A DNA stretch of 63,035 bases, counting the filler, from Dugesia japonica (Eukaryota), in NCBI GenBank assembly GCA_001938525.1. It is 6 parts of 6 records of this genome, joined end to end, with 100 filler letters (N's around TTAATTAATTAA, not from the genome) between each part and the next. Parts side by side here need not be neighbours in the genome. Positions count along the whole stretch, not along the records: positions 1 to 11,019 come from MQRL01601317.1; 5 more parts are not named here. One strand, 5' to 3'. The notes below the pieces were generated by a model, which was given only the letters and a program-made list of their open reading frames with translations, was not told the origin of the DNA and made no database searches. Position 1 is the first letter of the stretch. Every line of letters begins with the position of its first letter. Below are positions 1-63,035 of the stretch, piece by piece. The position numbers and the translations under genes are program-made.

Positions 1-69
1 ATAATAATACCCATAATAATAATAATAATAATAATAATAATGTTTATAAAAAGAAAAAAAATAGAATTG

Positions 70-770
70 ATAGTCGAAATGTTTCCAGGTTTGCTGTTAA
101 CTAAAATGACATTAACAATTGTTACTAAGTGTCACCCGTAACCATAACATCGGTATTTATCTTTATAAGAATATTATCAGCAATTCCAAGAACGTTAGCA
201 GGGATGATAATGAAATTAACAAAAATATCATTCGTTTTGATAAAAGTCATTTCTTTAGGAATTTCCGTGATTTAATTCTTCGCGCGTTATCGTTGCTTAG
301 AAATAACTCAGTGTGTGCATAATTATGACAGTCTTCGTTAAGCTGTGTGCCTGCTCAGTTGGTTGTAGGTGTGCTTAGTGGATCTATCGATTTAACAACG
401 GCATTATCTCTATGTGATGACATATTTATCAGTGTCAATACTTATTACCAACATGCTAATTACACCTCATAATTCTAATGTGTTAGCTGGATTTTCTGAA
501 AAGAGAAAAAATTTCTGGTAGTTAAATTCATTCTACCCTGAGTGGATTTATCGAATTCGTTATTGGTAGACTTTAGTTAACATAATTAATGATCTTCTCC
601 TTACAGACATGCCTGGAATTATTTAAAATTTGGATTAATCGAGGTATTTTATTAGTTATTGTTGTTTGTGTTCGTTTTAAATAAACGGTTGTAATTACAG
701 TGGGGTTTTTCTTCAATTTTAGTACTATAGATTATCGTGTGGATTTATCTGTTTTCTACATTTATTGCCA
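70..770 (-). pseudogene. Degenerate ORF remnant just downstream of the LTR/PBS (possible first ORF or gag of the LTR element)
   Basis: ATG at 770 (MAINVENR*...) about 30 nt after the PBS-like site. Broken coding-like stretches (NEDCHNYAHTELFLSNDNARR; NDIFVNFIIIPANVLGIADNILIKINTD). No recognisable domain. Confidence 0.3.
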
Positions 771-815
771 TAACCAAAGAAAACGAACTGATTCGACTTT
801 TGTGTCAAGCCCCGA

Positions 816-2070
816 TGTTGATAACTTGACTCGGATAGAATCTAGTCTGATCAAATCATTTTCCTGAGTCTGGCTTATTTAAAGTGATGAGGGATTAAAG
901 TGAAAACTACCTCTATTTTCATAAAATAAAAAAAATATTTTTTTATAATATAGAAAGTAAAACTTCGTTATTCTAGCAATTTTTATAACCTATCAAAAAC
1001 GATGAATATTTATAAAATAACAGTCAAAATTATTTTAACATAGCTAATTTTATTAAAATAAATTATATTCCATTTTTCACATCCTATCCGTTTAACATAA
1101 TTAAAATAATAATTTTACTTATTCGTTCGAATAAAAGGATTCCTGCAACGGGTTTCTTTTCGTGAACAAATACTACTAATTTGGCAGTTCCTAGGATTGA
1201 ATCTGGAATTCTTCGACTTTCCTTTTTTATTATTTTCTGTTATAGCACGCTACTGTTGANNNNNNNNNNNNNNNNNNNNNNNNNNNNNNNNNNNNNNNNN
1301 NNNNNNNNNNNNNNNNNNNNNNNNNNNNNNNATGCAGTTCACAATCAGGTTTACACAGAAAATTCCTTTTGCGTTTATGAGAGTACAAAAGTTAATGTTT
1401 TGTTTTCGAAATTAACTAACTGTTTTCTGCTAAATTTAGGGGTCCTTTTATAGGGTTTGCCTCACACCCCAACTTCTTCTAGATTTGCTGATTATTTTTA
1501 GATCAGCCTTTTCCTGATTCTATTGGCTCCAATGCCACTTCTCCAAAATTTTCTACAAGTTTTGGTGCCGCAATTGATAGCTATTTTGATCATGACACCT
1601 GACATTTGTGTCTTTGTTCTATTTTTATTTTTAGGTCTCATTGGCTCGATTTTGGAAGCCTTACCACTCTGGATGGTGGTAAGTTTTTGCTTCCTCGCAA
1701 TTCTAATGCGTCTTGTTATCTACTTTCCGTATTTTCTTTCCTGGATTTCTTCCGACTTTCATGACCAGAGTTATTTGCACAAAACAGATTTTGTCCCAAT
1801 TTTAATTAATTTTTCTGTTTCAATTTATTATTATTTTCTTGTAATTATTTCTTCTATTATTTATTTTCTTTAATAACTTTATTAATTTTGTGATTATTAT
1901 GATTAATCACATTTAATTCGATCTTCTGAATTTCCCATTTAATATCATTGCCTGGATTTTCGTACTTGTTTTTCTTAACATGTTTTATTCTGTACTTTCC
2001 ATCTTGATATTGGGCCATTCATGACCCCTTTCGATCTTGCTTTCATTCCTCTGGTTGTTTCACCCCAACA
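816..2070 (-). mobile_element. Long (~1.25 kb) LTR of a Ty3/Gypsy-type retrotransposon
   Basis: On the minus strand it starts TGTTG (2070) and ends CAACA (816), with TATAAAAG at 1452-1445. It is preceded by purine-rich GGGGGATAGGTG (PPT-like, 2082-2071) and followed by TCGGGGCTTGAC (815-804), resembling the tRNA-Pro PBS TGGGGGCTCGTC. Confidence 0.6.
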
Positions 2071-2434
2071 CACCTATCCCCCGATTTACATGGAAGATCG
2101 GAAAATCGAAATTTTGGTTTTTAGTATGTAAAACCGTGTAAATCGAAAAAACCCACTAAAATATGGATAATTTCGACATTTAATTAAGTTAAAAATTAAT
2201 TAATTATTCGTTCTACAACCACAATATTTTTATCAGGTCTCTCATTTAGTTCTCGAATTTTTAATATTAAATACAAAATAGCTGTAACTACTTTATTTTT
2301 GTTTATTCCCTCTTTCATTATTGTTTTTAATACTTTATAATCATCAATTTCTGGATTGTTATTATCAATTTATTCACTTCGTTTATTATAAGTTTCATGT
2401 CTTCATAAATCATTATTGCTCTATTTTATACAAT

Positions 2435-2692
2435 CTAGGTTATACAATCATATAAATCGGCATGCACTAACTTGATTAGACTTATAAGTCCTTTATCTGA
2501 TCCAGCTGATGCTTGTTCATCATATCTCTCTGATATATTATTTAAATGTTCAACTTGCATTTTTTCTGGTATTACATCCTCTGATTTTGGTCTACTTACT
2601 TCTTGATCTTTTGTAATCTGACGCTCTGTCTTTAAATATTTTTTGTCTCGGGATCTCGCTTCTTTTATTATTTGGTGTTGATGGTCTTTCAT
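2435..2692 (-). pseudogene. Short charged ORF directly downstream of a second LTR-like segment (possible gag N-terminal remnant)
   Basis: 85-aa ORF starting 14 nt past the CCAACA end (2706) of an LTR-like repeat; no diagnostic motif. Confidence 0.3.
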
Positions 2693-2705
2693 CCCTCGTG
2701 CTCGA

Positions 2706-3419
2706 TGTTGGTAATGGAAATAAAAATAATAAATTTATAAAAGTAATAAAATAATAAAAATATAAAATAATTAATATGAAAATTCAATGTCAAATAGGAT
2801 AATTGGATGGATTTTCTCTGATCTTGGATGGGTTTGAATTCGAATATTGATTTGAGATTGATTGTTTATCTGAATACTTGTTATATTTGTGTGTGTATGT
2901 TTATATGTATATTTACAAATCAAACCTCAACAATTTGATGGTTCGTAAATTGAAACTATAGATGATTATTGATTTAATAATTTATTTTACATGCTTGATA
3001 TTATTGTTGTTTGTTAATACACTATTATATAAATGTAATATATAGGGTATTATAATGCAATAACTGCATAATATAAATAACGAAGATAATACCTTTGATA
3101 ATAATTTATTTAGATGATAAGTTTGAAATCACTTAAAAACTTATTAGCGAAATTTTAAATGAAACTGGAGCTGCTGCCCTTAGAAACGACAATTTTTGAC
3201 AAAAAAATTACTGAAACATTAGTATTTATACCGAATCTGTTCAAGATACACATATGGTGTTTGTAGACAGTTATAAAAATTATTTATAAAATAAAATCAA
3301 ATTTACAAATATTTAAATAATTTCAAATAAATTTCATTATAGATTTAAAAATAAAAATTGCTACATACATTTCAATGTCTTAATTATTTATATTCTTTTG
3401 ATTTGAAGATAAGATAACA
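2706..3419 (-). mobile_element. LTR-like segment (family B, copy 1)
   Basis: TGTTG...TAACA termini; minus-strand TATAAATA near 3230-3223; shares CTGGAGCTGCT..GACAATTTTTGAC..GAATCTG with 3785-3870. Boundaries approximate. Confidence 0.45.
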
Positions 3420-3517
3420 TTGATTGTTTATATTCATTAATTCACATTAATTCGAAGACAATTCGATAAAATTAATTGTTAATATAAATCCGAATCGTAT
3501 AATCAAATTGATGACAT

Positions 3518-3899
3518 TGTTGGGTATTTCCACTCAACAAAGTGATATTAATACTATACCTAAATAAAATAAATTGATGATTTTAGGTATATTGATTTTA
3601 CCCTTGAGTGTATGTAGATACGATAATATATAAAGTATATATTACTACAATTTATAAATAGGGTAATATAGTGTATTGCTTTCCATATATAAGTAAACAA
3701 AGATATACCTTTAAATAAATTTTTTTGGTGTATAAATCAATATTGCTTACAATAAAACCTTATGGAGCTAGAATTATGATGAACCTGGAGCTGCTTCCCA
3801 TAGAGATCAGAGTCCAGATGACAATTTTTGACTGAAAATCTACTAAAAAAGATCAGTATACTGAATCTGAATCAATAGGCCGATATAGATATCTTAACA
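3518..3899 (-). mobile_element. LTR-like segment (family B, copy 2)
   Basis: TGTTG...TTAACA termini and internal homology to 3165-3240; no clean TSD. Confidence 0.4.
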
Positions 3900-4683
3900 C
3901 TTCATGGATCAATTCAACATTCATGTGAAATGTGAGGATAATTTTAGTAAAAAATAGAACCCGAAATAATGTCAATTGCAGTAATCATTCTATTAATAAT
4001 ATCCACAAAATACAACAATTATATTCCTTGCGACATAGTTGATAACGCGAACATTGCTAATCCCGATGTAATTCCTTGTTCAGCTTTTCTAAAAACTCCA
4101 TGATCAGCTACCAGACCATGGGTATAATTAATTTCATTTTAACATATATTGGTATTCCATAGTGCATTTACAGTAGTGGCATATTCTGTACAGACATGCA
4201 TAAAAATGGAGACACCAAGAATAACTGGTTAGTTGATTCTTCGTTGGTAATTTCTGTAGAAGAACGATTCCGAGAAAAAAATCTGAAAGTACTGGTTATA
4301 AAATATGATGTGCTTAATTACTCAATCATTAACGAGGAACTAGACGCTATCGATATATAACAACTGGTGACTATATAATATCAGAGAGAAATATGACAAC
4401 GTGACTCATCTATGATTGTGAATGCCTGTTGTTTGTAAATTATGTTTCTCTGCTCGATGAATCCGAGGTCAATATAACATACATGGGACCTCGATTAATG
4501 ATACTGTCGCAACAACGGCATAGTACAATATTTCAGTGTGGCCAAAATCCAGCAATAATAGTGTTGTAAATACCGGAATGTAGTCGTGTTTGATCATGAA
4601 TAGCCTTGCTAATTTCTAATTTGCGTATAATCGATTCTATAACAAAAATCAGTATGTAAATTCTCAGGTATTTTTCATTATGC

Positions 4684-4828
4684 ATGACAAATATCATATA
4701 ACTAAATTAAATTTCACAGAACTAATTGAACTCAACAGGTTTTCTACCATATATGACATAGCTAAATTAAATTTAACAGCATTTCTAACATAATGACATA
4801 ACTAAATTAAATTTAACAGAATTTCTAC
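4684..4828. repeat. Three imperfect copies of ATGACATA(A/G)CTAAATTAAATTT(A/C)ACAG
   Basis: Directly visible repeats at ~4695, ~4753 and ~4793. Confidence 0.75.
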
Positions 4829-5229
4829 TCACTATTTAATTTATTTATTTTCGAATTCTGCAACGGAATATTCAAATATCGTCAGTGGTGTAGATTGAGA
4901 TCGTTACTGATTCCTTGTTCAGATTTTCTTTGAAAAAAAATTAGTTCTGATTTATTTATAATATTTTTACTTTGTTACTCTCTTAGATATGGTTCCGTAA
5001 GTTCAGTTTTCTTCTTATCACGAATTGCTCTAATTAAATATGCGACTTCTCCAATAATTTTGTATATGGTTAATAACGTACAATACTTTTTCTCTGATAG
5101 AACTGTTAGAGTGTTGTAACAGTGGTTAATTCAAGGTTTTGTTATTATTTTGACTAAAATCATTGTTTTTTTATATGATTTCCCGATGCAACTCGGCATC
5201 ATTGTAATTGAGTTTCTATTTTTAATTTG

Positions 5230-6162
5230 AATCTCTGGTTTCCAATAGGCGATGGTACCAATTTTCCAATTTTTTTACAGAGTTTTAGAACTCACATTGG
5301 TGTCTGTTTTTGGAGTGACATGTGATTGTCATTTCTTTGTTCTGTTTTTATTTTTCGGCCCCTTATTGGCCCATTCGGAAAGCAATGTCTTCGGGTGATA
5401 ATCTTATTTGCTGTCTATTTGTTATCTAAAAACGCTCTCGGGTATTTGGCGGTTTGATATACATATGAGCAGTTTTGTATGTTAATCTTATAAACAACGA
5501 GATTGTATCTTTCTTGGTCTTTGATTTGACTACGAATTCTTTGTTAAATTCGAATTTTATCTAGGATCTTTATGTCATATCATATTAGTTTGATTAGTCT
5601 ATTCTTTTGTTTAACTGGGAGTGGTTCATAACTAATGGTTCGAATGTCGTTATTCATTTGCTTTATGGATATCGCGTCATGTTGTATACACACTGTAGAG
5701 TATTCACTGATTGGGTTACCTCTGCCAGGCGTATCTATCTGTTGCATGGCTGGCTTTAGATGTGCAAGTCGAATGCAGTTATTGTACGGCATCTTTATTA
5801 ATAATGTTAGTTGTACGAATTGACCTATTATTGGATTTTTTGTGGTAACTGAATTCGGCTTTTACTAGATTTCAACTAATTATCTTATATGATCTGCAAG
5901 AAAGGCGTGGTAAGTGTCGGAAAAGGTTTCGTCGAAGTATTGAGTAATACATTCGAACAAAAATAATGTCCGCATTGTGCTATTCTAGGTAGTACAGTCT
6001 GGTCATAGCATAAGGGACACAGTGGGTCTTGTAAGTATTGTAATTATTGCGATGTCACGCTAACTGTATTCAAAGGGATTTTTATACCTCTGTTTTTCAT
6101 ATAATGTGATTCGTGCACTATTTTGTAGAAATATTTGTCTCTATTGAAAAGCTAGGTCCATT
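5230..6162 (-). pseudogene. RNF10/Mag2-like C3HC4 RING E3 ligase, frameshifted and stop-disrupted
   Basis: Collinear minus-strand blocks: QIFLQNSARITLYE (cf. RNF10 ELFLQANCQFVV); CPLCYDQTVLPRIAQCGHYFC/ECITQYF...SCRS (cf. [29 protein letters not shown]...CPIC); KNPIIGQFVQLTLLIK (cf. HQYVVGDTITMQLMKR); CSYVYQTAKYPRAFLD at 5471-5424 (cf. CYYFYQAEDGQHMFLH). A TTTCAG acceptor-like site precedes 6162. Reference motifs are from memory. Confidence 0.72.
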
Positions 6163-6289
6163 CTGAAAGATAAATATTAAATATTTATTTATATTACTAT
6201 TAATGGCGATTAATACTGTTATTATAAATATATATTTGCATGTTTGTTTTACTGCTTTGTGTTGTTAATGGTAAGTAACACACCTCCCT

Positions 6290-6780
6290 GTTCCATGGCT
6301 ATTGTATTAAATAATGAGTTCTCTACTTTAACAGTTTTTCACCTTCTATAGCCGTCCATCTGACTAATTTCTTTTCAAATTTCAAATATATGTCCGCTGG
6401 TATTTCTTGTTAGTGGAGTTCTCCCTATTTTATCATGTCTCCTGGTTTTCTCGATACAGGTGCTTCCTGGTTTAGGCTCGATTTTACATGTTCATATCTC
6501 TGGATATCTAGTCTTGCTGCCTCTTCATCATCTGAATCCGAAAAGCTATAATTTCCTTTTTCGTCATTTGTTGCTTTTGACTCTTCCTAAGTGATATATA
6601 AGTTTCCGTTTCTTCGTCTTCTGAGTCACAGTTTAATATCCATATAATGCTCACTGGTTTTATTGTTTCTCTAATAGCAATTTCATTTAAGGTTTTGAGT
6701 CTCCTCGTGGTTGTGTATTATTTATTCTTCCTGTTTGTAAGGAATCCTTACATTCTTGTTGGATATTTATCTGTTTATAA
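6290..6780 (-). pseudogene. Degenerate acidic ORF remnant upstream of the RNF10-like gene
   Basis: Coding-like composition with fragments such as YSFSDSDDEEAARLDIQRYEHVKSSLNQEAPVSRKPGDMIK; several stops and frameshifts. Confidence 0.35.
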
Positions 6781-9700
6781 GTTATTTTAATCAGTGTTAT
6801 TCTTTTTATCATAAAATTATCATAATCCGCACAATTTACATGTCATTTTATTAAGGTAAATACATCAAGTCTATTTATTTACATATTAAATACATCAAGT
6901 TTTTTTATTTACATATTAATTTAATTAATTTATACTAATTACAATAAATTACTAGCAAACTTGATTAATTCATAATCAATTTCAGTAATTATTGTATTCA
7001 TTTTATCAAAATACATCAAATTTTATACAATTATATACACATTTTATTAAGTTTTTCCAAAACACGTCAATTTCTTTGAAATGAACACTATATTATTTGA
7101 CTTCTAGAGAGTAATTTAGTTCATTGGTTACTATTATAGTCCATCACAATTCACTCAATAGTGATTAAAAGCCAATCATAGGCTTTTGTTGGGCTGGAAC
7201 ACAAAAAATTGTGAAATAATAGAAGATGTAAAGATTGGCCAGAGTTGCGGAAAATAGAGAAAAGTAAACACAAAATTGATGGTCTGGACCAGAAAATTGA
7301 TTATTATCCACAGGAAAATTATTATTATTATTATGGTCATTATTATTATAATTATTATGGGAATATTGCAAAATAACGGAAAATAAAAATTGGTTCGTGT
7401 CACAAAATTGAAAATTATATGAGAAGAAAGGAAAAGAAAAAGTTAATAATAAAAATAAAATACGATAATATAATAATTTATTAAAGGGGTCTCTACGACC
7501 AAATTTCATTATTATAATAACGCTGTATCGCGTTTAATATTAATTATTATTCTTTAATTAAATTGTTCCAGTCATCAGTCCTTGTCTAGCTGACGAAAAA
7601 TATAACGAAAATCATCAGCAGATTAGCTGAATCATTTTCTGCTAGACAAAGACTTCTCAGTAACAACCAGAGGTCACACAAAGTGACTGACTGGAGAAAT
7701 CAAGTACATTAAAGTTGGTGTGTGAGCAACACCCAACGAAGAACAACTCGATTTCCGAACCTATGTCGTCCAATCAAAAAGCCAGATTTGACTTAAATTG
7801 AAAATGATATACGAACAAATAGTGGAATGAAAGTTGTAGGGCAAACGAGAAATTAACCTCGTTTGCACCGAGAAAATAGTCGGAAATTCGAATCAAATTT
7901 TTTTGTAAAATTTACATTAGTGATCACAGTAATTTACGTTAAATTTATCCACAATTGTTATCTTGACATCGTCAAATTAAAACAGATATTTTAGCAATCA
8001 TTATTGGAGCACGGAAATCTATCAGAAGTAATTAAATTTATTATTTACCAGTATTCATTGTTGTAATATCATTATTTACATGTAAACTCCGAGTGTCCTA
8101 AGTGGAGGTCGTGTTCCCGTACAGACAATGAAAAATGAAAACATGAAACGAGTAAAAGTGTCGAGCAGAAATTCTGAGAAATGATATAATGAAAATGAGT
8201 AAAATGACGATCAGAGATTATGAGAAATGTAACTATAAAAATAAGAAAAGGTTATTCCGAGATGAGGGAAACGAAACCATGGAAAGAGGCAAAATCGCCA
8301 ATAGAAAATAGTCCTGGGGGATCAATGTGAAAACGTCCAATAAGTGAATCAGAATTAACAGGATTCCTCGCAGAAATTGAATCGGGAATACCCAGAAATT
8401 TTATGACCAACATCCCTACAGAATTGATTAGCAGTTCGGGAATTGAGTTTCGGTCTGAATGGTAGCGTCGAATGGGAGCTCGCCGACTAAAATAAATTGT
8501 CTAAATAATTATCGGATGTTTTATTTTTGTTAATTATTCTTGTTAATTATTCATTGACCTCAGTTATTAATACAAATTTTTTTTATTATTGTTGTTATTG
8601 AATTTTAATTAGTTAAGTCGTCAAATGCCAAATATCGTTGATTATTGTAGTGCCATTATTTTAATTAAATTGATAATCATCGTTACAAACGAATTTCTCT
8701 AAATTTTAATTCAATAATTCCCTGTCAAAGGTGAAATTGTTTTGTTTAATACTTAATGCTCTTATAACAGAATGATTGAAGCGTAGGAGATTGATAACAG
8801 GGAATCATCTAAGAATTCCTGAAGATGGTGACGAGAGAGGACAGTGGTTTACCGCTGACATCTTCTCTTGTTCGCTCTCTAGGAACGGGGAACAAGAGCA
8901 AATAGGCCACAATCCGAAAAAACGTTTTATTAATTAAATCTAATTTTTTTTATTTATGAATCTCATTTAGTAGTGTTATAACAAATTTTGTTAAATTTTA
9001 TTTGTCGATGAAAAATTACCATAATGAATGTTTTACTGAGCATAGAGAAAGTTTTTACTGTCAGGTTTCACAGATTTAATGAATAAGACGCGATACCGAA
9101 AAGTCGCACTGAACCCGTAGAAAAAGGGGCATGTCTAAGAGGTGATATAAATACTTGTGGTTTTTAGGTATGCCCCTAGACATGCAAATGAATTAGTGAT
9201 AATTAAAAACGAGATAAGTGAATTCGAAGAGAAATTTTAAAACATCAAATCCTAAAAACCCGACAAGTGTTTTGGGGTGCTCAAAAAAATGAAATCTGTT
9301 TCAATTGAATAAAATAGACAGCAATCAATAGGGAATAAAATAATGAAACGAAATTTGAATACAAAATTGTTGTGTATAAATCATATGATAGAAAAAAGCT
9401 GATTAATGAATCGAGAATGTTAAGATGTAGAAATTTATCATTAAATTGGTATGAAATCGGAATAATTAAAATAAACGATTATTTAGAAGTCGACATTTTG
9501 TGAATTGATAAAATGATACCGGAAGTAAATCGAATTAACGAAATAATTGATTCTTTGAAAACCGAAATTTTGGGAATCGATAAAATTATAGCAGAATTTG
9601 ATAAATATAGAAAATTTCAGGTCATAAGTTATGATTTAAATTGTTTCGGGAGCACGATCATCGGTTCAGCTTAAAATTTTATTTATTAAATATTTATGAA

Positions 9701-11019
9701 TTCTTAAAAAACTTATGAGAAAAAGAGCACTCGGATCATGTAAGGTTTTTATTTTAATTTGTGCATTTTTTAATAATTTGCGTAATTTTGTGAGTTAATA
9801 TTTTATTAATGTACCGTTTAACATGCGCAGTATAATTAATAACTTATTTTATTATTGTTCGGCCAGTAAATTTTAATAATTAATTTTAGTAAATGATTTT
9901 AATAAATGCATTTTAGTAAAATTTGAGTAAGGTTTGATAAATAGCTTGATTAAAGATGAAATTTTGGTAATGATTTTAGTAATAGTTTGGGTAATATTAG
10001 AATAATGATTTTTATACTGGAAATACTTTTATATTTTATATTTTAATTGTTATATATTATTAATATTATATAAATACTTTAAAATAAATTCGAATATAAT
10101 TGATGTAAATTACATAATTAAAACAAAGTAAAATTTTAAATATTTGGATTTTTTAGTTTTATTTTTATTCGTATAATATTATAGATAATTTAAAATAAAC
10201 TAGTAAATAATAATCATTAAAGTAAAATCAAAGTGCAGTAAAAGTATTAAGTAGTTTGGTGCATAATATTAGTTAACATAAACACGCAGAGAAATAGAAA
10301 AATGGCATGCAATCAAGTAATTAATGTTGATGAGAGACTTTTTGAGTAAAATCAAATGAACGAAATTCAAATAAACTAATGATTTAAATGTAAATAAATT
10401 TATAGTTTTTCTTTGGTGTATTGCGTGACGAAAAAATTATCCTGATAAAAAATAAAAATAATTAGCTTCGTTAAGATAATCAGGTGTTCTGATGATTAAA
10501 TATTAAACAATCGAATAGTGTATAGCGAAATACTAAATTATCTTAGTCGATTGTCAGAATTTCTGTTAAAATAGAGTAATTCAATATAACTGAATGATAA
10601 ACTGGGTCGAGTCAGGATTAAATATTTAAAAGAAAGAGGTTAACTAAAGTAATTAAAAAATTAATAGAGAATAAAACTCTTTGGACACTTTAAATTACCT
10701 GCCACTTCAGAATAAACTTATGAGAATAATGTTAAAACAAATCAAAGCATGCAAAGTAAATGAAATATAGGAGGTCCGATTAATTCTCTGACAGAAATAA
10801 ACCAAATTTTGCGAGGTCTATGGATATCCGTGTGACTCCATGATGAAATCGATCAAGCATTAGGAAATCTAGAAGATTCACGACTTTAAGATGAATTAAA
10901 TTTGTATTCAGAGAATCTGAGAGACTTCGCGACAATAAAAGGAAATGAATCCAATTTCAGGATTTTGAATTTGATATTGTTGAATTTTCTATTGAATTAT
11001 TAAATTGAGAATAATTTTG

Positions 11020-11119
11020 NNNNNNNNNNNNNNNNNNNNNNNNNNNNNNNNNNNNNNNNNNNNTTAATTAATTAANNNNNNNNNNNNNNNNNNNNNNNNN
11101 NNNNNNNNNNNNNNNNNNN
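11020..11119. other. Artificial scaffold-joining spacer
   Basis: 44 N + TTAATTAATTAA (stops in six frames) + 44 N. Confidence 0.97.
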
Positions 11120-13249
11120 AAAAAGAAATCATTAACATCGGTGAGTAAACGTCTTTATCTAAAATAAAGTTTCTTTATAAATTGTTTAATTGAAAGGTTT
11201 ATTGTTAATAACAACAAATAAAATCAATAGATTGGGAGCCGGATTAAATAGAAATTGCATATCTAAGCATAGTCCCGCTGAATCCGGGAAAAGGAGGATC
11301 GTGTTACTAGAAAGAGTAGCACAAATTTCTGAGGTTGCTAAGTGTCATTCCCCACACAGAAAAGATATGCAGGAGAAGATATGATCAAGAGATTAAAAAA
11401 AAAGAAAACTAAAATCAAATATTAAAACAACATCAAAAGCCTAGCAACCCAACAATAATATCCTTAATCTGTTGCTATCATTTGTTATTTTCATTATCGC
11501 TGATTATATTTTGGTTACATTAAAACATCGGTTTTATTATTTTTTAAATTAAATTTCTAATTTTTTATTCTACACAACTTGGTTATATTCACTATTTATT
11601 CAATTTGTGTTATGCGTTTTTAACAATATTTTATTTTTATATTCAACTTTTATTTACATACTAAATAAAATAACAACATTAAAAATTAAAATTATTAGTT
11701 ATTCACATAATTTTATTAAAAAACTACAAAATAAACAATTATAAAAAAGTTAGTAACAATCAAACTTGAATTTACACAATTTATTTTTCAAAAAATATTC
11801 CAATGACATTATTAAAACAAACACTCTTATTTATAAAACATTTATCAAATTAAATACTATTTTTCATTAAAAAATTCTTTTTAATTATTTCTCATACTTT
11901 TATTGTAGGGAAATTTTATAATTGGTTCTACTCCAACAAGTTGCACAAAATAAATTTAAACAAATATCAATAGAATAAATGTGTGAGACTAGAACACAGT
12001 CAAGAAACAAAAATAATAATTAATCAAAAAATAGTCAACAGTATTGGTAAGAAAATGAATTCGAATACTTCACTGTGATTAAAAACTCAATAACGAAAGT
12101 ATTGAGTATAAAAATAAACGCAGAAATGTTACTAACTTATAAAATGATTGAAAAAGAATAAGTAAACATCTAACAAGAGCCAGTCAAAATATAAAAAAAT
12201 AAGCAAATTAATTAAAAATATCCGCTGTTATGAAATAAGAATTAAAAAATTAGGATCAATAATAAAATCAAAGAAAATGTAGATATTCGAAATTTATTAC
12301 AAATAAATACGAGAAATGAAAGAAAAATACTTAGTAAAAATCAATAATAATTATGAAAAGAATAGTTATCAAAATTCACTATATGGCGTCTGCCTTGTAT
12401 GCGTTTCTTCTATTCTATGAGGTTTATCAAATTGTAAGTTCGCTTTTTTTAGAAAATTCAAATTTATTCATACAAACATCTAAAACAAATAAATTAAATA
12501 TATTCGCCATTTTTATCTAGAGTCTCTTCTCAACGTTAGACCAAACTTTCGATACCATCTCTAAACTAGGTACTAAGCTTTTCATTAAAATAAGATAAGG
12601 CTTCGATCAAAACAAAACAAAATTTATTTGTAAAAAAAGTTCAAATTTTCGACAATAGTCTTCTTCAAGCAGCAACCGAGTCAAGCAGCTTTAAAAATTG
12701 TCTTTGTGTCAAAATAGAAAATGCATGGGATATGGAAGTAACCAAGAATAGGTAAAAAGAATAGTGCTAAAATACAGGTGTGTATATTAAGTAAAAATAC
12801 TCCTCGCTGGTGTGTCCAATAGATAAAAGAAATTTCGTGCTAATGTGCTTAATCCTTGGTTGAATGTAGTGTTGTTGTGCTCAGAAGGAATTACAAAATA
12901 AATGTAGCAATACACAGTACTCTGCTCCGGTTGATTGCTCACGCTCATATGAGTTTAATTATAATGATATAACAATAATGTAATCAGCAATTTTGATTGA
13001 TATAACATTTTTTTGGTTAAATGACTTTCCTAATTATTCATAATGGTTATTTAAAGTTATACTGTTTTCTCAACTTATAACTATTAGTAATGATTATTTC
13101 CTTAATTTCTATTTGCTAATAATGATATTTGGTAGTTAATAATAATAAGGATTAATTATAATAATTAGTAATATCGATAATTAATAACAATAAGGATTGT
13201 TGGACACAATTAATAATAATGAATATTAGTAATAAGAGGGATTAACGGT

Positions 13250-13313
13250 TGTTAGACTTGGAATTCAAATTAAGCATGAAATATATTCATTATATCAATA
13301 ATGAAACAGTTAG

Positions 13314-13347
<34 letters not shown>

Positions 13348-13495
13348 CTTTTGAAGAATCAGATATGTAATAAATTTGAGCACTTAAAATTATACTCAAA
13401 CTTATACATTCAATCAGGCATTCACCTTTTATTAAATATGTAATACTCTTTCAGATATGCAAAGGTCAATATCGAAATATTAGTCATATCTCACA
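13250..13495 (-). mobile_element. 3' LTR of a Gypsy element (same family as 58961-59194)
   Basis: TGTTAGACTTGGAA...TAGTCATATCTCACA, homologous to 58961-59194. Minus-strand PPT-like AAAATGAAGGAA immediately precedes it; contains a (TA)n run. Confidence 0.8.
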
Positions 13496-13539
13496 TTCCT
13501 TCATTTTAAAGTGTTTTAACCATTCAATATTTTTTATTA

Positions 13540-14330
13540 TTTTTTTAACCAATTATTAGTTCTAATTTAAAACTTTTATCGTCTATGTTTTGTATAATTC
13601 TTGCTGGTCCTTCATATCTGTTTTTATGAAGACTCTCTTTTAATTAAAACTTCGTCACCAATATTAAATTTACAAATTATATTATTCTTTTCTAAGTTTT
13701 TGGAATTTTCATAGTTATTTAAATTGTTTATAATTATTTTACACTTTAGATTTCTTTCATTAAAATTATTTTGATAATTCTTAAGAATCCCTTATTTGTT
13801 TAAGTTTTTCCCAAAAATTATTAAATCTAGAGAAACATTCGTCGTTCTCTTAATTGGGGTGTTCAATATAAATTCTATTTCTTGTAAAATTTCTATTCAG
13901 TCCTGCATTTTTTTATCCTGTAGACTAATATGAATTATATTTCATATAGTTCGAAATTGTCTTTCAATTATTCCATTGGATTTCATAATTGAATTTCTTT
14001 GCTGCTTGTTGGAATAAAATTGATTCAAATAATTTTCAACTATCTGCATTATTCTCAGTGCACCATTTTTCAAAATGCAATTGTTTTTTAATATTTTAAC
14101 AGTAGTTTTTTGTCTTTATGTGATACTGCATTGAGAGATAAATTTATTGAATTTATCAATTATAGCTAAAATATATTATTTTCCATATAATTTTCTCTTT
14201 AAAGCACCATAAAAATCAATATAGATGATTTCAAAGATGTCATAAGCTGGAATACTGATATTTTTTCTTTAGTTTGAGTTGTCTGTGTTTTTCTTAATTG
14301 TCAATTTTTACAACTTTGAGCAACCTAAAA
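13540..14330 (-). mobile_element. Degenerate Gypsy integrase
   Basis: Minus-strand fragments SNGIIERQFRTI, LQEIEFILNTP...TTNVSL and RYEGPARII, upstream of the PPT/LTR. Confidence 0.75.
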
Positions 14331-15859
14331 ATTAATTGATTCCATAATAAATGAAAAATTAGATAATTACTTTTATGAATATGAACTTCAAGACTGCGTT
14401 AATTCTTGATTTTAAGGAATTTCAAAAAGTGCTTAAAGCACTCTTGATGAATTCTTTATAATAATATAAATTAATATAACTAAAAGTTCTGAAAATGAAT
14501 TACTCAAAATATACTCATTTATGCTTATTAAACTTTAAAATGACGTTTCAACTTTTAAAGTATAGTACAAATTTTGATTTGAAAGATTTTAACGAAAGTT
14601 TAACGTATTCGTGAGTTGATAATTTAGTTAGACAAGGTCAACCATAACAATGTGAAAAATCACTTTTAGGAAAGAGCTGATGATATTACTCATACGAATA
14701 ACTTCATAAGAGTTAGTTAAATCATGTATATGTAGCTACAACGGCAATAGCAACATCGAATAAAATTTACTTCATCCTTAATTTATGGAAGAAATACGTA
14801 TTAAAAACAGAAAAAGTAAATAAATTTGTTAAATTTAAAATGACATTCAAAGACACTTTTATTCCATCAATAAAATCAACTTGTTTTGCTACAATTTCTA
14901 AATTGACTGCAATTAAAGTCCTCCGTGTCTTGATTTTTATGAATAAACATATAGATTTGAAAGAAAATCGCCGAAAAAGACTAATATCGAAAATTCGGAT
15001 TACTAACAAAGAAGAAAAGAAGCATTTTTGATTTAAACCTTTTAATTTATTGAAGTTTTAAGTTTACTCGTTTCGATTTATATAAATATAATGAAAGCAC
15101 CATCATAACATGTAGCTCAAATATAATTTAAAATAATACGTTCATTATTTTTTAAAGTATTTATTATTTAACTTGTTTATTTTTCAGTGCTATACTATGT
15201 ATTTGTCCCGAATTGTATAACAAATTATTATGAATTTTATTAGTGAATAATAATTTTTAATATTTTTGATTACAGATAATTGTTACAGATAATAGATAAT
15301 TGTATTTCGTTATTACTAACTATTATTGTTAATTATTGATTAAATATCTAGCATATTATAATAAAAAAATATTAAAAGTAAAATTTTATGACTGACAAAA
15401 ATCGCGTGTTCAAAAAATTAAATTAATTTAAGTGAGAATAAAAATCCTGAAATATTAAATACAAATTAAGATCGAAAGTTAACATCGATATTTTTGTGAA
15501 TGTATATGAAATTCAAACCCTTAAATATCGCGATTTAAAAACTAAATCAATGCCTCATATGTTGTTAAAAAATATGATTTTTATAACTGAAAATTAAGAT
15601 TTTTCATATCGTTTTATAATATCACGTACTTTTTGAATATTATATTCATGACGTATTTTTATTGGAAATTATTATTTAAAAATGTGGTAAATAATAGCAA
15701 AAGGTTAAAATGAGTTAATTTAATTGCATTGTCAATCTATTAAACATTTAAGTTTTGTATTACAATTTTGTCTTAATTATTTAAAATATTTAAAATTACT
15801 TAGTTAATTTGAAAATAAATTGTTTTAGTGAGTAAATTTCAAATATATCAACATTAAAT

Positions 15860-18042
15860 ATGGTAAAAACTTTTCTATTTATATGATTTTTTATTTTTTC
15901 TGGTTTAGGAAAACTTCAATCGTAAAAGAGCAAAACCTGATGATTGGGAAGACATTGAACCATCCAAAGTTATACATATAAGGGAGTTAGCTGAACATAC
16001 ATTAGAAATTGATGTTTCTCGGGCCATGGAAAAATTTGGTCCAATTCGTGATATAGCAATGATACCCAAGAGACGTCAAGCATTGGTAGAATTTGAAAAT
16101 TTACCTTCTGCTCAAGAAGTTGTTAAAAGGTGACTTGTTATTTAATGATATTTATTTAAAACGTTTGTAGATATCGAAATGATATTATATATATCGCCAA
16201 TAGACCGGCTAAAATAAATTTTAGTACTTCCGAGCATGTTCTNNNNNNNNNNNNNNNNNNNNNNNNNNNNNNNNNNACTGCAAATAAAGTGTTGATATTT
16301 TTCATATACGATGCTATTTATCCCATAAATGTTGATGTAATTACTAAAATATGCAAACCGCATGGTAGAGTTATTCGAATATTTATCAACAGAAAGGCTT
16401 CAGTCATGCAGGTATGTTTTAAAGTTGAATAATTTGTCAAAATCACTTAGATTTATCTGGCAGCCATTTTGATTTTTTAAATTTGTGCACGTTATTTTTA
16501 AATTTTCCGAACTATGAAAACTTTTTAATAAGCTTAGTTAAGTAATCGTTTAAATTTATTTATTGTCTTCAAAAATTCATTTAATATACTGAATTTTCGT
16601 ATAAATTGATTAAACATTATGGAGATGTGTAATATTTAGCCTTAAATTTAGTTGTTAATTTTACAATTCAATGGAATGAAAATTTTCCTTATATGTAAAT
16701 AATTATATCGATAAAATAAAAAACAATATAACTCATTAATGCAAATGCCCCTAAAAGATTTTAATTGAATTTTACTAAAAAGTTAAATATTTAAAACAAT
16801 TTATTGTTAATTAATTTTTTATAATTATTCTAGCAAATGAAGTTTATTTAATGTTAATCTTTTAAGGCACTTGTGGAATTTTACACAGTTGATGATGCCG
16901 TTAGAGTTAAACGTAATTTGAATGGTGCTGATATATATTCTGGATGTTGTACCTTGAAAATTGAATATGCCACTACAAATCGTGTTAATGTTGTCCANAA
17001 TTCAGAAGACAGTTATGATTTTGAAGGATCGCATATGAATGTTCGGGGATCTCAATCATTATTAGGATTACCCAACAATTCCGAAATGCCACCTCCGCGT
17101 GAGGGTCTTATGAGCAGACCATATGATCCTCCTAGAAGGGAATCACAATTTAATGGTTCCTACGGAAGTGGGAGAGAAAGTGGATATTATGACGAAATGA
17201 GAGAACCCAGTAGAAGAATGATGCCTCTGAATAATTCACTCGATAGTTCATATGGATATGAGGAAGATTATGGCCGTGAGCCTGATAGAAATTATAATGG
17301 TGGACCTCGTGTTGCTATGATATATGGTCTTAATTTAGAATTTGTCAATTGCGATAATTTATTCAATCTGCTATGTATATACGGAAATGTAGTCAAAATA
17401 AAATTCTTGAAAAGTAAAGAGGGATCAGCAATGGTACAAATGAGTGACGGTGTATCGGTTGATCGTATGATACATCTTTTACATAACCAGGTATTATTCG
17501 GGAAAACACTGCAATTTCAAGTATCTAAACAACCAGTTATTATGGATGTTCCGTCACCATACAAATTACCTGATGGTACTGATTCATTTAAAGAATATAT
17601 CAATTGCCGTGAAAATCGTTTTCTTACTCCTCAACTTGCTGAAAAAAATCGCGTTTTTCCACCTTCAAAAACAATAAATTACTGGAATGCTCCACCTAAT
17701 TTTGGATTGGAAATGATACAAGCTGAATTTAAAAAGTATAAAGCTGTTGAACCACCAGAATTCTTCCAATTAACGAATCGGGATAAATCATCTTCTGGTT
17801 TACTTCAATGGGCATCGATTGAAGATGCCACAAATGCCATTGCATTATGCAATCATATCATGATTGAAAGTGAAGGCGCCAAATTCCCATATCAATTAAA
17901 GCTAAGTTTCTCTGAGAGCCCCATAAGACATGGACCACCTTTTGGAAATAAAAAAGAAGCTGGAACTGATTCTGTACCGTTTAATCGCAAGGCAAGGGAA
18001 CGACCACCATTCTTTGTTCCTAGTAAGCGTGGCCGATTCTAG
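15860..18042 (+). CDS. HNRNPL: Heterogeneous nuclear ribonucleoprotein L (4 RRMs), ~546 aa; exons 15860-15862, 15909-16129, 16171-16411, 16867-18042
   Basis: RRM1 SKVIHIRELAEH...MIPKRRQALVEFE; RRM2 NKVLIFFIYDAIYPINVDV...LNGADIYSGCCTLKIEYA; RRM3 MIYGLN...NLLCIYGNVVKIKFLKSKEGSAMVQM; RRM4 PPSKTINYWNAP. All GT-AG junctions keep frame, including across the N gap. AATAAA near 18168. Confidence 0.93.
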
Positions 18043-20273
18043 GTGAGTCGCAATAATTGCATAATTTGCTCGTTGATTCGTCTTATTTTGTCTAATTGTC
18101 ACATCAGGCGATATAAAAGTGTAGTTATTTCTACATTAAAATCAATATATGTATACATTTTGTAACAATAAAATATTTATTCATAATCAATGACAATTTT
18201 GGACAAAATAAGTTTATCAAAGTGCATTTAAGGTTTAATACAATTCAAAATATACATATATGAACACAGGAAATAAAACTTTTCCATTTTAGACACACGA
18301 GAAAGAGAATTACATGCTGGAAACATTTTGCAAATACATCAGTTACATTATAAATGTTCGTCATATTCACACGTTTGTTATTCGTACAAATATAAAGTTG
18401 CATTTTTAATTTATTTGCATGGTGCAATATTAAATATTTCATTCATATTATAAATGCATTTAAAAAAAACAAAACATGGGCAAATTAATTACAATACAAA
18501 ATGTCAAACTGCATTTAGTTTTCATTTTGGTAGACCCATTTTCTTATTTTTATGTTTTATTGTTTTTTTTTTGAAAGCTTTGGAATTTGCTGTTAGCTAT
18601 TAAAATTTTAATAATTGGTGTTCAATTTTATTTTTAAAAATATATTGCTAATATTTGTTATTTCTTGAATAAACAAATGTAAATTGCATTTCATCTTGAG
18701 TTGTTTTCTATTTTGTGGTTCTACTGGAAATTGTAAAAAATTATAGATATCTTAAGGTTATCAATAGAATATTAAAATTTCAAAGCCATTTCTAGTTATT
18801 TAGAATTACAAAGTGTTTTAGAAAATTAAAAATTCAGTTGAATATATATGTATTGTAATAGAAAATTGGTTAGCGATTTTGTATATATTGATTTCCGATT
18901 TTTTTAATTATGTAGTTGAAATAATAAAAAATAAATATTGACAAAAGTTCTGATTCATGGTACCGGACAAAAAGTTCCCGAGTGAAAACTAGGACAAATG
19001 TTTCTTGGTTGAAATATTCAACTTCGAGGATTTCTTGTCCGGGTTTTAAACTTTAGGACTTTCTATAACCGACTGATACATAAATCTACTCCATGGCTTT
19101 ATTCAATTTCATGTCCGATTCGAACATTACTAAAACCAAACATGATTAGAAATTGAAATCAAATGAAAACTATAAAAGCTATTTTCATTAAATAAATTTT
19201 ATTAAGCATTTGTTTTTAAACATTTTTATAATTTAACAATTTGCAGTCAATGTTTTGCGATAATTGGTTTATTGACACATTAACAGCACTACAGAAGAAT
19301 ATTTATATGTTAACTCTTTGAGGCGTACAATTTTAGAAAATAATTATTTTTATTAATAAATTTGTAATAAGAGAATAACAATATAATAAAAAATAATAAT
19401 TCAATTAAGTTTATTTCATATTTACGCATAAAATAGGTGGGGCACTTAATACCGCCATGCCAAGAGTTGAACAATTACAAATTCTAATAATAGTTGGAAT
19501 AAATTAATAATATTTTGGGTATTGAAAGTTCAGGAATATTTTATAAATGATTTTGGCTATTAAAGAATGGATTAAAAAGTTGGGTTGAATTATGATTTGA
19601 AAGGATTCTTAGTTTTTTTTCATATTGCATTATTAGGATAATTTAAAGGAAAAATCTGCCCGATATTATAATAAAGTTTTAAATTATTTCTATAAAAGGT
19701 AAAAAAAACTTAGTTTTTATATCCGAAATAAGTACTCATATATAGATTCATTTTATTCTAGATCGATATCAATTATTTTGGAGATTTCATTTGGAGAATT
19801 TTAGATCTTCATATTTAGTTGGAATAATTTATAAATCCCGGTCATATTTTAATGGATTTTTTTCAATTCTCGTAATATGGATATGGTTTTACTGGATTCA
19901 ATAAGTTCGATTAGAAATCTAATAATGTTTAAGGTAAAAAGAAAGAAACTACTGTTTTACTTTTTCTTCAATTTCTTTTGAAATTTTGCTTTCTGGTTAC
20001 ATTTTTGTAAATTGATTGTTCTAGAAATTTCAATTTTTGAATAATTAGTTATTGAATATCAATAAATGTACCAATGGTAGTTATGAAATTATTCTAATTT
20101 AGTTCTAAGTGATTTATATTTTCTGTTTATTGTCGTTGCAATTTATTATTGTTATTGCAATTTCAGTTACTTTAAACTATATAGATTGCTGGTAAGTTTT
20201 ATTATTTGGTTGAAGTTAAATATATTAAATTTTACATTAAATTAGTTTTTATTTCTAAATGAATTATCTAAAT

Positions 20274-20447
20274 CAGTGTTTTCCAACAGATGGTCCGCGA
20301 AATATTCTTAAAAATTATTATGCGTGTAATCAATTTTATACCAAACTTTTAATTTTTTTCCAATCAACGTTATTTGTGATTATATTACATAATTGATTAT
20401 CTACTTAAAATTTCATCAGCGTTATTAATTTAAGTTGAGAAACACTG
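20274..20447. mobile_element. hAT-type MITE
   Basis: TIRs CAGTGTTTTCCAAC / GTTGAGAAACACTG; 8-bp TSD ATCTAAAT / ATCTAATT (7/8). Confidence 0.8.
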
Positions 20448-21644
20448 ATCTAATTTACGTTTACTTTTTGTATTTAACAAAATTATGTATATCAAGTTAA
20501 ATGCTTGATATTTTGAAATTAATTTAAAATATGCAACTTAGTATCAATATCTCTGCCGTTTATTTACTATTTTTGTAAGTAATGTCCTAAATGATTTAAA
20601 GTGGGAAATATGAATAGTTTAGTCGTTCGTTTTCATTCCTTCTATTTATGACCTTCATTCTTGACCTTACAGTTTGTCTCATTATTCTTATATAATCTAA
20701 GGTTTTCTAATTTTCCGATAACTACTTAGCAGATTTTAAAGATGCCAATCAATTTTTCTCTTTGTTTTCTATAACTTGAAAGTATTTCTACAGGTTACTT
20801 GGATTAAATTATCATTAAAGATTAATTGAATTCCCTTTAGTGAATTTAATTTTTTCCAATTCTTCATAGCAGTGTTTTTCAAACCTTTTCCACGTCCCCA
20901 TATGTTTTATGTCAGATCTATCCAGAAACCAAGCTAATATAGATTTATGTATGAAATTGGAAGGTGTGTACTAAATTGTCCATAAATTTTTCTTAAGTAT
21001 ACTGTTCATAAACATGAAAAATTTATTAGATAAGATAAAAAATATATACAGTTAAACGAAAACCCCCATTTAGTGAATGTATTTCGTCGTCCCGGCAACG
21101 ATAAGGCCTTTCATATATTAAGAAACCTCTGATTTAACGAAAACCTCGATTTAGCAAAAAGATTTGTTTTGAATTTCTGTAAAAAGTCCCTTAACAAGTA
21201 CATGAGTGCTGCAAAGCATGTTCAACTCTTGGCTGGCAGCACTTGAATATCATCATATGCTCTTTTTTTTAATGTAATTAACGTCTCTCTATTTATATCT
21301 TTGATTTAGTGAAGCCTGTACAATGCTTAACTGTTTATTCAATTCGGTCTTCTTTCAGTGATTATGTGTATATGTTGGGTATTCTTACTCAACAAAAGAT
21401 TTTATGGTTCGTAATCAATAATCACTTTATGATTTTTCGGGTGTTGATGTGTGTGTCAATACAATATTATATATATGCAATATTTTAAGAAAGTTAGATA
21501 ATGTAATATATGTATTGTTCCTATATAAATAAATAAAATACACTTTTTATCAAGATGATATTTTGGATGCATAACAATATACGTTACAATTTCTTATATT
21601 AACACTTAGATCGCAAGATTTTAATTAAATGAACGACTGCCGCC

Positions 21645-21744
21645 NNNNNNNNNNNNNNNNNNNNNNNNNNNNNNNNNNNNNNNNNNNNTTAATTAATTAA
21701 NNNNNNNNNNNNNNNNNNNNNNNNNNNNNNNNNNNNNNNNNNNN
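21645..21744. other. Artificial scaffold-joining spacer
   Basis: 44 N + TTAATTAATTAA + 44 N. Confidence 0.97.
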
Positions 21745-21749
21745 AACTA

Positions 21750-22270
21750 AAAAGCCTAAAAAATATTGCTGTTTAAAAAGCCTATAAAAATATTGCTGTT
21801 TAAAAAGCCTGAAAAACTTTTGCCAACTAAAAACATAGGACAAAATCAATAATCAAAATTAATTACATTATTTAACGCACACAAATGTGTGGCGCAACCT
21901 ATTTACATTTTTAAAATCCTATATCACTTATGTAAAAATTAGATTACGTCAGCGGCGGGGGGAAGTGTTCACACACAGGTAATGCAGTCCACCAATATCT
22001 ACCTACTGATTATATTAATAATAATCACCTGCGTGTGAATACCTCCCCCCGCCGCTGACGTAATCAGATTATTACATAAGTGATATAGGATTTTAAAAAT
22101 AAAAATAGGTTGCGCCACACATTTGTGTGCGTTAAATAATGTAATTAATCTCGTCGCGAGATTATTACATAAGTGATCCAGTATTTTTTATTTTTACTGT
22201 GTATTTAAAAAAGTTTTAAAGGCTTTTAAAGCAGTAGAATTTTATAGGCTTTTTAAGCAGTAGAATTTTT
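21750..22270. repeat. Long inverted repeat (two related transposon-end sequences head-to-head)
   Basis: 21859-21980 is nearly the exact reverse complement of 22027-22149, with a ~45-nt spacer; degenerate arms of AAAAAGCCT repeats extend further out. Confidence 0.9.
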
Positions 22271-23099
22271 CATGAGTATTTAATTGAGAATTCTTTCGGT
22301 GAGGTCGATTAAGGTAAATTTTTGGTTGGTCTAGGTGAATTTGGTCGGGAATTTTCTCGGTTAGGTCGAATATGGTCAATTATTTATACGGTTTAGGCAA
22401 TATTGGTCATTTTTGTTCTCAGGTTTGGTCAGTTTGGGTAATTTTTAGGCGAAAAGTCGAATTTGTTTAAGTTTTCTAGTTTTTTAAAATTATTTTAAAC
22501 TTTTTTGGTAAATTGGTGAAATTAAATCATTTTTGTTTAAACTTTCAGAATTTTAAAATTTTTTAAATCAAAGTTTTGTGGGAATCCGGGAAAACATCCA
22601 AATTTCGGAAATTTTTGAAAAATTTTTTGTCAAGATTTTTACATCAATCGATGGAGAATTCGATGGAGATTATTTTTCACAAATAAAAATTTTTCGAAAA
22701 ATTTATTTCTCATCTTTACATAAAGTTACCATGTCTATTAGATAGAAAATCTTTTGCTGATTACGAATATATAAATCTAAAATCGTCAAAGATTATCTAG
22801 GATGAAATAAATTTGGTTTTGTGGTGAAAAATCTCAAATTTTGAATTTTGGTGCTCATTTTTCTCTCTGTACACAACTCGTATGGTTTCAAATTTGGTAT
22901 TATTTTACTCAGGAAGAAAAAGTGACTATGTAAAATTAAATTATTGTCTCGGTAAAATTACTTCCTAACGAAGATATAGTTCTATTATTTTATATAAAAT
23001 GCATATCATACTAGGTCTCACTCAGTCTTATTGGCTTTCTTTATTAATATATGACACTTTTTAAAAATTATTGAAGTGAAGTCTATGAGAATATGAAGT

Positions 23100-24410
23100 A
23101 AAAGTAAAATAATAAAACTATTTCAGTATATTTTAATAATCTTATTGTACTCAACTTCTTTGCTTGCTCTTTTACATTTCTGCTTGCTCTTTGGTTTTAT
23201 GGGTTTATTTTTTTCCTTTTAAATACCCAATATTCAGATACATTGTTACAGCATATTGTTGATATATTTTTCAACATAGAAAATACTGAACTTATCATTA
23301 GAAATATTGATCTCATCATTGAAAATATTAGTTTCAATAGATAAAGTTATAGTTTCATCATTAAAAAACATCGGGTTTATCATGAAAATACTGGTTCTAT
23401 TATGCAAAGATAGATTATTTTTCTCCATGTACCGCATACCTTATTTCTTGAATTGTCTCAATTATTCGATAAGGTCCTTCAAATCTGTATTGACTTTTAT
23501 TTCTTGTTTCTATCTTAATGAGTACAAAGTCGCCCACTTTGAATTCTCTATTTGTATTCTCATCTGAGTGTTTTCTTTAGTTTTACCGGAAACGTCCGAC
23601 TCATATCATTTTTCTCTGCTAATTTTCTTTCCAAATAAAATCTCAGCTGGGCTCACTCCAGTCGTCTTAGGCTTTCTTGCGTTCATTGTGAATTATATTT
23701 CCGGTAAAAGATCTACCCAATCTGTTATCTTTCTTTCCTGAAGTGTTGCATTAATCAAATCTCGAATTATCCGGAACTGTCTCTCAATTTGTCCGTTTGC
23801 AATATGATGATAGGGACTCGAAAAGCAAAGTTTAATATCTAACTTCACTGCAAACTCTCTTGTAACTTTGGATTCAAAAGCTTTTCCAAAATCGAGTCTT
23901 ATTTCTCTTGGACATCCAAATCTCAATATCCACTTTTCAAAACTAGCTTTTCGTATTGTTTCTTCGTCTTGTCTAGGCAATAGTATAAGAACCAGATATT
24001 TACTGTATTGGTAGATTATTCCAAGAATGTATTTTTTTCGTCCACTTGTTTCCCGCATTTGCCCACATATATCTGTGAATATCACTTCAAACAAATTTGT
24101 AGCTTCTAATCTCTTTGTGAGTCGTCACTACTTTGATCTTCTGACAAATTTCACAACTACGAACTATTTTCTGTATTTAGCTCCACAAATTCTACGCAAT
24201 ATATTTGTTTCTCATGTATTCGTGCACCTTCTCAACTCCTGCATGACATAATAATTTATGTATTTATTCTATTGTGTTATGTATTTTGTCCTCAGAAATG
24301 TTTAATTGCTCTTCTTTTTCCTTTTCAATCATGTTTAGTATTCTCGTTTTAATCTTCTTATTCTTGTCATCTTGATGTGACATTTGATATTGTACGATAT
24401 TGATATTGTA
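23100..24410 (-). mobile_element. Degenerate Gypsy integrase region
   Basis: ORF 23693-24094: FEVIFTDICG...WILRFGCPREIRLDFGKAF...SSPYHHIANGQIERQFR (rve core); upstream QMSHQDDKNKKIKTRILN linker. Confidence 0.88.
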
Positions 24411-25133
24411 ATCGATTACATAATTCCGAACTTATGTATATGTTCTCTATTCTTAGTTTTAATAACAGTTTGCCTGAAGATGACAGATACACTGTCGAAA
24501 CTTGTGCTAAATAAATATTTAATTACATGGCGTATTAAATTATTTATAAATAGATTGTCATTATTCTTTAACTTTTTGGATTATTATTTTNNNNNNNNNN
24601 NNNNNNNNNNNNNNNNNNNNNNNNNNNNNNNNNNNNNNNNNNNNNNNNNNNNNNNNNNNNTTATTATTATTATTATTATTATATTACTATTATTATATCA
24701 TTATTATTACTAATATTATTTCTATTATTATTATAATTAATAATTTTGAAATTTGAAATAGAAAAGTAATATTAATTTTTAAAAGTTGCATAAATCATAA
24801 ATTTTAATTGTCACAGATTTGCATTTCATTGTTATAATATATAAGATTTCCTAATCTAATCCGACATAAATACACTTGAAAACCTAATAAAACTAAATAT
24901 AATAATAGCATGTAAAATTGTATTTGAAACAATCCAAATAATAACAATATAAAATACAATTTTCAAAAATTTAAATAATAGTAATAAAACTGTTTATTGA
25001 AGTTTCTTTTTGTATTTGTAAAATAAATACAAAGATATTTATGGATGCAATAAAGAAATTCACTTGAAATGCGATAAAAATTCCGATATATAATTGAATT
25101 TATTTTTCATTTCTGTATTATTTAGATATAATC

Positions 25134-26045
25134 ATGTTTCATTTTATAATTTACATATTGATAATTAGTGTTGTAAATTGCGATATTTATGAATCTGCGG
25201 ATTCATGTGTTTTCAATAATATGACAACAGTAAATGCGGATTCTAATATCAAATGTGGAATAGAATGTAGTCTTAGACAATGTAAAGCATTTAAATTTAA
25301 TTCGATTGCAAAAAATTGTAATTTGTACAAATCGTCTGAGATTTGTCAATCAAATACTAATTGCACAAACAATACTGTTTTCTNNNNNNNNNNNNNNNNN
25401 NNNNNNNNNNNNNNNNTTATTTAATAAATATATTCATTGATTGATATTCTAATTCAGTATGAAAGTGATAATATTGGATTCAGATATAAAATATTGAATG
25501 GAGTTAATTACATATTTGATATTGGAAATCCATCAGTATACAATATTAATGATTCTCATGCAGCTGGTCCTTTACTAGTTGGAAACTCAAACAAAGTAAT
25601 AATGGGATTGGGAACATTTGGAAATAGTAAATTAATTTTGTATCCAAAAGCTCGTTTTGCTTCAAATTTGGCTCAATCTAAATTAACTAATTATCGATTG
25701 GCTACAAATATATTGAGATATTTTACTAATGGAGATTGCACTGATCCAAACGATTGTTATCATTCAATTGTTTATTATGTTAATTTCACTTATTTAAAAA
25801 ATCAGGTATTTGGGATAGAACAAGATTCAATATTTAATTTGACAGATTTGTTGAGCCAACCAAATATGGATAATTGGCATTTTATTGTTTCAGGAACATT
25901 TTGGATCTTCCCAATTTTTCCAGATATTCAAAAATTGGTCAATTTATATGGCTTGTGTATTACAACAAGTTCTGATAGCACTGATTTCTTTGTGAGGGGA
26001 AATATTTGTGAAAATATTACAAATTATAAAAATGGCAAATGTTGA
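25134..26045 (+). CDS. Secreted PAN/apple-domain protein; exon 1 from 25134 (donor hidden in the N gap), exon 2 25458-26045
   Basis: Hydrophobic signal peptide MFHFIIYILIISVVNC; PAN-like CGIECSLRQCKAFKFNSIAKNCNLY; TTCAG acceptor at 25457 in frame with the 202-aa ORF. Confidence 0.75.
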
Positions 26046-27987
26046 AAATGATAATTTTATTAGTGAGATTTCTCATTTAGTTTTGAAATTTAGTTTTGAA
26101 AATGTTTTAATCTTAGAAAAATAATTTTGATTATTGATTTTAATATTTTACCATTTGTTTTAATTTATTGGTGTATGCTTGTATCATTTTATATTGTAAT
26201 AGTATTTTGTTAATTGTATCATATTGATATCGATAATGATTTCAACAAAAAATTTAATTATAATACCGATTATAAGACAGTTTTTTAAAAAACAGATTTA
26301 AATTTTTTGTTTTGAAAACGGAATTTATTAAAATCAAATGTATATTTAAAATTGTATCAAGAAAATAATTTATAAAATAAATTAATAAAATTTAATGATT
26401 TTTAAAATATAAAATTAAATGAATAAAAGATGTTTATTTTAGGATATTTTTTAAAAATAAAAATATTTGTTAAATAGAATAAAATATAAAAATAAATGAA
26501 TAAGAGATGTTTATTATAATGTATTTTTTAAAATCTAATATAATTTAAATGTAATAAAATATAAAATTAAATATTTAGTATTTTCCGTTTTTAAATTTGT
26601 TTGTTTAAACAATTAATGATGTTATAGTTTTTATTGTAATAAATTTATGGAGTTGAATTCTGATGTTAATAATTTTATGAGTTTTCGAAACTCATCTAAC
26701 ACTGATTATATGGAGCTTTATTAAGTATTTTGTTTATTGAAACTAAAAATCGTAAACATTTTATTGAAATATTTATTTGAAAATTTCTCCAATATTTTCT
26801 AAATTCTGTAAAATTTCGATTTGAATGCAATTTTATTTAACTTATAAAATTTAACAAGACTGAAAAAAATAACGAACTAATAATTTATTGAAACATTTAC
26901 ATTGTCAAATCAGTAACAAAATACAGAACAATAAGATATGAAAAATAAATTACAAATGAAAAAATAAATGTTAAAATTATTTAACAAAATAAATTTTTGC
27001 TCATTACAAAAAAGAGGAATTATGTTAAAAAGTCGATTTAAAAATAGAAATTTCAAAAAAATTAAATGCATAATATAAAATTGTGAGAAATATTAACCAA
27101 TCAAAATTGATGAAAATAAATCAATAAATAAATCCAAATTAAATAGAAGAATTCTATAAATAATAGTTAACTGTATAATTTTATCCTTTAATTGAATTAA
27201 ATAAAATGTCTAAAATTGAAAATAAATTGACTTCGAATATCAATACCATAACAACGTGATATGTNNNNNNNNNNNNNNNNNNNNNNNNNNNNNNNNNNNN
27301 NNNNNNNNNNNNNNNNNNNNNNNNNNNNNNNNNNNNNNNNNNNNNNNNNNNNNNNNNNNNNNNNNNNNNNNNNNNNNNNNNNNNNNNNNNNNNNNNNNNN
27401 NNNNNNNNNNNNNNNNNNNNNNNNNNNNNNNNNNNNNNNNNNNNNNNNNNNNNNNNNNNNNNNNAAAATTTCAAAATTTCAAAAATAATAATTTTCTACG
27501 TATGGATGTATGTATGTGAATTTGTTTGTAACTTTCGAATATTAGAAGAAATATATTAATTTAAAACATTGATTTATTTTTTGTATTTTTTATTGAAATT
27601 TAAAAATTGACACAAAAATATTTGTNAAATAAATTCAGAGTACAAACAAGTTAGAGATGTATAAATATAAAATTTAAATGGCCGTTAATTTATATAAAAA
27701 TGGTTTGTAATAATTTTTTTGAAAATATAACAAAGTAAAGCTGTCTTAAAATAAATTTAATTTAAAGTAACCGATATTTTCATGAAAAATATGTAATAAT
27801 AAAATTTTATTAAAAAAATTATGAAATTATAACAGTAAAATCTATTCTTAATTAAACGCAACCTTGAGGGAAAAGAAACTGCACCTTATAATTTATAAAA
27901 AAAAATTACCTAACTCGCAGTTGAATTACTAATTTTATTGAAAATATATTGAATATCTAAGTCTATTTCTCAAGTAATCTATCACTT

Positions 27988-29998
27988 TTGAGCCATCCAT
28001 CGTTAAATGACGTTAGTAATTATCCTCAAGGGGTCGAAAAGTGGAATGATATTGGAAAAGGTACAGAAAAGGTATACAGGTTCTTAAAGAGGGAAAATTT
28101 TGCAGATGATAGAAAAGTAGAATGGGTTGGAACAATTGAAGCGCAACAGAAAACAAATATTTTATACCATAAATTGCAAGGCAGACCAAGTCTTACTGTA
28201 TCAATTCAAGGAAATAAAGTAGAATGTCTATTAGATACAGGGGCCCGAATTAACGTTATGAGTTTGAGTTGTTTTAATAAATTACGAGAAATGCATTTAG
28301 AAATGAGTGACAAAAGATTGCGTTGTGCAAATAAAAGTATACTTGAAATTGTTGGAAAAGTTAAAATTGGAGTGATAATTGATGAAGTTTGCAAAGAGAT
28401 TACTTTCTTAGTTGCTGAAATAGTCACACCAGATCTGATAAGAGGAATAGATATGCAGAAGATTTTTACATATCAACTTAGGCGAAAGGTTAACAGCAAA
28501 ACTAATGAAAAAGTAGAAAATTACATTTGTAATATTGAAGAAAAATTTGGGAGACAAATTAAAAAAGGAGAGCGATTAACAAGAGCTTTAAATATTTTGA
28601 AAATTAAAGAGTATCAACGGTTATTGTAAATAATTGAAATTAAAGAAGATGCTTTTATGGCAGATAATTAGGATGTAGAACGCACAGATCTAACAAGACA
28701 CAAAATAATCACAAGTTGTGAACCAATCAATGTAAAACCGTATAGGCAACCAATGAACTTAGAATCTAAAATTGAAGAAGCTATCCAAAACCTTTTTGAG
28801 AATAAAATTATCCGGAAATTCAACTCTCCTTAGAATACAGCATTGATTTGTGTTTGGAAAAAGGAATAGAGGACATAAAAATAAGTTAAAATTTCAAACA
28901 ATTGAATGCTGTAACGAAAAGACAAAACTTTCCGATGTATAATGTCGATGTAATGCTGGACAAGTTAGATGGAGCCAAATATTTCAGTTCAATAGACTTG
29001 GGAAATGCGTACCATTAGGTAGAGCTCGAAGAAGAATCTCAAGAAAAAACGGCATTTGACATTGGAGCGGCACCAGGGACATTTCAAAAGATGATGATAA
29101 AAGTGGTCGGCGGAATCAATGGATCCATGGTTTATCTTGATGATATTCTGATATTTACGAACAATAAAGATCAATACTATAAAATAATTGAAAGAGTATT
29201 GATGAAAATAATGAAGGCTGGTTTAAGAACAAATCCAGAAAAGTTTCAGTTTCTACAAAACGAAATCAAATTTCTTGGACACTGAACTGACTCGTCTAAA
29301 AAAGAAGCAATAAGAACATTTGGCAAACCTAACTGTGTAAAGAAGCGGCGCAGCTTTTTAGGAATTTGTAATTATTACAGGAAATTTATAGAAACTACGC
29401 AAGAAAATCAAGAATTTTAGAATAGTTCTGTAGCGGACCAAGTAACAAGAAATTAGAATGGACAGATGAAATAAACGATACTTTTGAGGGTCTGAAGAAA
29501 TCTCTAATAACTGCACCAATATTGTGTGTTCCAAACATAAATAAAGAATTCATATTAAATACAGATGTCAGTTTTGATACAATTGGAGCAGTATTGTCAC
29601 AGAGAGATAAAGAAGGAAGAGAAAGAGTTGTTGCTTATGGATCACACTCAATGACAAGTCATGACAAGGGATATTGCATTACACGAAAGGAGTTATTGGC
29701 TGTTTATTATTTCTGTATGCATTTCAAACATTACTTGTANNNNNNNNNNNNNNNNNNNNNNNNNNNNNNNNNNNNNNNNNNNNNNNNNNNNNNNNNNNNN
29801 NNNNNACCAATTACGTCACAATTCCAGACATGGATTAATTATCTGAGTAGTTTAGACATGGTTTTGGAATATATAAAAGAAATTCAACATAGTAATGCAG
29901 ATATGTTATCTAAACCAAGATGCGGGATATGTGTACAATGTCAAATGTCACATAAAGATGCCAAGAAAGGGAAGATTAAAACAAGAATACTGAACATA
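27988..29998 (+). mobile_element. Degenerate Ty3/Gypsy pol (protease-RT-RNase H)
   Basis: LLDTGA protease, KPYRQP, SIDLGNAYH, VYLDDILI (RT), LNTDVSFDTIGAVLSQ...YCITRKELLA (RNase H); multiple stops and frameshifts. Confidence 0.93.
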
Positions 29999-30981
29999 AG
30001 TAGGTAGATAGTGGCGCATCAGCCCACCACCCCACTGGTCAGAGAAATTTTAAGGCTGAACATATTTTAAGTGGCGCACCCCCTTCCCCCCACTGGCCAG
30101 AGAAAATTTTGGGCTAAAGATTTTTTAGGCTGAACATTTTTTAGGTAGATAGTGGCGCATCAGCCAACCCCCTCCCCCCGTGGGCAGAGAAAATTTTGGG
30201 CTAAACATTTTTTTTTACTTTTTATTTTTATTTTTTATTTTTATTTTTTCTAAAAATTTTTTTTTAAATTTTTTTAAAATTAAATTTTTGTGGAAATTTT
30301 TGGTTTTAATTAAGTAAAATTTGGTATCGTTGGAATTTTTAAGTGATGACAAATCTGATTATTGCGCTAAAAATTTAGTGACACGTCAACATAAACGGAT
30401 TTTCAAATTTTAAAATTTAAAATTTTTATTTTTTCGAGTCGAGACCGATTCCATTCTTCCTAAAATCAAAACGTACCTATACATTACCTAAAGGACTACT
30501 ATCGAAAAGTGCTTCGTTTCGGAGATAAAAGTTGTGGTGCATCAGCCCTACCCCCCCCCCCTAGCCGTCGAAGGCAAGGTGGTAGGAAATTCAACTTTAA
30601 ACATATAGATGTAGAATTTAATTCTAAGAATTTCTGTCATCTCTAAACGTTGGATTTGTGTGTCAACGGCACACATATTACCCTTTGAAGATTTGAAAGC
30701 AGTCTATCTCCAACATTTTGAAAAGTGGCCCAAAATAACTTATACGCAAAAGGTAGAAAATTTAATTGTCTACATTTCATATATCCATTGTCATCAGAGA
30801 AAATGGTTCAATTTTGAGATATTTGACATATTAAGAAATTTTACTTTAGGGTGGTAGCTTTGAATTTTTCAACTTGAAAATGATGTCATTGATTTTAGAA
30901 TTAAAATCTGTCTATACATTGTCTAAAGAATAATTACCGAAAAACGCTTCCTTCATGGTGAAAAAAGAAGGACGTGAGAGT
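29999..30981 (+). mobile_element. Repeat-rich DNA-transposon terminus, Polinton/Maverick-like, interrupting Gypsy pol
   Basis: Starts AGTAGGTAGATAGTGG exactly where pol homology stops; internal repeats GTGGCGCA..C-tract..CAGAGAAAATTTT. Family assignment is inferred from the AGT terminus only. Confidence 0.5.
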
Positions 30982-31081
30982 NNNNNNNNNNNNNNNNNNN
31001 NNNNNNNNNNNNNNNNNNNNNNNNNTTAATTAATTAANNNNNNNNNNNNNNNNNNNNNNNNNNNNNNNNNNNNNNNNNNNN
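30982..31081. other. Artificial scaffold-joining spacer
   Basis: 44 N + TTAATTAATTAA + 44 N. Confidence 0.97.
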
Positions 31082-31169
31082 TATTTTAAATAAGTTATTT
31101 AAAAATTTTCCGTGTTTTATTCCCCAAAGCTTCAAAATACCAGAAAGAGCTATTCGTTTAAATTTAAAT

Positions 31170-31960
31170 TAAAAACCAATCTATGGCTACATTTTGTAAA
31201 ACAAAGAGGTTTGATATGAGAATGGTGCAAATGAACAACGGAGAGCTGATGAAGATCGATTATTAGGTTTAGTCTATCGTGAAAAAACCATGAGTAGAGG
31301 GTGGTCGGAGAAAGCTGTTACTTCTGATAATGGACAAAATTTTGTTCGATTGGATATTCGAACGCAGATCAGGGAGTTTAATCGTAACAAGTTCAAACAT
31401 ACAAAAGCAATTCAATTATATAAACATATATAAATATATATTTTTTTGCTTCAAATAAATGGTTACACGGGTTTTTAAGGAGATATAAGCTAACATTAAA
31501 ATCTTCTTTTCTTTTTAAATTATATATAATTTTTTAACCAGCATTACATACAAAGAATTTATTGATATACTGGATCTCGGCCAATATTCTCCAGAATAAT
31601 ATATAACTATGAATGAAACGTCGGTTTTTACGGTGAGAATACACAAACAACTATTGATATCCACGGAAGTATCTCAATATATCTTCCATCAAATGGTTAT
31701 GAAAGTGCAAGAATTACATGTATTCTTGGTGTTCGATTGAATAGTACCAACACAATCAAATTTAAGACAATGCGTTGATATAAATTTTCCATTGGTAATT
31801 CGAGGTGGAAGNNNNNNNNNNNNNNNNNNNNNNNNNNNNNNNNNNNNNNNNNNNNNNNNNNNNNNNNNNNNNNNNNTAATGTTGTTGTCATTCCGACAGA
31901 TATGACAGGCTATTTGCAATTGATGGATATTACAGTCGTTTAAGCATTCCATAGGAAATG
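31170..31960 (+). mobile_element. pogo/Tigger-like (DDE_1) transposase remnant
   Basis: ITMNETSVF..TQTTIDIHGSISIYLPSNGYESARITCILGVRLN and VVVIPTDMTGYLQLMDI match pogo DDE motifs. Confidence 0.75.
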
Positions 31961-32758
31961 AAATTGTTGAAAAGGTGTTATGTTGGGTAGATAATGCATT
32001 GAATAATATATGTAATGATACATTTTATAATGGTTTGTATGTTTCACATTTAGTAAGTGATCAAAATTTTTCTGAAACATTAATTTACAAGTATGAACTT
32101 TATGGTGATAAATTAAAAGATTCTTTTATTGAAATACAACAACTCGCTCCTTAATAAGCAACATGCCAATTGAAGAAGACGATCCAGAGTGCGAAACATT
32201 AGTTTTTGAATGAAGTTATAATTTGTTGTGTTTAGTTTTAGTCGTAATAATAATTTTTTACAATTATTGCGAGAATAATTGTTGGACTTAACCTTTGATC
32301 GAATTTGAGGTTTCATTAAATTAAAAGCTTCGATCAAAATATTCTTTTTCTTTTTTTATTTCTTGATAATATTTCGAATTGATTTCGTCAGGAGTTGACN
32401 NNNNNNNNNNNNNNNNNNNNNNNNNNNNNNNNNNNNNNNNNNNNNNNNNNNNNNNNNNNNNNNNNNNNNNNNNNNNNNNNNNNNNNNNNNNNNNNNNNNN
32501 NNNNNNNNNNNNNNNNNNNNNNNNNNNNNNNNNNNNNNNNNNNNNNGATATGTAGTTCATGGCTAGTGGTTGGAATCGAGAAATTTTGTCTCAGGATTTC
32601 TCTGGACCTTTGTATTTTTGCTCCGGCTTGTTTCTTGAGAATTGAAAAAGTTGAAAAGGCGAGACTCTAGACTCTGGAAATTTTGTATTTCAAGTCCCGA
32701 GAAATTTGTAAAAATATAAATCATTCTACAATTAACAGATGGCGTGTGGCATCGATTA

Positions 32759-32905
32759 TACAAAGTGGCCCGGAAATAACCTAACTCTAATTACTGTATA
32801 AAAGACAAAACTTGGGAGGCATTTACAGCACCAGATTATCTGGCCTTATTTTCTTCGATGGCACAGTAACATCAGAATCATATCTATAAATGTTAAATGA
32901 AATGG
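32759..32905 (+). mobile_element. Tc1/mariner fragment
   Basis: TACAAAGTGGCCC end-like sequence and WGGIYSTRLSGLIFFDGTVTSESYL*ML. Confidence 0.5.
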
Positions 32906-33059
32906 CCACCAAATGCGTTTGTACTTTGGAGATAATGAAGACAAATGAAGATGTGGTTGAAGTGGATTCAGGAATCAAATTCAGGTAAAGTCAGCCACTT
33001 GGTTACAAAGAGAAATTATTTTATTTATTTACAACTGGTGTTATAATATTGACTGGTTG

Positions 33060-33560
33060 TAAATTCTGCGACACAGTAGTGGATTATAACAACTATTTAC
33101 GTGAATTGCTCAATAATCATATTGTAATAAACTGGCAAAATACAACAGTATAAAAAGGACAAGAATCTCTCAGTACGACGAAAAAATAACGTTGGAGTAT
33201 ATCTGACTCCTAATGGGAATTTCTTGGAATATGCAGAGAGTGGAGAAGGTTTTTTGTATTCAATTCCTGAGAGAACAGCAAATACACAGTTACCAATTCT
33301 AAGACTGTATCAGATATATGGATTTCTTACAATTAAATACTTGGATTATTTATTTACACCCATTTAAACGTGAATCACCCACAGAATTTTCTAGACCCAA
33401 TGAGAGGAATTAACACGCAAGGAGTGGTATTTAATTGAAATCTAGGTAAAGCACGAAATAAAAGTCATTTTGTAACCAATCGCCAAACGTTAGAGTCCTA
33501 CCTATGGGAGTACATGTGGCTAAGAGGTCTGGGAGGTCACAACGCTTTTGATTGTATTTG
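33060..33560 (+). mobile_element. Merlin (ISXO2/IS1595-like DDE) transposase remnant
   Basis: RRKNNVG, GICRE, FLYSIPERTANTQLPIL, VNHPQNFLDPMRGINTQGV and LESYLWEYMW, with frameshifts. Confidence 0.75.
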
Positions 33561-33627
33561 TTGTGACATAATGGCCTTCTTTATTATGGTAAAGCAAAAA
33601 TATNNNNNNNNNNNNNNNAAACAGCCA

Positions 33628-34172
33628 GATATTCTTTTAGGTTTATTATACAATACAATCTAAATATAATATTTTATATTCCATTTAAAGCTCAAACCTG
33701 ATTGGCGCTCTCATAATTGGTTATTTATTAACAATTGGTCGAGGACATTTTATTCTCTGGGAGAACTCTATTTAGTTAACAGTGGGGAGCTAGAAATGCT
33801 CTATTATGATAGGATATTCTTTTAAGTTTACTTTCTATTCCATTTAAAGCTCGAACCTGCTTGGCGCTCTCATAACTGGTTATTTATTAACAATTGGTCG
33901 AGGACATTTTATTCTCTGGGAGAACTCTATTTAGTTAACAGTGGGGGAACTAGAAATGCTCTATTATCATAGGATATTCTTTTAAGTTTACTTTCTATTC
34001 CATTTAAAGATCAAGCCTGATTGGCGCTCTCACAATTGGTCGAGAACGTTGGATTCTCTGGGAGAACTCTATTTAGTTAACAGTGGGGGAACTAGAAATG
34101 CTCTATTATGATAGGATATTCTTTTAAGTTTATTTTCTATTCCATTTAAAGCTCGAACCTGCTTGGCGCTCT
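33628..34172. repeat. Tandem repeat, ~160-bp unit, ~3.4 copies
   Basis: CCATTTAAAG(C/A)TC recurs at ~33681, 33840, 34000 and 34142, with shared TCTCTGGGAGAACTCTATTTAGTTAACAGTGGGG. Confidence 0.92.
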
Positions 34173-35140
34173 AAACTCCGACGCATTCGTCAGCTCCCTC
34201 ATATTTCCTAAACTTGATAATATTTTTGTTCTGGATGATTTTCAATCACTACGATTCTTTATTTTGTAGATTATTAAATTTCTCCAGTGTTGTCGGGTGT
34301 TTCGAATTTTTTTTGTGCTCTTGAGAAAAACAAAGTTTTGCAAAAAACGAGATTCTCGAGAAAAGAAGAAAAAGTCGAGAAATCCCAATCACACTGTGTC
34401 CGGCTTAATAATTAATCATTTACAAGTAATTTTGAACCTTGATAAATTAGTATTTTCCGAGTAATTTTATTTGATAATAATGTGTGTTTGTGTGTCTGTG
34501 TCTGTGTGTATGCAATGACATTGGAATCAATTATCACAGTAACGGACTCGTTCAAACTCGATTTCTATATTGAAACGTAATGTTTAAGGGATTCAAGGAA
34601 CAGATTAGATATTAATAATTAATATTTAATTAAAATTTAATTAAAATTTAATTAATTAATTAATTATTTAAAANNNNNNNNNNNNNNNNNNNNNNNNTAA
34701 AAATTTTCGATAGTAACCTACAATAGCGTGATAAGAAATTGATTTAATACAATTTTTTGTCAAACATTAACACATTTACTTCATAATTAATGTTTGATTA
34801 ATAATTAATTAATTAATTAAAAATTTTTGTAAAAATAATTTTTTTTGATAAAATTGTCGATAAAAACCTACAAAAGCATGATAAAAGATTGATTTCATTC
34901 AGATTTTTGTCAATCATTTTCAAATTTAATTAATTAAAATTTATTAATTATAATTAATTAATTATTTAATTTGTAATTTAAAATCTTGGTAAAAATCATT
35001 TGCTTTGATAAAGATTTTTCATAATAACCTACAATAGCATGATAACGAGTTGATTTAATTCTAATTTTGGTGAATCGTTTTCATATTTAGATCTATTTAA
35101 CTAAAAAAAATTTAACATGTTATTTACATTTCTGATTACT

Positions 35141-35854
35141 TTAACCCCGGAAAATTTTTTTTTTTTGAAAATACTGAAAACAATTCAATTGATAACAAAT
35201 TTGAAAACAGATTAGAATTTAAATTGAAATAAAAATATTTAATGAAAAGAACCTTATTTGGATGTTTGATACGATTGATTTGGTTTTCAATAAATTTAAT
35301 TTTTGTTTTGGATTCTTCATATAATCTTCTTGTTTCTTCTTTAAGTTTACCTTTATGAAGATGCAAAAGCTTTTCAGCACCATTTCGAACCTGATTTAGT
35401 TAAATAAATTTAAAAATTCAAATAATATCATACACAAATTTCAATTTCTAAACGATGTTCAAGATTTTTTAACGAATTATCCATCAATGAATCTGGTTGA
35501 TCAGCTATTTATTATAATTTTCAAGGAAAATCATTTAAAAATGGAAATTTTACTTATAGGGATTTTGAACTGATTTAAAGAAAGTTTATCGTCTTCAATA
35601 TCATCGATGTTATATTTATGTTGAATGATTTCAGCGTTTAAAGCTTTCACTAAGGTTAAACTTCTTCTCTCATCTACAACAATCCCAGAATTATTTTCAG
35701 GCACCAACATTTTCTGAATACCAGCTTTATTCTTATAGCAAATATTTAATTTGCTTCTATAATCATTCTGTAAATTCTCTAGGAAATCAATTACTTCTAC
35801 TAGAGACTTCTCTAGAGAAATTTTATACTTTTCCTTTATTTCTTCTAAAGTGGC
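35141..35854 (-). CDS. PKN-like tandem HR1 (Rho-binding) protein, partial; exons 35854-35554, 35504-35434, 35390-35253, possibly 35173-35141
   Basis: Spliced translation LKNLEHRLEIEIC|VRNGAEKLLHLHKGKLKEETRRLYEESKTKIKFIENQI matches PKN HR1b; the first exon (..KNKAGIQKML..ALNAEII) resembles HR1a. In-phase GT-AG introns of 49 and 43 nt. Start exon not identified. Confidence 0.78.
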
Positions 35855-36229
35855 CTAAAAATTAAAATGAAGATTATTCATTTTTAACGTAAAAAATAAA
35901 TTTTAAAATTAAATTATTATAATATAATCATCAGAAAAGATAATCTGTTAAAGATTCAATTTATAAATTTCTTTACGGAAAAAATTTAAAATATTTTAGT
36001 AATTTATTGAAGTTTAAAACAACAAATTTAAATACAATTCTTATACATTAAAATAATTTCGAGTTAAAAAATTAATAAATTAAACCATTAATGAAAATTT
36101 TATTTTTCCTTTTATTCATATAACGTCAATAAAACTAAAATTAACGAATTCAATAGTAAATTGAGCACTCAGATATTGAGTGGATCAAAAACTAAATAGA
36201 AGAATAGTAAAATATAATGACATTATATT

Positions 36230-37669
36230 TCAAATAATAATATAAGGAGCATCTTCTTTTGATTTATCAATGCTGTGTGGCACAGTAAGTACATTGTTTA
36301 AGTTATTCTCATTTTTGCTTCCATACATAGAAGTACTAATTCCTATTTTATCTTTGTACATATTATAAAAATTGTTCATGGCATTTTCCCAATCAGTTTG
36401 GCTTGATGATTTAACATTTAACTCCGGTATATCATTTCTGTGATAATGATTACATTTTATTTTATGGATAATATTCTTTTTTAGAATTTCAATAACATAA
36501 ATTTTTAAAGGCTTGACATTTTCTATTAAGTCTCCAAAATAATCAACTAAAATCGTAGGATTAGTTATAAGAAAATGTGTTATCCAACGAGTGTTAAGCA
36601 ATACAGATATTAGCACTTCTAATAATTTCTCTTGTGTTTGATTATGGCGTAAACTCACGGCTCGATAAAACACTCCAAGCATTAGACTTATACAACAATC
36701 TTGGTCAAATAAAACTTTCAGCATTCGATCGCTTGATGATGTAACCATATTTTTCCGGTGAATATAATTTATATCAAAAGCTGATCTACATGGACCATAG
36801 AAAAACAAAGACTTTTGTATAACTCGAATACATCGAATTATTTGACATGCTAATCGCAAATCTTTGTCAAAATAGAATAGAAATCTTAACATTCGTCGAG
36901 GTATAGATATCCAGTCTTCAAAATCGATACCATTATAGGTACATTGAACCTTTTCATACTCCATTAAACTAAAATTATCAGATGAAGAATTTGTCATTGC
37001 ATAAATCAGGTTGGTTAACCTTATATTTGCTTTTACGGACATTTGGGCTATACAGTAATCTAAGAAATCCTTGTATTCAAAACAAAACATTCTATAAGCT
37101 CGTCTATAAGGTAATACAAACCCTTTATGTGCATTCCATCCAGCTCTTAATAAATACTTAATACATTCAAAAGATTCTCTTCTAAATAATACGCAAAATG
37201 GGAATATAACATGTAAGTCACTGCAAATTGGATTTCTTTCATAAACATTGGCTGCATAAAGTTGTTGATTTGGATTAACAAGAGATTCATTTTCATCTGT
37301 TTTAAATTCTAGAATTTTTTTGACTAAATAATGTCGATTCATGTAAATAGCTAACCCCAGTGGAGTTAAATATAAGACAGTTCTTTTGTGAAACATGGGG
37401 TCACCCATTCCTTTATCTGGGCAATCAGGAAATTGAATATACGTTTGTGTAAAATAATCGGGATTACTAATCGCCACTCTCCAGATTCTATCCCAACTAT
37501 TGGATCTTACCATATTTATTAACCATTGTGTTTCTGCGTGACCAAATGCAAAATAAGGAGGAACTGTAAATTTATTGTTTTTCATACTAAAAACAGGTGG
37601 ATCTGGAATAGGGCCAGTCATTCCATTTGCAAAGAATTTACTCTTAAAAAGCATATTACCATCTAACAT
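36230..37669 (-). CDS. Single-exon 479-aa protein with divergent ankyrin-like repeats and a possible degenerate SOCS/BC-box
   Basis: Intact long ORF in very AT-rich DNA; LTPLGLAIYMNRHYLVKKILE and FECIKYLLRAG are ankyrin-like; VKPLKIYVIEILKKNI is weakly BC-box-like. Confidence 0.7.
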   Translation of the reverse strand: MLDGNMLFKSKFFANGMTGPIPDPPVFSMKNNKFTVPPYFAFGHAETQWLINMVRSNSWDRIWRVAISNPDYFTQTYIQFPDCPDKGMGDPMFHKRTVLYLTPLGLAIYMNRHYLVKKILEFKTDENESLVNPNQQLYAANVYERNPICSDLHVIFPFCVLFRRESFECIKYLLRAGWNAHKGFVLPYRRAYRMFCFEYKDFLDYCIAQMSVKANIRLTNLIYAMTNSSSDNFSLMEYEKVQCTYNGIDFEDWISIPRRMLRFLFYFDKDLRLACQIIRCIRVIQKSLFFYGPCRSAFDINYIHRKNMVTSSSDRMLKVLFDQDCCISLMLGVFYRAVSLRHNQTQEKLLEVLISVLLNTRWITHFLITNPTILVDYFGDLIENVKPLKIYVIEILKKNIIHKIKCNHYHRNDIPELNVKSSSQTDWENAMNNFYNMYKDKIGISTSMYGSKNENNLNNVLTVPHSIDKSKEDAPYIII

Positions 37670-39258
37670 GATTTATTTTTATATTATTTCTTTATCTTCA
37701 ATAAAGAAATTTCATATTAAAAATTCAATTATAATTTTAATGATTTCTAATTATATTTTGTCATTATAATTTTATATTAGAAAACAAGTCAAATATTACT
37801 ACTTATACTTTAGTGTTTATTATTTATAAATTACTGTTACTTCCATCTATTATGTTTTATTACAAAATTGAGAAAATATAGCCAATTGTTTTATTTTTGA
37901 CGAAAAAAATTCAAATAAATTTTTATGTTTGAATTATTCCATTAAATGAATTTTTTGAATAATTTTATCCAGTCCTTCATTTCAAAATTTTTATTAAGTC
38001 TTGTCAATTTTTTGTTTTAATTTTTTTTAGTTTAGAATAGTAATTTTTTAAAACTCAAAAACTTGATTTAAATTTTTTCTGAAAACTTCAACTTCAACGA
38101 AATTTAAACAATTAATCATCTAAGACAGTCCAACCCGTGTGACCAGCCAAAATCAATGAAAATCCTGGTTGATTAGTTGTTATTTTCTTATTACCATACG
38201 CATAAAACACAATTTAAGACGCTAAACATAAAATATAGGCTAGTAACAATTTTCTATAGTCGCTTTGTTCTAAAGGAGGAATTCGGGTCCATTCACAGCC
38301 TAGCTTTGAATTAACTTGCAGGTGTATGATATGATATTAAATGCGTTCGATAGTTTAGTAGTGATGCTTTTTAGCAGCTTCTTGATGAAGAGTCTATTAA
38401 CGTTATGTTCATCATGCAGCAAGGTTTACTGAATCAAAACTTTGACCTAGTGTCGGCCACAATAAAGACCGGGTGGAGATAGAGTTTGGGAAATCGGATA
38501 AAAATAAATGAGTTTCTTAAAGAAAGATTCGTTACCAGAGATCCAATCGATTTTATCAATTTTTTTCAACTAGGTTCTGCCAGGAACAGAAATGAAGCAT
38601 GAAGTCTGCCAAATAATTAACCCATGGTATAAAACAGTTCAACAGTACTTATCAAAGGGTTAATCTAATGGGAATAAAAATAAACAATATTAACAAAAGC
38701 CCAATTTTCTATAATTAAACAGACAAAATTATCCAAAATTTATAAATTTAATTTTTAAAAATTAAAGGAATAATTAATAAAATAACAGGTTAAATTATTA
38801 AATTAGATGATTTTAGAGTGATATTTAAAATAAAATTTAAAAAATAGTTCAAGTACAAAAATGATTAATTTAATAATTAAAATCCTTTATTAAAAATTTG
38901 AAACATTAATTATGATAAAAAATGAAACTAGAAAATTCCCTAAAATCTTTAGAAATTTACTAATATTTTATTGATTCATTAAAAATCATATTTAAATTAT
39001 CTATCAAGAAAAGTCAATCTATCTAGTTGCGAAATCAATATATTCTTTTACAAATTTAGGTCTATCCTCAGTGAGTCCATTTAATATAGTTTTGATAACT
39101 TCAAAAAGCTTATTAATGAAAATATGAGCAAAAAATATTATTGTTAAAATAATATAATTTTAATTCCAGTAGCTTATTGTGATATCTGTTTTAATAATAT
39201 TAATTATTAAGTGTAGTTTTCAAATAAAATTTTAGTAACTTCATTACTTATCAATAAA

Positions 39259-42200
39259 ATGGTTCACGATTATTGCTGGAAGAATTTATCAACTAGTTAA
39301 ATGAAATTAACAATAGGAGAAAATATTTCTTTTCATATTACTGAATTCGAAAAATTTGCCGAAGAACAAAAAAGGGAATCTAATATAACATTGAGAGAAG
39401 TTATTGAAAAGTTTGGAAGAAGAAGTAATTTTCGAACTCCAATAAATTCCAGATTTTAAATGCAATAAATCAAATTACGAATAGCTTAAGACAAAGTTAA
39501 TTGAATTATATCAGATCAAGTCAACCAAGATAACTCTAATAATTAATATTTTATCGTTAAAGCAGGAAGATGTGACTCGTAGACAGTATCTAACTGCCGT
39601 CAGAGTTGCTAGAATTTGTGAAATGCCAGACTATGATGATTTTGATACAGAAAATTCACTTGTCAATATTTTTGAAAGGGGTAAATACTCGTTTGGTAGT
39701 GAGAGCCACAGAAATTATGAAATAAAAATCTCTTGGAGAAACTTTTCATTTCATGAAAAAAAGAAGATAAATTTCGATACAATGATAAATTGCGAATTAT
39801 TAGCAATGGCGTCTGTTTTGAGAACTCGGATTATCAACATCAAAATTCAACTCCATAACATTTATTAAAAAAAAACTATAACCATTATTCTTTGTTTATT
39901 CAAACAAAATAAAACTTCATGCTCTAATCGGAAATTTTTTTCACAAATTTAAAAATTTAGATTTAAACTGGATTTAAATTAATTTGAAAATTTACAGAAA
40001 ATAATTATTTTTTAATAACACCCTAAAAAATTTTCACAAAAAATAATCATTTATTAATGGAAATTTTCATAAAATTTTTTAAACAAAAAATGATCATTTG
40101 TTACTAACTTATTCTTTTAAAATTTACACAAAATTTTAAAACAAAAAAATTATCATTTGTTAAAAAAAATTTTCATAAAATTTTAAAAAAAATGATCATT
40201 TGTTAATAACTTATTCTTTAAAATTTTCACAAAAACTTTCATTAAATTTTCAAAACAAAATCACCTGCTATTAAATTAACATTTTAAAAATCTTCTGAAC
40301 TTTCAAAACAAAATTGTCATTTGCAAAAATTTTAATTTAATTTAATTTCTTAATAAAATTGTGATTTTGATATTTTTAAAAAAAGATTTTTAAAAACACA
40401 ATTTCCAACCATAGAACAAAAATTTTAAATCGCTTTTAAATTACTCACAACGTCAACACGAAAAAATTGCAAGAAAAGGAAATTTTAAAACGGAGAATAA
40501 TTGAGCTTGAAAATCGTGTAAAGTAATTGAAAATAAACCATGATACATATTCTCAAAATTATCCAGTTCAAAAGATCAAATAAGAAATAAAATGTTATAA
40601 TTACAATGGGAAAAGTCATATTGCTTGGAATTGTAACAATTGCTATGCAGGAATTTTAAAAAATCCGGACATATAATGTTTTGTCACTCAGAAGAAAGAA
40701 GCTTTTTGAAGATTCAACGAAACGAATGACAATTCGAATATTGGATATGATAAAACCAGTTGTGATTATAAAAAGGAATCTAAAGATAATAATGAATTGT
40801 TCAAAATTGTTTCCAAAGAAAGAAAATCTAAAAGAAAAAAGGAAACAAAAAGAAATACCAATTATCCAGGCGACATTGTTAAGTTGGACGAGTACATTCT
40901 TGGTTTAAGACACAAATTTCCAATTCACAAAGGAAAAAGAACAATGGTATCAGATACAAGAAGCAAACCCGGAGCAAACAAACAAATTATCAAAGGCAAA
41001 GTAGAACAAGAATAAGAGAACATTTTAATAAATTAAAGAGCAAAGTCCAGCATTGTAAATTTCAAACTGTTTAAATTATATAAGAAAAAGAAAAGGTCAA
41101 GCTGTTTCGATCAAATAAGGCGTTAATATGTTCAAATGACTCACCGATTAAGGTAATTGTATATTCTTTTATAAGTGTAACTATAGGAAATAAAACTAAT
41201 AGAATTTAGATTATTATTGTAGATAAATTGATCCCAAAAGTCATAACAGAAATAAGAGATATGGAAAAATGAACATCTCGATTTTACCAAAAATAAACTG
41301 TGTAACTGTAGATGAAATAAAAGGTCCTTTTATATCCAAAATAAGAAAACTATCGTAAAACTAAAAAGCACTGTATCCAAGTGTCTAGATAATAGTTCAA
41401 AAAGTGTGAAAGGGGCTCAAATGTGTACATTAAAAGTTAAACCGACTAGATTATCATAGAGCTTGAACAAAACGTAAATATACGCGAGAGTTCAAGTCTT
41501 TACCTATTATGGTTATTCAAAAGAAATTTTGAAACATTAAGTTATGTATAGACTATAGAAAATTAAACTCATTTACTTACAGACCTATAACTTTTCCTGT
41601 TAACCAGACATTGTTCGATTCACTTGCGATATCAAGATTCTTTAGTGCACTTGATATATCTAGTTGCTATTTCAATGTAGAAATAAGTGACAAAGACAGA
41701 GAAAAATTAGCTTTTGCTACACGAAACGATCAGCATAAATTTAATCGCATGCCTTTTAGACTGCGTGGAGGACTAGTGACTTTTAAAAGATTAATTTATT
41801 TGGTTCTCAGAGAAGACAATTTCAATAAATGCTTAATATATCTCAATGATATTTTAATTTTCGATAAAATAAAAGAAGAACACAATGAAAGACTGAAAAC
41901 GGTGTTAGATAAGATACAACAGTCAATAGGGTTTGCCAAAAACCGGATTTTAAAAAAATCGCGGTTTTCGGTATTTTTCGGTTTTTTATTAAGATTGATG
42001 GAAATTTCTTTTTACTAAATTTAGATTGCGGTTTTCATCAATTTATGATATTTCCAGAAAACTGAAGCGCTTAAAGAGTTATCAACAATTATACAAAAAC
42101 TACTGGAAACACCGAAAACTCTTTCAACATTAGTTGATGTTGGCTTGATACATAACAATACTTCATATAAGTTTTAAGTACGTTTACCGCTATTTTTAAA

Positions 42201-43322
42201 TAGTAAAAACTCTTATTTAAACCATTTAAACTCTCCTGGTACTGCTGTTGATGATGCTTTAAGCTGTGAAGATTTTTGCAGCAGCATATTTAGTTTATCA
42301 CGGAATAATAATTCCTCAATTTGATTCGAATTGAGTTGAGATGATTTTTTATCTTCAGCATGTCCATGTTCAGCTAATAATGTGTTGAAAAGATGAGAAA
42401 CAGCTGCCGGCATACGCTATCGTAGCTTTTGATTGAGATTAATGGTTATCCGAGCAGTTAATAAAGTTGTATTTTCACAACTTAATACTTCAAATGCCAG
42501 TTTAATAGGTTCTAAAGAATCTTTTAAGGTTTCCAAAAATTAAAAATTCAACTTGTTGATGAGTTCAAGTTCATTCAATATCTCAGAAAATGATGAGCTT
42601 AGTTTTGAGAAGATATGCTATCATGTCAATAATGGTATTTCCTCTAGATTTTGACCTCCAACTGTAGCTCTAGTTTCGAGGTTTTAAAACTCTATTATTA
42701 AATTTACTTGAAAAGTGATCAACGAATAATCTGAAAGAAATGTTCAAAATTCAAAATCGGTTATAAAAAGCTGTAATTTAGGTTTTTCATTTTTGCAAAA
42801 AAACCTCGGTTTTCAGAATTCGTTTAACCAGGATGACAAACCCCAGCAGTTGGTGGTAAAGTCATTTTCCAAGAAAACGTCTTTTGAAAACGTCAGTAAA
42901 ATATCTGTGTCACATAATATCAAGCGAAGGAGTAACAATTGATTCAGAAAAAATTAGTGCGTTTAAAAGTTTGAGTTTTCCTAGTAATAATGAAAAATTA
43001 TCATATTTTCTAGGATTTTGCAATTATTATAGAAGATTTATTTGGAGATAAGCTAAAATTGTTAAACCTGTAGAAGATTTGTAAAGAGATGCGAACATCA
43101 CGAAAAAAGGAAAAGAGGTAGATTTAACATGGGAAGAATTTCATAAGGAATCTTTCGAAAGTTGAAAACATGCTCTCACAAGCGCACCAGTTTGATAGTT
43201 CCCAAATAGGAATGATATTTTTGTATTGGATACAGATGCTATCATTTTGACAAGGGAGCAGATTTAAATCAAATTCAAGAAAACGAAGAAAAACTAATAT
43301 GCTATGGATCTATGCTATTATA
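39259..43322 (+). mobile_element. Degenerate Gypsy gag-pol with nested insertions
   Basis: Gag-like fragments and a knuckle remnant (~40590-40650); LCIDYRKLN, FSALDISSCYF, FNRMPF, CLIYLNDILI (RT); FLGFCNYYRRFI and FVLDTDA (RNase H). Confidence 0.85.
41927..42845 (-). mobile_element. Internally deleted hAT transposon inserted in Gypsy RT
   Basis: Imperfect TIRs TAGGGTTTGCCA / TGACAAACCCCA; flanks ACAGTCAA / GCAGTTGG (degenerate 8-bp TSD); minus-strand FLETLKDSLEPIKLAFEVLSCENTTLLTA. RT homology resumes after it. Confidence 0.75.
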
Positions 43323-43364
43323 AGTAGATGGATAGTGGGACTCAACCTCTGCACACATGCAGTA

Positions 43365-43464
43365 NNNNNNNNNNNNNNNNNNNNNNNNNNNNNNNNNNNN
43401 NNNNNNNNTTAATTAATTAANNNNNNNNNNNNNNNNNNNNNNNNNNNNNNNNNNNNNNNNNNNN
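43365..43464. other. Artificial scaffold-joining spacer
   Basis: 44 N + TTAATTAATTAA + 44 N. Confidence 0.97.
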
Positions 43465-43659
43465 AAGAAAAAATCGACAAGTGATATCAAATGATTCAAG
43501 TGAAACCATGTTTAATTTAACAAATTCGATTTTCAGAAGTACATCATATTAAAAAAAATTCAATTTCACTCTTGTTTTTTACATTAAATAGATAATAGTT
43601 AAATAAACCAAATTTCAAAAAAATTAACTAAATTTTATTTTTTAAACATTAACTGGTAT

Positions 43660-44087
43660 TCAGTGTTCCTTGTCAAGAAAATATCGTAAGCCACAATAAC
43701 CACAGATGTGATTTCCAGGTTTATCCTAAAATAATTTTTAAAAAATTCCATACTGTGAAATAATTTACTAAATTTATATAAACTTTAGGATGACCCAATG
43801 CTTCGTGACCACCGTTACAAGATACTACCTTAGTTTTCGAAGCTATTGGAGGAACTTCATCAATTAGTTTAATAGCAAATTGCTTATTAACCAATTTTGT
43901 CTTGTCTATAAATCGAACATTTCGAAAATCGTCAGGTTCAAATTTCTACATTTAACTTATTTATTAAACTTTTATTAATATAAACTTGTCCTGTATGTGT
44001 AATTTCATCAGATTTCAATCGTACTAATATGTTTTGGTTGAAAATTCTAAATGAATTCGCTATGGGGCTTAATCTAATTTTGTTCAT
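43660..44087 (-). CDS. NDUFS6: NADH:ubiquinone oxidoreductase subunit S6 (zf-CHCC), 114 aa; exons 44087-43986, 43945-43769, 43725-43660
   Basis: Spliced translation MNKIRLSPIANSFRIF...EITHTGQ|KFEPDDFRNVRFIDKTKLVNKQFAIKLIDEVPP...VSCNGGHEALGHPKVYINL|DKPGNHICGYCGLRY; 40- and 43-nt GT-AG introns. Confidence 0.95.
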
Positions 44088-44649
44088 ATAAATAACTTTG
44101 TTTATAATCTAAAAATCAGAAATTATTTTTTATAATAAAAATTAATAAATCAAAATAGTATTATAAACAAAAAGATTTTAAGAAATAAAATAAAACAACC
44201 TTNNNNNNNNNNNNNNNNNNNNNNNNNNNNNNNNNNNNNNNNNNNNNNNNNNNNNNNNNNNNNNNNNNNNNNNNNNNNNNNNNNNNNNNNNNNATAGTTG
44301 ATATCATATTCAGTTAATAAGTGTTTTAAAAAATTTCCTTGTATTGTTTCTTTCAAAAAATACAATTATATAAAGGCTCATAAGTATAATTGTTTTTAAG
44401 AATAACTATTTTGTCTTGTTAAACAATTAGAACGGATGCAAATGTCTAACAGAGATTAGCATAGAAATAAGATTATCAAACTCATTGCTTTTATGGTTAA
44501 GCCTAAATAGACTTATCTAGATAGAAAATTGAATTCTGTAAACTTACAGAAAAACTGTTTCTAATAAAATTTCTCAGCTAAAAATCATTTGCAATTAATC
44601 CTAAAATAAATGTAGACTAAATGCAGAAATTAACAGAAAATTGTAAGAA

Positions 44650-46553
44650 AAAAATTATCAAATCCTGATTGATTCTCTTACAAGTATTTGTAACACGTAT
44701 CTGCATCTTTCACTTCCTCATTCATCTTTCTCCAAATTTTCCCTTTTGTGCGCTGCNNNNNNNNNNNNNNNNNNNNNNNNNNNNNNNNNNNNNNNNNNNN
44801 NNNNNNNNNNNNNNGGTATGCAGTTGTGTCTTTCGACCAAATACGATTTGGAAATGAAAAGGTTTTGTTGACTCTTGTATAATAAAATCTACTCTCGGTA
44901 ATAATGTTTCCCAATCTCTCTAATTACATTTCTCTTTTATTGATATCGTAATCATGTTTCTCAATGTTCGGATCAACCATTCTACCAAAATATTTGACTG
45001 GTGTTGATACGGGAAACTTTATAATTTAAAATTTTTCTTGTTTCTTTGCCATCTCTTAACTTTCAAGCACTTTACCTCTGTTTTTCAGAACGGATTTTGA
45101 TTTATCAAAGTGGTATATCAATTTGTTCAAAATTATCATAAAAAATCGTCTGTTCATCCATTTGAAATTGTAGAAAAGCTGACTAAATTGCTAAAACGAT
45201 CAATAATTACCACTATATATATCTTTCCAGACTTTTTCTGTTTCATATGAGCTATATCCATCATGATTTGTTCAAAAATACTTTGACTTCTCCATAGTTT
45301 AAGTTTTTCTTTTGTACAAATTTGTACTAATTTACTTTTGGCAAACATCTCGCATTTATCAATACTTTTATTAATTGTCTCGCGCATCCATGGCCAGAAA
45401 AAAACCATCTTGCACGTATGAAAATAACGTTTTCTTTCCCACATGATATAAATATTCATGAATTTCTTTTATCACTTTATCAACTATGCTTGTCGGAACC
45501 ACTAGCAAAAATTTATTTCCTCTTTCCACTACTAACAGATCATCTATTATTTTCAATTCGTGCTTCAGTTTGTTTTATTAGCTTCCTTGTTCACTATTTT
45601 TAGTCACTAAATATTATTCTGGCAACATTGCTACACAGCTTTGTATTTCTGAATCTTCTATCTGAGTCTGTCGAATAATTGTAATTATATAGACCTTATG
45701 TTGAGTTCAATTGATATGTTTCACTCTGGCCTTTTCTCCTTTGGAGTCTATGTGCTTCATGCTACACTGTGAACATAAACTCTCCTTTACCCTTCGCAAC
45801 CCCTACGCATTATTGTGTTCTACGCATTTTCTATACTTGAGTTTAAAATCATACTCTCCCAAATTTGCTAATCTCGTTTGGAATTGTGAACTGATAGGTT
45901 TCTTGTGCTGTTTAGAAACACCAATGCTTTGTGGTCAGTTCTCACTATAAATCTCTTTCCATAAAGATATTGTTTGAAGTGTTGTACAAATTCGTGTAAA
46001 GCTAGTAATTCTTTCCTTGTCACACAGAATCATTTTTCATGAGCTGTCAAATGTCTGGATCAATATGCTATTACCACTTCCTTTACCTCTTTGCATTGTA
46101 TAAGGACTGTGTCAATAGCCCCAAAACTAGCTTCAGTGTCTAAAATAAACATCTGATCACCCCTTAGATATTCTAAGCACTACATTACTTATCTTTTAAC
46201 GCATTGAAACTGTGATGGCATGCTTTTGTTCAAACTAACAGTTTGTTGCAACCTGATGTAGCTTTATATAAAGAAGCTGCTATTTTTGCATCAACTTTTA
46301 TGAAACGCCAGTGATAGTTTGTTAATACTAGAAATGAATGAAGTTTTGAAAAACATTCTGGACCTATAGCATTCTTAATCTCCTGAATCTTAACTTTATT
46401 AGCGATTATACAGGTTGCACTCACTATATTTTCCAAGAACAACACTTCTTTCTGATAAAACTTACATTTCCCCAGGTTTATTCTCAATCCCGAGTCTCTG
46501 ATCCGGTCCTGAAAGAGGAATAGTGTTTCTAGAGAAATAGCTAGTGTCTCCAA
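44650..46553 (-). mobile_element. Degenerate Gypsy pol (RT C-terminus, RNase H, integrase)
   Basis: GLRINLGKCKFYQKEVLFL, SFLVLTNYHWRFIK, ILDTEASFGAI, VTRKELLAL, FEQIMMDIAH...VVIIDRFS. Confidence 0.88.
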
Positions 46554-46957
46554 ATTATAGTTTTTTTTAACTAAAATCTACATTATTTAGTACGAGGTGA
46601 CCTTGCGTTTAATATAACCTGCGCTTCCGAATAGCTCTTATAGGCTATATAAATACCTTTTGAAATTTTATAAATGATTTTTAAAATTTTAGCTAGTTAT
46701 ATTTTTTATTAAATGACTCCAGCAAAATCCGTTACTTTTTTACATGGTGCGTTGAATTTTGAACATTTGACGTTATTTTCAAGACATGTGGCAATAATTT
46801 TAATGATAGGCGACATTAATCTTTAGGGAAATGACTTCAATAGCTGGGAAATTCTTTTATATTAAAAATTTTACGTTGAATTATTTAATTATATCTTTTT
46901 TCAAAAATTTATTTAATCATTATTTATTATATTATAACAGCAATAAACTCTAGACAG

Positions 46958-48479
46958 TCATTCAGTATGCAAGTAATTTTCAATTTCTTTTATTGCTTGA
47001 TTTGTTGTATCTTCATCAGTTGAACCTAAATCGATATAACTATCTAAATAATGTTGAAACCAATTTTGAATTTGCACATGAAGTGTTTCATCAACACTCC
47101 ATGAATTAGTACAAAAATATTTTAATAGTATCGAAATATGATCAGGCTCACGAAGTCGATCAAAGAGAAAATTATGAATCAGATTCATACAAAAATATGA
47201 ATGATCCCAATCAACAATACCTCTATTATAAAGTACTGCCATCAAATTCTCTAAATAAACATTTTCACTCTTTGCTATATGAAATTGTTCAAATGGAACA
47301 CCTTCATTCCAAGCTTGAGTTAACTGTTTCCATTGATCAAGATCTTTTAGTAATGTGTCAAATTGGTTTCTAACGAAATTGCCGCTGCAGTCATCATTAA
47401 TAATATCGTAAAAGCCTTGAACCAACAACTTATTGATAATTTCCAAAGGCATACTAAGCTCAAACATCGATACAATCATTGGTTTAATATGCTGTTCTAA
47501 ATTAGACTTATAATCAGAACTCTTCCAAAAAACCATACTATTAAAATTATCGACCAAAAAGTTTTGTATAACATACGAAAATCCTAACATAGTCACTGGA
47601 ATTTTATCCAAAACCTCAATTTTTAACCAGGCCGAATGAATGTTTTTATAATAAAGTTGAAATATATACTGCAATTGGGTTATAATAGGATGAACGCATT
47701 GCAAAGAAAATGCGGGAGAGCATTTTAAACTGATTTGGTATAATAATTTTCTTAAATGAAATGAATCAACGTAAAGAGACATTGGCAATTCTAAACAATC
47801 CAAAAGTGTTTTCATAACATTTAATAAATTAATTGAAGACTGCGATTGCACTAATTTTTGAGCGCAGCCTTCTAAACAAATATATAACAAAAAGCTTTGG
47901 ACTTCATATCGAAGTGTTAAAATAGTTTTATAAGGAAAGGCAAATTGGGTTAATACCACTTCATCCCATTGTTTTGATAAAAATATATAGTCATCATATA
48001 TTTCCTTTAAACGTTTCGGGAAATCGTAAGGTTTTATATAAAACCTATTATCCGATATGAGGAATTTTATTATTTTACCGATTTTTTCATAATTAAATTT
48101 ATCTCTAATTTCCAATAATGTTAAACACATATCGGTATACAATTCCTTTAATCCATTATTGTCTGAAACATCGTAATAATACTTGGAATTATTAGTAAGC
48201 CAATTCGTAATGTGAGTAATATCTATATCCATAGCATTTAGGAAATAATGTTTTATACTATTTTTAGCTTCGTCCCAAAAGTCAATATGTTCTTCCAAAT
48301 TTATTAAATTCAAATGTTTATTAGCAGCAGTAACTGAATTTTGTTTAATACGAGACATCAATACTTTAATCAATAACAAATATTTGGAAGAAAAACAATA
48401 TATTAAAAGAAAGACCATCAATTATTCGATGAAGTTTCTGATAGTTCAATAGGAGGAATACTTTGAAGTTCATTACTAC
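46958..48479 (-). CDS. Large terminal exon (~506 codons) of an unidentified, probably alpha-helical protein
   Basis: The open frame extends from a TTTCAG acceptor at 48480 to TGA at 46958; no recognisable motif; upstream exons not located. Confidence 0.7.
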
Positions 48480-48624
48480 CTGAAATTATAAAATATTAAT
48501 ATGTTGAATGTTGAAAGTATATTCTTTCATTTCAAAAGGAAAAATATATTGTTTAAGTTAATTAATCGAGAGTTTATCGAAATAATATACTATTTTGAAA
48601 CAGAGTTTTGTTCTCAAATAGCTG

Positions 48625-49110
48625 ATGCAACCTTATACATCTGAAATTAATAGATTCGGAGAAAGTATCGAGAGCATTTTGAAAGACGCTTACAAAAAAA
48701 TTACACAAGGCTTGAAACAATGTTTTCCTACAGATCAATCACTTCATTTTACAATATCTTTTGCAATGTTGTTAGATTCACAATTTAAAAGACCCTCTTT
48801 TCTCAATTAAATGCAAACATTGATGAATAATTTTTAAGATCACATANNNNNNAAATAAAACCTGTCATTTTTCAGTGGATTAAAACGAAACAATCTTAGT
48901 TATTGATAATCCTGTGAATAAAAAATGAAAATGGGTGCAAGAAATGAGTTTTTATTAAAGCAGTGTACCATATCTAACTTTACTGAAGACAGCAAAGATA
49001 GATCTCATCTTAGTACTAATCAGCTTTCTCAGTATAGTTTAGATACGATAGCTAAAAATCTCAATAAATTGTTTTGTTTTAACACATTGGGCACCGTGTG
49101 AATCACGTAT
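48625..49110 (+). mobile_element. hAT transposase C-terminal remnant
   Basis: FAMLLDSQFK (cf. ATLLDPRFK) and a downstream APCE (cf. SVPCER). Confidence 0.5.
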
Positions 49111-49489
49111 GATTCACAGTAGATTTGTAGTAGGGGGTTCCATGAAAGAAATAATTAAACACAAAAAATAAATCAAAATAAATGTAATATTATTTTTAAC
49201 TTTATTTTAAGTTACTAAAAAGTAAAAATAGGGTGGTGGTTGTGGGAGTGAAGCAATTTCATAATATTGAAGCACTCAATATGTTTAAAAAATGGTTAAT
49301 GTACGATAAAACTGGGAAATTAAAATAATTAGTTATTTGAATGTAATCAAAAAATTGTATTTTTATTAAGTAGTTTGTCCACAAATCTTAATATTTGTCT
49401 AGAATTTTTCACTTGAGTAGAAAGATGGGAGCGCACTGGATCACTCCATTCCCCGGATAGAAATTCTTTTGCATAACTAAATCATCACT

Positions 49490-49990
49490 CCTCGCCAAAT
49501 GTTGTCTCGTAACTTGTTAAAACTATCCATACTCACATTGTTTCGTGCTCTGTTGTCCAAAAGGCACTCAAACCTTTCTCCATTTATCAATACTATCCTA
49601 CTAGGTCTTCGTTGCAACTTATAATACGAACTTCTAAATATCTATACCACTTTAACGGTTTCAATTCTTTCGATTTCTTCATAAAACATATCAATTTAGG
49701 GACTTGTACATTCTCTCGCTTACTCTTCCCACATTTTCCAAATTTCCGCCACATGTGGATATCCCATCACATCGTTTGTTAGTAAACGGCTCCAATCAAT
49801 TATTCTACTGGTTGTAGCTCTGTTGTTTGGGTACATACTATCAATATACTTTTTAGTTAAAGAATTCATTATTATCAAACAAGCTGTTCACTTTTTCGAT
49901 ATCTTCGTCTAAAATTCATTAAATATTCTTAAGTTTTGACTACTCCTCTTTCATTTTCAAATGACATTTATAGCCTGGTTTGAAATCTAT
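49490..49990 (-). mobile_element. Gypsy gag/protease remnant
   Basis: YYKLQRRPSRIVLINGERFECLLDNRARNNVSMDSFNKLRD, homologous to the 27988 ORF (YHKLQGRPS...CLLDTGARINVMSLSCFNKLRE). Confidence 0.8.
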
Positions 49991-50697
49991 ATTTAGTGTG
50001 CTGGAATAAATTTCTAATAGATCTGTTAATCTCTCTTGTTCTCTCTTTTACGTGATGAACTTGTCCAAGTCATCTCTTTCGCAAAACCCTTTTGACACAA
50101 CTTTACATTTGTGTTTACCGCTTCTACCATATTAAAGGAAACGCTTGTTGACATTTGAATATTTAGATCATAAACACTAAATTTATTTAAATCCAAATGA
50201 AAAAGAAATAAAACTATTATTTAACAAACTTAGCTTTTTTTTAATTTTCGTTTTAAATTGTAAATTTTGGATAAAAAATTTTTTTATTTTTAATTTAAAT
50301 TTTTGTAAAAAACTTAAATAAACTTCAATTGTAAAAATTTTATAACTCTCCTAACAGTCACAAAATATTTTTAAATAAGATTATATGGTGAAATCACAAT
50401 TTTTGTCTTTCAAAGTTTAATTTTGCAACAAACATCATAATTCTTTAAAGGATATTGGTGACTAACTAGCAATTTAATGATCTTACATTAAATATTAACT
50501 TGATGTATCATGTATCAAACTTTATTTGCATATACTACTCGATCACTGTGACATACCCAAAATAACTTGTAATTCTTAATAACAGGGACATATTCGTTTT
50601 TCATAAATTACAAATAAGCAAAACAATTACAAAAATAAAAAATATTAATCGCTAAAATCTAGAAAAGAATAAATTTTATATAAAACTTCGATTACAA

Positions 50698-51784
50698 ATA
50701 GGGTTTATCCCCACATTTCAAATTTTTGTAAATCAATTTAAAATTATTTTTAAGTTTACAATTCCAGAAATGATTTCAAATGATATAAGAAGGATAATTG
50801 ATTCATATTTAAATGGCCTTTAAAAAAAATTTCTACAATAATCAATATTCCTTTATCAACAATATATTCAATTATTAACGTCTATTTACAAGATGGACGT
50901 GTTGAGAATAAGTTGAAGGATGGTACTAGGAAGAAAGCACTGAACGAAGAGAATATAGCAGCTCTTAAAAATTGTACAGATGAAGATGCCAGTATAACAC
51001 TTGCGGCATTGAGATAAAAGTTAATTTATGCATATAATGATTTTGTATCAATAAAAACAGTCTATAATTGTCTTAACGTTTTCGGTTATTCACTAAAAAA
51101 AATAACATTGATTCCGTCAAGAAGAAATTAAGAGCAATCACTAGAAACAAGGGCTACTAACGCCAGACGCTTCCNNNNNNNNNNNNNNNNNNNNNNNNNN
51201 NNNNNNNNNNNNNNNNNNNNNNNNNNNNNNNNNNNNNNNNNNNNNNNNNNNNNNNNNNNNNNNNNNNNNNNNNNNNNNNNNNNNNNNNNNNNNCCTTTTC
51301 TCAATCCTATTGAAAACTTGTTTTCGGAATGGAAAAGCAAGACCGACTAATGAATAAGAACTTTTTATATTGATTGAAAATGTTGATAACCACTGGAGGG
51401 CTATTATCGACATATGATTGGTTTTATATCTAGGTGCATAAATCGTGAAGCAATTACTGATAAATAAGAATAAATTGTGAACTAAATACTATATGTTTAT
51501 CTTTTATACTTGCATCTACATTGTATCTGTTTAATAAATTATTTGTGTTTCTGACTTCTTACATATTAATTTTTAATATCTATGTTTTAAAATAAATATG
51601 AGAAAACAATTTAAGTTGTATTTTTCGAAATTAGCATAACACTTTTTAATATATTTTAAATGTGCTTACAAAAATTTGAAATCATGATTCAAAAGTTTTA
51701 AATGAAAGTAAAAATTTTTGAAAAACAAGTAGAAAAATTCGAAATAAAGTAACAAAAATTTGAAATCTGAGTACAAATCCTGTA
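50698..51784 (+). mobile_element. Tc1/IS630-like DNA transposon remnant
   Basis: HTH region LSTIYSIINVYLQDGRVE...DEDASITLAALR; PFLNPIENLFSEWK; imperfect TIRs sharing ATTTCAAATTTTTGT. Confidence 0.75.
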
Positions 51785-52672
51785 ATTTAGCATTTAATAA
51801 TCCAAATCCCAATAATATTTTCCTCGTAATTTAATATATTCAGAAAATCGGTACACTAAATTTTAATTGATTTTTATTGACTTCACCAAGATATGTCTAC
51901 TAATTCAAAAGTAACCTCACGTTTCTTTGTTTTCAGTCAAATTTAAGGATCATTTGTGGATCATTTTACATAAGTTTCTACAAATTATTTCAAATTCATA
52001 TATTCATTTCAGAAATTCACATCAGTAAAACTAATTCAAATATTTTCAAGAAATGATTTCATTGTTTATGTAATAATTTATCAAGAAAAAAANNNNNNNN
52101 NNNNNNNNNNNNNNNATAATATCCTCACTTATGGAAATATTAAGATAAAAGTACTTTTTATTTATTAAAACCCTGCATACGAAAACTATTACCGCCTTCT
52201 AAATCATTCCAGCGTCACAGGGGGTGACAATACCTACATTAGGAAACAGTGGGTTAGCGCATCAGTTATTTTCTATTTACCTATTTTATTCATTATCAAT
52301 TTTAATTTCAATTAAATTTATTAATTTAGTTTGCTTTCTGGAACTTTATTTAATAATTCTGCTTTTGAATTTATAACTGCCTCAAAGTATTTAACTATTA
52401 TATCGGACTTATGTTCGAAAATACATGTTTAAATACAGATAGAAAGTGTGTAATAATGGAATTTTACAAATTATATATAAATTATAACACTGTATAAAAA
52501 TAAACTCACTTCGGAATTTAATAATAACATGGAGTGTAATTCCAAGTAAACAAAATATCAAACCAAGAATATTTATAGAGTTCATTTCATCTTTATTTAT
52601 TTTTACAGCCAGTCCAAGTAAAGTAATTTCCTAAATAAATATATTTATTTATTATTAAATATATTATATTTT

Positions 52673-52772
52673 NNNNNNNNNNNNNNNNNNNNNNNNNNNN
52701 NNNNNNNNNNNNNNNNTTAATTAATTAANNNNNNNNNNNNNNNNNNNNNNNNNNNNNNNNNNNNNNNNNNNN
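52673..52772. other. Artificial scaffold-joining spacer
   Basis: 44 N + TTAATTAATTAA + 44 N. Confidence 0.97.
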
Positions 52773-55150
52773 AAATTGGAAGATATTGTAAAACCAATTG
52801 GAAAATTAAAACAATTCATAAGATTAAATAAAAATTTATTGAATAAATATTATTATTGATAAATACTTTGCCTTATAATTTTGTAACTTGTTTTATTATA
52901 CTGTTTTTCAATTCAAAACAAGTTNNNNNNNNNNNNNNNNNNNNNNNNNNNNNNNNNNNNNNNNNNNNNNNNNNNNNNNNNNNATGACATTTGACAATTG
53001 AATTATTATATTTAAATATATTATTAAAGTAACAAAAATTCTTAAAGTATTTTTAATCTCTTTTCAGTTTACATTTATGTCGTTGTCTTAATGTATTTGC
53101 TAAAGTTTTTAGTTAATTTTCATTTGAACTTGATTTATTGATTCGGGACTAGAATAACGTAAGTCATCAGTGAATTCTTTTATTAATGTTTCTTTTTTCG
53201 TTCTTATAAAACTCATTTGCAACCGTTGATAACTCGAGTTTGTAAAATTCTGAGTATTACAAGACTATCCAGGAATTTAATCTGAATAAGAGCTTGTAGA
53301 CCACTTTGTTTTTTCTAATTTTATGACGATAAAGTATAATTTCATTATTTGATATTTCCTTCATTGCATCAATGAAAGGTTCAAGAGAGAATACATTTGC
53401 AATATAAAATAAGAATAAATTTGCGAAACAGAAAAGGTAATGATGAAAATGGCAACACCTAAACAAAAAGATTTTACTAGGCTTAATTATAAAAAATTGA
53501 CCCACCTAGATAAAACCCTAACACTAATAATTAATTTTATAAATGCCTTAGTAGGTATTTATATTTGTTTTTTGAATCTCGGATAAAAAATGAGATTTGC
53601 TAACTTTTTTCAGATTAGTTTTTCTTTACTCAATTAGGCATAGAGAAAAATAGTAAAGAGAGTAGGTATAAATTTGTTTAGTACTTGAAATCTATAGTTT
53701 GATCTTGAAAGACTAAGGCATTCAAACTGGAAGTTTATTCTAGTATTAATTAAACAAAAAATATAGACTAATGTTTAATATTGCTTGTATCCAATAAATA
53801 TCATTTCTAAATTGCCTTTAAATTTTAAAATACTTTAAAGTGTAGTATCTTTTACCCCTAATCTATTTGTATTGTATTATTATCATATATATATCTATAA
53901 AACTCTTCTTTTGAATAAATAGACCGTTTTAAAGAANTAAAGTTTCACTTAATTCTTTGATTTTTACAAAACGTAAAAATCTTTACAATATGTTGGCTTG
54001 GATTTTAAGAAACAAAGAATTTCGTTTAGTATAGAAAAATTACATATCAGTATCAGCCAGCACCCAACGTGGGCCGGAACCAGAAGTTTTTTAACTAGGT
54101 TCGAACTTTTGGCAACATTCCGCTTTAGCACATCCCAGTACATACTATACTTTCAAATTATTAACGCGTATTTTATGTATATTGAGGATTTAATAATGTT
54201 TTATAATTCGAAAATGTTTAGCTAACACGCAACTACTAGATCTTGCAAATGTTATATAAAAGATAAATGTTTTCGCAGATTGTTAATTTAATGCGCTATT
54301 TTTATATAGACAGCTGAGCGTTATACTAAAATACCAAAACGAATAAAAATAACAAGTCAAATAAATCAAGATGTCNGATTTTAAAAAATNATAGTTTTCA
54401 TAAAAGATTTAGTTTTAAAATTTGTTGTCAATTTGTTTTATTTATTAATTAAATATCAACTTTTACAGAGATTTTAGTGGATAATACTGACTAGACTATT
54501 CAATTGAATTTCTTTCAAAATAAAAATGAATAATTAGATTACCGTTATATTATTAAAAATTTCAAAAGAATTTCACGAAAAAGCTCTTAACCAAACTTCT
54601 ATGAAGAAAATTCACAAAATTCTCACTTAAATAATTTTTTTTTAATAGAAGCGCCCCACCCATTTTTTAATTAACAAAAAACTAAATTACTGGAGATAAT
54701 AAATTATTTTTTATTTAATTGAACAATTCTAAAATTTTATTTATTATTTGATTTTTATAAAAGCTTCATCAATTAGACCTGTCACATTTAAATGGTATTT
54801 ACAGTCGAAATAGANNNNNNNNNNNNNNNNNNNNNNNNNNNNNNNNNNNNNNNNNNNNNNNNNNNNNNNNNNNNNNNNNNNNNNNNNNNNNNNNNNNNNN
54901 NNNNNNNNNNNNNNNNNNNNNNNNNNNNNNNNNNNNNNNNNNNNNNNNNNNNNNNNNNNNNNNNNNNNNNNNNNNNNNNNNNNNNNNNNNNNNNNNNNNN
55001 NNNNNNNNNNNNNNNAGAACATTTCATTGAAATATACAATTGAAAATTTTAAAAAATATATTTAATTTTATTTTTGCTTTTTTCATTTTTTTGAAACTAA
55101 ATTTTTAAATAATTTTAATCAATATTTAATTTAAAATTTATTTGATCCAT

Positions 55151-56331
55151 TCAATGCGAATTACGAGTTAGCTGAAAATTTATTATACCCTTTTCTTCTA
55201 TTTCTAAAATAACCTTATTAATTTGATCTTTTAAATAAATAGGTTGTCGCCTAGGATTTACTACACCACCTTGTCCAGTAACAATTGTCCAGTAACAAAA
55301 CAGATGTCTCAGATAACATGGAGTCACAAAAACATTCATGCTACAAGGAATTGATACATGCAAATTTGTATGGATCAAATGCAAATTAAGAAGACCACTA
55401 CAGCCAGTTTATGAATGTCCGTATCTGAAATCTTGAAGAAATGACGATGCTAAGTGTTATATAAATCTAGATATTAAATAATAAGATATTTAACAAGTTA
55501 AATTTTTATTTCATAAAATAGCAATATTAAAACAAATCAAATTCATTTTAATATTTTGAATATTTAATTTTAAATATTCAATAATTTGAATTTAGATTTA
55601 TTTAAATATTATTATAATTTAAATATATCACATTCGTCAATCTGCTTTATCGATATTGAAGATTCGGATTCCTTGCCATTCTTTCTGGATAACGTCTTCT
55701 GATATCACTCTCAATTTGTCGGTCAGGTTGTAAGGCTGTTTTCTGTTTACTTCTTAATGATATTTGTGTGCTCCAGGACTTGTAGGAAAGTTCATCTCTC
55801 GGTATTTTTTTGATTTGGTTGTAACTGCGTTGAATTAAAGTGTTTCTATTTTCATCAAGCAAAGTGTAAGTCCATTCATTAATTTTCTTTATTACTTTAA
55901 ATGATCCAATATACCGCCTTTTAAAACCATTATGTGCATTGATTTTTATCAGAACTTTATCATCAATTTTAATTTCATCTCCATAAATATTTGTCATATT
56001 TATCTGCTGTAACTTCATTATGTTCTTCAATATTTTTTCTTAAATGACCATGAATATTCATAATATTTCTTTTTAATTGTTCTACACATTGATCAGAATT
56101 CTTTGTGATGTTCGTTTCCCTCCTTCCAGCATTCCACATATCGATTCTAGGTTTCCTCCCAAATACTATTTCATACGGAGTGTACTTAGTCGTTTTTTTT
56201 TGTGTTGTTGTTCGTAATCCATATTCTATTATTGGTAGCACCGTACTCCAATCTTGAATTCGCCTGTCTTCTAGTACTGCACTAATTATAGGTTTCACGG
56301 TTCTAAAAAATCTTTCTACTACAATTCCAAG
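55151..56331 (-). mobile_element. Gypsy integrase C-terminus with a short 3' LTR (~55455-55632), plus an adjacent pre-RT fragment
   Basis: VERFFRTVK...WSTVLPIIEYGLRTT...YTPYEIVFGR, RRYIGSFKVIKKINEWTY; TGT...ACA segment after the stop; PRRQPIYLKDQINKVILEIEEKGII at 55151-55290. Confidence 0.82.
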
Positions 56332-56558
56332 GTGAAACAATTTATAAATCATAGATCCATAAATCATTATAGTGTATTCTCTCATTATAAAGCTGCACAT
56401 GTAGAGAGATTTAATCGTATATTAAAAGATGCATTGAAAAGATACTTTTTACATTTTGGTAATAAGAATTGGATTAAAATTCGAATTGAAAAGATACTTT
56501 TTACATGTTGGTAATAAGAATTGGATTAAAATATGCATTGAAAAGATACTTTTTACAT
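56332..56558 (+). mobile_element. Polinton/Maverick-type integrase fragment ending in a ~50-bp tandem repeat
   Basis: INHYSVFSHYKAAHVERFNRILKDALKRYFLHFGNKNWI fits the Polinton c-integrase pattern (HYS..KA..VERFNRTLK...YF...W); ATTGAAAAGATACTTTTTACAT is repeated three times. Confidence 0.7.
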
Positions 56559-56759
56559 NNNNNNNNNNNNNNNNNNNNNNNNNNNNNNNNNNNNNNNNNN
56601 NNNNNNNNNNNNNNNNNNNNNNNNNNNNNNNNNNNNNNNNNNNNNNNNNNNNNNNNNNNNNNNNNNNNNNNNNNNNNNNNNNNNNNNNNNNNNNNNNNNN
56701 NNNNNNNNNNNNNNNNNNNNNNNNNNNNNNNNNNNNNNNNNNNNNNNNNNNGTATTTTT

Positions 56760-58950
56760 ATTCACTTCTTGTTTAAAGTTCACAGTTTTTATTAATATAA
56801 TTCAGAATTTTTAATTGGATAATAAGTTTAGATAAAGCATCAATTCTTGCAATAACATTGGAAGAAATATTTTCTGCAACATAAAACTTAATATATTCTG
56901 TTTGATTATTAAGTGTAATTTTTAATTTAATACTTCCTATTATTTTTAGTTGACTTTCATTAGCACAAGTAACATTAATATATTCACTTTTAATTTTAGG
57001 AATATTTCATTTTAAAAATATTAAAATATAAAAAGTAAACAATCAACATGTAATTAATTATTTAATTTTAACTTTAAACAAGGCAGGGCTGGCCTTAGGC
57101 AATTGGAGGCCCTAAGCGAAGTGAATTTGGTGGCCCCAAAAAAAATAGAAAAATAAAAAATAATCACGAAAAAAATAAAATTACGCAGTTTATTAAAAAC
57201 TATCTGTATTTATATCTAAATCAACAAATAACAGAAATTTATACAAACATATTCGTGCAGATGTCATAAACCTTCAACAAAAATAAATTTTTCGTGCTTT
57301 GATTGTAGCAAAGTCTTCAATAAATTGTGAATAATCTAGAGATTGGACGATATCTCGTTCGATAAATATCATTGACAGACTGTTCAGACGTTTTTGTGTT
57401 ATAGTAGTTCTCAAAAGGTTTTTTATTAATTTCAACTTTGAAAAACTTTTTTCCCCTTTTGTTACTAATGCATACTGCACCTTTATGTCTAGGGCGTCAC
57501 TATTCCTTCATTTTTCATAATGTTTGATACTTCGTTGGTCAATCTTGTGAAAATGTGTCTGGACAAATTAATTTTCATTTAAAAATATAACTTTTTAAAC
57601 ATGCACTATTTAAAAATAATCAGCGAGTAAAGGTATTTCACTGATTGGGTAGTTGTTTTGACTTTGGTCATAGTTTGCTATTTAAATATATAACATTTTT
57701 TTCTTATGATTCCTGTGCGAGCCTCTCACCAATTAGAGGCCCTGGGCGGTTGCATAGTTTGCCTATGCCTAAGGCCAGCCCTAATTCCTAACATTTTATT
57801 ATACAGAATCTTATCTTCATAGTTATTTATTAAATTTACATTATTTAAATTTTTATTTAAAACTGAAACATCATTAGAAATTAAAATTTTATCTATAAAA
57901 TATTCATGTTTATATTCTAAAGTTTTGTTTAATAAATCATCAATCAACAAATATTTACATTCATTTGAGCAAATTTAATCATTCAATTTTGTTATAATTT
58001 TCATTATTTACATCAAAAAAACATTCACAAGCGTTTATATCACATACATTAGTCTTCAAAACATTATTATCTAATCTAGATTTATAGCTCCAACTTAATT
58101 CTCTCTCATCAGAGCTTTGGCATTTACCGAATTCTATTCTTGATCTTCTCCATCATTGGAACAGGTATCATCATGATCATCATAGGCATTCATTTGAAAT
58201 CCTCGTGGCTTGCTATACATTTGCATTTTTTCTACTCTCAAAGAATTAATTTCATGGCATTGAAATCGGAGATGTTCTGGATTCTTACAATGAAAACTTT
58301 TAACATTAGGACATTGTGAGTGTATGTGACCTTCTTCTCTGCATGCCCAATATTTTCATAATTTCTTCTTGTAAAATTTACGATACTTATTCAATATATC
58401 TTGGAATCATATTTCTCCTCATAATTTTTACTTTAATTTAAATTTCTATTGAATCTTGGTTTATTAAATCTATTATTTGAATTTGGAATTTTATGTGCTA
58501 CTGTTACATATACAACATTATTTTTTAAAACTGATATGCTATATTCTGGTTTTATCGTTCATTGAATTTTGTAAAAGGAATTTGACGAGTTTTTCTTTCG
58601 TTAACTGGTGACGCAAAATATAATCTGCTAATTTTTCAACTTATGAAAAAAATGAAATTGAGAATTCATTTCGTCTACTATATTTCAAGGCATTAATTAG
58701 ATCTTTACCAAGGTCTGCAGGCTCTGAAAATGCTTTACTACATTTTGTTTCGTAATCTTTAATCTTTGAACTGCCTGCTTTATATAATTTGACTGCGTCT
58801 GTTGTCATAAAAGCTTGTATAATTATTTTCTTTAACTGATTCGAAGTCATGGAAATTTCAAAAAATCTGTTTGCTTCTTTAATAAATTCTTCAAAATTTC
58901 CTCCAATCTCGAAAATCTTGGATGTTAGAATTCACGAGTTCAGGATTAGA
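56760..58950 (-). mobile_element. Degenerate Gypsy gag-protease
   Basis: Double zinc-knuckle remnant WACREEGHIHSQCPNVKSFHCKNPEHLRFQC; protease NVTCANESQLKIIGSIKLKITLNN...FYVAENISSNVI; lies downstream of a 5' LTR/PBS. Confidence 0.8.
57084..57783 (-). mobile_element. Non-autonomous hAT element retaining the C-terminal dimerisation domain
   Basis: TIRs CAGGGCTGGCCTTAGGCA / TGCCTAAGGCCAGCCCTA; GEKSFSKLKLIKNLLRTTITQKRLNSLSMIFIE (hATC). No clean TSD. Confidence 0.88.
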
Positions 58951-59194
58951 GTGGTTGCCATGTTAGACTTGGAAAATTAATTAAGCATAAAATATATATT
59001 CTAAACACAAAATGACATTGTAACAAATATATATAGCTTTTGAGGAATCAGTTATGCAATAATTTCTGAGTACTAAAATCATACACACATTCAAACAGTC
59101 AATCACGCAATCACCTATTATCACATACATATATCAATTTACTTATATAAATGTCAATATGAAAATATTATATTATTCTTAGTCATATCTCACA
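58951..59194 (-). mobile_element. Gypsy 5' LTR (59194-58961) plus PBS-like TGGCAACCAC (58960-58951)
   Basis: TG...CA ends, homologous to 13250-13495, followed directly by TGG and gag. Confidence 0.82.
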
Positions 59195-59229
59195 AACTTT
59201 AAAGATGGTCTTCTGGACATTTTATGATA

Positions 59230-60950
59230 TACAATCTTATCTTCACAATTATTTATTAAATTTACATTATATAAATCCTTATTTAAAACTAAAACATCAT
59301 AAGCAATTAAAATATTAACTAAACAAAATTATTTTATATTCTATAGTTTTTTATAATTACAATTATTGAGAGAATAATTGTTGGACTTAACTATCATTAA
59401 AATAAAGAATAAGCTACGATTAAAATAAAATGTATTTTTATAGAAATTCAAGTGTTTTGCACTTGTCCTCTTCAGGAATGATGACAAAACAAATAAATAG
59501 ATAGCTTTGCCTGAACATACATACAAAGATTTCTTCTCTGAACATCTGAATAATTATGTAACCTAAGATTAATGTGATTTTCAGTAATTACAATAATAAA
59601 AATTTTTTTAAAAAAAATAAGTGTCAGTATCAATACCAATAGATTAAATTTTAAAATCTTTTAGTAAAAAACTAAATAATATTGATAAAAAATTTTTAAT
59701 ATGAAATGACAGAAGCTTTTCAATGTTTATTAAAAGTTGATAGAAAAATAATTTTATTTTAATATTTTAATGTTTTAATATTTTAATATATTTGTTTTTT
59801 TAAGCATTTGAGAGATTTTTAATTCAATTTAATGTAAAAAGATTTTTTTGAGATTTAATTTAAAATAAAAAAATTTATAATTTAAATAAAGCAATAAAAT
59901 TTTGATAAAATATAAAGCATTTTTAACAAAGATCTATTATCGTTTTGAATCTATCAAAAAGTCATCATTCTTAAAGAGTTCAAGTCCAGAACATTTGAAT
60001 TTTTATAAAAATATATTTGTTTTTAATCGAAGCTTTTTCTTTATTTTAATGGAATTCTATAGTTTTGTTAAATAAATCATCTATCAACAAATATTTACAT
60101 TTATTTGAGCAAAATTAATCATTCAATGTTTTATAATTTTCATTATTCCCATCAAACAAACATTCATATCACATACATTAGTACTCAGAACATTATTATC
60201 TAACCTAAATTTATTGCTCCAACTTCATCCTCTCTCATCAGAGCTTTGACATTTCCCGAATTATTTTCTTGATCCATCACTGGGACAGGTATCATCATGA
60301 TCATGATAGGCATTCATTTGAAATCCTCGTTATTTTTTAATTTGCCCTCTTTCTTCTCTCAAAGGATTAATTTCATTTCATTGAAATCTGAATTGTCGTG
60401 GATTTTTACAAAGCGAGCATTTAATATTATGACCTTGTGAGTGTATATGACCTTCTTCTCTACATGCCTAACATTTTCTCACTCTGAAAGTCTGAACATT
60501 GAATTCATAACTTCTCGTCGTAAAATTTCCCATATTTTTTCGATATAATTTAGAAACAATTTTCTGATCATAATTTTTACTTTGATTTAAGTTTCTGTTG
60601 AATCTTGGTTTATTAAATTTATTATTTGAATTTGAATTTCATGCACTACTGTTGCATAAGTAAATTTTTTCATCTATGCCGATATTCCATATTTTTGTTT
60701 CATTTCTTTTTTTAATCGATCAATTTTAATAATAAGTTCTTTAATTTGTTCAACATCTTTTATGTCTTGCATTTTAATTTTCTTTTTAACTTCTTTATCA
60801 CCCATTGAATTTTGTACAAGGAATATGCTTAGTTTTTCCTTCATTAACTGGTGACGCAGAATATTATTTGCTAATTAATTAACTTTTGAAAAATTAAATA
60901 GAAAATTCATTAACATTTCAATATTTTAAGGCATTAATTAAATCTATAGC
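59230..60950 (-). mobile_element. Second, diverged copy of the same Gypsy gag, interrupted at 59351-60053
   Basis: 60060-60950 aligns by eye with 57915-58700, and 59230-59340 with 57805-57915. Confidence 0.8.
59351..60053. mobile_element. Insertion with ~95-bp inverted arms and a 13-bp flanking direct repeat (foldback/Mutator-like?)
   Basis: ATTCTATAGTTTT at 59338-59350 and 60054-60066; 59395-59485 is inverted-homologous to 59961-60051. Confidence 0.6.
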
Positions 60951-60959
60951 AGTTCTATG

Positions 60960-62480
60960 AAAGATGTTTAGAACAAGTCATTGCTTATGGGTGACATGGA
61001 ATGTCAGCTCATGAAAAAGGATATTTTATAACAAGAAAGGTATTATTGGTTATTTACTATTTTTGTAACCATTTTAAACGTTTTTTGTATGGAAAAATAT
61101 TTTTGGTGAGAACAGATCACAAGGCGATAGCATTTATGAAAAAGACAAACAAACAAATTACTCCACAATTTCAGGCTTGGATGAATTTTCATAAAAGCCT
61201 AGATATGGTATTGGAATTTAGACAAGGTACGAAACACACGAATGCAGATATGCTGTCGAGAATGAATTGAACGCTTAACATATCATGAGAATCCAAAGGA
61301 AGGAAAAAATAGGACAAGAACAATTAATGGTATATGTGAGCGGTTTTGAAAAGCAAGTTGAAATTGTTGTGTGATTGGTGATCTTATTTTTAAAATATTT
61401 TGTTTAAAAGAGAGATTTAAATTATTGACGAAAAATTTTAATAAACAAATATTTGGTTTAAGGATAAATTAAAATTATTGAAATAAATAAAATATTTNNN
61501 NNNNNNNNNNNNNNNNNNNNNNNNNNNNNNNNNNNNNNNNNNNNNNNNNNNNNNNNNNNNNNNNNNNNNNNNNNNNNNNNNNNNNNNNNNNNNAAACACG
61601 GGATTTTAATTTGTTTGATTAACAAATATTGTTGGTTATAGTTTTTTATATTAATAAATCGTTGTAATTAATTTGAATTCTGCTGTTAATGATTCGATGA
61701 GTTTCAAAACCCAACTAACAGTATATAAGGCTCAGATACATATAAATTGCAAAGTAACGTAGAAGAAATTGAACAGATAAAGAATGATATATAAAATGGA
61801 ACATGTAAAAAGTTTCGATTAAAAGAAGATATAATAAATACAAAAGACGGCAAAATATGGATCCAATCATAAAGTAAATTTCAAATGGTAAAAGAAAGGC
61901 ATAATTTATTGGTGCACGCAGGCACGGAAAAAGTGATAAATTATTTACAAAATGAATATGGTATGGAAGATTTGAGAGAAACTGTGTCAAAAGTAATAAA
62001 AGAATGTACAGCGTGCCAAATTAACAAAGTAACAACAGTTAGAACAAAGGAGAAAAGTATAAAATTAAAGACTAATGAACCATTTGAGAGTATTTATATT
62101 GATATCTGATAAAAGATAAAAAGAATAAAAGTTGGGCAGAGTTAATATCAGAAATTGAATATACACTAAATGCAACAAGCCAGGAGACTTTGGGGATAAG
62201 TCCAACAGAAGTGATATTCAGTAAGAAAATACATAGAGAAAGATGGTTCAATAATGGAGATAAGAATGAAGAATCCGGAGAGTTGACACCAACAAAGAGA
62301 CATTTTTCAAGTTGGAGACAATGTGCTAATCAATGCAGAAAACAGATAAAAAGACAAAGAAGTATAAATAGGTCCATACGAGGTGATAAAACAGATTCCT
62401 GAAAGAAGATACTTGCTGAAGAGTTCAGAAGACAAAATGATTGAAAGAAATGTGAAAATGATTAAAAAACATTTTAATAG
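60960..62480 (+). mobile_element. Degenerate Gypsy RNase H and integrase
   Basis: EKGYFITRKVLL...FLVRTDHKAI...HTNADMLSR; HNLLVHAG...CTACQINK (HHCC); PFESIYIDI; GISPTEVIF. Confidence 0.9.
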
Positions 62481-63035
62481 GCACTTTAAGAATCATTCAT
62501 AGATTTAAATATCTGAGAGAAGTTTTGAAATATTTTATGAAATTATTATGTAAAGTGAAAGATTTCATGAAATATTTTTAGAATATTTACTGACATCATT
62601 ATGTAAATTAAAATATTTTTTAAAAAATAAAACTTTTTTTTTAAATATTTATTATTTATTATTATTTATTTAAATATTTTTTAAATATTTAATTGAAAAA
62701 TTTCTCAGATTATTTGTTTGAATACTATGAATTATCATTTTTTTATTTTAAATACAATACATTTTTTTTAATAATAAATACAAATTTATGGAGAGTTGTT
62801 GAGGTTTTGAATTTACGCAATATATATACATATAATACTGTAAATAAATTATTTTAAAAAATACAAAATCGATTTGAATAGTGAAACAAACAGTTGATTC
62901 GGGATAAGGTGTATTGTTAATAATGGATGTATCTATAAGAAAAACATAGTTTGATAATAAATATAAATATTTAATTTAAAGTAAAGTCTAAACACCACAA
63001 ATCATTGGGAATAATGTGAAATTATTTTTGTAGAT

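Follow-up and report, generated by a model that had tools for sequence, protein, structure and literature searches.

Positions 6161 to 5405 on the minus strand of the 63,035-nt stretch of Dugesia japonica DNA analysed here (hereafter the window) hold a dead, 3'-truncated RING ubiquitin ligase gene of probable RNF10/Mag2 type, and we give about even credence to the reading that it was likely carried as accessory cargo by a low-copy Gypsy-type element. The decayed gene itself is real. The features on which the argument turns, with P0004 as the closest intact protein, are the following.

816 to 2082, minus strand: a purine tract (2082-2073) and a 1.25-kb LTR-like repeat, TGTTG..CAACA, with no twin in the window.
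2240 to 2720, minus strand: an orphan reading frame, decayed, that immediately precedes the purine tract, with no Pfam family and no match elsewhere in the window.
4835 to 5168, minus strand: a moderate-copy continuation of the LTR piece, likely R/U5, at a contig depth of 55-113.
5080 to 5390, minus strand: a 5'-truncated LTR piece, homologous to 1665-1335 of the downstream LTR, whose core (5168-5378) belongs to a very high-copy family (summed depth 3300-4900, against 4-6 for this copy).
5405 to 6161, minus strand: the decayed compact RING E3 ligase gene, RNF10/Mag2-like, which matches residues 1-271 of P0004; the 3' end is absent.
5424 to 5504, minus strand: the YQ..FL block, corresponding to P0004 residues 235-261, the best match in the window; by itself not above its shuffle control.
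5888 to 6043, minus strand: an open stretch with the first half of the C3HC4 RING, from Pfam and the alignment to P0004.
6163 to 6252, minus strand: a 90-nt AT-rich spacer with GT..AG ends, a candidate intron or splice acceptor read from the sequence.
6300 to 6813, minus strand: orphan reading frames that precede the gene, A-rich and decayed, in part common to related copies, with no notable Pfam family.
6814 to 7150, minus strand: a very high-copy repeat by depth, its low end at 6814; the upper end is estimated from composition, and 6814-6850 is the only part compared with contigs.

In a frameshift-aware alignment, the minus strand from 6161 to 5405 is collinear with P0004, with 81 of 246 residues identical and a score of 236, compared with 38.8 ± 3.9 (maximum 51) for 25 shuffles. 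The alignment starts with residue 1 of P0004 at the ATG at 6161, ends with residue 271 at 5405, and crosses five stops and five frame changes (near 6029, 5955, 5929, 5832 and 5420) without an intron-sized gap, so the first-pass annotation was right to describe an intronless and broken gene. Its four collinear RNF10-family blocks also lie on the minus strand in the order given, but the gene part ends near 5405 and not at 5230. For all four parts of P0004 this locus gives the strongest match of the window, and their order is preserved. Two of them, the RING block (6022-5939, score 82 against a shuffled maximum of 51) and the post-RING block (5840-5595, 105 against 62), pass their own shuffle control, the N-terminal block (6161-6030) reaches 57 against 61 and the YQ..FL block 40 against 47, and the alignment as a whole passes strongly. 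In 5888-6043 Pfam recognizes a C3HC4 RING by its first half (zf-RING_UBOX, E 1.1e-5; zf-C3HC4, E 1.5e-4), and seven of the eight zinc-ligand positions of the P0004 RING are retained when all frames are counted. Residues 276-386 of P0004 have no match anywhere in the window (best score 55, shuffled maximum 58). In the minus-strand translation the motifs noticed earlier are scattered over three frames; their origin by chance is excluded by the match to P0004 and by the score of the whole alignment against the shuffles. Among the 16 of 871 contig pieces listed, three of the five frame changes are bridged without a difference by a contig of X1, a DNA run that is possibly the source of the window, and one also in X7, a DNA run from another study, thus these frame changes are not assembly errors.

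P0004 is an intact protein of 386 residues with a full C3HC4 RING (Pfam zf-C3HC4, E 3.6e-7), recorded as a nameless single-member UniParc entry. At 33% identity it is the closest intact protein among 1.84 billion representatives, against which one frame of the locus, with stops written as X, was searched by phmmer. It matched query positions 2-248 (E 9e-8), the RING of the query being out of frame; the other 12 of the 13 matches, bacterial SWM-repeat proteins matching by the summing of repeats, were dropped. In a word-indexed protein search, none of 349 candidates matched the read-through of the window, the single candidate did not match the RING piece, and P0004 returned only itself at E 0.01 among 2726 word-sharing candidates. 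The read-through found nothing in the PDB, and the NCBIfam search gave nothing useful. A single-sequence fold prediction of P0004 reached a pLDDT of 35. None of 11 pattern matches in viral contigs was confirmed, and these contigs contained no motif match to P0004; one of 95 metagenome contigs gave a 24-residue match between stops, which was judged to be chance.

The pre-RING block, the post-RING G..I.L.LL block and the YQ..FL block of P0004 are what we take to be RNF10/Mag2 motifs, since human RNF10 and yeast Mag2 combine a C3HC4 RING with a short conserved pre-RING block, a post-RING G..I.L.LL and a YQ..FL. P0004 differs from these proteins in its compactness, starting about 50 residues before the RING, and the copy studied here in being broken, in lacking the last third and in being without RNA. 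Judged from these motifs and from language-model matches, membership of the RNF10/Mag2 family is likely. There is a small chance that the gene belongs to another C3HC4 RING family or that its motifs are fortuitous, which would be compatible with any origin considered below. In favor of this, no named RNF10 was among the matches of the word-indexed, phmmer or PDB searches, the PDB matches of P0004 were RING-only (COP1, BRCA1, TRIM), and P0004 without its RING dropped to 0.82 in the language-model atlas, under 0.9. Against it, chance is excluded by the phmmer match and the frameshift-aware alignment, the flanking motifs of the RNF10 type are present, and the whole P0004 scored 0.92-0.95 against pan-eukaryotic RING clusters of 399-666 residues, themselves unnamed, with sources in arthropods, diatoms, fungi, chordates and plants. 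For S. mediterranea, the accessible text of one survey gives RNF10 as the best human match of two of 393 RING/U-box transcripts, both expressed, with low scores of 74.7 and 58.5 bits (PMC8807557). Host paralogues therefore exist, and P0004 may be one of them.

The 3' end of the gene is defined by a retrotransposon. Two DNA contig sets were aligned to 4835-6850 at 80% likeness, with depths summed over contigs, and over 5175-5378 the summed depth is 3,100-4,900, compared with 3-6 for contigs identical to this copy. The homology to P0004 ends near 5405 and the high-copy LTR match ends at 5373-5378, so the gene stops where a 5'-truncated LTR of the same sense, directly downstream, begins, a junction that was absent from the earlier account. 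This LTR piece has its counterpart in the downstream LTR at 1665-1335 (97 against 18 ± 7 in a global alignment; 239 of 350 nucleotides identical, or 68%, in a same-sense local alignment), and CCAAT-like and TATA-like motifs were seen in it by eye. A 376-nt contig that covers 4951-5329 with 35 differences, together with the depth over 4835-5168, indicates that the LTR subfamily has other members. Three further assignments were rejected: 5378-5200 as the C-terminus of the gene, since it is LTR sequence; 5163-4900 as a further ORF, since it continues the LTR piece; and an LTR end at CAACA 4561, since the extension is not significant (p 0.29).

The first-pass annotation had assigned the gene to a large LTR retrotransposon ending in the LTR at 816-2070, which holds only in part. 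The TGTTG..CAACA repeat and its purine tract are present, but they are twin-less in the window and separated from the gene by about 2 kb of unrelated sequence. At 68% likeness the LTR piece is not the partner of 816-2070 and is unlikely to be an LTR of the same element; a link between the gene and that LTR in particular is unsupported. The LTR at 816-2070, its purine tract and the orphan frame at 2720-2240 look like the 3' end of a related element. No LTR pair was found in the window, the two LTR-like sequences being 68% alike over 350 nt, and the gene does not lie there between two matching LTRs with a target-site duplication. Pfam and frame scans of the window found no gag or pol between 2070 and 13,500. 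The closest integrase, at 14253-13795, terminates in a purine tract and a 250-nt LTR (13497-13250) of its own; this LTR is a different one, and the integrase was rejected as part of the gene's element. A deletion could explain the absence of gag-pol upstream of the gene, and no large element can be drawn in the window. In the spacer between the two LTR-like sequences, 3038-3239 and 3654-3869 form a direct duplication of about 200 nt that is 66% alike, and the 250-nt LTR of the decayed Gypsy integrase (13250-14253, minus strand) has a 74%-alike relative at 58961-59194.

On the upstream side, the repeat at 6814 reaches a summed depth of 13,900-18,400 in the DNA contigs, and elsewhere it continues into a purine tract and then TG, as upstream of a Gypsy 3' LTR. 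A low-copy block of 1.4 kb (6813-5379) thus sits between two same-sense Gypsy-like pieces, and the gene has same-sense mobile neighbours on both sides, the LTR piece downstream and the pre-purine-tract repeat upstream. Two neighbours would share the sense of the gene by chance one time in four, and LTR neighbours are to be expected in a window full of Gypsy fragments on both strands. The spacer at 6163-6252 is 17% GC, its AG lies one base before the start codon, and an in-frame ATG is found upstream at 6296; it may have served as the acceptor of an accessory RNA or equally as a host intron behind a short exon 1 that begins at 6296. The missing introns are weak evidence here, because single exons of 394-487 codons occur in host-type ORFs of the window. 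The orphan frames at 6800-6300 were rejected as homologues of the one at 2720-2240. Further upstream, the strand bias of 7150-8400 is flipped relative to the gene block, possibly marking another inserted element; this stretch includes an N-rich frame without a Pfam family (7179-7442, minus strand).

The window as a whole has 26% GC and combines host-type genes with decayed Gypsy fragments of protease, reverse transcriptase, RNase H and integrase, which lie on both strands. Gypsy pol is represented by at least six separate and decayed remnants, at 27961-30007, 41533-43240 and 60970-62470 on the plus strand and at 23693-24400, 44800-46580 and 55650-56421 on the minus strand. An hnRNP L-like host gene (15909-18042, plus strand) has RRM_5/RRM_8/RRM_10 matches in a 394-codon exon and an RRM piece upstream. 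Intact single-exon ORFs of 480 and 487 codons without a Pfam family occupy 36230-37672 and 46958-48421 on the minus strand, the latter presumably resembling the N-terminal part of the proteasome activator PA200/Blm10. Two adjacent open frames of 108 and 205 codons (25098-26045, plus strand) have no Pfam family, and a zf-CHCC zinc finger exon (43724-43945, minus strand, E 1e-8) probably belongs to a host gene for a mitochondrial complex I subunit. A hAT dimerisation-like piece lies at 57277-57507, and 57914-58710 and 60054-60951 are a duplication, about 80% alike, spaced 2.1-2.2 kb.

The gene is not a single copy with unique flanks. Related copies exist in DNA contigs of the same species label, the best being about 84% alike, and in two DNA runs they cover the RING region and the upstream flank. 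One contig of 903 nt aligns to 5920-6168, differing by 39 other letters and eight gap letters; its depth is 10. Contig depth is not copy number, and a depth of 10 could come from a single locus that is homozygous, compared with a hemizygous one here. Other letters were found at 5987 and 5999 in six and five contigs of X1 and in five and two of X7. Both runs contain contigs with the joints 5462-5956 and 6211-6397 and with a 6-nt gap at 6269, at a depth of 9-12, compared with 3-6 for this copy, indicating relatives that keep the RING and YQ blocks and others that reach the upstream flank. Unrelated RING genes could account for short matches to the RING core. Two breaks of this copy are apparently not common to the relatives. 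Over 5379-5446 the depth is that of this copy alone (4.8 and 3.9). At 80% likeness no relative covers the central part of the gene (5515-5718), so the family is either low in copy number or old. No related copy joined to an LTR was seen among the 16 of 871 pieces listed, the contigs being short. Third codon positions account for nine of 12 listed differences (p 0.004), which suggests that the copies likely diverged while they were coding. The 12, one of which adjoins a frame change, are those counted of 13 within 5987-6132 from 40 listed differences (92 more exist); the difference at 6108, also a third position, was left out because it comes from a short high-depth contig.

Expression was followed in two RNA runs that carry the same species label, from which 10.5 and 13.6 million reads were used, or about 6% and 25% of the respective run. 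Three and 29 reads could be placed, all less than 90% alike and with a partial fit, nearly all of them on the LTR piece. In these roughly 24 million reads the RNA depth was zero over 5379-5990, and over 5991-6126 it did not exceed 0.37. The two libraries show no visible expression of this copy or of an 80%-alike parent, though expression restricted to a tissue or strain may be missed in them; among the listed runs recorded as containing the stretch, none is RNA. With no reads at 80% likeness over 5379-5990, a close and expressed parent gene was not found in these runs, which, together with the flanks common to other copies, argues against an ordinary processed pseudogene.

A gene that is few-copy, silent, formerly selected, flank-sharing, joined to an LTR and without a close expressed parent is most readily understood as an accessory gene of an LTR element, and a silent cargo family once under selection is a fit that we hold to be as probable as not. 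The related copies, the third-position bias and the direct junction, at which the same-sense LTR piece starts where the gene stops, speak for the LTR-cargo capture proposed in the first-pass annotation, whereas a linkage of the other copies to LTR or gag-pol was not seen. The main rival is a duplicated host paralogue family, in which a fast-evolving compact RNF10 paralogue with restricted or lost expression was duplicated as DNA, flanks included, a few times and this copy died and was then cut by ordinary LTR insertions and deletions. We consider this possible, with a probability well short of even. The third-position bias would fit functional paralogues equally, the candidate 90-nt intron and the upstream in-frame ATG resemble the structure of a host gene, LTR fragments are dense in the window while the relatives are few, and S. 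mediterranea has the two RNF10-matching transcripts of PMC8807557. A host paralogue sits less well with the two RNA runs, in which the 6% and 25% read contained nothing from an 80%-alike relative along most of the gene, and with the missing 3' third, which a simple insertion would have left beyond the LTR piece and which was not found there in a search of low sensitivity.

Passive LTR-mediated retrocopying, in which the mRNA of a divergent RNF10 paralogue template-switched into a Gypsy RNA and the chimera was inserted without use to the element, is improbable. A truncated intronless gene with same-sense retrotransposon pieces on both sides matches the chimera of PMC5131818, as far as its accessible text describes it, but such a retrocopy needs a close expressed parent, and none was seen in the two RNA runs. 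In addition, the gene carries the upstream orphan frames and the candidate intron along with it, and the copies diverged with a bias to third positions. A RING ligase and A-rich orphan frames at close spacing are frequent features of Helitrons, Polinton-like elements and DNA viruses, and cargo of such an element or of an endogenous DNA virus, now buried in Gypsy fragments, would likewise be multi-copy, silent and selected. The chance of this is slight, as no hallmark gene was found nearby in the Pfam and frame scans and no relative of P0004 was found in viral contigs.

Returning to the accessory gene of an LTR element, we tentatively hypothesize, as one possibility that is more doubtful than cargo status itself, that a family of flatworm LTR retrotransposons kept a stripped-down RNF10 as a spliced accessory gene under purifying selection, steering host uS3 ubiquitylation and 40S turnover to the advantage of its own RNA. 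The element would have captured a compact RNF10 paralogue long ago, and the captured gene would have been kept under selection while the subfamilies diverged; P0004 may be an intact representative of this compact lineage. Expression of the captured gene would have been from a spliced RNA that used the acceptor immediately in front of the ATG. Later this copy would have decayed, and a deletion may have joined it to the middle of the U3 of the LTR. While alive, the product would have acted as a ubiquitin ligase on 40S subunits, as RNF10 does on uS3, either with the same activity as the host enzyme or in competition with it, and the outcome would be a changed host handling of ribosomes stalled on the RNA of the element. 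We infer the translational-surveillance role from family membership only. RNF10 and Mag2 ubiquitylate uS3, and also uS5, which leads to 40S decay, according to the accessible text of PMC12008924.

Captured host domains in LTR elements are already known, above all in planarians. As the accessible text of PMC6431247 describes them, the giant Gypsy elements Burro and GYPSM1 carry host-like domains and accessory ORFs, and Burro elements have ubiquitination- and apoptosis-related domains (AIR1, Smc, MATH/TRAF, BIR, ankyrin, BCL2-like, SUMO-like, dUTPase-like, env). Burro differs from the present case in that its domains sit in or upstream of one huge polyprotein, and RNF10 is not among the domains listed there (PMC6431247). 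None of the Burro features (more than 25 kb, a giant polyprotein with MATH, BIR, BCL2, ankyrin) was found near the gene in the frames scanned. The accessible text of PMC8532177 and PMC11410931 contributes no further lists of domains. Orchid Ogre-like elements similarly keep an ORF for a host enzyme, an AlkB-type demethylase, across subfamilies; there, unlike here, full elements are present and activity was shown (PMC9289625, accessible text). The LTR-mediated retrocopies of Tan et al. 2016 are intronless gene pieces flanked by discontinuous same-sense retrotransposon sequence, but those in the accessible text are young and close in sequence to a parent gene, whereas for our gene no close parent was seen and the copies show third-position bias (PMC5131818). 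Among the papers listed, our literature search found no ribosome-quality-control ligase as LTR cargo, and we found no report of the RNF10 type among captured domains; Grohme 2018 or Repbase may record a RING ORF.

If the cargo reading is true, it would reveal a transposon strategy tied to the RNF10/Mag2 surveillance of stalled ribosomes. Whatever the origin of the decayed gene, P0004 offers a minimal RNF10-like protein of natural origin, in which the blocks retained by the family can be recognized and which can be assayed.
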